Shown here one piece after another: positions 1 to 59,660 of a stretch of DNA of 59,660 nt. How positions within the stretch are numbered: the stretch's first letter is position 1; every line of letters starts with the position of its first letter. The notes beneath the pieces were generated by a model. The model had not been told where the DNA came from, searched no databases, and saw nothing but the letters and a program-made list of their open reading frames with translations. Origin of the DNA: Alloascoidea hylecoeti (taxonomy: Eukaryota); the NCBI GenBank assembly GCA_001600815.1, contig BCKZ01000017.1:287720-347379 (forward strand), read 5' to 3'. A program made the translations under genes and the position numbers.

Positions 1-18
1 CTTCTGACATAATATTAG

Positions 19-1565
<1,547 letters not shown>

Positions 1566-2161
1566 CAAACATAGATAAATAATCATGTTGCAATATGGAT
1601 ATTATATAACTTATTATCATCCCTCCTTTTTCTACTATCTTTACTTAATCAACATTCACATTTTACATTTGACTTAATTAGCACTGTTTAAATTTGTTCA
1701 TTTTTTAAGTTTTTTAATTGAGACATTTTGATGGATGGCTTGTATGAGCACGTTCATTCATTGTAGCAAAAAGAGTAGCATTAATGGTTATTTGTAGAGT
1801 AAGAGGTGGTCACCTGATGTTATGCATGCAGACTTCTCTGATCTCCAACAATGAGAGCTGCCGAAGTTTTATTAGTGTTTTACTTTTTCTATAAACCAGG
1901 ATTCTGTACCAAGTATTTAAGGGTTTCAATTCGCTGGCATTCTCTATTTTATATATAATCATTTCATTCCTTTGTGGTTTTATTTCAATCAATCTATGAT
2001 ATATTTTTGCAAAAAGTTGTGTTATAATATTTCTGGAAGTTGCTAATTTTATATCTCATTTAGAGATCTCTTTATAGTCAAGTATCCGCTCTATTGTATA
2101 ATTTCGGTCGGGGCTTATATTTATTAAATCATTCTTTTTAATCAAATAATTCATTTTCACA

Positions 2162-5059
2162 TTGAGTACCTCAAGAGCAAGCGCCAGCGCGAGATTGAAC
2201 AGGGGACTGGAGAAGAGGCATGTTCGAAACTACTCAGAATCAGACGCTAATTATGATATATCTCCTGAATATGAGCATCTAATAAATAATATATCAAGGC
2301 CTAATATTAGCGTGCCCTCTCCTGGAAGTTCGTCTACTGGCACACCACCTGGGATAAATTCTACAGCTTCTATATTTTTGTCCCCATCTGAAACTAAAGA
2401 TGTAGATTCCGATTGGAAGCAAAAGAGTGAGGGTTTAGATGATGTTCAAAGAGTACCAAGAAACGTACCAACTCGGGGAAGAACACATACTCGTTTTAAA
2501 TTTCCCAGTGCAAATTGGGCAGGGATAAGTTTAGCAGGAAGAGCTTCTTCACTATTGACGTCACAACGAAAAAGAAAACAAAGTCATGATTATACCACTT
2601 CATCTGGCAGAACACAAAATTTACTTGAAGCATTCGACATAGCTGAACTAGACAATAATCAATATGCTTCTAGAAGAAAGCCTTCATTGGTATCAGTAAT
2701 GATGAGGTTTGGTTTTATGTTTTTAGGAATTGTTTGGGGAATATGTTTCATTGCGTATATTTATGTAGCTTTGAAAAGTACCAACTATATTGTACCAACA
2801 CCAATTCATAGCTACAACAGAGGAACAGAGCATAATGAAAACCCTATTACTTTAGATGATGTGAGAGATGGAAAATTTTTCAGCTCCGTACAACCCATAA
2901 CATTCGTTGAAACGTTAGATGACAATACAGACGATAAGGGTTGGTACATCAAAGATAATTCACAACGGTTCATACTGAAAAGAATGACAGATAATGAAGA
3001 AAAGGTCATATATGAAAAGGATAATTTTGTATATAACGGAATGATTTATTATATTGATAGTATGATTCCGAACAGGGATCTTACAAAAGCCATAATTCGT
3101 ACTGATGTTCAAGAAGAATACAGATATTCATCTGTGGCGTTTTATTGGATATTAGATATTGATTCCAAATTAATCATTCCTTTATATCCGAACTCTCATG
3201 ATAAATTAATAAAACTAGCTATTTGGTCTCCACTTTCGGATGAGATTGCATTCGTGTTTGAGAATGACATTTACATTCGAAAGTTAAAGAAAGAAAATTC
3301 AGAAGAACTTATTAGAATTACAAATGATGGAAGCCCCGATATTATTTATGGAACGCCTGATTGGGTTTATGAAGAAGAAGTCTTTGGAACTAACATAGGC
3401 ATGTGGTGGTCTCCAAATGGAAAGTATTTAGCAGCCTTAAAAACAAATGATACATTAGTTCCAGAATATCCAATGCCATACTTTACCACTGAGAAAAATG
3501 CTTATCCACGGTTCTATAAATTAAAATATCCCAAACCAGGTTTTAACAATCCTACTGTTGAAGTTGGTATCGTTAATGTCAGAGACGGGTCCATTTTTTT
3601 CCTACCTGATGATGATCCAATTAGAGATGATATTGATAGTATAGTAACTGAAGTTATATGGGTAGGCGTGGAAAGACTATTACTACGAATATCAAACAGA
3701 GCTAGTGATATCATGAAAATTTGTCTTGTCGATGTGACTTCGCAATATGCAAATGGTCGTATTATGAGGACTTTGACCTCAAAAGATGGTGGTTGGTTTG
3801 AACCAACTCAAAGTACAGTTTATATTCAATCTGATTCATCTAATAATAGGCCACATGACGGTTATTTAGAAACTGTGGCTGTTCATGATTTTTATCATTT
3901 AGTCTATTTTAATTCCTCAGAAAGTTCTAGCGGAAAAGTTTTGACCAGTGGTGATTGGGAAGTTACATCACGACCGGTATTTAATGCGGTGGCTAATCGG
4001 ATATATTTTTTGGCTGCAAAGAAATCATCCATGGAACGGCATCTTTATTCCATCGGTTTAAATGGGGAAACCCTTTTAGAGATATCAAATACGTCTGAAG
4101 AAGCATGGTATAATGTATTATTCTCTTCTGGTGGTAGATTTGCGATACTGAATTATGAAGGACCAGGCATTCCAAATCAAAAAATACTTGATTTTCTTAC
4201 GGATGAACCGTATGAGAAAGCCAAGATCATTGAGAAAAATGAGGACCTTGAACAAGTTTTGGAAAGATTAAATGTTCCGACTACTGAATATGGACAAATC
4301 GAAGTATCTTCGGGCATATTTGCTAATTATAGGGAAATTAAACCTGATGGATTTAATTCATCTCAATTATACCCTGTTATATTTTATGTTTATGGTGGTC
4401 CAAATAGTCAATCTGTTTCAAAAACTCATTTAATCTCTTATTCCCACGCGCTTGCTTCCGCTTTAAACGTGATTATTATAACTGTTGATGGTCGTGGAAC
4501 TGGAAACAGAGGACTGGCATACAGATCCATTGTTCGTAAGAATCTTGGGTATTATGAATCTAGTGATCAAATTGCAGCAGCAAAAATCTGGGCCAAAAAA
4601 TCATATGTTGATGAAAATAATATTGCAATTTGGGGTTGGAGTTATGGTGGCTACTTAACTCTAAAGGCTCTGGAGGTGGATAAAGGCCAGACTTTTAAAT
4701 ATGGTATTGCTGTAGCGCCCGTTACAGATTGGAAGTTCTATGATTCCATATATACTGAAAGGTATATGCTCACCCCAGAAGATAATCCTGAAGGATATTC
4801 TAAGTCTTCTTTTGCAAATGTGGAGTCTTTTTCAAAGGTGAAAAGGTTTATGATTATGCATGGCACCGCTGATGATAATGTTCATTTTCAAAATACATTA
4901 ACACTGATAGACAAATTTAATGTTGCAGGAGTTAAGAATTTTGATCTTTTTATTTTCCCAGACTCTGACCACAATATCAATCATCACAACTCCAAAAAAA
5001 TTATTTACGAGAGGATTACTGACTGGCTCGGAAATGCTTTCCAGGGAGACTTTTTATGA
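2162..5059 (+). CDS. DAP2: Type II membrane dipeptidyl aminopeptidase (DPP IV / S9B family, Dap2/Ste13-like); start uncertain
   Basis: Single TM segment at about aa 183-203, PDWVYEEEV, GWSYGG nucleophile motif, HGTADDNVHFQN and FPDSDH. Lies next to SLT2 as DAP2 does in S. cerevisiae, but the long cytosolic tail is Ste13-like. ORF opens at TTG; first ATG is at 2699. Confidence 0.88.
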   Translation: MSTSRASASARLNRGLEKRHVRNYSESDANYDISPEYEHLINNISRPNISVPSPGSSSTGTPPGINSTASIFLSPSETKDVDSDWKQKSEGLDDVQRVPRNVPTRGRTHTRFKFPSANWAGISLAGRASSLLTSQRKRKQSHDYTTSSGRTQNLLEAFDIAELDNNQYASRRKPSLVSVMMRFGFMFLGIVWGICFIAYIYVALKSTNYIVPTPIHSYNRGTEHNENPITLDDVRDGKFFSSVQPITFVETLDDNTDDKGWYIKDNSQRFILKRMTDNEEKVIYEKDNFVYNGMIYYIDSMIPNRDLTKAIIRTDVQEEYRYSSVAFYWILDIDSKLIIPLYPNSHDKLIKLAIWSPLSDEIAFVFENDIYIRKLKKENSEELIRITNDGSPDIIYGTPDWVYEEEVFGTNIGMWWSPNGKYLAALKTNDTLVPEYPMPYFTTEKNAYPRFYKLKYPKPGFNNPTVEVGIVNVRDGSIFFLPDDDPIRDDIDSIVTEVIWVGVERLLLRISNRASDIMKICLVDVTSQYANGRIMRTLTSKDGGWFEPTQSTVYIQSDSSNNRPHDGYLETVAVHDFYHLVYFNSSESSSGKVLTSGDWEVTSRPVFNAVANRIYFLAAKKSSMERHLYSIGLNGETLLEISNTSEEAWYNVLFSSGGRFAILNYEGPGIPNQKILDFLTDEPYEKAKIIEKNEDLEQVLERLNVPTTEYGQIEVSSGIFANYREIKPDGFNSSQLYPVIFYVYGGPNSQSVSKTHLISYSHALASALNVIIITVDGRGTGNRGLAYRSIVRKNLGYYESSDQIAAAKIWAKKSYVDENNIAIWGWSYGGYLTLKALEVDKGQTFKYGIAVAPVTDWKFYDSIYTERYMLTPEDNPEGYSKSSFANVESFSKVKRFMIMHGTADDNVHFQNTLTLIDKFNVAGVKNFDLFIFPDSDHNINHHNSKKIIYERITDWLGNAFQGDFL

Positions 5060-5835
5060 TATAGTAGCTTTAAAGACACTTAAATTAAGCTTATAACTAT
5101 TATATAATATCACTGTTATTTATATTTTTTTATTCGGCTTTTTACCAAACATTCCATAGCATATATTGCCATATAACCAATATTATATAATTAATGACAT
5201 TCAGATCTTAAATTGTTAAATTGATGCACCTAATTTTTAAAAACTTAAATTCTACTGATACCCACATGCACGTTTAATCGATAACTGAAATATTTCAAAA
5301 GTATAGTCTACGATTTAAAATTACAGAAAAGATGTTTCATGTTTCAATCTTTTCTTTTGAAATATATATTTTATCCAAAGTCAAGGAAAAGTTGATACTT
5401 AGTTAATCCGTTTGCTAAGTACAAACATTGAATCTTATTGCTTAAATTTGCTAACAATGGGAGGTATTTACATGTAGATAATGAATTCAGTTAATTATAA
5501 TACATACTGTGGGCCTGTGATCAATATATGCCTTGAATCTTAAGCTTCAGCCATAGTTTACCTTAAGATTTGCTTCTTTTGAAAATGCATCATTCAAAAC
5601 ATAGACCCCAGTTGTATATTGCTAGGTTATAAATGGTTCCAATTGCAGTTGAATTGATGTTAATATATTGTCTATATGCATTGTATATTCTGATTCCAGT
5701 TCTCTCTTTCTCCTGTTTATTGTTCTTTAATACTTTGAGCGAGCTTTATGGCACCATTCAAAAAGTATTTCTTCTTTCTATGATTAATAATAATATTACC
5801 ATTAATTTATATACATCACTTAATACATTCTCAAC

Positions 5836-7001
5836 ATGACTAATTTTAAAGATCAAATTGCGCAAGAATCGTCAAGCTCCTCAGGTAATACCGACTCTGA
5901 GTGGGATCAAAATGCTTCCCAAAGCCCGGAATCATCCCTTCATAAATTAGACCTCAAAATAGAATCATTAAGGACCGAATTTCAAGAATGTAACAACCAA
6001 ATACTACGCAGATTAGCTCAACTAGAAAAGTCGGCCTTGGAAAAGGATAATAGTGAAATACAGTAAGTCCCTTTTCATTCATTTTCCATGATCGGAAAGA
6101 TGTAAGCTCTTTCCGTTCACTTTACAGTATACGGATAGCTAACATAAAGCTAACAAATTATTGTTATAGCTATATGCATGACAAACACCGTTTAGATATC
6201 GATGAGCTAAATATTATAGCTGATACAAAAGTCACTGTTATAAAAGAAGCTCCTGAGAAGGAAAAGTTGTACCTTCGTGGTGAATTTAATATTCCCCCTA
6301 ATCTTAAGATAATCAACCTTAAAAATGATAATTATCATCTATGGAAGATTGGAGTGAAACTAGTGCAAGACTTTCTAGGGTTATCCCATGAAACTATCGA
6401 CCTTCATTCTAAAGATATTAAAGATCCTATCGTGAAAAGGAACTATAGTATCTTCAGATATTTAATCTTGAAGTCATTGCCAGGTGTTCAAGGTGAGATG
6501 TACGCCTCATATGATCAGACAATTGGAAAGCTTCTTGATGAAATTAAAGATTCAATTATTTGCGAGAGCTCCAAGGTTATTGTACATCAGCTAGTAACTG
6601 CTCGACTTAGGATGAACATGGATAGAGAAGATATTTTTCAATTTTCGAATCAGTGTAAGGCCACAATAAAAAAGTTGGAGAGTATCAAGAAAACACAGTG
6701 TTCCAAACAGGAACTACTATTCTATCTCTACGGGTGGGTCAGTGATGAAGCTAAACTTGTGAAAATATATACAAATTATACAATTTCTAAAGAGTATGAG
6801 GATTGGAATTTCGAGGAGTTATGTGATGAAATCTCTGAGCAGATCTTGCTTTCATCGACAACTACTACACCTACGAAGTCTAATCATAATAATTTAGAAG
6901 TGAAGAAGGGTCGCCATACAAATTCCAAAAAATTCCAAACTAATAGAAAAAAACACAGAAAGAAATTTAAAACAAGTCGAAAGACCCATAAAAGAAACTA
7001 A
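5836..7001 (+). CDS. Spliced Ty1/copia Gag-like protein, about 352 aa; exons 5836-6062 and 6170-7001; no pol
   Basis: Donor GTAAGT 6063, branch GCTAAC at 6138 and 6149, acceptor TAG 6167-6169; splicing fuses the two ORFs in frame (CA|C TAT ATG). LKNDNYHLWKIGVKLV..FLGL resembles the copia Gag N-terminal L-x2-NY-x2-W motif. Strongly basic C-terminus. Confidence 0.65.
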
Positions 7002-9229
7002 AAGGATATCGATGTATCCGGATAAGAGTAATGGTGAAATGACACCACATAATATTAATTCAAAATAGAAATGAATCGACGATCATGTGTTTATTGGATC
7101 CAGCTTGGCCTTCTAGATAACTTTTAGGTACTTTATTCAAATTCATACATAAAAATCATAACCAGAGTACCTAAATATATATATATAGTTTCTATGTTTT
7201 TTTTTTCTAATTAGTCTGTTTCAGTTTATATGTGATATTTGCAGGAAAGCATTGCTCTTCATAAATATAAATAATAGTAAATTTTATTTTATTGATATCG
7301 TTGCTGATCGTGGTGTTATTATTCTTTAATTCGAATGTCTAATAAAAAATAGCTTCTATTATAGTTAGAGATTATAAATTTTTTAATTATACTTCTGATT
7401 AAGAACATAATAAATATCTAGAAACGAAATGAATTGAATAAAAAAATAAACAGATGCACTCAACAACGAATTTTATAAAATTAGTAATTATAAGGATAAA
7501 AGAGTTAATCATGAGAAACATTTGTATTTGTATAACTTTACCATAAAAGTATACCGTTTATGCCTCGTAACTTTAAATTGGTCTCAAACGTATGCATAAT
7601 ATAAGCACAGGTGAATTCTATTAATATTCTAATTGGCCTATTATATTGCGATTGAACGCTTAATTATAGTCATAGTATATTATAATATTATCTACTGGTA
7701 TAACCTTATCAACGGAAATCAACTATAAATAGATGAACATTTCTATATATAGTTTATGGTATTAGTTTAGTGGCAGTATTCATTAATTCTTTATATAATT
7801 ACAATTGCAAGAATTAATCATCATATCGCAATAACTACAAATCTATAGTTGAATCATATGAGTTTATATTATAGGCCTAGTTATATGCTGATTCAGTGCT
7901 GGATACCAATGCCTAGATAATAGATATTATAGTGACGTATAAACTGCCATGATGATTCAGTTTTCTAGCTTTAATTTCTTCCGTTCCAATGTAGAAGGAG
8001 CGCTGAAGTCGAAACCCCTAAAAATATTCGATCGGGCTTTCCAACAATTGGAATTCAACCTTTTAGTCGCGCGCAAGAAAATGTAATCAAAGTTCGGAGA
8101 TAAATAATTGATTATAAAAATTATAAATTACTTTTATTATCTTTGGTTAAAAAGCTAAGTAAGTAAACAAAGAATTGAGGAAAGATAATATTATATGAGG
8201 ATTTACCTGAACAAAGTAGATCTACCGAGTTTATAAAGAAGTTTACGAGGTGTGGTTGGAAAATTCGAAAACATATATGAGATATCTGATGATTTCCACC
8301 ACAGTGAATCAATGATCGAAGATTCTCTAAAAACTATTGGACGTAGAATTCAGACTTATAAAAGTGGAAAGGTAAGAACTACACAAAATTAGCTGGAGAT
8401 AATGAAGACGGAAAATCGTAGAAGAAGGTTCACACCACAAAAGGATTTACAAAAAATATGTTATCGGAACTATGAAAGTAAGTGGAATTGAGTAATACCA
8501 TTTTTAATGATTAATATTTGCTGTTGGTTTTGCAATTCGTAGTTGAATTTTTGGGTGGTCCCGTATCTGTTGAGAGCGTTGAGTCACTGTTGAGTCAGGG
8601 TTGTTCCTAACTGTATTATCATTTGCATTTATATAGTTAACTTTCTTATCATCGGTAGTGTACTGCTTAGCACTTCATACTTAACTTTACTTTGGTTATG
8701 GCTATCTCATGATCAAATACTATGTATATTACGGATTAAATCTCACAATTGGTTGTATATTATATTACCGTTAAGTTAATATTACTGATTTCACATTTGG
8801 TATGTATCTAGCAAAGTTTTGTAATTTCTCATACCATTTGAAGCAAGCCAATATTGGTGAATTCGAATTACCATCATTTCAGAAGGACGAAGAAGTAGAA
8901 TCTTCTTCTAACATCAGATTTAGTAAAGGGCGACTCTGAAGAGGAGGAATGGAATTTAAGGATGTTAAGGATTTTTCCAAAACATCATGCCAATAGCATG
9001 TTAACATTAGATCAAAAACCTGCGCCGGTACCAGCACATTCGGTCAGATTATCTTAAAGGAATAACTTGAATCTAGACGAGGGACTGCCTTATCATGATG
9101 CCAACAGACTATAACTTATAGCTATTGGAAAAACTCCTCGCACGTGCACGTTTCGCAAATTTATAAATCCCAGCAAACTTAGACATCCAATTTCATCTTT
9201 CCATAATCAAATACACATCTACATCAAAT

Positions 9230-9684
9230 ATGTCATTTTTAGGCGGCGGTAGCTCATCTGGGTCTGTAAATCAGGCAAAAATTGCAAATGCTGAGGCAGA
9301 ATTGGATATGGTTACCGATATGTTCAATAGGTAAGTGGTCATATATTGAATGATCAAAAGCTTTAAGTCGGTAGTTATAATAATGAACCCCATCTAATGC
9401 TATTCAATTATAGGTTAACCGAAGTTTGCCACAAGAAGTGCATTATGGCAAATTACTCCAGCGCTGATTTGAGTTGGAAAGATGGTAGTTGCATTGACAA
9501 CTGCGTTGGAAAATATTTTGATGTTAACGTAAAGGTCGGAGAGGTAAGTTTTGTTTTGTTATTTGCTCAATGATTGGTTATCATTATTAATATATAAAAT
9601 CTAACGTTTCTTTACGTTTTAATCTTGGAATAGCACATGCAACAGCTTGGAAAAAGCGGTGTTTTCAATAACAATTCGTTTTGA
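9230..9684 (+). CDS. TIM10: Mitochondrial small Tim chaperone Tim10; exons 9230-9330, 9414-9543, 9634-9684
   Basis: Not in the ORF track. Spliced product [56 protein letters not shown] has the twin CX3C motif. Both introns are GTAAGT..CTAAY..TAG. Confidence 0.93.
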
Positions 9685-9862
9685 AAATTGTAAAAATGTT
9701 TTAGGAACATTGGACGTCATTATAAATAAAATTAAAACCAAGAAATTATCATTAAACAACATCATTTCAATGGACAGATTTCTATACTACACGCATATAT
9801 AACACTATAGCTAAACTACCTACTATATACAAAAACCAATATTAATGACAATGGCATTTATA

Positions 9863-11770
9863 CTATATTGCATTGCTGTATTTAATCTTAAGATCTTCTA
9901 TTTTAAATTTATTTTCATTCGATAATGAAATAACATTAATTTTCCTTTTCTTTGAATAATCATTGTGAGAATGAAGAATTAATTGTTCAACTTTTTTATC
10001 AATATTTTTCCCATCAAAATGTTTTGAAACACCAATTATAGAGTAAAGTTGTGACATCCTAAACTCTCTTTTCAAAAATTTATAACGAATTGATGTCGTG
10101 GGTTCAATATGAACAGTCATTACAAGAACTTCAGGATCCCATATTAACTCTTTTGGGATAATTGTAAAACTTAAATCTGATAATTTTGTACCATATGAAA
10201 TTTCCTTATCAATATTTAAAATTTCCGTTTGTTGCCAAATTTTCATTTGTTTCCACATCTCCATACCCAAGGGCAATTCTTTGAAGTTTCGAATAACTAC
10301 TGATATCATTGTATCTGGTGAAAATGTTGGGTCAAATCTAGATCGTAGATGTTTTATTTTTTCTTTATCATTGAAATGATGAATGGTATTTCTTAAATTC
10401 TTCCACAATTCTTCTAACTTTAACGGAACAGCAAGGTAGAAATGTTCATTTCCTATTAGATATTTCCGTGATTGAACATATTTCCTTATTCTTTCCGGAG
10501 CTAGAGTTCCATCTTTCTTAGAGGTGTCTATATGTTTTACAAGTTCTGCGGATGCTTTTCGTGTTTTATCATCTATCGATTCGATAGCTTTTATGGGGTT
10601 TGCTGGCCCAAATGATTTTATTGGTTCCATCGAGTCTATAATTTCTGAATGGTTCGAAGGTTCTTTAACAGTCTCTATAGGTTTTGGCCTTGCAAATATA
10701 GAGAGTTTCACAATGTGTTGCTTATCCGTATTTCTCATGAATTCTTCTTTCGTAGAATTAAGTGCCATACGATATGCATTTTCAACTTTATCATCAGTAA
10801 GATACGCATTCCGTGGCGCTATACCTTTTAATTCTTTTAGAATGGTCTGTAAATTATCTCTAGTTGCATCCTTATTCAGTACAGAAAGGACAACAACCTG
10901 ATGAAATGCCTGATCAGGTCCATATTCATTATATTGTGATAAATTTAGAGGTTGAAATCGCATCAAGCTTCTATCTATAATTGTATCAAGCTCTTTTAAT
11001 CCTGTATCATTTTTAGTATTTGAGTTTAAATGTTTTTCAGCCAATCGACTTTTAATTACATCCCGTACGATGTGGTCTTGAGTATGATCGAAATGTAATC
11101 CAATAAATCTGATATTAGTCAATTGACGTGGATCAACCATATTCAGGATATATTCCATTAATATTTTTCTATCCCGGACCATATAATTGTTTCTATCAGC
11201 AAAAACAACATGGTTTGTTTTTAACTTTGTCATTATTTCTTTGGCAAATTTATAAGTTTTGTAAGGACCAGAAGGGATTCCATCATTTGAGATTAATGGC
11301 CAGCCATATAAAGTTTCTAATGCCTTTGCCAAAGTTGTTTTACCACAGCCACTAGTAGAGATCGGAATAATCACGAATCTATATTGATTATCCTCGAAGT
11401 ATACATCCTTTAAAATTTCCAATTTGCTCTCTTCTAATGATTCGTTAGGATTATCTTTATCTGATTTTGGATTCAAGAAATCAAACAATCCCGGATCTAT
11501 TTCTGGTTGAATTTCAGGTATAATTTTTTTACTTTTATGAACACTTTGGACGACACCCTGGAAAAAATTGATTGAATTTTTATATTCTATTAGTTTGTTA
11601 CTGATGTTGTAATTCTTGTGTATTTGTCTTATTTGAGTAGAGGAAAAATCTCTGCCTAGCCATTGGCCAGATGAGAACAAAAGAGGACAAACCACTTTTG
11701 ATTTCACAATCAATATATCCGAGGCTTCATATACCGGTTTTGCTAAGACTTGGAGGGGGACTAATTTCAT
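9863..11770 (-). CDS. tRNA ligase Trl1-like polynucleotide kinase plus degenerate CPD-like region, lacking the N-terminal ligase domain
   Basis: IIPISTSGCGKTTLAKAL..LYGW..ISND and VVFADRNN match the Trl1 kinase module. Only about 130 aa precede the P-loop. First ATG is at 11770. Confidence 0.72.
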   Translation of the reverse strand: MKLVPLQVLAKPVYEASDILIVKSKVVCPLLFSSGQWLGRDFSSTQIRQIHKNYNISNKLIEYKNSINFFQGVVQSVHKSKKIIPEIQPEIDPGLFDFLNPKSDKDNPNESLEESKLEILKDVYFEDNQYRFVIIPISTSGCGKTTLAKALETLYGWPLISNDGIPSGPYKTYKFAKEIMTKLKTNHVVFADRNNYMVRDRKILMEYILNMVDPRQLTNIRFIGLHFDHTQDHIVRDVIKSRLAEKHLNSNTKNDTGLKELDTIIDRSLMRFQPLNLSQYNEYGPDQAFHQVVVLSVLNKDATRDNLQTILKELKGIAPRNAYLTDDKVENAYRMALNSTKEEFMRNTDKQHIVKLSIFARPKPIETVKEPSNHSEIIDSMEPIKSFGPANPIKAIESIDDKTRKASAELVKHIDTSKKDGTLAPERIRKYVQSRKYLIGNEHFYLAVPLKLEELWKNLRNTIHHFNDKEKIKHLRSRFDPTFSPDTMISVVIRNFKELPLGMEMWKQMKIWQQTEILNIDKEISYGTKLSDLSFTIIPKELIWDPEVLVMTVHIEPTTSIRYKFLKREFRMSQLYSIIGVSKHFDGKNIDKKVEQLILHSHNDYSKKRKINVISLSNENKFKIEDLKIKYSNAI

Positions 11771-12016
11771 TAACAAGAACTGTTCATATGATCTGTTTTT
11801 TCTTCACAATAGCGATAAAACAGATATTCGTTAATTTTTTATATCACACCACCTGCAACCTGCAGGTGTAAATATGAGCAAGGTATAGTTTTGGTATTTA
11901 CGCACGCAGTATATTTCAGCACCGACCCCGCCGTCCTGTTTCTCTTTTTTTTTTCTTTTGTCCTTGCTTCAGACATAACACCATAATAAATCGTTTTAAC
12001 CTTTGGATTTTTCATC

Positions 12017-12923
12017 ATGGTCATCACTTCTGACGACGAAAAGGTCATTAAAGGAGCAAAAGATGTAGTAAGTTCATTCAAATTAAAAATTAATGCAAAT
12101 TGTATATAGCGAGTTTGGAAAAACGCGTCCGATTATTTTTTTATTCTAACTTTTTCATCAGTTTGTTGCTTCTCTAGGTGCCCTTTCCAAAGCTTCAACC
12201 GAAGTTTCAAACGCTGCCATTGACTATTTCAATGCGATTGAAAGTGTTCCAGATTCAGAACAGTTCACTGCTGCTTTAGCATCCTCATTAGAAGCCTTGG
12301 CTAAATTTACCACTGGTGTGGCCAAATTCGGCAATTTTGAAGACTCAGAGGATGACGATGGGAAGAAAAAGAAAAGAAAGCGAGGTAAACCTTCTGATCC
12401 TAATGCTCCAAAAAAACCTGTTACAATGTATTTTGCTTACGCTATTGAACTGAGGAAGCAAATTAAAGAGGAACGCGATAAAGAAGGGCTTGAACCTTTA
12501 TCAAACATTGAAATGACACAGGAACTTTCTAAACGCTGGGCATCACTGAACGATGAAGATAAAGTACCTTGGAAGAAGGCTTATGATGAACAATGGTTAA
12601 AGTATGCAGCGGAAAAGGAAGAATATGATAAAAGTAAAAATGGACAGGGCGAAAAAGCTGGTGAAACAGTTGAATCCGATGGTGAATTTATCGATGCTGC
12701 TGAGTTCGATGCTGTTAAACTAATTCCAACGGAAATTGCAAAAGAAGTTTCAATCAAAGAACAAGATGATGATGAAGTTAAACATTCTTCTAAGAAATCT
12801 AAGAAATCTAAATCCCGTAAATCATTAACTTCTGGGGAGATTTCAGACAGCGGTAGTGCTTCTAAAAAAGAAAAGAAGAAGTCAAAGAAGAAGAAGAGAA
12901 AGAGTCATGTAACTTCAGACTGA
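12017..12923 (+). CDS. HMO1: HMG-box protein Hmo1; exons 12017-12067 and 12162-12923
   Basis: Intron GTAAGT 12068..TTCTAAC..CAG 12161 gives KGAKDV-FVASLGALSKA (Hmo1 box A). DPNAPKKPVTMYFAY HMG box B and a lysine-rich tail follow. Confidence 0.9.
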
Positions 12924-13300
12924 TTATATTTGAACAAGTTAAAATACTTTTCATTGGACTCCAATTTTTCGTTGTTTTATTTCATTTTTATATTATGGAG
13001 AATACAGATTTTTATTTTCTTTATTATTGTATACAACTTCGTGATGGGAGTAAATTGTTAATGTTAGTAGTAATAGTAATTTATGATTAATTTTAACTTG
13101 TGGGCTGCATTATATAAACGTAAAGGCTAGCGAGTATGATTTCGATATGAATGGTGTGTGTGAACATTAAATCTGTTCTGTCACCATTATCTTTGCATAC
13201 AATTTAACGAAAATAGGTGAAAACATCCGGACGCCAAACCTCTTCTAGAGTTGGCCCTAGTAACTTGTGGCATTTACAAACAACAAAGGAAAAGGAGGAA

Positions 13301-16300
13301 ATGTTCCATCGAAAAGGTTCAACTTCCAACTCTTCTAGTCATATTCATCTGCCTCACTCGCCGTCCTCTTCGTCTCGTCGAGGGAGTCGTGGCAGCAAAC
13401 CGGCTTCAACTCCAATTTCAGTAACTAATTCCCCTATACCCTCTTCTCCTAATCGGCAAGCAGCCCAACATAAGCACACTAATTCAGCTACATTGGCAAT
13501 ACAATATGAAGATGATAAAAGGAGACTTAATAGATATTGTTTCTCGAAAACAGATGAAGACAACTTCTTGTTGGAGAGCTACATTACACATGTTAGAATC
13601 ATTGAAGATTCCCACCATCCTAATGAAAGACCTCCAGCATCCTCCGGAAAAAACCATAAAAAAGCACGTGTTTTGGCACTGGCTGTTCGAAAAAATGGTA
13701 GGGTTCTAGTTCATAAAGCTCGAGAGAATGCTAATGGAACCTTTCAAATTGGTCGTACTTGGTATCTAGATGAGTTAACAAGAGTCGAGAATGATCCAGC
13801 AAGTTTAACTGGATTTATAATGTATTTTGGTAAACCATATTATTGGGAGACAAATTCTCCAAAGGAGAAAAACGTTTTTATTTCCAGTGTTAACCGAATT
13901 TATAAAAAATATACTGGCGGGAAAAGTCCTGAAATGGTTGGATGGGAGAATGACATGTTCCAACAAGTTGGGCATTCACCTTCAAGTTCAGTCACATCCC
14001 CTATTATAGTTCATCAAGCAGCAAGTCCTGGTAGTGAAGTTAACTCGTTGGCGAGAGTTGATAGCAATCGATCTTTTCAATCTACTAACTCTCATGAATC
14101 ATCTTCGAAACTTCAAGGATTAGTAAACCCTTCTCTTCCTAGTTTCTCTTCGGTTCACAGATCTCCAAATCCCACAGAACCCTTACATCTTAAAAATAAT
14201 AAAAGTTCTGGTTCATTGAGACCAAATTCTGGCAATCAACCACAGATTCAGCAATCGCCTTTACCTCGAGTGCGTCCGGGCCAAGGACCAAACCAACAGC
14301 AATTTAGAACTATGCTAAATACTGATGAATATCCTTCAAATATGAGCGGATTAAGGAAGAACAGCTTTTCGGCAAATAGACCACAAGACTCTCAATTACC
14401 TAATAAATTGAAATCTGGAGTAAATGATAGTGCTGCTAGAAGCTCACCAACATTGCCTTTAATGAATCCTAAATTAAGGGGTGATCAACCATCAAATGAA
14501 ACTGAACCCTTACGAAAAGTTGCAACTCATAATTCTGTTAATAGTTTTGCGGCACAGATTCCTGGTCAGAAGCCTGGTAATCAAGTTAATCGGTCTTCTC
14601 CTGATCTTCTTCATCAACAACGTCCTTCGTTTGATCAGAAATCACCCCAGCAAAGATACGTACATCAACAACCAGTTGCTAGAAACGGGGGACCAATGGG
14701 AATGATGGGTCCAAGTGCAATGGGTCCTAATGGTCCTAATGGCCCTAATGGTCCTAATGGTCCTAATGGTCCTAATGGTCCTAATGGTCCTAATGGTCCT
14801 AATGGTCCTAATGGTCCTAATGGTCCTAATGGTCCTAANNNNNNNNNNNNNNNNNNNNNNNNNNNNNNNNNNNNNNNNNNNNNNNNNNNNNNNNNNNNNN
14901 NNNNNNNNNNNNNNNNNNNNNNNNNNNNNNNNNNNNNNCCTAATGGTCCTAATGGTCCTAATATTCGTAAGGGTCCTAATATTCGTAAGGGTCCTAATGG
15001 TCCTAATGGTCCTAATGGTCCTAATGGTCCTAAAGGCCCTAACGCTCCTAACGCTCCAAATATTCGTAACGGTCTTAACGGTCCTAATGGTCCTAATGGC
15101 GCTCCAAATATTCGTAACGGTCCTAATGGTCCTAATGGCGCTCCAAATATTCGTAACGGTCCTAATGGTCCTAATGGTCCTAATGGTCATAACGGTCCTA
15201 ATGGTCTTAGTAGTCGTAACGTATCTAACGGTTCTAACAGTTCTACCGGTCCCAATGGTCCAAGGGTGCAAAACCCACCATTTAATCAAGAAAAACAGTT
15301 CCAACCTTCAGGACCACCTATTCAACCTCTACAATCACAAAAGCAACCTCCTCCCCCAGTACCTATTCCAACTCAACAGCAACCTTCATTCCTACATAAA
15401 TCCAATCAGCCTTCAAGTGATAAATTACCAGTTCTTAGTATAGAAGTACCGAATACGCCATCTCAAATAGATTCACAGAGTAAAACCATTAGAGATTCTT
15501 CTACTGGCTCTACCATCACTGGTGATAGTGACTCCTCTTCATCCACACCACGTTTTTCATCTGATGATAAACCCTCGTTTGAGCAAATACAAATATCGGT
15601 ACCACCTGTACAACAGGTACAACAACAAAAGCAGGCACAACAACAACAGCCACAGCGTTCTACGGCTCCTAAAGGGCATAAGAAGAATGTATCGATTACA
15701 GATATTCAATTTGTAAAACGTGAAAGAGCTACGCGATCGCAACCCGAAAATGATCTCCCCGACTTAACTACCAATTCCAGTGGATCGAGCGGGACAGATA
15801 GGAGTAATGTAGAAATATCAAGAGAAGAAAAGGCTGCTCGAAGAGCCTCCAATGTTCCCGCATTTAAGGTCATTGAAATGGAAAATGGAAAATTTACTCC
15901 ATCTGAAGTTGGAATTAATGATACTGATAAACATCTCTCTATGAAAACAATTGCTAATATTGCTGTATTTGAGGATGTTTTGGATGAAGTGAACTGGTCC
16001 GGTTTAGATGATGCTAATAGTTTAGAACAAAGATTGGCAGCTGAATTGAATAAAGTTGAATATAACAATATTAATAATATACTTGGAATGGCAAATAATC
16101 TTGACGAAATTGATTCGGCTATTGATAAAGCAATTGATGAATGTGATAGACTGGATCCATTACTTACTTACTTTTCTGTCGAATTGGCCAGTTTCAGATC
16201 AGATATTGCGTATGTTGAAGATCAAGGTGAAGGTCTTCAAGTTCAGACTACAAATAAGAAGTTACTATGGAATGAGTTGAGGAATTTATTAAAGACTGTT

Positions 16301-18283
16301 TCTATCCCTAATGATGAATTGATTTCTTTGAGATCTACCGATTTTAACAATTTGGATCAAGTTTCTAAACTTGAATCATCTTTAGTTGAGCTTTACAATG
16401 CGTTGTCATTATCTAGAGGAACCAATTCACATGCCACTACTGGGTTACGTTCTATGCGTGTTTTGCAACAAAAAAGTGAAGATTATGAACGATCTTCCAA
16501 AGAGTTTTTGGGCTTGATGATAAGAGAATTAGTAAACAGGTTTAATTTTGTAGTCTCAAAGACGAGGGTTGACGCTTCTTCATTACCTTCTTTGGACTTA
16601 TTTTACGATGTTTTGCTACCAATGGCAGGTCTCATCTTATACGCTCGGGAAGCCGACAAACGAGTTTATGACGAGATTTTGAAAAGCTATGAAGGAGCAG
16701 TTAGACCCTTCTATGAAAAAGCCTTTGGGGGACATATTGAAAAGTGGAAACCATCAGTGTTGCCAACGGTTTCCAGTAGCAATTTTTTCGAAATTACTGA
16801 TAGAGAATCATCATCATCACAGCAAAAATTTACCCATGCTCCTCTTTCTAGATTAAAGACACTGTCGAGCAGTCAAAGAAAGACTAGTCTTAAGAAAGCT
16901 CACAGCAATGCATCCCTTAATTCACTTTCATCTAATAGTCCACTGACATCAAAATCAAAACATTCAACAGTTATACATTTAGTTTCACTTGTCGAGTCTA
17001 TTAGTTCCGAAGTATTAGCCCAACAAAATTTAATAGTAGAGCTTTTTCATCTAAGGGAAGATGCTACCTCGTTTGCTGAATATATTCAAAAAGTTCCCCC
17101 AAAAGAACGTCGTTCATTAATTGGTAGAAAGGAAAGATTTCAACTTGTGAAATTAGATAGATACGGAGCACAAACTTGTCTTAAGATTATGACTGATATA
17201 TTCGGCCGTTCTATGTCATCGTTCACAGATGCAGTGGACCAGGTTATTAATAATGTACCCATTGAATCACCCAGTGTTTTATTATTGCTTGAGTATAGTA
17301 TGAAGAACATTGATGCTACTAGCCAGGAATACCTTCTTAGGTGTTTTCAAAAGATGCATGATAAAGTATTTAATATTTGGAAAAAATATGTTGTCGAGCA
17401 AGTTCGAGCAATCGAAACTGAAATTTTCTCAACCAAGAAAAGAAACAATATCATCTTAACCGGTATAAAGAAACTACCAGAATTTATTCAATATGTAGAA
17501 GAGTCATTAGAGTCAGCTAATATTGAAGATTCCAATGAATTTAAAGTCCGTAAGTATGTCCAAGAGGCCTATGATGCACTAGGAAGTGCTGCTTTTAAGA
17601 CACTTAAGAAGGCCGAAAAAGAAAGAGATGATAATACTCCTATTCAAAGTCCTGTTGGGTTTGTTAGTAGTATGAATCCATTGCATTCACAGGTCGGAGA
17701 AACTGAGGATAAAGAACTACTTAATTTTCATATTTTTATGATTGAAAACACAGATTGTTTGGTGGAAGAGCTTCAGAGCATTCGAAATTCAGAAAGTCTG
17801 GAGATCCGTACTAAGGCTCAGAAACTATATCGAGATGAACTACAACTTTATATCCAAACAATTATTAGACGACCCCTTGGAAAACTGCTTGAATTTGTTG
17901 AAGGTGTTGAAACCTTTATGAATACAGAAGTTAAAGGTTCAAAACTCGTTGACCCCTCCAAGCGTCATGCTTACAGTCGTGGTACCATGAAACGAACATT
18001 GGCATCATATGAAAGTAAAGATATCAAATCTGGAATCGAAAAACTTAGACAGAGGGTAGAAAAGCATTTCACTCATATAGAATCGAATGCCAGCAGTGGA
18101 AATGGTGCTGCTTACGGTAAATCTAATGATAGATTAATTTCCAAAATTTGGTTATCTACACAATCTGAGTACTTAGCCATTTATTCACGTTTGATGAAGC
18201 TGGTGGAGGGATATTATCGTGATATTCAACCCGATTTCAGCAAAAATGATATTACCTCTGCATTCGGTTCATATATGAATTGA
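13301..18283 (+). CDS. SEC3: Exocyst subunit Sec3
   Basis: N-terminal PH-like domain (YITHVRIIEDS, HKARENANGTFQIGRTWYLDEL), coiled region (GLQVQTTNKKLLWNEL) and C-terminal RRPLGKLLEFVEG..LRQRVEKHF. First ATG at 13301. Contains an assembly gap. Confidence 0.92.
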   Translation: MFHRKGSTSNSSSHIHLPHSPSSSSRRGSRGSKPASTPISVTNSPIPSSPNRQAAQHKHTNSATLAIQYEDDKRRLNRYCFSKTDEDNFLLESYITHVRIIEDSHHPNERPPASSGKNHKKARVLALAVRKNGRVLVHKARENANGTFQIGRTWYLDELTRVENDPASLTGFIMYFGKPYYWETNSPKEKNVFISSVNRIYKKYTGGKSPEMVGWENDMFQQVGHSPSSSVTSPIIVHQAASPGSEVNSLARVDSNRSFQSTNSHESSSKLQGLVNPSLPSFSSVHRSPNPTEPLHLKNNKSSGSLRPNSGNQPQIQQSPLPRVRPGQGPNQQQFRTMLNTDEYPSNMSGLRKNSFSANRPQDSQLPNKLKSGVNDSAARSSPTLPLMNPKLRGDQPSNETEPLRKVATHNSVNSFAAQIPGQKPGNQVNRSSPDLLHQQRPSFDQKSPQQRYVHQQPVARNGGPMGMMGPSAMGPNGPNGPNGPNGPNGPNGPNGPNGPNGPNGPNGPNGPXXXXXXXXXXXXXXXXXXXXXXXXXXXXXXXXXXPNGPNGPNIRKGPNIRKGPNGPNGPNGPNGPKGPNAPNAPNIRNGLNGPNGPNGAPNIRNGPNGPNGAPNIRNGPNGPNGPNGHNGPNGLSSRNVSNGSNSSTGPNGPRVQNPPFNQEKQFQPSGPPIQPLQSQKQPPPPVPIPTQQQPSFLHKSNQPSSDKLPVLSIEVPNTPSQIDSQSKTIRDSSTGSTITGDSDSSSSTPRFSSDDKPSFEQIQISVPPVQQVQQQKQAQQQQPQRSTAPKGHKKNVSITDIQFVKRERATRSQPENDLPDLTTNSSGSSGTDRSNVEISREEKAARRASNVPAFKVIEMENGKFTPSEVGINDTDKHLSMKTIANIAVFEDVLDEVNWSGLDDANSLEQRLAAELNKVEYNNINNILGMANNLDEIDSAIDKAIDECDRLDPLLTYFSVELASFRSDIAYVEDQGEGLQVQTTNKKLLWNELRNLLKTVSIPNDELISLRSTDFNNLDQVSKLESSLVELYNALSLSRGTNSHATTGLRSMRVLQQKSEDYERSSKEFLGLMIRELVNRFNFVVSKTRVDASSLPSLDLFYDVLLPMAGLILYAREADKRVYDEILKSYEGAVRPFYEKAFGGHIEKWKPSVLPTVSSSNFFEITDRESSSSQQKFTHAPLSRLKTLSSSQRKTSLKKAHSNASLNSLSSNSPLTSKSKHSTVIHLVSLVESISSEVLAQQNLIVELFHLREDATSFAEYIQKVPPKERRSLIGRKERFQLVKLDRYGAQTCLKIMTDIFGRSMSSFTDAVDQVINNVPIESPSVLLLLEYSMKNIDATSQEYLLRCFQKMHDKVFNIWKKYVVEQVRAIETEIFSTKKRNNIILTGIKKLPEFIQYVEESLESANIEDSNEFKVRKYVQEAYDALGSAAFKTLKKAEKERDDNTPIQSPVGFVSSMNPLHSQVGETEDKELLNFHIFMIENTDCLVEELQSIRNSESLEIRTKAQKLYRDELQLYIQTIIRRPLGKLLEFVEGVETFMNTEVKGSKLVDPSKRHAYSRGTMKRTLASYESKDIKSGIEKLRQRVEKHFTHIESNASSGNGAAYGKSNDRLISKIWLSTQSEYLAIYSRLMKLVEGYYRDIQPDFSKNDITSAFGSYMN
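14723..15205 (+). repeat. Coding 9-bp minisatellite (GGTCCTAAT)n encoding (Gly-Pro-Asn)n, with NIR/GAP variant units
   Basis: Directly visible tandem array inside SEC3, interrupted by Ns. Confidence 0.97.
14839..14938. other. Assembly gap (100 N placeholder)
   Basis: Run of 100 n. The 9-bp repeat phase is not preserved across it, so the true length probably differs. Confidence 0.99.
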
Positions 18284-18522
18284 AATTAATTATTGCGATA
18301 CGTATATATAACATCATTACTAATATATTTATGTTTTTTTTTTATTTATATATGTTTAATCGTTGTTTTTTCTATTTTAACTCAGAATATCATAATCTTT
18401 TTTACATAATATTCTTCGTACTATCAAGTAGGTGAACGGATGTATTCTGATGTATCCAAATATGCGAAAATAATAATAGAGTGATATATTAGAACCCTTC
18501 TTACAGTTCCTTTAATGGTATT

Positions 18523-21500
18523 ATGTCCAGTGACTTCGATGATTTCATTGATGGCTTTGAAGAGGATGAACTAGACATCATTAGCATCACTCGTGGATCA
18601 AGCTTGAATGAGTCTAATGTTGCAAAACAACCTTCAAATATCGATAACCCGATACCACAACAAATTCAGTTAGAGTCAATAGAGGAGGAAATCGATTCTA
18701 TTACTGATTCCCAGATATTTGGTATTATAGATCATGACAACCAGACACATAAATTAAACGAAGATGCTCTAACGACTTATGTTTATCCTGTTAACTATGA
18801 ACTACGTGATTATCAATTTAATATCGTTAAGAAATCTTTATTTTCCAATGTATTATGTGCTCTCCCAACAGGCTTGGGAAAGACCTTTATTGCAAGCACT
18901 GTTATGCTTAACTGGTATCGCTGGACTGAGTCTGCAAAAATCATATTTATGGCACCAACGAGACCCCTTGTTTCTCAACAAATAAAGGCATGTTTAGGTA
19001 TAACAGGGATACCAAATCGTGACACAGCTGTTTTAATGGGGTCGAGGTCCGTTTCCATTAGAGAAGAAGCTTGGACTACAAAGAGAGTATTTTTTGCAAC
19101 TCCACAAACTGTGCAAAATGATCTATCTCGTGGGATTTTAGATCCAAAATCAATTGTATGTCTAGTTGTCGATGAAGCTCATCGTGCCACTGGTAACTAC
19201 GCTTACACCAAGGTAATTCAGTTGATCAGCAAAGTCAATAAATCATTTAGAGTGCTAGCATTGACTGCAACCCCAGCATCAACGGTTGAAGGAGTTCAAG
19301 AGGTAATTGATAATCTTATGATCTCGACTGTGGAGATTCGTACAGAGGAAAGTATGGATTTACAAAAATATATGCATCTCAAAATTCAGGACATGATCGA
19401 AGTTCCTTTAAATGGTGAAGTTGAGGAAATTATCGATTATCTTGCCATTGCAATTAAACCATTACTAACAGTTGTTAATAAAAGTGGTGTTTATCATGTT
19501 CGAGATCCTAAAAAGATCAATAGTTTTACCGCACGCCAATCATTACAAATATATGCAAGAAGATCGGGAGGAAATTCAGGTGCTTTCTTTAAAGCAAGGG
19601 CAATAATGCAAATAATCGGAGTTGCTGCTTATGCAATATCATTATTAACATTTCATAGTATTCGTTCATTTTATAATTATTTTGCTCCTGAGTATTTCAA
19701 TTTTAAGAACTCAAAGTCAAAAGGGAAGTTTACAGGTCAATTTTATGATGATAAAAATGTTAGTAAAGCTATTGAACTTGCCCAGGAAGTTTTGGGGAGA
19801 GATGACTATGTAGGTCATCCCAAACAAGAGAAATTAACTGAAGTCATGCTTGATTTTTTCAAAAATTCTAAAAATAAAGACTCTAAAGCAATCGTGTTTT
19901 CAAGCTTTAGGGAATCAGCTAATGATATCGTTAGAGTGTTAGATCGACATGGACCATTACTAAGACCTCATATTTTTCTAGGGCAAGCTGTTAAACAGAA
20001 GAAGAAGATTAAGCCCAAGAAACCCACAAAGACGAAAAGGAAAGGTAAAGATAAAAGGAAACCAAAAAAGAAAAGAAGAAAATCGGGGGCAAAAAAGTTT
20101 ATTTTGGATGAAGTTGATGATGACGATGATGATGGTGATGAAGACAACCACGAAGAAGAAGATGAAGAAGATGATGATGAAGAAAATGAAGAAGGCAGTG
20201 AACATGAACATAATGATAATAATAATAATGAAATAGAGGAAGAAGAAAGACCAAATGTTACTAATCGTAATGATAATGATAAATACATAAAGCGGTTTGC
20301 TGTAAATAACCGAAGCTCAGAACGGACAGCAAGTTCCGACTTTGCAACTGAGAACGGTATGAACCAGAAACTACAACACGAGGTAATTCATCGGTTTCTA
20401 GAGGGTAATTATAATATTTTAGTTGCTACATCAGTTGGGGAAGAAGGTCTTGATATTGGTGAGGTAGATTTAATTGTTAATTATGACTCTAATGCCAGCG
20501 CAATCCGTGGACTTCAAAGAATGGGACGAACAGGCAGAAAAAGAGATGGACATGTTGCGTTTTTATTTTCGGGAAATGAAAATGAGAAACACAAAAAGGC
20601 AATTGATAATCATCAATTTATCCAAAAGAAAATTACAAGCAGTAACAGCTTCAAGTATGTGAAGTCGGAAAGAATAATTCCCAATACGATAGCACCAACT
20701 TGTGAAAAAAAATGCATTATAATTCCAAGGGAAAATGAGGAAATTATACAAGCTGAAGATGATGAAGTCATTGAAATTGCAGTCAATAAATTAAAAACAC
20801 CAAGAGGGAAGCGTAAAAAAGCCGAAAAGAAATTTTATATGCCAGATAATGCCCTAACCAAGTTTATAAAGGCATCAAAGTTAGTACAAGCTCAATCCTT
20901 GGAATCCTCATCTTCGTCTAAAAGCTATCATAAGAGTTCTCCCCAACGAAATCTCTCATCGGATATTGATATTGATATGGGTGTTGAAATAAATGAATCA
21001 TTTAACCACTCTAAAAATAAAAAGGTTGTACTTAAAGAAAAGGCTGGTTCAGATCAATTTAATTGGGATGATAATGATAATGATTTCGATTGCGATCTTG
21101 ATATATCAGTATTATTGAAAACCCCCGGAAGTAGTACGAATAAAGTTAGTAGGAATGACGACGAAATGGTACATCCGAGTTCTAATGAATCTGAAAAGAA
21201 AACTGATTTTCCAAGCTCACCTTTACTTGATGTGCAAAGTTTGAGTCAAGAGAAAGGAACAGGAAATAATCTTATTGAAGTCCTCGATGACGATGAAGGT
21301 AATAATAAAATACTTATTGATGAAAATGAATTAATCGAATTACCTGATAGTCAACTCTTTGACACTACTGATATTAATAATGATAACCTGCCAATAACTT
21401 TAAGTTCTACATTTACTCCGCTACCACACCAAGAACTACAGCCAAAACAAAAACGTAAAAAATTTGTATCCGAGGTTTATGGTAAAAATTACGGATGCCT

Positions 21501-21975
21501 CCTTCCTAAAAAAGAAGACGAGTTACTAGATATGATAAGTAATTCTCCCGATTTATATCAGTCAATTAAAGAGTATGATCCCTTATTAGGAGCCCAAAAA
21601 GGCGTTGACGCAAAGTTCATATCACATGGAAGAACCACATCCCGGTTTATGAATGCTGTCAAGATGATGGGTGATAAGATTGATAAGTCAATTGAATATG
21701 AGAGTTATTTAGATCCAGAAAAAGTAATAGAGTTGGAGACTCTGAAAGAGCGAGCGGAAAAGTTCAAGCTATTACCACAAGGGCATGAATCGAACTCCAA
21801 TAAGTTTGTATTTATCGTTAAGAAGGAATCTGAGGAGGAAGATATTGAGATCATAGAAGAAGGTAAAGACAATAGTCCTAGATGCCCTGTTTCTGGGTTT
21901 GGAGAGCTTGATGACGAAGCATTGAGAAATGAGGATTTCAGCAATTTGAATTGGGATATAAGTGAAGATTTTTAG
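18523..21975 (+). CDS. MPH1: FANCM-family DEAH helicase Mph1
   Basis: LRDYQFNIV, LPTGLGKT, VVDEAHRATGNYAY, LALTATP, ATSVGEEGLDIGEVD and QRMGRTGRKRDG. Confidence 0.95.
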   Translation: MSSDFDDFIDGFEEDELDIISITRGSSLNESNVAKQPSNIDNPIPQQIQLESIEEEIDSITDSQIFGIIDHDNQTHKLNEDALTTYVYPVNYELRDYQFNIVKKSLFSNVLCALPTGLGKTFIASTVMLNWYRWTESAKIIFMAPTRPLVSQQIKACLGITGIPNRDTAVLMGSRSVSIREEAWTTKRVFFATPQTVQNDLSRGILDPKSIVCLVVDEAHRATGNYAYTKVIQLISKVNKSFRVLALTATPASTVEGVQEVIDNLMISTVEIRTEESMDLQKYMHLKIQDMIEVPLNGEVEEIIDYLAIAIKPLLTVVNKSGVYHVRDPKKINSFTARQSLQIYARRSGGNSGAFFKARAIMQIIGVAAYAISLLTFHSIRSFYNYFAPEYFNFKNSKSKGKFTGQFYDDKNVSKAIELAQEVLGRDDYVGHPKQEKLTEVMLDFFKNSKNKDSKAIVFSSFRESANDIVRVLDRHGPLLRPHIFLGQAVKQKKKIKPKKPTKTKRKGKDKRKPKKKRRKSGAKKFILDEVDDDDDDGDEDNHEEEDEEDDDEENEEGSEHEHNDNNNNEIEEEERPNVTNRNDNDKYIKRFAVNNRSSERTASSDFATENGMNQKLQHEVIHRFLEGNYNILVATSVGEEGLDIGEVDLIVNYDSNASAIRGLQRMGRTGRKRDGHVAFLFSGNENEKHKKAIDNHQFIQKKITSSNSFKYVKSERIIPNTIAPTCEKKCIIIPRENEEIIQAEDDEVIEIAVNKLKTPRGKRKKAEKKFYMPDNALTKFIKASKLVQAQSLESSSSSKSYHKSSPQRNLSSDIDIDMGVEINESFNHSKNKKVVLKEKAGSDQFNWDDNDNDFDCDLDISVLLKTPGSSTNKVSRNDDEMVHPSSNESEKKTDFPSSPLLDVQSLSQEKGTGNNLIEVLDDDEGNNKILIDENELIELPDSQLFDTTDINNDNLPITLSSTFTPLPHQELQPKQKRKKFVSEVYGKNYGCLLPKKEDELLDMISNSPDLYQSIKEYDPLLGAQKGVDAKFISHGRTTSRFMNAVKMMGDKIDKSIEYESYLDPEKVIELETLKERAEKFKLLPQGHESNSNKFVFIVKKESEEEDIEIIEEGKDNSPRCPVSGFGELDDEALRNEDFSNLNWDISEDF

Positions 21976-22829
21976 GATATTATTTTCAAAAAAGCCATTG
22001 TAGCGCATATTGTGAAGTCGAAGTCAAAATGAAATAGTTACATGTGACTAAGAACAATTATGTAATTAGTTCATTTTTAAATTCATAATTCGCTATGTAA
22101 TTATGATATGAAATACATAGAATAGTTACCTTTAAAATTTAATCGATAAATGTGGTTTTATGATATAGCTGAATTCTACTTATTTCTTGTACTAATTAAT
22201 TACACACGAAAATTAGCTAGTGGTGTGTGCGAAATATAATCAGCGATATCGTTGAAGGTTAGCAATATGTATGAGAAATAATTAGCGTTCGGCGAGGGGC
22301 ATATAGCCCACGACCACCTACAAATCAGCACATGTTCAAAATATAGTGAAATTTATGACATGTATTGAGAGAAGTTCGAGATTGCTATCCTATATGCAAT
22401 TATAATCTTGATTATAATATGTATGTTAAAGTTTCAACTCTATTTTTTTATACCTTCTTGATATTATGCATATGTTATTTATGATTATATTAAAAAAAGA
22501 TACGATATTTTTCACTCGAGCTCTTTTTCTTTACCATTATTGCCAGTAATCAACTAAATATATATCATATAACTATAGAAAAAACGCATTTGATTTCTGT
22601 AATTGATGAAGATAAGAAGGCCAGACACACTTCACTACAACACAATTATAGTATTAGAAACAGTTTGGAAAAGTCAGTTACTGATGTCTTCAAATCAATT
22701 GTGAATTGTAAAAAAAATCGAAGCAACCGACCTCCAAACAAAAACATCAGCCACTCTGAAAAAGAATCAATATATCAAAATGAAAAAGTAGTAGTTTTCA
22801 GAATGAGAGTAAAAGTATTGATTCAAAAT

Positions 22830-23460
22830 GATCCCAAACAACCATAAAAATGGTCGGATCCCATAGTTTGTAATATACAAATTTCCCGTGGTGACCGCCC
22901 AATTAGTTTTTAAAGAGAAATTTTTCTTTCAATATTTCCATGTTCAACTTCGAATTCAGTTGAAACTAATGTCAATAACAAATCATTAGCAATCCATGTA
23001 ATGAACTGCATACATTATCAGAACTTATTATCTAGAAAATCATGAACATTTGTCGGAAAAATTTGGTTTAATTTTTGGAACTGAAGCAAAACTACTAGAT
23101 TCTGCAATTTATCATCCATGTCTTTGTGAATCTGCTAATTGAATTTAGTTGACCATGCGTTAAATTTTCACCAAGATGATTAAGTGTTTCAACTAATTTA
23201 TTAAACCACATATTGATGTTTGTGTTATAATCCAAGCGGCTCATGGCGCTAAATTCAAGAGAAATTTTAAATCATTCTTTTTAGCCTTGTTCAACTTGAT
23301 TGGGTAGCCTTCTAAAGGTGAAGATTGATTGATACATGGAATCCATTCGAGACCAGTAATGTAAAAATCTTTTAAATACGTTGATTGATGACGAACTCGG
23401 TGAAAATTGGGTTTGAAACCTTTAATATAAGTTTCAATTTTTACTTTTACAATTAATATT
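22830..23460 (-). pseudogene. Frameshifted, stop-interrupted relic ORF, possibly retrotransposon gag
   Basis: Three overlapping minus-strand frames of 40-70 codons (..INMWFNKLVETLNHLGE.., ..DDKLQNLVVLL.., ..FITWIANDLLLTLVSTEFE) loosely fit the retrotransposon capsid W..W..F pattern. Confidence 0.3.
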
Positions 23461-23809
23461 AGCCTCCTCGTTAAGGTTGATGTGAGATAACTTTAGAATC
23501 AGAATAACAAGTGGATAAACTGCTATAACGTATTTAAATAAACAGTTCGGATAAAGTGATCTTTAATACTATAGTATCATGATCATTGTGATGATTTGCA
23601 GTAATGTTTTTGATCCTGTTGAAGGGTACCAGGTATTTTATTCAAGTTCGATTGAATGAAATATTACATTAAAAGTGTTGTTGTATCAGAAACTTCATAC
23701 GCACTAAATTAATCCACAGATTTTTGTTTAGCATCACGTGTATATCACATGTCTAATTTAATTTGCAATATGATTCTGTTTTCGACACCTCACAACTCTT
23801 CATCAAAAA

Positions 23810-25150
23810 ATGTCGTTTCTTAGAGAACTCGCAGAATCCGTTGATATCGAAGGATTTGATTGGAAGTCTGTCATTTTAACCTTCTCAATTTCTCGATATG
23901 TTTTTGAAAATGCATTGACTTTCCGTCAATATGGAGTTTTAAAACGTAAAGAATTACCAATTTCTTTGAAAGGTTCAATTGATAATGAAACCTTTCAGAA
24001 ATCTCAAGCTTACGGCCGAGCAAAAGCAAGATATGGTGTTTTTAGTGATACCTACTCTCTTATTAAAGATATCGCTACTATTTATTTTGATATTTTCCCC
24101 TTGTGTTGGTCTTATAGTGGGTTATTATTACAAACTGTTGTACCTTATTTACCTAAATTCGTGCCTTTGACTACGGATGGTGAAATTTCAAAATCAATTG
24201 CTTTCACGATTATATTACAAGTTGAATCAATCATCTTAAGTTTACCCATTGATATTTATTATACTTTTGTTCTTGAAGAGAAATTTGGATTTAATAAACA
24301 AACTCCAAAACTTTACATTAATGATACAATTAAATCGTTTTTAATATCACTTGTTCTCATTCCTCCAATACTTGGTGGGTTTTTGAAAACAATTTTATAT
24401 TTTGGTGATAATTTTTTCTTCTTCTTATGGTTATTTATGCTTATTTTTCAGCTCGTTTCAGTTGTTCTTTATCCAACATTAATTCAACCTTTATTTAATA
24501 AATTAACACCATTGGAACCAGGAGCTTTGAAATCGAGTATTGAAAAATTAGCAACAGATAATAAATTTCCATTATCAAAACTTTATGTTATTGATGGTTC
24601 AAAAAGGTCTTCTCATTCAAATGCTTATTTTTATGGATTACCATGGACCAGAAAGCAAATTGTCATATTTGATACGTTAATTGAAAAATCAACTGTGGGA
24701 GAAGTTACTGCAGTTTTAGGACATGAATTAGGTCATTGGGCTCTATCTCATACAACCCAAACATTAATAATCACACAAATTCATTTATTTACAATTTTTG
24801 CTCTATTTTCAATGTTTGTTAGTAACAAATCATTATTTAATTCTTTTGGATTTTTTCATGAAACACCGGTTCTAATTGGTTTTATGCTATTTAATGATAT
24901 TTTACAACCAGTTGAATCCTTAATATCATTTTTTATGCATTTATTATCAAGAAAACATGAATTTGAAGCTGATGAATATGCCGTTAAGTTAGGATATGCT
25001 AATAATTTATCATCAGCTCTAATTAAGTTACAAATTGAAAACTTAAGTTCTATGGATGCAGATTGGTTATATTCTTCTTATCATTACTCTCATCCAATTT
25101 TGTCAGAAAGATTAAATGCTATGGGATATAAGCCTGAAAAGAAAGAATAA
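23810..25150 (+). CDS. STE24: CAAX prenyl protease (M48 zinc metalloprotease)
   Basis: Multiple TM helices, LEEKFGFNKQT, IDGSKRSSHSNAYFYG, HELGH zinc motif, EFEAD and YHYSHP. Confidence 0.97.
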   Translation: MSFLRELAESVDIEGFDWKSVILTFSISRYVFENALTFRQYGVLKRKELPISLKGSIDNETFQKSQAYGRAKARYGVFSDTYSLIKDIATIYFDIFPLCWSYSGLLLQTVVPYLPKFVPLTTDGEISKSIAFTIILQVESIILSLPIDIYYTFVLEEKFGFNKQTPKLYINDTIKSFLISLVLIPPILGGFLKTILYFGDNFFFFLWLFMLIFQLVSVVLYPTLIQPLFNKLTPLEPGALKSSIEKLATDNKFPLSKLYVIDGSKRSSHSNAYFYGLPWTRKQIVIFDTLIEKSTVGEVTAVLGHELGHWALSHTTQTLIITQIHLFTIFALFSMFVSNKSLFNSFGFFHETPVLIGFMLFNDILQPVESLISFFMHLLSRKHEFEADEYAVKLGYANNLSSALIKLQIENLSSMDADWLYSSYHYSHPILSERLNAMGYKPEKKE

Positions 25151-25404
25151 TTCAAGTGGATTGATTTAGCTGGAGATATATTTGTATACATGCACTTGAA
25201 TTTATAATTTGCAATCAACAAAATGTATAAGTATTATATTTTATCTGTAAAATGTGTATGTACTAAATTGGAAAATATGATTCTATAATACCAAGCCGTC
25301 AAATGAAATATTGCTTATAAAAGCTTGAAAATAACAATTGTAAATTAACTAACAAATAAACAAATATCTATACATAATATAATAAGATATAATATAAAAT
25401 GAAC

Positions 25405-27264
25405 CTAACCAAATAATGTGCTTCCAATTAAATATAAATTTAAAAAGGATATCAATGCCCAAGCAATAATTGAACTTATCATCATAAATTTTCCATTACT
25501 CATATCTTTATATTGAATATCATTTAAACTTTCGGAGTCAGATATTGGTAATATGGCGGATCTATCCGTTGCAATTGATGCTGAATATTGATCATCTAAT
25601 GGATCATTTGACCGTAATAAATCATATTCACTTTGATTTTGTGTTCGTGGTAAATCTACTGAATATGTAATTTCATTATCTTCAGAGGTACTTAATCTAT
25701 CATATGCAATAGGACCTGGAGGAGTAGCAGTTGTTTGTGTTGGTATATAATCATTCGATGTTGTTAATGGGACCTTCATAATATCTTTATTACAAGTGAA
25801 ATAAATCAAAGGAGCAGAAACAAACGGTAATACTAAACTTAATATAACTTGACTTCCATTAATAGTACTTGCCAATCCAATTCTACCATACCAATAATTC
25901 ATTAAAAGACATGGTATTATTGCTAAAGATCTTGTAATTAATCTTCTTACCCATGGAATCATTGTCCAATTTAAAAATCCATCTGAAACCATTTGTCCTG
26001 CTAATGTACAAACAATACCAGCGGATTCACCAGAAAATAATAGTGCTAAAGCAAACACTATGCCTGCAGCTTTTGATAAGTGAACAACTAGCATATCATA
26101 AATGGAAAATAAATCAGCATCTTTTGCTTCAGGAGTAGTTGATAAAGTTGAACCAGCAACAATTAATATAGCACTATTAACAAATAAAGCGACAGTAAAT
26201 AAAGAAACAACCAATTCAACAATTGAATAAACGATTGTATCATCAATAGCAAATATTGAAGGTCTATACTTATTATCAGTTATTCCTTCACTCTGATCAT
26301 CTAATTCTTGTCTTGATACAAGACCATGTTGAACATCATAATCTTTTAATCTTGATTGGCATAAACCGGAACCAAGATATAAACTATGCGGCATTACAGT
26401 TGCACCAACAATAGCAACAGAAAGATACATTCCATCAGGTTCAAATAATTGCCTTGATGGTAAAAAGCCAGTGAATACTTCACTCCAATCAGTGTCATTC
26501 CAAACGCTGATCAACTCTAACATAAAACAAGCAACAGTTAATACAACGAATAAAGTAACAATTCTTTCAAAGAAATTTATTATTCTCATTGAACCATTTG
26601 GATTATAGGCTATAACAACAACCAATACATCAGAAATAGTCAATAAAATACAAATTGATAAAGGGATGCTAAACAATATATTTAATGAGATAGAAGTACC
26701 AACTACTTCAGCCACATCTGTTGCAATAATGGCGGTTTCGGCCAGTATATAAATTGATAGGTTTAACCATTTTGGAAGATGTTCATGACAATTTTGAGCC
26801 AGATCATGACCAGTAACCGTTCCTAATTTTGTGCTCAAAGTTTGCAAGAATACTGCAAAGAAATTAGCCACAAGTACAGAACAAAGTAATTTATATTCAT
26901 ATGCCGCCCCGGCAGCTACCGCAGTGGAATAATTCCCGGGGTCAAAATACCCAACGCTTAGCATCAAACCAGGACCTATAAAACGAAAGTATTTTTTTAT
27001 TATCCCAATAACAGTTGAGAAAGTGAATGAAGAAGATTTTGAGGCGATAGGTTCATCTATTGAGAACGGTTGAATCTGCCGCGTTGGAACTTGTGCAGAT
27101 TCCTGTGTGGATGCTGTGCTGTATTCATTGTCGTCGCTCGTTCTCACTCCCGATCTATCTGTGTCCGAGGGTGAAACTGGTCTGCTGGGGTAAGGTGATA
27201 TCGAACCTGAGTCGTCGATCATCTGAGGGATAGTTGTGTGAATGTTGCCTATTTTTGATGTCAT
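25405..27264 (-). CDS. Nramp divalent metal (Mn2+) transporter, Smf1/Smf2 family
   Basis: GPGLMLSVGYFDPGN, GATVMPHSLYLGS, GIVCTLAGQMVSDGF and multiple TM segments. Paralog not resolved. Confidence 0.95.
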   Translation of the reverse strand: MTSKIGNIHTTIPQMIDDSGSISPYPSRPVSPSDTDRSGVRTSDDNEYSTASTQESAQVPTRQIQPFSIDEPIASKSSSFTFSTVIGIIKKYFRFIGPGLMLSVGYFDPGNYSTAVAAGAAYEYKLLCSVLVANFFAVFLQTLSTKLGTVTGHDLAQNCHEHLPKWLNLSIYILAETAIIATDVAEVVGTSISLNILFSIPLSICILLTISDVLVVVIAYNPNGSMRIINFFERIVTLFVVLTVACFMLELISVWNDTDWSEVFTGFLPSRQLFEPDGMYLSVAIVGATVMPHSLYLGSGLCQSRLKDYDVQHGLVSRQELDDQSEGITDNKYRPSIFAIDDTIVYSIVELVVSLFTVALFVNSAILIVAGSTLSTTPEAKDADLFSIYDMLVVHLSKAAGIVFALALLFSGESAGIVCTLAGQMVSDGFLNWTMIPWVRRLITRSLAIIPCLLMNYWYGRIGLASTINGSQVILSLVLPFVSAPLIYFTCNKDIMKVPLTTSNDYIPTQTTATPPGPIAYDRLSTSEDNEITYSVDLPRTQNQSEYDLLRSNDPLDDQYSASIATDRSAILPISDSESLNDIQYKDMSNGKFMMISSIIAWALISFLNLYLIGSTLFG

Positions 27265-27928
27265 GGTGAAAAACTTCGCAAAATAGCGGAGGAGGAGTTT
27301 AACTATACCAGTATACCCACAAGGTCACGTGCTACGTATCTTAAATCTCTCATTATACAGGTGTGAATCTCATTCTTGCTCTAATATAATTAAAAGAAAA
27401 AATACCCGTATAAGTTTACACAGAGCCAAATACCCAAATCAGAGCTGAACTCGAAGTGTGCTTTATCGGCTTTCGAAGCAATTACATAATCCAACCCGAG
27501 CGATCCTAGCGTTAATAGACTTGTTTACTTATTAGTAAAGTTGCTATATAACATACACGTATATTTTAGATATTTCATTATTATCGAAGTATAAAACAGT
27601 TTTAATCATTTTTCTTTGTTCCATAGTAGTACTAGTCATAATGTGGCTTTGAATTTGTGAAGAAGTAAGTGAGTTTGTTAAGACCCAGATCAGATTAGGT
27701 AAGTCTAATCTATAAAAGCATGGGCTTAGAAAGCAAAAACAGCCTTCGCCCTCTTCAGTTTCAGACAGAGTCTCGGGTTACTAGGGTAGTATTTAATAAC
27801 CAGTGGAAAAATTCCCGCCACAGCTGAGCCTGTGAATATTCTGCTGCAACACGTCAATTTACCCGGATATCAATCTTGAATATAGGTATAAATTTTTCAG
27901 AATCTTTTACATTTATTATATTGAAGAA

Positions 27929-29121
27929 ATGCCTTTACTGAACCCCACAACTCTTCCACGTTTGAAAAATTTATATGGAAGAATTCATATGAATAATCTT
28001 GAAAAATGCTGTATGTGAATGGCTTTTAATCAAGAATTTTTTGAAATAAACTCCAGTTACTTACAATGAGTTTTTCTTTTGAATTTCCATGTAGACAAAA
28101 TAATTGAAAAATCAAAATTGGCTGAAAAATATAAACCAGGATCTGTCACCATTCTTGATGGTTATCCAGGAGTGTCGGTTTGGTCTACGGCTTTAAATCA
28201 ATCTTTAAAACCAAGACAGCACATATTACTGGAAATATTTAAAGGATATTCAAATAACATTAAAGTATGTATTCCTTTATATAACAATATATCTATAACA
28301 ATATATATTAAAACTCCTACCTCTTTTTTCTCTGTACATTATAGGAGCTGATAGCATCAGATCCTTCAGCTAATTTAGAGCTATGGCATAAAGATCCCTT
28401 TCAATGGGGTACATTCGATCAACTAATAGACGAAAAAATATATAATCCACCTATAAAACAAGATCAATCTAATATTCACCCAAATTTTTTATACACTGCA
28501 AATTTAACTACAATGCAAGGAGAACAATTGGCAATGCAATGGTTAGCTTGTGTTGTTAATCAGAATTGGATACAATCGTTTGGAAATGTTAAGATGCTAC
28601 TATGGGTCAATGAATCAACCGCTCGGAAATTAATGGCTCCAATTAATGATAATCAAAGAACAAGATGTTCATATTTAATAGATGCTTTTACAAATTCAAG
28701 GAGATTGACGGTACATACCGATTCATCGTCAGCGGATACTGAACCTTATGATCATGACATAATAACACAAATAAACTCAAAAGATTTATTACATGCGAAA
28801 AAGACAAAAGAAAATATCGCCCTTTTAGAAATTGATCCCAAACAAAATAATTCTGATGTACAAATTATGGATTATGTTACAAAACGAATATTTGTATTGG
28901 TTAATTCTCCATTAAAAGATGCTTTTGGTACTTTGGGTTTTGGAGCAAAAGAATACATGTCTTCAAAAGTACCTGACCTTCTAGAAAAGAGTCCAAGAAA
29001 TCTGACCGTTGAAGATTTTGATAGAATTTTCGAAGCCTATAGAAAATGGCCATTCAAACCTGAGTTTGATGATTTTCTTAATATATCAAATAGCGAATAT
29101 GACGTGAACCCCGAGGTATAA
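27929..29121 (+). CDS. MTF1: Mitochondrial transcription factor Mtf1 (mtTFB); exons 27929-28010, 28095-28264, 28345-29121
   Basis: Two GTATGT..TAG introns restore one frame: ILDGYPGVSVWS, DPFQW, TANL, VKMLLW..STARKL and WPFKP, all Mtf1-type motifs. Confidence 0.88.
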
Positions 29122-29295
29122 ATGTAATTAATGATAAACTTGGAGATTTATAATAAAAAATTAAAAAAGTTAAAAAACGCGTATATTCCATGATGTTGCC
29201 ATGGAAACCCAAATAGTATATTTACATTTTTACACCTCTTTTCAACTGCTTCACATAATTATATAAGTACTAGCTGTACCAATATTAATATAAAA

Positions 29296-32200
29296 ATGTC
29301 AAACTCAGAGGCTGAAGCTCAGGCTGTGGAGTTTGCCTCGAAAAATTGGGTATGGGTTCCCGATAAAGAAAAAGGGTTCATCAAGGGTTTTATTCTTGAT
29401 GAATATGATGATAACCTAATAAAGATTCGGTGTCTTGATGATTCGGTATGTTCCTATAACATTTGTTTTATTTGATCTTTGATACTATTACTAATACCCG
29501 GAAATCTTTAAGGATCGAACTGTTGATAAACTTATCGTTGATAAAGTTAATCCCCCAAAATTTGATAAAGCTGATGATATGGCACAACTTACTTATTTAA
29601 ATGAAGCATCTGTTGTACACAATTTATCTTCAAGATATGATTGTAACTTAATCTATACCTATTCTGGTCTTTTCTTAGTAGCAATCAATCCTTATTGTGA
29701 TTTACCGATTTATAATGATGAAACTATAAATTATTATAGAAATAAAACAAGAGAAGATTCAAAACCACATATTTTTGCAATAACTGATTTAACATTTAGA
29801 AATATGATTGAAATGAATGAAAATCAATCGATTTTAGTAACTGGCGAATCAGGTGCAGGTAAAACTGAAAATACCAAAAAAATTATTCAATATTTAGCTG
29901 CTATAACAAAAGATAATAATTCAAGACCTTTATCAATAAGTATTAATTCAAATTCAAATGATTTTGAAAATAGTACTTTTGAACAACAAATTTTACAAGC
30001 AAATCCTATATTGGAATCTTTTGGTAATGCACAAACTGTTAGGAATAATAATTCTTCTCGTTTTGGTAAATTTATTAGAATTGAATTTAATAGACAAGGA
30101 ATAATAAGTGGTGCTTATATAGATTGGTATCTTTTGGAAAAATCAAGGGTAATTTATCAAAATCCAGAAGAAAGAAATTATCATATTTTTTATCAATTAA
30201 TAGCTGGTGCTCCATCTGATCTTAAAAATCAATTATTAATGTCATCATCTCCAAATAATTATGTTTATCTTAAATATTCAAATAAAATAATCAAAGGAGT
30301 TAATGATACTGAAGAATATAAATCATTATTACGATCTTTTTCAATAATGGGTTTTACAAAATCAGAATATATTGATATTTTTAAAGTAATATCGGCAATT
30401 TTAAAATTAGGAAATATTGACGTGGGACCTGAAAGATATGAACAAGCAAGGATAACTGATCGAACAGAGATTGAAAAAGTTTGTCACTTATTAGGCTTAA
30501 ACGTAGATCAATTTATAAGTGCCTTAATTAATCCTAAGGTTAAAGCTGGTAGAGAATGGGTGGTACAATCAAGATCTCCACAACAAGCAAAACATTCTTT
30601 AGATGCTTTAGCTAAAGGTCTTTATGAACGCACATTTAAAGGTGTAGTAGATAAAATTAATAATACACTTGTACGAAGTGATGATTCATCATCATTTATT
30701 GGTGTTTTAGATATCGCTGGCTTTGAAATCTTTGAGGTGAACAGTTTTGAACAATTATGCATTAATTATACAAATGAAAGATTACAACAATTTTTTAATC
30801 ATCATATGTTTGTTTTAGAACAAGAAGAATATAATCGTGAAAATATAGAATGGAATTTCATAGATTTTGGTCTTGATTTACAACCAACTATTAATCTAAT
30901 TGAAAAATCAAACCCTATTGGTATTTTTTCATGTCTTGATGAGGATTGTGTGGTCCCAAGAGCAACTGATAAATCATTTACTGAAAAATTAAATAGTTTA
31001 TGGGATGGTAAATCTCCCAAATATAAAGCTTCCAGATTAAAACAAGGATTTACTTTAACACATTATGCTTCAGATGTTGAATATTCTACAGAAGGATGGC
31101 TAGAAAAAAATAAAGATCCAATGAATGATAATATTATAGATTTATTGGTAAACTCTTCAGATAGGCATGTCGCTGAATTATTTGAAAAAGATGGGTCAAT
31201 TTATAAAGCTAGTGGTTCCACAGTTAAAAAAGGACTTTTCAGAACAGTTGCTCAAAAACATAAAGAACAATTGTTAAGTCTAATGAATCAACTTGAATTA
31301 ACACATCCACACTTTGTTCGATGTATCATTCCTAATCATCAAAAGAGACCAAAATCTTTTGACAGTTTATCAGTTTTAGAGCAGTTGAGATGTAATGGTG
31401 TTCTGGAAGGTATAAGAATTGCAAGATCTGGATATCCAAATAGATTACTTTTTTCAGAATTCAAAACACGTTATCAATGTTTAGCAACAAACCTTCCAAA
31501 AGGTTATACGGAAGGTCGAAAAGCGTGTGGTTTAATCCTTGAATCGATTAAGATGGATGAAGGGCTATACTTAATCGGTTTAACAAAGGTGTTTTTCAAA
31601 GCTGGTGTCTTGGCAGATTTAGAAAATCAAAAGGAAGAAATGGTAAAAGGAATCATAAGTAAGTTTCAAGCTATTGTTAGAGCAGCAAAAGTTCGCTATG
31701 TTATTCAAAAAAGTCTCTATAAATCTCAAGCAACTCAAATTATTATGAGGAATTTTGAAGTGTATAATACCATAAAACATGACAGTTGGTGGAAATTATT
31801 CGTTAAAATGAAACCTTTATTGAACACATCAAGGGAAATTTCTTTAGCCAAAGTAAATGGTGCTAGAATTAAGAAATTGGAAGCTGAAATTAAAAATATT
31901 GAAGACGAAAGGGATAAATTGGAGTCAGCATCACATAAAGCTGAATTGGAGGTACGTAAATTAAATGATACCCTAGAAAGTGAAAGATCTTTGGCCGAAG
32001 ATCAAGATGTCATTCTTGAACGTGCAAAATCAACAGAAGCAGATCTTGAAGAACAATTAGCTAATACATTGGATGATCTTGATCATTTAGAAGATGAAAT
32101 TGATGAACTTTTAATTGCAAAGAAAAAAGCCGAAGAAACAGCTGATACTTGGAGAGCTGAACTTGAAAATGGTGCTAATATAATTGCCAAATTGGAAAAA

Positions 32201-35200
32201 GAAAAAAATGAATTGATTAACAAAATAAGTGATCTTGAACATGAATTAGAAGATACAATGAAAGATCAGATCACCCAAGAAAATACAGCTGAAAGTCTAG
32301 CTGAAGAAATCAATACTTTAAAACAAGAATCAGATGAAAAAGATAAGATTATTATTCAACTCGAACATCAGCTTGATGAATCAAATAGAGGATTAGAAGA
32401 AGAATTAGCTGCAATGGAAGATGACTGTGAAGAAGCCCAGGCCAAATTCGAAGAACTCTCTGAAGAAAACAATGATATTCGCAATCAACTATCTGAATTA
32501 TACCAAACCTCTTCTGATTTCGAGGTAATGATTCAAAAAAAGGAAACCGAGCTTGCTAAATTGAATTATACTCTCAAAGAGCAGGAAAAAGAATACAGAT
32601 CATTAGATAAAGAAACATCTCAACTTCAAGTCGAATCTGAATCAAAAGAGCAAGAATTACAGAATACTAAATCAGAAATTGCAGCCTTACGAGATCGGCT
32701 TAGAACTCTTGAGGAGGATTCAAACGAAGCGCAAGATTTGCTTCAAGCCACAATAAACGACAAATCTAAATATGAAAAAAATAAAAAGTTTTTGGAAAAA
32801 CAGATTGAAACGTTAACAGAGACTGTGAATTCTCTTCAAGATGAAATTCAATATACACAGACTGAAAATGTTGATTTTATTAACGAAAAGGACTCAAAAA
32901 TCAACTCTTTACAACAACAAGTTCGAGAATTAAAGCAAGGTATAGATAAATTAAAAAATGAAAAAGCAGAAGACGCTAAAAATACTGATAATCTTACTCG
33001 TGATAAGCGGAAAGCTTTAGACCAAGTTGAAAATCTTACCGTTCAAATAAAAAACCTAAAAGCTAAGATTGAAGAAAATAATTCTTCTAGGGGTGAAGCT
33101 TCCGAAGCGGTAAGAAAACTTAGAACCCAGCTTTCAAAAGTCAGTAGTCGTGCTCTAGATTTTGAAGATAAACTAAACATTATACGTATTGAAAAAGAAC
33201 GAATGATGATAGATTATAAATCAATGAAATCTAGATTCAGTGAACAATCCTTTTTAATTAATCATAATGGTTCGGAGAAAACGAAACTTTCATCTGAATT
33301 GGCAAGTTATAAAACCAAAATCACTACAGTCATTGCCCAGAAAGAAAGAATAGCCAAGGAACTTGCGGAAAGAAGCAAGAAACTTGATGAGTTACGAAAG
33401 GAGTATGATGAGAATGCAAATTTGAGAAACGAAGAAGAAGAGAATGATCGGATTTCTGTAGAACAGGATGAACGACGAATGAAAACTGAATATGAAAAAT
33501 TAAATGACGAATACGCTGCTTTAGAAGCAAATAGAGACAAATTGGTTAGAGAAGACAAAGATTTACAACATGAAGTTGATCGTGAACAAAATTCAGCTAG
33601 AAGAGCAGAATATATGGCAGAATCTTTAGAAAAACAATTATCTCAACTTCAAGCTGAAAAAAGCTCCGCAGAGTTGGAAAATCAAAATCATAGACAAGAA
33701 CTATCTAAATTGAAAAAGGAATTGAAAAATAAAGTTAAGTCTCGAAAATCAATTTCTTCCGTTGATAATGGTGAAGCGATGGTATTAAAGAAGAAACTAG
33801 AAGCTGCTCAAAAGGAATCAGAAAAGCAAAAAGGGTTACTAGAATCACAAATAACCGAGTTAAATAAACGATGGAAACAGGATATTGTTGAAAGGGATCG
33901 TCCAAGAGTAGTATCTAGAGGATACAGTCCCCCATCCCCTTCCGGATCTTCTGTATCATCTATTTCATTTTCGATATCTCCTTCTCCGTCGATTAATCGT
34001 TTGAATGATGAATCTTTTAAAACGCGTTTGGAGGAATCGGAACAAAAGTGTCTACAACTATCTAAACAGCTAAGAACACTTCTTGCTCATACTGGCGCTT
34101 CTCAAAAAGAAAATATCAGCCCTGACAGATCTACTTTGGAATCAGCTCATCAAGAATTAATTAAAGTTTACCAGGAAGTTTCTCGTAAACTCTCAATCTC
34201 TAAGAGTGAACTGGCACAATGCAAAACTGAAATTCTTAGTTTAACATTAAAATTAGGTGAAAATGAAAAAAGACTAATAGATTGGAAGAGTCATGTTGGA
34301 CCAGAATTTGCATCGGCTTTGGCAGCAAAAGAGGAATTAACAGATGTAAGGTTTAGAATGGATGCATTACAGGCAACTTGTGATGACCTAGCTAAAAGCT
34401 ATAAGCTGTATAAAGGGCGTGCGGATGAATATTACAGCAGGCTTGAATCGGCAGAAGTAGCTGTATTGAAATCTTCTCGTGCTGCCAAGTTTGCCAAATC
34501 AAAATTGACTGAGACCGAAAATGCTCTTCAAGAAGCCAAAAATAAGGCTAGAGAATCAGAAACTGAAGTATCACAACTCGTTTCAAAAATAAGAAAGTTA
34601 GATGATGCCCTAGAAGATTGTAATATTGAATTACAAGCATCCCTTGATTCACAAAAGGCTTATAAATCTGAATTGGAAGATTATAGACGTAAAGATCTAA
34701 AAGGGGATGATATGCTTAGTAGTGCGAAACAGAAATACCAGCAAGAAATTGAATCATTAACAAATGAATTAAATAAAGAACGACAACAATCAAAATTATG
34801 GGTTAATCAATCTGATGATTTGACACAAGAGATTAATGATTTAAAATCCGAATTAGATCGGAGACGTCAACATTCTCAATCGTGGCTTCAAGAAAAGCAA
34901 CAATTAGAATTAAAAGTTTCTGAATTAAAAGAAGCTAATAGAAAGGAAATAAAGGATCGTGGGAAGTCTGAAAAGAAGATGGGTGATTTATTATCACAGG
35001 TTAGAAACCTAAGAGCAGGTATGGATGATTTGACCGTTGAACGGGACAAATTACAAGATTATAAACGAGAATTAGAAGGAAGAGTTACCGAAATGACTTC
35101 CCAGTTTGAAGAATTATTTTCAGATACTAGTAATGGCGATGCTAATCGTGCGGATGAAAAGTTGTCAAATGATGCCTTGTCTATAAAAGCAGCACTTGAT

Positions 35201-35803
35201 CAAGAAAAACGGGAAACAGTAAGAGCAATAGAAAGATTAAAACAATACAAGAGGTTACACGAGGAAGCTTCGAATAGTGTTTACAATGAAAAAGAGGTGA
35301 ATGCTCAACTATCACAAGAAAAAGTTAATTTGAGCTCCGAGAACGAAGAGCTTAAGTTAAAAATTTCTGAACTGGAGAAAAAGATGGCATCAACTGATAA
35401 ACGTGGATACCAATACTGGCAAACAAAAATTAATGATTTAGAGAAAAAGATCGAGGAAGTGAATAGACTACGAGTTAAAGAAAACAGAAGTTCTAGAAAC
35501 CTTGATAATGTTACTAGAGATTTACAAGATCAATTGGCACAAAAGAATCGTAGAGTTCAAAGATTAGATGAAGATCTAAAGAAGAAGGGATTGAAGATTA
35601 CGAATTTAGTTGAACAAATTGACAAATTAGAAGGATCTGAAAGTTATTATTTATCAGCAGTAAAGAGCGCGGAAAAGGAGAAGCAGGAACTGAATGAGAA
35701 ATTTGAATATCTTGAAAAAGAGATCGAAGAATGGAAGACACGCTTTGCTAATTTTACATCAAAAAGAAGTTCAGGAAATGATTTTCAGCCCGTATTTACT
35801 TGA
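29296..35803 (+). CDS. MYO1: Type II myosin heavy chain; exons 29296-29445 and 29513-35803
   Basis: Exon 1 encodes the SH3-like KNWVWVPDKEKGF. Intron GTATGT..TACTAAT..AAG joins to KVNPPKFDKADDMAQL. GESGAGKT, NNNSSRFGK, DIAGFE, QLRCNGVLEGIRI and a long coiled-coil tail. Confidence 0.96.
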
Positions 35804-35929
35804 GACAATTTGTTTATAATTGACGATCATTTGCATTAGCATAATATTATTTTAGTTAAGTATTTAAAATGTTTATTTTTGTTTTCTTTTGTGTTTAATA
35901 AAAATCATAGATCTACACTATGTTCAATA

Positions 35930-36330
35930 ACGCATACCTTATACCTACCTAGCCATGGTGAAATATATAAGCGGCCGCGGAGTCCACGAAATACTCCGGT
36001 TAATGATTCACCTTCTGGTGATCTTTCCAATTCTAAAAGCTTTGATTGATGCTCACAGAACACGTGAAAACAAATACTGCTGTCTATTGGAGGAGGAATA
36101 ATATTGCAATCGGTCAATCCTGTCGGGAAAATACAATATTGGGCGTTAAGAGGAGAGTTTGATGAGCAAATCAGCTCTTTCATTTCTCAATTTCTGAGTG
36201 GTGTGAGTGATTTATTTTCATATGAAAATGTATTTCGCAAATTCACACCGGACCACTCTCTATGACTACTGTGGGGAGGGATAAATCGGCCTTTGATCAC
36301 AAAGTTTTGCATTGTCCTATGTGGGGTTTT
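35930..36330 (+). ncRNA. Candidate structured non-coding RNA, family unassigned
   Basis: At least five consecutive hairpins in GC-richer intergenic DNA between convergent genes; G-U pairs favour the + strand. No match to snRNA, RNase P/MRP or SRP motifs that I could recognise. Confidence 0.35.
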
Positions 36331-36663
36331 GAACAAAAAAAAGATGATATTTTTTACACGAGTGTCTCAGCAATCTTCCACGAAATATATATCATCGTGT
36401 CATTTCATTTTATACAATGAGATACATCCATATGATAACTTGAGAAGAGGAAGAGGTTGTTTCTAGCTGTAAATCTAGTCTATGCAATTTCCGGTTGCTT
36501 ATTCACGTATCAGCCACCATGAGGAATTAAAATCATAATTAGTTAGTTCAAATTAAACTTATCATTTCATTTTCAAATTTCATTAACAGACTATCGTATG
36601 TATTTAATATAAATTGTAATTAACATTGACTGAATTTTTAAAGAGCTACACAAAGTGTAACAT

Positions 36664-38343
36664 TTATGTCCTAACATCTGGTTCTTCTCTTCCAATATAT
36701 TCTTTCAATTTTAAGAGTTTCACAGCAAATTTAACTTCATTATTTAAATAATCGTCAGCAGATAAATCAAATTTATCTTGATCCGATTCAAATTTTTCTA
36801 GATATAATCTAATTGTAGCACCTGATGAACCAGTTCCAGATAATCTAACAATAATTCTTAAGCCATTATCAAATTTGATAAATAAACCTTGATGATCCGA
36901 AACGGATCCATCTAAATCTGTATATGAAAAATCATCAGCTTCAACAACAGTTAAACCGTCAATTTCACTGCCTACAAAAGTATCATGATTATCAATTATG
37001 CTTGATTTTAGATCAGCAATTACTTTATTTGCATCACTTGATTCAACATTTTCATAATCATAACGTGTGAAAAAGGTTCTACCATATTCTTTCCAGAAAT
37101 CTTTTTGAATTTCAGAAATTGTAGTTGCTGAACCTTTTTGTAAAGAAACACCAGCAATGATATTAAGCCATGCAACGATAGCCCAAACACCATCTTTTTC
37201 CCTAATATGGTTTGAACCAGTACCAAATGATTCTTCACCACAGATAGACAATTTCTTAGAATCAAATAAAGCACAGAAAAACTTCCAACCAGTTGGAACT
37301 TCATAAACGTTTAATCCTTGTTTCTTACCGACTAGATCCAAAGCACCAGATGTTGGCATAGATCTAGCAAGACCGTAGACACCATTTTCTTTGAAATAAG
37401 GGATTAAATCAGCATGATGGGCAATAATTGCAACAGAATCACCAGGAGATACAAAAGTATTAGCACCATAAATCATATTTCTATCGCCATCACCATCAGA
37501 GGCAGCACCAAATGGAATGTTTTGAGAATCAACAACATCAACTAAAGATCTAGCGTAAGTTAAATTTGGATCAGGATGATGACCACCAAAATCGGGTAAA
37601 GGAGTATAGTTTTGAATCGAATTTAAAGGTAGACTCAATTCATCAATAAAAATTGCTTTACCATATGGACCAGTAACACCACTTAAAGAGTCGAACAAAA
37701 CTCTAAAGGAGGGGTTTTCATTGAAAAAGTTTCGGATTAAGTCAAAATCAAAGATTGATTTTAACATAGCCACGTAATCTTTCGTAGAATCTATAATTTG
37801 AACCTCTAATGGACCATAGGTTTCTGTACCGATTGTAGATAAATCAATTTCAGGTAAGTCATTAATAATTTTATATTCTGAAATTTCCTTTGAATGTTCC
37901 CACATCTTATTAGTGACAGGCTCAGGGGCGGGACCACCATTAGCTAGATTATACTTAATTCCCAAATCATTATCTGGACCACCTGGATTATGGGAGGCGG
38001 TCAAAATAATACCACCAGTTACATTTTCATAAGAACGGATAACGTGTGACGTAGCAGGAGTAGATAAGATTCCATTCTGACCAATGATTAATTTCTTAAC
38101 ACCATTAGCAGCACCAATTTTTGCGATCAATTGAACAACGTGATCATTATAGTATCTTCCATCGCCTCCAATTACCAACGTAGCGCCTTCAGCACCTTCT
38201 GGAATTGAAGAGAATACAGACTGAATGAAGTTTTCTGTATAATGAGGTTCTTTGAAGATGGCTACTTTCTTTCTAAGACCAGAGGTACCTGGTTTTTGGC
38301 CTTCAAAAGGAGTAGTTGGAACAGTGGAAATTGAGAGTGACAT
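36664..38343 (-). CDS. PGM2: Phosphoglucomutase (Pgm1/Pgm2)
   Basis: QKPGTSGLRKK, catalytic TASHNPGG, metal loop DGDGDR, CGEESFG and C-terminal GREEPDVRT. True start is probably MSLSIS at 38343. Confidence 0.96.
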   Translation of the reverse strand: MSLSISTVPTTPFEGQKPGTSGLRKKVAIFKEPHYTENFIQSVFSSIPEGAEGATLVIGGDGRYYNDHVVQLIAKIGAANGVKKLIIGQNGILSTPATSHVIRSYENVTGGIILTASHNPGGPDNDLGIKYNLANGGPAPEPVTNKMWEHSKEISEYKIINDLPEIDLSTIGTETYGPLEVQIIDSTKDYVAMLKSIFDFDLIRNFFNENPSFRVLFDSLSGVTGPYGKAIFIDELSLPLNSIQNYTPLPDFGGHHPDPNLTYARSLVDVVDSQNIPFGAASDGDGDRNMIYGANTFVSPGDSVAIIAHHADLIPYFKENGVYGLARSMPTSGALDLVGKKQGLNVYEVPTGWKFFCALFDSKKLSICGEESFGTGSNHIREKDGVWAIVAWLNIIAGVSLQKGSATTISEIQKDFWKEYGRTFFTRYDYENVESSDANKVIADLKSSIIDNHDTFVGSEIDGLTVVEADDFSYTDLDGSVSDHQGLFIKFDNGLRIIVRLSGTGSSGATIRLYLEKFESDQDKFDLSADDYLNNEVKFAVKLLKLKEYIGREEPDVRT

Positions 38344-38531
38344 TGCAATTATATTAGATAATTGAGAAACAAGGAAGAAGGAGAAGAAGAAAGGCAAATC
38401 GATGTAGGAGTAAATGTTCGGTATGGCACACGTGCTCGCAAACATCACGACATTGTATGCCATATTATATTTCTTCGATCAATAATCCACCAATTATTAT
38501 CATTAATTGAAAATTATCCAATTTCGTGATC

Positions 38532-39404
38532 ATGGGTGCTACAAAGATAATCCTCTTGGACTTGTCGGGTAGAATGGCTAACGCCTGGGCTCGCAATTCT
38601 CATCTTTTGAAAATCACTCCAACTTCCTTGTCGCTTCAGGATTCGAGCTCTAATAAAATAGCTTTCTCCCCTTCTATCCACCAGGGTACAATTGACAGCT
38701 TAGATGATTCTACGACTGTAGACTGTATAGTATCTCCTGGAAATTCCTTTGGATATCTTGGGGGAGGGTTTGATCTTGCCGTTGCCGAGTTTTTCAAGCC
38801 TTCTTCATCACCATGGGAAGTGTCAGAAACTGCCCTTCAATTATGCCTGCAAGAGTCACTCCAAGGTTATAATCCACCATCAAATCCAAAACTTATAGAC
38901 ATGCGACACGCTTATGATCTATATAACAAATATTCTTTACCTAAAAATAAATCTAACTCTAAATTTGCAAAATATCCTGATTCTGTAAATTATGATGTTG
39001 ATTGTCCGGCTTGGATTCATTATAAATGTCGTTATTTATTACATTTACCTACAATGAGATGGCCTCAAGTTTTAGGTTATCCTGAAGAGCAATTAAGACA
39101 AATCATATTTGACTATGTTTGGAATATATTAACTACAATTCATTCCCATAACCTAAATATAAAGGATTCTAAATCGCATAATCCTTCAATTCTTCATACT
39201 AACATTACAAATGTTATATTAACTGGATTAGGCACTGGAGTTGGTCAAGTCGATCCCGATTTATGTGCTATCTCCATGTTATCTGCAATCGAAGTATTCA
39301 ATTATTCCTTGAACATTGATTTACAAGATGAGTTGCAATATACAAAGTATATTGAAAAACTAATTACTTTTATGAAGGATGGCAATCTAGCCCAATTTAG
39401 ATAA
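38532..39404 (+). CDS. Macro-domain protein, YMR087W-like putative ADP-ribose-1''-phosphate phosphatase
   Basis: DCIVSPGNSFGYLGGGFDLA, YLLHLPTM and LTGLGTGVG macro-domain motifs. ATG at 38532. Confidence 0.82.
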   Translation: MGATKIILLDLSGRMANAWARNSHLLKITPTSLSLQDSSSNKIAFSPSIHQGTIDSLDDSTTVDCIVSPGNSFGYLGGGFDLAVAEFFKPSSSPWEVSETALQLCLQESLQGYNPPSNPKLIDMRHAYDLYNKYSLPKNKSNSKFAKYPDSVNYDVDCPAWIHYKCRYLLHLPTMRWPQVLGYPEEQLRQIIFDYVWNILTTIHSHNLNIKDSKSHNPSILHTNITNVILTGLGTGVGQVDPDLCAISMLSAIEVFNYSLNIDLQDELQYTKYIEKLITFMKDGNLAQFR

Positions 39405-39754
39405 GGTAGAAAAGTCTTCAAATATTAATCCAATTTCAGTTGATATTGCTATGTTGATATCCAAAATTCATCGTTATCATATAATAAATCTAAAATTGTT
39501 ATAATTAATGGAATATTCATGGTATATTGATTTCATTTAATGACAATTGGCTAAACTATTTCATCCGTTTCTAATTGATTCTTTAAAAGTTGTCACTTAT
39601 TTATATGAAGCTAAATCCGTTTCATCTTGTGTTTAATGGGTTACCATATATAACAAATTTACTCATATTTTTAAAGTTACTAATCGCTTCCTATCTCTAT
39701 ATTTGGCTTTATTTTTCCAAAAATTGAATTTTTCTATATTCCAAAAATGTAATA

Positions 39755-39826
39755 CTCGGCAACGGGGAATTGAACCCCGGTCCCCCGCGTGACAGGCGGA
39801 AATTCTAGCCACTAAACTATTGCCGA
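39755..39826 (-). tRNA. tRNA-Asp (GTC), intronless
   Basis: Minus strand TCGGCAA TAGTTTAGTGGCTAGAA TTTCCGC CTGTCAC GCGGGGGAC CGGGG TTCAATT CCCCG TTGCCGA G: 7-bp acceptor stem, A and B boxes, GTC anticodon, and a downstream T5 terminator. Confidence 0.97.
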
Positions 39827-39940
39827 CGGTTGATGAGCTTTTCTTAACTTTACACATAATCTCCAATTAAATGACTAACTAGGTTCTTTACTGAAACATA
39901 AAAAAAAAATGAAGAAAAAGAAAATAAAGAGACCGCAATT

Positions 39941-40281
39941 GATGAAAAATATCTTTCGGTAATTATTGTTAAAAGAGTTCAATACAATTACAAAACCATA
40001 CAATCCCTTGGAGACAATGAATACAAAATACTGAAAGAATATACTATAGACATAGTGGTACGATTAATATCCGTGCTATTTCGATATACATACCCATAAT
40101 ATCAGCAGATAGAACGAAATTATTTAACAGCTTAAATAAATATTTGAAATCATGCCCCGAAACTAATATAGTGTTAGGAGATTTTAATTGCATTATCAAT
40201 CCAATTAAAGATGCATTGCCAATATCGGAACATTGGAATGATCAAAGCGTTTTAACTCTAAATCAATTCATTTTGAATTAA
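39941..40281 (+). mobile_element. Decayed non-LTR (L1-clade) retrotransposon fragment, APE endonuclease domain
   Basis: Frame from 40021 reads IRAISIYIP...RTKLFNSL...NIVLGDFNCIINPIKD, matching the L1/Tx1 endonuclease IYxP and GDFN motifs. An upstream frameshifted LSVIIVK segment precedes it. Confidence 0.72.
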
Positions 40282-41295
40282 AAAGGTTAGTTATGAATTT
40301 ATACAGCAAATGAATCAAAAATATATATGGTTGGAACAGGATCACTCTTAATAGAAATAAATATTTATATATATGTGTTGATGGCAAGAAATTCTTATCA
40401 GTACCAATTATTATTGTTGGATATTCACTCTTGCGGTCGTGCGACTATTGGTGTTAACTGTTTCCACATGATCTTTAATAATTATCTGAGAAATATGTAT
40501 ATGTGATGAAGTTCCTTCTAATTTGTTTAATCTTTCGTTGAAGGAGGAATTCATTGACTCAATTTATTCACCTAATGCTTAGAATTGATTATTCATAGCG
40601 TCCTGTTATAATTAATATTAGATATTAACTATAAATTGACTAAAACTGGGTAATAATAATATATAAATAGTAATATTACTAAATTATAATGATCCATTCG
40701 ATGGTTCTTTAATGGATATTTCTTCTATATTTATATAACTATCTAATTCCAAATTGTAGATGAAAGTTATACAGCAATATTATAAGAGACATATCATAAA
40801 TAACTGTAACATTTGAATATATTACATCTTCAATATATTTACTCCTCTTCATTATCAGGTTAAATGTAATAAACAAAACATTATCACATTCCGCAATGTT
40901 GTATTATTTCCTACAATACAACAGTCCATTCTATCAAATATGGTGGTACGTAATGTTTGAATTTGGCCACTGATTCCCAGAATCATTTCTTGCATTTCTC
41001 CCCAAGTTACAAATCTATCTGGAGATCTATCTTCAGATTTAATAGATGGTTTATCTACATCTTGATCGAGCCTCGCCTTAGTAGAAGTTTATTTTCGAGT
41101 ACTGCCATGTTGGTAATAATGTTTAAGTTTTGAATGGATATAAAGATTATTTTTATAAAATGGAATTATATAAAGTATTGAATTGAGGGTAACTATATAA
41201 TTCCTAAAAGCAACATAACACTATGTTTTATTAATTAGAAGTTTATGAAACATTAATTATAAAAAGATAGAATTAATATATATACACCACCATCT

Positions 41296-42730
41296 TTAAG
41301 ATCTCCTGCCAAAACGACCTCCAAATCTACCTGGTTTTTTACCATTCTTCAATTTATATCTCCTAAAGTTATTGCTCACTGTATTATACTTCCTAGTTAC
41401 CTTGCGCTTCTTTGTTGGCGAATCTACATTTTCTTTGTCACTGTCTTCACTTGAATAATCCTCTTGATCTTCTTCTTTAGGTGCTCGTTTTATATTTTCA
41501 ATTGTAGAATTTGTTATAATTTCTTTCTCTTCATTAACCATCTTGTTTATTTTTTCATGAACATTGAAATTCTTTGATATTTTATCATCATTTTTAGAAT
41601 TTATAATTGCTTTGAAAATATGATGTTTCGTAGTACGCTTTTGTGTTCTTTTTGACTTCCAAACAGGTTTCTTGTCTCCTTGCTTATTATGATCAGATTC
41701 ATTTCCTTTATTTTCGGGGTCTTCATCATCATCTAAATCTTGATTTAGTTCTTGCTCAAGTACTTGATCTTCCTCAATGGCTCTTAAAACTTCTAAATCT
41801 TCATCGAACTCTTCATCCTCTTGCTCTTTCAATTCTTTAATAATTTGAGATAGGCCTTTCTTTACTCTAAACTTGGATGGAGATGGGGACATTGATGGTG
41901 ATGACAATATATCATTGAAGGTTGGAGGAGCTATAGGGGCACCATATCGCAGATACGTAGGAGTTTGGAATTGTTTAAAAGGTGATTTGGATTTTGTAGG
42001 TGTTTTGAAAGATAATTTGGAATTAGATGGTGGTTTCAATGTTATTATTTGGGGTTTTTTACTTGGTGTTGTGAATATATTATTACGATTAGAATGGGTA
42101 GTAGAAACGTCAGTTGTATGTAGTGATACTGGAGAGTCTGGTACTTGTTTAATATTTTTAGTTGGGGTGCGATTTACACTTGATGATTGGGGAACATCAA
42201 ATAGACCAAGAATTTTACCTTTTAACTGTGGTGTTGGTCCTATTGCCGTTATATTGAATTCTTCCTCCGAACCTTCTTTATCGGGACTCTCTTCTTCAAT
42301 ATCGTGTGCTGGTGATGATGATCTTTTTGGTGTACTCAGATAAGTTGTATGTCGCGTTCTTGTGGGTGTAGATGGTGGTATAGGTTTATGGGATAATTTT
42401 GGCAACTTATTTCTGTGATCAACATGTTTAAGTTTAGACTTAACATCTGAATTGCAGCTAGTTTTTTCTTTCATTATTGATTCTTTTGAACATTTTGAAG
42501 GTCTGTTACCTTTTGCCTTCAGCTTTTGATAGTCCTTATATTTTTGGGCTGGGTGTACAATAAAAATTTATCATTAGATACAGTTGAAGAATTACAACAT
42601 TGACGCGTCGTTACTTACCAATATCAGGTATCTTCTTAATATCATCTCGCGTTGGCTTTCTGTCATGCTCTGTAAAAAAGACATGTTCCCATTTCTTTAT
42701 AGCAACTTTCAATTCTTTTACTTGATCCAT
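41296..42730 (-). CDS. SLD2: Replication initiation factor Sld2/Drc1; exons 42730-42619 and 42548-41296
   Basis: Intron GTAAGT..CTAAT..CAG gives ELKVAIKKWEHVF..RKPTRDDIK..IAQKYKDYQKLK (Sld2/RecQ4 N-terminus). IGPTPQL.GK.LGLFD, many S/T-P sites, KRTQKRTT and SNNFRRYKL. Confidence 0.9.
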
Positions 42731-43163
42731 TCCAAGAAATAAGTAGTGAAGAATATTTGAAGATGTTGAAGTAGTTACCTGACGTGTGATCAAAAAAGAG
42801 TTTTAATGTGGTGCACGTGATGGCGGGGCATTGCATCGCGAACCGTCCATAAATAGCTCGTCAAAGTTAGCGATCGATTAAAATTGGGCTCTTTCCACTC
42901 CAAAGATTCACCCTAAGAACCTACGTTTCTAAAAAGGCATGATTATAAATATGCTCGCAATACGATAACAATATAGTGTGGAAATTCCACCTTCAAGCTC
43001 TATATTAATTTAATTATTAATATAAGCTTATATAACACAATCAAAACTTTCAAATACAAATGCATAATATATATTTGAATATCACAACTACCATAACATA
43101 AAGAGTACCACAATCATAACCTACACAATGAAAATATATACTTATAACGTATAAGTCAAAAGT

Positions 43164-46018
43164 TCAAGATTGTGAATGAATTCTCTCATAAAATAAAACA
43201 TAAGAAAAAGAATTTGAAATAAAACTATTTTCATTTAATGAAAATTTTGAATCTCGATGTTTCATATTTATTTTAACATTTTCATCATCAAAATAACACC
43301 ATGCTAAATTTACTTTATTTTGACCTCCAAATCTTGGATCAATTATTTCTTTTTTAACTAATGAAGTATAATGACCAGATTTTAAAGTACCTGAATGATT
43401 AGCAACTGATATTAAAGAATATAAAATATCATTTGAATTTGAATTTGATGAATAATTTGAAAAGAATTTTGAAAGCGATAAAATTAATGGATAACTTATT
43501 GTTGTTTCTAATTTATTTGAGTGAAGACCAAATGAACCAAATCTACTAAGATGAATGATTAGAATTTCTGGGAAATATGAAATACGTAGTTTTTTAAGAG
43601 ACTCTTTACGTATTGAATGACGACGAGAACTTGAATGTTTTGAAGATTTTTTCTCATTACTGTTTAATGATATTTCTTCAATATTGACATCAGATTTATC
43701 CTTTTTACCAAATATTCCAAACTTTTTAGATTTTCTCTTATTAGCAGTAGTAGTTGGACTTGGGGTTGTGATTGGAATTGGGTTTGAATTGGACATTGAA
43801 CTTGAACTACTACCATTATTATTCTTCATTCTCTCTTTTTTACAATTTGGACAATCCCAACCATTATCACCAATTAATTTTTCATCAGAGCAAAATAATC
43901 TTAAACATTCATCTAGATCTACTCTTTTTTTAGAGGGTATAGGTAAAGTTAATGATGAAAATACAGTAAAATTATTTGATTCAAACCCACATATTAAACA
44001 TTTCAAAGTTGATTGTAACTGACCTTGAAAAAAATAGGTTATTAATGAACCTTCTTTAAGAACATATTTTGTCCATTCATGATAAGCTGAATTTTGATTT
44101 GTAGTTGATAAGGAATTTTTAGGAAATTTGAATAATTTTCTTATTTCATTTCTATTATTTAATTCTTGATGTAACTGAGATAAAATAAAAGATAAGAACT
44201 CATGACAATCCTGTTGTTCAATTCCAATTCTTAGATCTGGCCTAATATTAGCACATCGTTGTAAGAAAGGTATAGGACTGACAACTTTTCCATAATGGGT
44301 ATACATTGCAGTAACAAGGCTAGCATATTCATAAGAAAGTATATTTCTTGTCAAGAATTTTATAAAAACACCATCCAGGAATAATCTAGTGAAACTTTTA
44401 GCACCCAATAAGCACTGGATTATGGTGTTGATATAACAAGAGTTGCCGATATTAATTATACCAGCAATACTTTCAGGCATTGTGGAATGGGCGGTCATAG
44501 TCATTCTTGGTCTGTGAGGATGATTGTTTAGATGTCTGTTTATATTTGGGTTATTTGGGTTGTGTAGGTTGGGAGAAGAGGTTCTTGGGTCCCTTGTAGA
44601 AACCCTCAAATCCGGCCTAGTGGGAACCTGAGGGGGTCTCAAAACAGGTACCGGCGTTTGATGTCTTGGCTGGGGGTTTTCCTGAGGTCTTTCCTGAGGT
44701 CTTTCCTGAGGCCTCGGGGGTCTTGGAGCTATCGGGGGAGGCACATTGTAATGCTGGTGTTGAGAAGGGATGTGAGGATGCTGTTGGGTTTGTGGTACTG
44801 GGATTGGCATAGAAATTGAAGCAGCAGAGATGGAATTGATACATCGAGCCCATGCTTCTATTCCACCCGTGATCGCCCTGGGAGCACGCTTCAAGCGCCG
44901 GGTAGCGAACACACACAGTGCGTTATATATCGGCCCAACCACAAGTTCCTGTTGTCCCACACTACTGTAGAAAATCACTAGCTCGTAATCTTCACGAGCT
45001 GCAAACATCCGATACTCCTCCTCCCGGCCTGTCCGATACAGAGCCTCTTCCAGTTGATGGTCACTTATCCCATCGATACCGTCTTCTGTGTCTTGTTCTA
45101 GCCAGGTAGGTTCAATACACACTACTCTCGCATTTCCTTCTAGACCAATGTGAAAATCTTCAAATTGGGACCGTGGTCGAACGTCCAAAATCAGTATATT
45201 TCCTTTCGTTTGAATGAATTGGAGAACCGTATGTGCGTCGATAAATGTTGGTGGCCCCAACTCCTGAGAGTAATCGTGTTTTGCTATCGGTATTACGTCT
45301 TCTTTGGTGGTCTCTCGAAAGTCCAGAAAAGCTTTAGATTTCCCGTTAGCATCAAATTCAAACTGCTCCATTTCCTCTTCTGTAGGATGAACTGGTATTT
45401 CCTCATCATCACTACTATTATTGCTACGATGACTGTCGTCGTAAATATCTCCGTCGGTTTCATCGAATGCATCTTCATTAAAAGATTTAGTTTCATAATT
45501 TTTGTCCTTTGAGATATTCTCGTCTGTTTCTTCATTTGAGTCCTCTTTAACATACATGGGCCCACTAGCTAAAGGCGGCTGTATACTATGGGTAGATAAA
45601 ATATAATCTTTACAGACCTTCAAGTTATCTTGCTTCATTTCATTCTTATAAAATAATCCCAATTGAAACAATATTTGAATGTCTTCTTTTTTCCTTTCAC
45701 AGTGTTCTGCCAACCTTTCATGATTCAGTATAACGTTATAATATATTGTATTTCCGTATACATAACTATAATATGCTTCTTCGTATTCATTCTCCTTGTA
45801 ACGATCTCGGTACTATTAATAACATTGTCTGTTAGGAATCATATTATAACATCGATTGTAGAAGTAATAATGTAAATATTCACCTTTTCAAAAGCAATCT
45901 CACACTCATTAAATAACCATATCATTGAAACATCACGATCCTTAATCTTTTTTAGTGATAATCCTTTAGCTTCTTCTATTGCCCGCTTCTCTATCTGTTC
46001 AAGTTTTGTACTCGTCAT
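43164..46018 (-). CDS. UBP7: Ubiquitin C-terminal hydrolase with rhodanese domain, Ubp7/Ubp11 (USP8/Doa4 family); exons 46018-45884 and 45812-43164
   Basis: ILDVRPR rhodanese, Cys box GIINIGNSCYIN, QQDCHEF, WDCPNC plus insert, IHLSRF and His box NHSGTLKSGHYT. Intron GTGAAT..CCTAAC..TAG restores the frame. Divergent from BAS1, as UBP11 is in S. cerevisiae. Confidence 0.85.
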
Positions 46019-49000
46019 GATAATAATATTATGATCCAATTATAGACCTTAGTGTCAGGGCTTACTTGATGATTATTATAAATTGTCTAGATCTAGATGA
46101 TATTTTTGATTTTAGGTAAGTCAACTGTTAATCTGCAATTATTAGTAATCAATACAGGTGTATTATCTAAGCTACGATAGTTATAAGATCTTATATCCTC
46201 ACTTACTTCTCAAGGAGAATGTCAGTTTGTTTGTTTTGGTGAATGGTGACAGGAGGGGTGATATTTGTTATTTGTCTTCGCCAAAAAGGAAAACATCACA
46301 TAGCCACTGTAAAAACCGTGGCTGTCACATAAAACTCTATTTTATTTGTTCTTACATAATCTAATTTTATATGCTTAGTACTTCGCCATCGTCTTGAATC
46401 TAGAAGAATAAACTTTAGAATTTTAGAATTTTACATCCATCCTCATAATGAAATAGAAATTGAAGTCATCCAATTTTATAATCAGACAGATTTACACTGT
46501 TATCCTCATATTAAATAATAAATGGTGTGAAGTTACAAAATTAAATCGCCATGTAAGACTAAGACTAATACGTTCAAAATTGAAGTCACGTTTGATCATT
46601 AGCTTCTTACATACTTCGCATAATAATATATATGAGAATCAGCAACTTAGGATATGTACAGTTGGCGCTGCATCACAATTGGATTTAAAATACAAAAACC
46701 TTTCTATTCAATATTAGGATATATGAGTGAATAAAAGTATTTTTCAATATAATAAGTCATTAATAATTAATAATGACTCTATCAATAAACAATATTGATT
46801 TAAAGAGTTGACTTAATTATTAAGTGAGAAGGAGTATTAGGATATATGAGTTGGGAATTTATAGTTTAAGCTTTGTCGAACATTGTTTTGTTTCGTATAA
46901 CTATATAATCACCTTTTCCCCGAGAATGATATAGAATTAGTTTAGAGCAGAATATACAAGAAGAATTATTACGTTGGAATAATTATTATCTTCAGTGAAG
47001 TACAATGAGTAATATCGAGGACGTCAAACATAGTAACGATATGAAGAATTCTATCGTTCCTTTACCCCAATATTCAAGACCTTCGAATGTACTAATATTA
47101 ATACTTACTTGAAAAGCAATATCAGCTAAGCTTAAATATGGTACACTTCCAAGTACTACAGCTTTTGGCGTACGCGTTAGTGGTACCGATTGATAACTAA
47201 ATTATCGAACTTTTTGGTGCATCACAAAATTCCACATTTTTATTAATATTTTGATAATCTACCTTTGATTTCTCCCTAAAGTGCCAAAACTTTGCAATCA
47301 TTAGCTAAATTACTGGTCCTATGTCAAATACATACATGTATATGGATTTCAAATTCTAATATACTATATCACTTTAATAAAAAAACTTGTTAACTGCCGA
47401 TATGTTATTACACCGTCGGTGTGTATTTCTCTATTTGACTGTTTTAACATGATTCATGATAAGAAAGAACCATGACCTTCACCTAAGAAGTCATCAACAT
47501 TCTATTCTCACTTCAGTGCCTCACTCATACTTCTACTTCATCCTTCCGGGCTTATATTCGCCATAATAAATAGAAACAACTTTCCTTCAATACATCTTTT
47601 TCAACACCCCTTGCGGGAAATGTAACCACACTACCAAATCACTTCCATTATTCATTAAAGACAACAAAAGTATGATGAATGACAAATCTAAATCTTGTTG
47701 CTACAATGTTTTTTGTATTTCTCTGTCAGATTAATATTAATTTGACCATATTTTTTAATTTCTCAAATATGTAGGCCTCCAGATGATGTAACTTTGCATA
47801 CATATACAGTAAATTATGGTATTTAGATTGGTGCATGTATATGTATGCTGTAATATTTCTTTATATCGTAGTTACATACAGTTGCATGTACATTTCTTGT
47901 AGACCAAATTTTCCCACGAGAACCAAGTTTTTCGCGCACCATCTCACCATTGAAAAGAATCAATCCTTCAATATGAAAATACTTTAAAAAATGATTTTGA
48001 TCTACTTATGGTTCAATTATAATATTAGTTGAAATTACAATCTGTTCAACTTTATTTTTAGATAAAATTCACTATATAGTAATTGCTTTTTGATTGTGTG
48101 AATCCTCCGTATAAATATTATATATGCCTATACATAGCTCTAGATAGAATGAAATGATGAATAATAATCGATGTCCAACATTTTTTAATTAAAATTTGTA
48201 ATTGATAATATAATCTTTTGTAAATGAGCTGAGACCTTTTTTGAAATTGTATTAAGTGTAAATTCATGATTATGCTATAGTTAGTTATAACAACAAACAT
48301 GTAACGTTTTAAACAAAATAAATTGAATAGCCTCTTGCTTCAAGAAATTAAATGAAAAATCCTATAGATTTTGCATAATATAATACGATGAGCTTAATTT
48401 TGTCTTTAACGTTACAGATATGTAACGTTGAACAAACTCAAGTTACTCAACTCAGTCAACTGAATAGCCGTTTACTTCAATTAGTGAATAATACAGCAAT
48501 AATACTGAATATCCCATGGTTTATAGGTAGGTAGCCCCGTAGTTTTTTTTTCAAGCTTGCAATTGCAAATTTCATTTAAACTTTTATTTTCAGCCAATTG
48601 GAATATTAATATTATTAACCTTATAATTATTTATAGCTCTTCAAAAAATTAAGATTCTGAATTGAAAAGCACGACCTCCGCATTGGCCAATTGAAATCTC
48701 AACGATAAAATTTATTCTTCGAAGAACTTTTAGGCAATTACAAGATTGATTTTTTTTCCTTATTATTGTTGTAGGATACACCTTGCTATATTATATCACT
48801 TTATATGTACTCCACACTAATTTGTGCTACCATAGATAGCACTAGTCGTATAAATAGTGTATTATCCCTTTGGAGTTATAACTACCAGTTTTTTACACTT
48901 CCACACTATACATAAAATCGCTCTCAATTCTATATATATTGTTTTAGTTAATATTACTTATCCATTTAAGGTTACAGTTAATTATATATAGGATATCTAA

Positions 49001-49625
49001 GTTATTGCCATCCTAGGATTTACCAAATATAACTGGCGTGGAATGTTTAATTAAATATTTCATTCGAATGTGTCAATTGAATATATAACTGCCAAAAATA
49101 ATATATATCGAATCTGAACAAAGAATATTTAAATTTGATATGTGCTAAAATTGATTTAAGATTCTAAACATCGAAGCTTATATTTGCTTTTCTGATTTAT
49201 ATCACATTTCCAAATATATGGCATAGTGAAATAAATCTTAACTTACAAAATCATTACATTTGCACACTCAAGCTTGTATATATAAGCTGGGAGATCGTTT
49301 TTTTAATTAATTTAAAAGAATGTAACACAATAGGTGCCTTATTTACTGGACTCCTGGTAACCCTGATGAAACAATCGTTCGTACTAATAATCGAATATGG
49401 GTCGGTCTGAGCCTCTGAGAAATGGTATCCTAAACGTTAACCTAGGCACAAATTTATCTTTTTGACTATATTTGGATATATTATTTCTCCCCATATTTTT
49501 AATAGCTAGCATATATATATATATATATACCTATTAGTTATACGGTACAATTCGATTACAGCAGGCATAGATATCAATAATGAAAGATTCAATATTAATG
49601 CATCTGATCTACTTTATTCTAGAAC

Positions 49626-49883
49626 TCAATTAACCTTATATAACTTAAAATCTATAGGAACATAATAATTCAGCATATAGCGCCATGTGCCCTTGTTTTA
49701 AAAAATAAAAATCCATGAAGAATAATCATATGGCTTCCCACTTACAATTATATTTTGAAAAGTTTCATCCAAAGAATCTTGAATCACCAAGCTATCTTCT
49801 GTTCTTAACTTGTAAGTAGATACGTACGAAATTCCAGAACTGTGAACTCCTGTTAAATAATCATAGTACCTGATGTTTCTCAT
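49626..49883 (-). mobile_element. Decayed Ty3/gypsy reverse transcriptase N-terminal fragment
   Basis: STYKLRTEDSLVIQDSLDETFQNIIVSGKPYDYSSWIFIF*NKGTWRYMLNY aligns by eye with the gypsy PYxL..E..L..SPxSSPxFxVxKKxGxWRxxxDY motif; in-frame stop at a Lys position. Confidence 0.55.
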
Positions 49884-50280
49884 ATAAAAAAGAGGAGCTA
49901 AACCTTAATTACTGATCGATGAGATGTACAAGCTTAATTATAAGATATAAGATATACTTCCAACTTTATTAAACAAAGCATGGGAATCTTCGAATTCATA
50001 TATAATCAATTTGATTTTTCTTTTCTCACTTGATTGTCTGACACATTAATTAATCATATATCCAAAATTATTAGAAATACTTATACTTTAGGTTATAACA
50101 AATTGTTACAACACTAATAGATTTGAACGCTCAATCAACTGCTTTAAGTTTGCAATCGGTTTTTTTCATTTATTTGCTTTTTCTATCGGAGTTTTTCTTT
50201 CTCTTTACATTTCTTTCTTAGTTTTGGATTTTGGAGTAATTCATTAACAGTTCAATTATTAAGTCAACGTCGTTTGAAAA

Positions 50281-52104
50281 ATGTCTGGAAGGAGGAACAC
50301 ACACACAGGTATACCATCTACGACAACAAGTCTTACAAAATCACTTGGAATCAGAACATTTGTTAACAAAAAGAGAAGGCCATGGAAATCTGAAGAAGAT
50401 GCTTTGTTAAGAAGGAGTGTGGCAATTTATGGTGATACAAGAGGTAAAAGCGGTAAATGGGATGAAATAGCATCATTTTTTAATGATAGAAAGGCAAAGG
50501 ATTGTAGAAAACGTTGGATAAATTCCTTGGATCCAAATTTAAAGAGGGGTAGATGGACTCAAGATGAAGATTCAGCATTATTAAAAGCTTACCAAGAAAT
50601 TGGTCCATCTTGGTATAAAATTGCTCAAACTATAGAAGGAAGAACAGACGATCAATGTGCAAAAAGATACAATGAAGTTTTAGACCCTTCCACTTGTGAT
50701 AGGCTAAAGCAGTGGAACCCTGAAGAAGATTTACAATTAATTGAAAGGGTGAAAAAATATGGAACCAAATGGAAGAATATATCGACAGAATTGCCTGGAA
50801 GAACAGCACTCACTTGTCGAAACAGATGGAGAAAAATTGTTGCTGATGTTGTTAGGGGTAAAAGACTAGATTTGAGCAAGGAATTTGATATCAATGAGGG
50901 TAATGCTATTATAAAGCCTGTCAAAAAGAATAGGAATAATTCCAACCTAATTACAACTCTAGATGAAGTAACTAATAACGGTTCTGAAGATTATAACGAT
51001 CACAGTACAAGTTCTAATACAAAAAGTGGTTCAGGAACCAAAAGGAAATCTGTAATTGACCATGAGTCAGATTCCCCTCCCTTAAAAATAATACGAAGGA
51101 TGACTACAGTAGCTCAAAGTTTTTCCAGGATTTCACCGCAAGACATTGATACAATAGGTAATAACACTATGCCATTTGCAAATACTAATATACCATCATC
51201 TACAGCAACAGTATCATCTATTACCAGCAATAATTTACCGCCCATACTGGTCAAAAGCGAAGTTATTAGCCCAGTTACATCATGGAATTTGAGATATACA
51301 AACGACTCACCAGATATGTATAGATTTGGGGAATCCACAGTAGATACAGATATATCATCTACTGCAGTCGATATGGATAATGATTATTTCCATCTTACAG
51401 CCCCAATAAATCATTACGTCAAAGATGAGAATAAATTAATAAAGGAGGAAATATTATATGGTAATATAAACAGTCATGGGTTGCCATTTACAAGATCTGA
51501 AGAAATATCTGCCAATATTTCAACTACAAGGAATATATCTCCTCCCTATCATGATCATTCCCAACAACTAATTGCAATTCCACATCATTATCAGCCCGAC
51601 AACAGTCATATTATTCATAATGATTTCAATACTGATCATTTAAATTATACCTATAATGAGCACAACACAACGAGATTCACCAAACCTAATATTCCTACAA
51701 CTGGTGGTACAATGACATGTTTTAATGAGGCAAATGTTTCAAGTACAGACATTTTAGATCAACTAACAATGTTAACACCGCATTCGCCAGTGGTTCGTGG
51801 AAAATCAAGAAGTGTAGGTGAATATAGCGAGAATTTAAGCACCAGTCAAATTGCCATTAAATATCACAATGCTCCAGAAAACTCTACTTATAACTGCAAC
51901 GATATTTTTACATCTCAGATATCTATGGCTGATAGTGATCCTGTATCGCGTGAGAATACAAGAATACCTCAGAGAACATCATCTCAAGAATATGAAATTA
52001 ATTCTCTGAATGGATCTGGCCATTCTAATATCCATGAAATAGAATCATATAACCCTTATGTTCTTCCTGGATCATATTTTTCTAGCCGTTTATTAAGTAA
52101 TTAA
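50281..52104 (+). CDS. BAS1: Three-repeat Myb transcription factor Bas1
   Basis: KDCRKRWINSLDPNLKRGRWTQDED, GRTDDQCAKRYNEVL and YGTKW..LTCRNRWRKI..VVRG closely follow Bas1. Confidence 0.88.
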   Translation: MSGRRNTHTGIPSTTTSLTKSLGIRTFVNKKRRPWKSEEDALLRRSVAIYGDTRGKSGKWDEIASFFNDRKAKDCRKRWINSLDPNLKRGRWTQDEDSALLKAYQEIGPSWYKIAQTIEGRTDDQCAKRYNEVLDPSTCDRLKQWNPEEDLQLIERVKKYGTKWKNISTELPGRTALTCRNRWRKIVADVVRGKRLDLSKEFDINEGNAIIKPVKKNRNNSNLITTLDEVTNNGSEDYNDHSTSSNTKSGSGTKRKSVIDHESDSPPLKIIRRMTTVAQSFSRISPQDIDTIGNNTMPFANTNIPSSTATVSSITSNNLPPILVKSEVISPVTSWNLRYTNDSPDMYRFGESTVDTDISSTAVDMDNDYFHLTAPINHYVKDENKLIKEEILYGNINSHGLPFTRSEEISANISTTRNISPPYHDHSQQLIAIPHHYQPDNSHIIHNDFNTDHLNYTYNEHNTTRFTKPNIPTTGGTMTCFNEANVSSTDILDQLTMLTPHSPVVRGKSRSVGEYSENLSTSQIAIKYHNAPENSTYNCNDIFTSQISMADSDPVSRENTRIPQRTSSQEYEINSLNGSGHSNIHEIESYNPYVLPGSYFSSRLLSN

Positions 52105-54405
52105 TCGATAGCATATATGTATATTGTTTCATCATACTTCAACCTTAGAAGTCAGAACACAAATTATTTATTTATGTAAAACATACTATAATTATATATA
52201 ATGGCGGTAACAAATAAATTGGAGAGAATATAGTAATACCTTACATTAATATTTTAATGGAAATTATTCAAGTTTATAAGGTTATTAATTATAATTATGT
52301 AGGTAAACACAGTACAACTTAAACTTACACCAATACATCAACTAAACGAAATATTCTAAATTTTTAAATACATTCGAATTCCAAGAATATATTTTTATAA
52401 CTATTCAGAAAGGTATACCAACAATACGAATACTTACACTCAAAAATGGTAAGACCTCTTTAAAAGTGCGATCGATGGGGTGGCCGAGTAACGTCGGCTT
52501 TTAACCCATAACCTCAACTTTTGCGTATATCCTAATATAAGCATACACTAACACTCATATTTTACTTTATAGATCGGAAAAGTGGCACATATTGTAGTTG
52601 ATCTTGCACTAGTTTCAACAGTGTTAGCAAGCGTTAAGCGAACAACAGGTTTAACGTAAGTGCACTGAAATACACTGATATACCGTTTTTTTGACTGGTG
52701 AAAGGAAACAAAATAAACTAACAGCCCTTAAATTATCTCATAATAGACCAAATATCGATAAATATGTGACACACGACGACCTCAAATCTATATCCTATAG
52801 ATATCTTAACATTGGAGAATTTTGCTACGATACTACAATATCTTACATTGATTCATCAGCGTATTTCACTAGAAAGTAATTATAATCAATCACATACTCT
52901 ATAGGCCTATATACATTTTGGTCATTCACCAATATAATGGCTACCCTTTTCTAAACTCAAGCATTCCAACTATACCTATATTATATAATGATGGCTTATA
53001 TGGATTTGAAGTTGGATTTAAATTTGAATTTGCAATGTTTATGACTTTTCAAAGTAATACAATACTAATATTATGTCTCTCGGTTTTAATCCTTAATTAA
53101 TATTACAATATATTATATAAATCATAACTGCAAATCTTTATATCTTATAATTATAGAACCTTTGAACCTCGTCATACTGTACTTACAATTTTACATGTTT
53201 CATTGGCCGTAATAAGTCCGGGTAAATATATTTTTAAAAATTCTGTTTTCTCTTCCTCAGTTTTGATCATTCTTATTAATATCATAATCAGCCATTTACA
53301 ATCAAATGATGAACAGCTTTCTTCTTTTTCAGTTACTTTCTCTATTTATTTAGATAGTTAGATAATTTTGCGATTTGATGGTTTTAGGATTTAGAGGGCT
53401 TCTACGTTTTGGTGTTACTGCGCTTATTGAATGACTGAATCTGCAGACGCAAAGTGTCACCTTTTTTGAGAAAATTAAAGAGTTATCAGGTTGGCATTTA
53501 TCTTTACCTTTAATTCCATTTCCAATAGAATTTTTTGGAATTAAATGGAGACCTGTGTATTTGGATTGAATTCTAAGATTTAAAAAGGGTTATAAGCTCC
53601 TCCTAGGATTGATATTGTACTTTATCGCTGTACTTCTAAAAAGAAACAGCATTGATTATATGGTAAAAAGTGTAACATTGGGGTTACTGTGATTTATTAT
53701 GAATTATTATGAACTATGATGAGTTCTTGTGAACGTGGTCATAAATATTTATTGCTGATCTGGTGATCATCTGGCAACTCAACCTGGCAGAAAGCGTCTT
53801 CGCTAAATGGAAAGCTACTTGTTGAAATACTGGTCTTGTTACTTCGGATATGATTGTGAGAGGGTGGTCCTTAACTTTTTTTCCTCTTTAGAGAAGAGAA
53901 GATAATTAGAAATATTGTAGCTTGTAAAGTACTAAACAGCTGATAAACGTTATCCCAACATCAGCAGACAAACAAAAGAAGTCAAATTTATTACAATTGA
54001 AGTAACTTTTGTTATCCTCATCTACTATTTTGACTTCTTTTCTTATTCATCCTAAATGTTATTTCAGAAATTGTGGTTATATTAGAGAACTCAAAAGCCG
54101 GGTAACAATCTTGAGTTTTGGAGTTTTTTCTTCTCTACTTTTTCAAGAAACACAAAAAAGTCATTAATAAGAAGCAAATATTATTACAAGACACCATCAA
54201 GTTGTACTATCAATCCTTCGTGAAAGCCAGATCAAATATTTTATATCTTTTTCGCTGGATTTTTAAAAAAATATTAGTGGAAATTTAGAAGAGTTCGTTT
54301 CATTGAATAAGGATAAGAAGAATAAAAAACATTGAAAATACAAAACCTACATTAAAAGAGCGTATAATTGTTTGCTTAGGCTGACTGTATTTTACTTGCG
54401 AAATA

Positions 54406-56891
54406 ATGGGCACTTATGAAAAGAATGATGATAACCGTAAACGGGATAGGGAAGATAAAAAAGGTATGTCAAACAATTATTGTATTAAATACAACTTAAT
54501 TTGTCATATATATGTATATTAACATGGTAACGTTTCTTGCCTTACACAGACGATAATACATCATCGAATAATTCACCATACAGAGGTAGTAGACTTCCGA
54601 ACGATGACCGATTAGATGATGATAAAAGCACTAGCAATAAAAAACGAAGAAGTGATTATGATAGGGACCGACCATATCAGCAATCTTATGGATCAAGAAG
54701 ACCATATTATGATAGAAACCGTGGTGGTGGTAGTAGAGGAAATTATGAAAGAGAGGGATACCGGGGTGATTATAACTCAGCTAAAACGAGATATTCCAAG
54801 TCAAACAATTATCGGGGTGGTCACGATAGTTATAGTAGAGGTGGGTTCAGTAATAATTATCGTGGACGTGGAGGACGCTATAATACTCGCGGCTGGATCC
54901 GTGGACGTGGTAATCGTGGGGGATATCTAGGTAGAAGAACACCGCCTAGAAACTTCGATCGAAGAGACGGGGACGGGCGAAACAGTAGCCGCGATTCATC
55001 TCCAAATGCTAGATCTCCTATAAGATCGCCTATAAGATCACCTCATTTCGGAAGATCACCCATCAGATCACCTATAAAATCCCCCATACGATCTTATAGA
55101 GATTCACCCCTCAGGAACGCATCAGATATACCAAGGAGAACCTCCCAAACACCAAATAAATTTCCAGAAACGAAGGAAAGAAGATCAGAAATCTTCGAGA
55201 ATAAAGATAAAAACACAAAAAAACTATCAATAGACGATAGTGACCTTACAAATTCATCTGCTGTTCCTAAAGGTCCTAGATCGCACCAAAAATATTATCA
55301 AGATGACTATCGATTTAAATCAAAATTCAAAAGTTTTGACGATGATCGTGATTACAGAGATTCTGATAATAGTAATAGTTATCGAGGTGGATCTAATTTT
55401 AAGAATTATAAATCTGATTTCAGAAGAGAAAATAATAATACATACAAGGATCGGTTGTCATTTAAAACTTCGACAGCAAGATCACGTTCTTATTCTTCAA
55501 GAAGAGATATATCACCGAGACGTTCATCATTAGAGCGTCGGCCAGTAAGACGGAATTGGAATAAGAATAGATCGCCTTCTCGATCCCTCTCCCGTTCACC
55601 TTCTCCTTCGCGCTCCCGCTCACGCTCTCAACCTCGACCTCAACCTCGGTCCCGTTCCCTTCGTCGTTCTCGCTCATTATCTAGGTCTAAATCCCCAAGA
55701 CGCAATGATACTTCAACAAATTCTAGTAGCAAGACAACAACACCAATTCACACACCGTTGCCATCATCATCAACAATAAAAACGGAGGAAAATATAGAAG
55801 AAGATTCAAAAAATATATCAATTTTTTCCCAAACACACAATTCTTCAATTTATAAACGTTTAGCTCAAGTTGGTGAAGGGACCTATGGTAAAGTTTACAA
55901 GGCCATAAATATAGTAACTAAACAAAAAGTTGCATTAAAATATATCAGAATGGAAGGTGAAAAGGAAGGATTTCCAATAACTGCAATTCGAGAAATTCGG
56001 TTATTGCAGTCTTTTAATCATAAAAATGTTGTCTCGTTATTAGAAATAATGATTGAAAAAAATGGCGTTTTTATGATTTTTAATTATATGGATCATGATT
56101 TAACAGGTATATTAACACATCCCACAATTGTATTGAATGATGCAAATATAAAAGATATTTTTAAACAACTAACTGAAGGTGTTTGTTATTTACACTCCCG
56201 TGGTGTTCTACATCGGGATTTAAAAGGCCCAAATATCTTAGTTGATCAAAATGGAACTATACAAATAACAGACTTTGGATTAGCAAGAAAAATGAAATCA
56301 TTACCATCGTCATCAACAGCAACAACAAGTAGACCAGATTATTCAAACAGGGTCATAACACTTTGGTATAGACCACCGGAATTATTATTTGGCTCAACAG
56401 CGTATGGTCCAGAAGTTGATATTTGGGGATTAGGCTGTTTATTGGTTGAACTTTTCACAAGAACCGCTATATTTCAAGGTATGGATGAAATTCATCAGTT
56501 AGTTGAAATTTTCAATATAATGGGTACACCAGATGAAAATAATTGGAATGATGTTAAATTTTTACCATGGTATCAATTGGTTAAACCTAGACAATCGAAA
56601 CAAAATAGGTTTAAAGAATTATATGGTGACAAGTTACCAATTGATGCATTTGATTTAGCAACCAAATTATTAACAATGGATCCAAATAAAAGAATTAGTG
56701 CCCAGGAAGCCTTAGATTGTGAATATTTTCAAAATGACCCAAAACCTGAACCTTTAACAAATCTAAAAGAATTAGGTGGTGAATGGCATGAATTTGAATC
56801 AAAAAAGAGAAGAAGGAAAGAAAGGGAAGAGAGAAAAAAAATAGGAAAGGGGTCAATTACAGATTCAAATAAAGGAACAAGCGAAAAATAA
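54406..56891 (+). CDS. CTK1: CTD kinase I catalytic subunit Ctk1/Lsk1 (CDK12-like); exons 54406-54463 and 54550-56891
   Basis: VGEGTYGKVYKA, EGFPITAIREI, YSNRVITLWYRPPELL and GEWHEFESKKRRR. Intron GTATGT..CAG supplies the ATG. Confidence 0.92.
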
Positions 56892-57620
56892 AATGTCTTC
56901 GAATATCGAATCCAATATGTTTTTTACTTGTTTAACAATATATTCTACATGTTTACAAATAAATCTTGCATAATTTTTTTTTTATTAAGCCTTAAATTTT
57001 ATTTATAATGGTAAATATATTCCATGGATGGCATTGGATGCCTATTATACTGTATAAGTTTACTTACTTATACCTATTCTTATTTAATATAAAATGTAAA
57101 GTTTACCCATTTTTGGTGAGACACGGGAGAATCTGGTAATTTAGAGATTTTAGATGTCTTTGGACGTTCAGCAGGTGCAATACGTCGTAATGATGGAGGC
57201 GGTTTCTCCACAATTCATCATTTTCACGATTTCATCGATGTTAAGAATGCGGTACAATCTTGGAAATCCCGCTCATACTTGCATCAACTACTCTAGAAGA
57301 TGGCACATTCAAGTTTTCCAGTGGATCGATCTGGCATATCAATGAAGTAGCACACAGAGAGGACTCAAACGGCAGATGAGCAGCTTTCTCATCAGAAATC
57401 GATATTTTTGTTTATTAGCCTCTTGAGTGAGCCCTCCATATCCAATAGATGACATATTTTCAATCGGTTAAGTTGTGTTTCCATCACGGCACTTTTTATT
57501 GTTGGAAAATTTTGATTAAAAACTTCAATATAATCCTGTGTAACTAAATACTTTTTCTTTACAATTTTTATTTTATTTGTTTGTTATCAATTACCATCCC
57601 TAGTTAATTAGCTACAAACG

Positions 57621-58034
57621 ATGTCTACTCAACTCAACCAAACTACGCGCAAGCTCCCATGGGTGATAACCTTACAACGGGAATTTGAAGCGTTGTCTCC
57701 TCCATTGTTGGATGCTCTGGTTAATACTGAAGGTTATTGTTACCACTATCTAGTACAATTAAAACATGACTACAAACGTCTTCAGGCTACGCCATATATG
57801 ATGTTAACTCATATCTCTAATAAAATCCCCCAGCAATTATCAGTCAGATTTTCTGACTTCATCAAATGGTATCTTTTATACGGAACACTAGCATGGGATC
57901 AATACGATTCCATCGTAGAGGAATATAACCCTCAAAATTTACCCGTTAACCCCATTCTCAACAAGATTTCACTATTTACAAATGAAGACAAAGTAGATTA
58001 TTTAACCCTTAATTTTGATAATCTTCGCATTTAA
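57621..58034 (+). pseudogene. Orphan 137-aa ORF, possibly truncated retrotransposon gag
   Basis: ATG-initiated ORF. FSDFIKWY..LAWDQYDSIVEEYNPQN resembles the retrotransposon capsid W..TW..L..Y.P pattern. No pol follows. Confidence 0.3.
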
Positions 58035-58686
58035 ATACTTTTTTAGTTTTTCCTACCTCAAATATAACCTCATATAGCACATAAGAATCAGATAACCAGA
58101 AAGTAAATATTTGACCGGCCAAAACGACATACAATCCAAAAGCTACCAACTACTCATGGGCGCTTCGCAAATTTTAAAATTTTATCAGAGGTCCGTTAAT
58201 TTTTGTATATTCTATGGTGCTGATCATACAGAATGTCTCGAATATCAGAAATTATTATGGTCCTGGAGCCACATGTATTACTAGGAAATTAAAGATGGTG
58301 TAATTTATTTGGTAAAACGAAATGAATCATATATATAAAAACTCTATATGAGAGTTTTGAGTACATAATCCAAGCTTAAGCCCTAAATAAGGTTTAAGTA
58401 CTATAATTCTAAATTTCCTGGATATATTTCTACTAAGTGAGCTATGCTATATTTAATATAAGGGGAAATTTATACAATTGACCAACCGGCTCTTCTCAAT
58501 TAAGTAACGTTGTTGGTGGCAAACCCGAAAAGATTATTTAAGATGCTTCATCAGGAAGATAAGAACCAAAATCGATTTTCGTCTCAAGATTTTTGTAAGC
58601 TTGTATGGAGTCTTATTATTATAGCATATTGCAATTGTTATATGGTCTGCTGTACTTGTAGTTGTCAATAATATTATCGTTTCTTC

Positions 58687-59192
58687 AATCGAAACAATAT
58701 TTCAAGAAGAGGTCATAGAAAACAGAGCTATAGATGTGGGAAAATAAACCAAAACGAAATTTAAAGGGTTGACGAAGTTTACTCCTCTTTTCTGCAAAAT
58801 ATAGTTGATCGGTCATACCACTTAATTTCGGCCACCTTCTGAACTTAACATTCGTCCACCTATTTCTTTTTTTTCGAATGGTCTTATTCCATAATCTTTC
58901 ATATTTACTGGTAGCAATAATCTACAATTGTTCTGTTACCGTTTATGATGAATATATATTTGGGTTTGTCAGTGATTTGGATTTTGTTCGTAATCCGGGA
59001 CAAGGTAGTATAAATTAAATAGATTGAGGGTAATTTTACACGTTTATTATACTGTACCGGTCTGATTTCTTATATCCGATTCATTAAATTTTGCAAAAAT
59101 GAGGAGTAAATTTCGTATCCTTTCGTTTTGGCCTATTTTACCACACCTATAACTCTGTTTTAATTGACCTCTTCTTGAGCTGTTGTTCCGAT
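58687..59192. repeat. Degenerate long inverted repeat; arms about 58687-58817 and 59071-59192, spacer about 250 bp
   Basis: Colinear complementary blocks: TCAAGAAGAGGTCA 58702/TGACCTCTTCTTGA 59165, AAAACAGAG/CTCTGTTTT, CCAAAACGAAA 58749/TTTCGTTTTGG 59121, TTTACTCCTC 58778/GAGGAGTAAA 59101, TGCAAAAT/ATTTTGCA. Confidence 0.88.
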
Positions 59193-59660
59193 GAAATGCT
59201 TATAATATAGTTTTTTTGTTTCCAATAATTGAGTTTATCAGCATTAATATTAATAAAAAAATATTTTGTTTTGATAGCTCCTTTAAGTATTATAATCAGC
59301 TTCTTATGATTAGTAAAATACAAAGCTTTTCTTAAAATAGTGTGCAGTGTTCCTTTAATTCTAGAGATATGTTAGTGTGTATAGTGTGTATAAAACATTT
59401 GAAATTCATTATTATTTGTCAAATGCCTGTTTCTAGCCATTACTCCAAAAAGCTAACTTATTGAAAGGAGATATAAAATAAAGAAAAATGGATGTTAGCA
59501 CCCTTAAATGAATGTGTGTCATATATTACTATGTACCATATTGTCATTAATTATTTATAGACAAAATAATTTAATCAAATTATGAACTATAAATGTATAT
59601 CAATTAATTGTTTGCAAATGGAAAGGGTGCTTGTCTTTTTTTTGAAGGAAAATCAAAACA

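Follow-up and report, generated by a model that had tools for sequence, protein, structure and literature searches.

A two-exon gene within the window, i.e. the whole stretch of 59.7 kb of DNA analysed here, is on balance best explained as descending from the capsid gene, gag, of a Ty1/copia-type LTR retrotransposon and now standing alone as a gene of the host. Since the middle part of its product shows a weak but specific resemblance to Ty1/copia Gag and other transposon parts are missing nearby, the locus probably represents a transposon capsid gene retained by the fungus. Animals offer well-known examples of co-opted Gag genes, fungi only few. If this reading is correct, the gene would be a domesticated case featuring a whole capsid domain, a gained intron and a coiled-coil head, and too far drifted for standard domain models to recognise. 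Surveys based on homology would then seem to under-count such genes, and the gene would offer a tractable yeast-type system for the role of a full-length domesticated capsid.

Gene structure and predicted intron

Scripted joining of the two coding segments by coordinates yields a CDS of 1059 nt, which encodes 352 aa and contains a single, terminal stop. All the coordinates of the original prediction, in which two ORFs are joined in frame by a canonical intron, were reproduced, and the features of the gene and of its product are collected in Table 1. The two-exon gene is intact and, judging from the sequence signals, the predicted intron is probably real. Comparable introns are found in the window within the Tim10-like gene (9331-9413 and 9544-9633), with signals of a similar style and lengths in the same range. 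The composite of splice signals (GTAAGT..CTAAY..YAG spanning at most 150 nt) is by itself not very rare in the window, where it occurs 8 times vs 3.2 +/- 1.6 expected from 100 dinucleotide shuffles, both strands included. It is unlikely, on the other hand, that by chance such signals should fall exactly at the end of a 75-codon frame started by an ATG and join it in frame to a frame of 276 codons. The codon score of exon 1 is gene-like (0.196 per codon) and is matched by 6 of 100 non-coding frames of at least 50 codons.

The exon-2 frame is already open from 6057 and remains so through the intron. A frameshift in place of splicing was also considered as a way of connecting the two frames, which overlap by 10 nt; this was judged less likely than splicing because the overlap contains no slippery site and the intron scores -0.119 in the exon-2 frame. 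The in-frame TAA of the donor had been proposed to act as a splicing switch, an idea that is not supported: a TAA is automatic in any phase-2 GTAAGT intron, hence generic, and is also present in intron 1 of the Tim10-like gene.

Table 1. Positions of the gag-like gene, its predicted intron and the parts of its protein (positions refer to the window)
Feature	Position	Residues	Strand	Description and basis
Exon 1	5836..6062		+	227 nt: 75 codons from ATG 5836 plus 2 bases; codon score
Intron, predicted spliceosomal, phase 2	6063..6169		+	107 nt; signals match the window's other short introns
Donor GTAAGT	6063-6068		+	Sequence
Branch-like GCTAAC (two)	6138-6143, 6149-6154		+	Sequence
Acceptor TAG	6167-6169		+	First AG past the second branch site
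Exon 2	6170..7001		+	Last base of codon 76, 276 codons and TAA 6999-7001
N-terminal start, acidic, Ser/Gln/Asn-rich		1-34	+	Exon 1 translation
Putative coiled coil or heptad-patterned helix	5938..6039	35-68	+	Suggested by heptads
Gag/capsid-like core	6306..6833	122-297	+	Colinear with the PF14223-type copia Gag domain (hhalign); ESM Atlas; structure model
NYHLW motif	6330..6344	130-134	+	In register with copia Gag N-Y/F-x-x-W
Thr/Ser-rich linker and Lys/Arg-rich tail	6843..6998	301-352	+	Composition; no zinc knuckle

Organisation of the predicted protein

In the N-terminal part of the protein, residues 35-63 have a hydrophobic residue at the 'a' position in all five heptads (L35, I42, F49, I56 and L63), with L38, L45 and C52 at position 'd'. 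This pattern would fit the putative coiled-coil N-terminus of the original prediction; the Pfam matches of coiled-coil type are all sub-threshold, the best being the CLZ leucine-zipper with E 0.0061 and 17.4 bits vs a cut-off of 26.7.

The NYxxW motif of the original prediction is confirmed as NYHLW, near the start of the core. With respect to the Gag signature G-x-N-Y/F-x-x-W, the protein has the N, the Y and the W, while the Gly is replaced by Asn; in the Gag alignment A3, the corresponding G15, N17 and W21 are nearly invariant. Alignment with MAFFT places the motif in register with the Gags, and the protein also conserves the only column that does not vary across the Gag set. At the C-terminus, the last 52 residues count 17 K+R and a single D+E, and no CCHC zinc knuckle is present in the 352-aa protein according to the patterns C-x2-C-x4-H-x4-C and C-x2-C-x3-5-H-x3-5-C, in keeping with the knuckle-free basic tail described initially. 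The tail is placed where copia Gags have their basic linker and CCHC. Most copia Gags have a CCHC knuckle after CA, which Ty1 lacks.

Relatives and similarity to copia Gag

Searches based on sequence, with phmmer and by word matching among them, did not recover relatives of the protein. Pfam assigned no family to the exon-2 protein even at E <= 10, and the curated Gag HMMs PF14223 and PF01021 (TYA) were unmatched; all 15 comparison Gags match PF14223. Among PDB sequences no relative was found, the search of 1.84 billion protein representatives returned only the protein itself, and among 5.8 billion proteins it was again alone, forming a cluster of its own (1 member, 1 contig). The sole library match, P0003, is a 275-aa version starting from ATG 6174, which derives from an automatic gene call in another assembly. 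With hmmsearch --max and a profile of 15 copia Gags there was no signal, the protein ranking 36th in a set of 1,002 made up of itself, its reversed form and 1,000 shuffles, of which 980 were reported, and phmmer --max against the fetched Gags likewise gave none. A pattern search of metagenome contigs for related loci matched 246 stretches, none of which was confirmed, and a copia RT pattern matched no stretch in viral contigs.

The language model and profile comparisons point to Gag. In the ESM Atlas, the whole exon-2 protein is matched by TYA, Retrotran_gag_2 and zf-CCHC clusters at 0.86-0.91. When the core is taken without the basic tail, 17 of 30 named matches form one PF14223 set, and the ten best named matches all belong to one family or clan. 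With hhalign, the profile of 15 copia Gags aligns to the protein with a score of 29.7, E 8.4e-4 and a probability of 24% over 165 colinear columns. This score was reached by none of 246 whole shuffles (max 22.6), none of 222 sequences shuffled only in the core, the flanks being left native (max 25.2), and none of 36 unrelated protein pieces from the window (max 19.9), and the reversed profile scores 11.8. Against the core alone the same small profile scores only 19.7, a value reached by 8 of 241 shuffles. A profile of 134 sequences gives 34.0 for the core alone (P 1.3e-4, probability 54%), a score which none of 297 shuffles reaches (max 23.7), and the comparison with the Gag alignment A3 gives E 3.3e-4 over 174 columns. 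Overall, the hhalign alignments are colinear over 164-174 columns with P ranging from 1.3e-4 to 8.4e-4, and their probabilities of 17-54% are below the range usually taken as proof. Of everything tested, it is Ty1/copia Gag that residues 122-297 resemble most, the likeness being remote and weak, and their assignment to a very diverged two-lobed copia-type capsid (CA) domain is supported but not proven.

Predicted structure of the core

AlphaFold2 run on the single sequence gave a model with a pLDDT of 38.5, which is unusable, and with an alignment of copia Gags the pLDDT was 75.3. Of 48,161 chains, the Gag-alignment model matches the Drosophila Copia capsid best, with 179 of 184 residues aligned at Z 11.3 and rmsd 8.6, and retroelement capsid proteins occupy 11 of the 12 best rows of this structure search, in which a Z below ~13 may reflect an arrangement common among helical proteins. 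The model also matches the CTD of PEG10 (Z 8.1, rmsd 2.8, 84/85) and, with its CTD-like half, Drt2 (PDB 9rxy; Z 8.1, rmsd 3.5, 87/90). Having been folded with a copia Gag alignment, the model has a capsid likeness that is partly built in. Foldseek against the PDB returned nothing at E <= 0.001 for the model (PNMA2 capsid E 0.68, copia capsid E 2.2), and nor did the BFVD search at the same threshold. A two-lobed, all-helical capsid fold (CA-NTD plus CA-CTD) of the core would agree with the model's match to the Copia capsid, in a comparison that is partly circular and to which Foldseek adds no significant hit. A two-copy complex prediction of the core, for which the alignment was not used, scored 0.00 and gives no verdict either way.

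Genomic context

The neighbours of the gene are ordinary housekeeping genes, with a DPP-IV-type peptidase upstream and Tim10-like and tRNA-ligase genes downstream, and its G+C content is equal to that of the surroundings. Compared with all the 16 other long frames in the window, the gene has the lowest codon score (0.114 vs 0.131-0.373) and the highest GC3 (0.34 vs 0.17-0.28), which gives it a foreign flavour.

The two absences on which the initial description insisted, those of pol and of an LTR pair, were borne out. No LTRs were found, the longest flanking direct repeat being 28 nt at 71% identity, and around the gene there are no terminal repeats, no target-site duplication and no primer-binding context. 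Over 7002-9201, translated in six frames with X in place of stops, Pfam recognised no family, and when 23 copia polyprotein frames were compared with the whole window by tblastn the best E was 0.15, revealing no protease, integrase or RT. The three downstream frames, compared by hhalign with 11 copia knuckle-protease regions, scored 10.1-14.6 vs 7.7-21.5 for 12 intergenic control frames. A possible remnant of a protease had also been suggested downstream; the letters CLLDPA do exist at 7088-7105, and no protease signal accompanies them, either in Pfam or in hhalign, where scores stay within the control range. In the whole window, Rfam detected only a tRNA-Asp gene. A second copy is absent from the 59.7-kb window, where tblastn of the protein retrieves only the gene itself, and the gene is single copy as far as seen in the window and in the called proteins of the libraries.

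Origin of the gene

The original prediction of a domesticated copia gag stands as regards the intact frame, the missing pol, LTRs and knuckle, and the Gag-like core. The likeness of that core is remote, and host adoption is what we infer from the intact frame, the intron, the complete disappearance of all other element parts and the fact that only one copy was seen. Several other explanations have to be weighed against it. It is rather unlikely that the gene is an orphan specific to its lineage and without ancestors among retrotransposons, coding for a helical protein with a coiled-coil head and a basic tail resembling a nuclear localisation signal, in which the Gag likeness would be convergent or due to chance. 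Such an origin agrees with the lack of relatives in Pfam, the PDB and the protein libraries, with the negative hmmsearch with the Gag profile, with hhalign probabilities that do not exceed 54%, with the 8 of 241 shuffles that equal the core alone under the small profile, with the lack of significance in Foldseek and with the bias that the Gag alignment introduces in the structure model. What makes it doubtful is that two methods sharing no data, ESM Atlas and hhalign, choose the same family among all. Moreover, the alignment is colinear across the entire domain of 165-174 columns with the hallmark NYxxW in register, the real scores are reached by 0 of 297, 0 of 246 and 0 of 222 shuffles and by 0 of 36 unrelated proteins, and the basic tail lies exactly at the position of the Gag tail.

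The locus could also be a dying relic, i.e. all that is still open of an old copia insertion, unexpressed or unused and open by luck or youth, in which exon 1 and the intron would be coincidental and ATG 6174 the true start. The automatic gene call in the other assembly, which begins at this ATG (P0003, 275 aa), is in line with it, as are the codon usage and GC3, the most atypical among 17 frames, and an intron which is open in the exon-2 frame. We regard it as distinctly unlikely. LTRs, knuckle, PR, IN and RT would all have decayed past detection, yet 276-352 codons are open where stop triplets, as estimated from base composition, amount to ~7.5%; the gene is not young either, since its Gag part has diverged past the reach of Pfam, and if splicing did not occur, an upstream frame of 76 codons, gene-like in its codon usage, would be left in the leader. 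It is very improbable, finally, that the gene belongs to a non-autonomous element consisting only of gag and present in several copies, or to a gag-like gene family, with the other copies outside the window. The copy count covers only 59.7 kb and the called proteins, which leaves room for them, while the libraries give one cluster with one member despite including another assembly with the same protein, no terminal repeats or target-site duplication occur at the gene, and elements that multiply via RNA already freed of introns would not be expected to contain one.

Possible function

If the gene is indeed a host gene of gag origin, its history would begin with an old copia insertion, of which the gag frame was retained while the rest of the element decayed. 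The gag gene would then have acquired a 5' exon or intron together with the N-terminal coiled-coil-like segment, and a basic tail comparable to the nucleic-acid-binding one of Ty1 Gag would have been retained. By analogy with Drt2, p22/p18 of Saccharomyces and mouse Fv1, its most likely mode of action would be that of a Gag-derived restriction factor: through its CA lobes the protein would attach to capsids that related elements are assembling, perhaps with greater avidity thanks to the coiled coil, and this binding would poison the assembly of particles. Fv1 itself joins a coiled coil to a capsid-binding part. An alternative use of the same parts could be a host RNA-binding or packaging role, similar to that of Arc.

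A bolder and rather unlikely proposal is that a complete copia capsid gene was turned into one for a new kind of capsid-sensing protein, in which a host-acquired coiled-coil first exon would provide multimerisation, the two CA lobes would detect the lattice that copia particles, incoming or resident, present to them, and RNA would be held by the basic tail without a knuckle. This would be an avidity design similar to that of Fv1 and TRIM5, or else a self-assembling RNA carrier similar to Arc, which would have arisen independently in fungi and diverged beyond the reach of sequence searches.

Comparison with known systems

Proteins such as mouse Fv1, Arc/dArc1, PNMA2 and PEG10 are, like the one described here, stand-alone proteins of CA type, and several of them are among the best rows of the structure search; they are animal genes, however, and derive from ERV-L or Ty3/gypsy-type elements rather than from copia. 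With copia Gag itself (PF14223; Drosophila Copia capsid, PDB 8vvw and 8s41) the protein shares the NYxxW near the start of the domain, the order of the predicted helices and the position of the basic region, whereas it differs in that the family HMM fails to match, the CCHC is missing, no protease-integrase-RT follows the gene and no LTRs flank it. A basic, knuckle-free tail acting as a nucleic-acid chaperone is described for Ty1 Gag in PMC4551931.

For fungi, two reports give as examples DRT2 of Saccharomyces cerevisiae (PMC10951436) and, among filamentous and basidiomycete fungi, Crtg12-14 (PMC8321522). A limited literature search found no such gene described in yeast besides DRT2, which is not proof of absence. 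Drt2 is an endogenised Ty1' Gag restriction factor, with restriction demonstrated according to PMC10951436, and p22/p18 is self-encoded by Ty1, as stated in PMC13709905. As in DRT2, the host is of budding-yeast type and a putative gag piece of the Ty1/copia superfamily is still open, with the remaining insertion presumably decayed and no pol. Drt2 and p22, however, correspond to the CA C-terminal domain only and are clearly Ty1-like in sequence, whereas this protein appears to retain both CA lobes; unlike Drt2, it has a basic tail and an additional N-terminal exon that is coiled-coil-like, its gene contains a predicted intron, and it is too diverged for Pfam TYA or PF14223. The DRT2 locus, moreover, is a Ty/tRNA hotspot, while here the nearest tRNA gene lies 33 kb from the gag-like gene.

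According to Wang and Han 2021 (PMC8321522), Crtg12 and Crtg13 are co-opted Ty1/copia gag genes of Dothideomycetes, and Crtg14, another fungal co-opted gag, has an intron. The likeness to Crtg12/13, which is by description only, consists in a fungal, stand-alone gene probably derived from a copia gag and single copy as far as seen. Those genes feature clear sequence homology and syntenic orthologues across families, whereas here no orthologue and no homology at Pfam level were found, and their hosts are Dothideomycetes, while the present one appears, from genes similar to those of Saccharomycotina such as the Tim10-like one, to be a yeast-like fungus. With these differences, the gene is probably one more fungal case of an exapted gag, of the kind known from DRT2 and Crtg12/13.

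Gene model and genomic context

The window has a G+C content of about 33% and looks like a yeast-type fungal chromosome. Two plus-strand frames (5836-6066 and 6057-7001) follow the DPP-IV/S9 peptidase gene and precede the Tim10-like gene, and the signals on which an intact, intron-containing gag-like gene had been predicted (ATG, donor, branch sites and acceptor) were all found in place. Joined by coordinates, exons 5836-6062 and 6170-7001 amount to 1059 nt, with 352 codons and one stop.

Features of the window, in window coordinates
Feature	Position	Strand	Remarks
DPP-IV/S9 peptidase	2699-5059	+	
gag-like gene, ATG start	5836	+	
gag-like gene, donor GTAAGT	6063-6068	+	
gag-like gene, branch-like GCTAAC	6138-6143, 6149-6154	+	
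gag-like gene, acceptor TAG	6167-6169	+	first AG past second branch site
Tim10-like gene	9230-9690	+	small mitochondrial import protein; two short introns
Tim10-like intron 1	9331-9413	+	GTAAGT..CTAAT..TAG; phase 2, TAA directly after exon
Tim10-like intron 2	9544-9633	+	GTAAGT..CTAAC..TAG
tRNA-ligase kinase-domain gene	9863-11770	-	
Sec3	13301-18283	+	
DEAD/DEAH helicase	18523-21975	+	
tRNA-Asp (GTC)	39755-39826	-	sole tRNA gene in window

The other short candidate introns of the window (51-118 nt) follow the grammar of the gag-like intron, with GTAAGT, CTAAC or CTAAT, and YAG, and they include both introns of the conserved Tim10-like gene, a handy internal standard for the splice signals of Alloascoidea hylecoeti. 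The composite signal occurs eight times, against 3.2 ± 1.6 expected from 100 dinucleotide shuffles, and by itself is not very rare; the weight for the intron therefore rests on where exactly it sits, closing an ATG-started frame of 75 codons and joining it in frame to one of 276 codons. The proposal that a TAA in the donor could make a splicing switch is unsupported, since this TAA is a feature of any phase-2 GTAAGT intron and is present in the first Tim10-like intron, and it is no evidence of regulation.

The 2.2 kb between the gag-like and Tim10-like genes (7002-9229) are without a recognisable gene or any Rfam family, with a G+C content of 24-28% from 7002 to about 8000, short open frames on both strands beyond, and two further intron-like signals (8478-8636 and 8800-8917). 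At 1660 aa the Sec3 homologue is unusually long; its residues 464-511 are a collagen-like run of Gly-X-Y repeats (Pfam Collagen), a region overlapped by long open frames on the opposite strand (14642-15190, minus) and in another reading frame (14730-15443, plus).

Similarity to copia Gag proteins

In feature searches of the ESM Atlas, whose scores are leads only, the gag-like protein adjoined the clusters TYA, Retrotran_gag_2 and zf-CCHC (0.86-0.91). With exon-2 residues 40-240, which exclude the start and the basic tail, one set of PF14223, the Ty1/copia Gag domain, provided 17 of the 30 named hits, and the best ten, headed by a score of 0.90, were all of the same family or clan. Copia elements were then collected from metagenome contigs by a degenerate pattern for a conserved RT motif (105 stretches), and 15 Gag parts from these, each matching PF14223, made up alignment A1. 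A profile-to-sequence search gave no signal: set against 1,000 shuffles and its own reverse, the gag-like protein came 36th (1,002 sequences searched, 980 reported).

Profile-profile comparison against the 15 Gags scored 29.3-29.7 (P 0.0008-0.0015, probability 17-24%), with 164-167 colinear columns setting residues 122-297, the core, on profile columns 11-190 and the NYHLW motif on the NY/F-x-x-W of the Gag family. As high a score was reached by none of 246 full shuffles (mean 13.8, maximum 22.6), 222 shuffles of the core between its native flanks (maximum 25.2) or 36 unrelated protein pieces of the window (maximum 19.9), and the reversed profile scored 11.8. One weak point was the core alone, at just 18.4-19.7, which 8 of 241 shuffles matched. 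Enlargement of the profile with 119 library Gag proteins, to 134 sequences (99 after filtering), removed this dependence on the flanks: the whole protein scored 34.7, exon 2 34.8 and the core alone 34.0 (P 1.3e-4, probability 54%; 0/297 core shuffles as high, maximum 23.7). In addition, hhalign against the copia Gag alignment A3 gave an E of 3.3e-4 over 174 columns, and MAFFT aligned the protein with the Gags end to end, the sole invariant column being kept.

Outside the core, residues 1-34 are acidic and rich in Ser, Thr, Gln and Asn, residues 35-63 form five heptads with hydrophobic "a" positions, and the tail (301-352; K+R 17/52) lies where copia Gags carry their basic linker and knuckle. 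PMC4551931 describes Ty1 Gag as likewise without a knuckle, its basic clusters serving nucleic-acid chaperoning. Among the 17 long frames, the gene has the lowest codon score (0.114; 0.131-0.373 in the 16 others) and the highest GC3 (0.34; 0.17-0.28), values which fit foreign ancestry or low expression.

Predicted structure

A single-sequence model of the protein carried no confidence (pLDDT 38.5), while exon-2 residues 31-240, modelled with the 15 Gags (alignment A2), were predicted to be all helical (pLDDT 75.3, pTM 0.54); helix positions are mostly the same in both, which is of mild comfort. Foldseek with the guided model returned nothing at E <= 0.001, with the PNMA2 capsid first (E 0.68) and a copia capsid ninth (E 2.2). 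Among 48,161 chains, VIA-align placed the Drosophila Copia capsid 8vvw_A at the top (Z 11.3, 179/184 aligned, rmsd 8.6), and 11 of the top 12 rows were retroelement capsid proteins, including the PEG10 CTD (Z 8.1, rmsd 2.8), Drt2 (Z 8.1, rmsd 3.5), the copia T=9 capsid, Arc, MOAP1, dArc1, PNMA2 and dArc2. The guided model is consistent with a Gag, yet not independent of that reading, because the alignment giving it confidence consists of copia Gags.

Absence of element remnants

The prediction of a gene without pol, LTR pair or CCHC was borne out. Direct repeats in 5000-9900 reached at most 28 nt, at 71% identity; the protein lacks a zinc knuckle; six frames of 7002-9201 (X at stops) matched no Pfam family at E <= 1; and 23 copia polyprotein frames found nothing better than E 0.15 in the whole window, and by tblastn no copia-like remnant near the tRNA-Asp gene. 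A knuckle-protease profile built from 11 copia elements scored 10.1-14.6 in three downstream frames, within the 7.7-21.5 of 12 intergenic control frames. With no element parts around the gene, the protease ghost proposed at CLLDPA (7088-7105) is unsupported.

Discussion

A gag-derived stand-alone host gene is the best-supported reading and, taken as a whole, narrowly probable; Gag ancestry alone is somewhat likelier. Of the original prediction, the Gag likeness finds support as a remote, profile-profile likeness, and host use is as yet argued indirectly. The other parts of the element have left no trace, and the Gag part has itself diverged past recognition by Pfam; even so, a frame of 352 codons remains uninterrupted in AT-rich DNA, with a predicted intron and a single copy seen.

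An orphan gene with no relation to Gag is unlikely. Searched with the exon-2 protein, Pfam gave no family up to E 10 and the PDB no matching sequence, and only the self-match was returned by a 5.8-billion protein library (among 442 and 664 scored candidates) and by a full phmmer pass over 1.84 billion representatives; the shuffle controls of the profile-profile comparison speak for Gag. A functionless relic with its start at ATG 6174 is rather improbable. In another assembly, automatic annotation starts the protein there (P0003, 275 aa), so that a one-exon model is a live alternative. The codon usage of exon 1 is gene-like: its 0.196 per codon stands at the 30th percentile for real-gene pieces of 75 codons and was reached by 6 of 100 non-coding frames, and no frame of the intron scores above -0.119. 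Membership of a multicopy family whose other copies went unseen is very improbable. The window contains no second copy, and the metagenome contigs yielded no relative.

For a gag-derived host gene, the most likely mechanism would be interference with the capsid lattice of related elements, for which Fv1 offers a further analogy; Arc-like RNA carrying may be an alternative role. The former is suggested by analogy with Drt2 and p22/p18, as described in PMC10951436 and PMC13709905.

Fungi are already known to carry stand-alone copia-gag genes, and the kind itself is not new: PMC8321522 describes Crtg12/13 of Dothideomycetes and reports an intron in Crtg14, and PMC10951436 describes DRT2 in S. cerevisiae. 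In comparison with Crtg12/13 and DRT2, the gag-like gene is set apart by a CA domain that appears complete, by an added coiled-coil-like exon and a predicted intron, and by its knuckle-free basic tail and extreme divergence.
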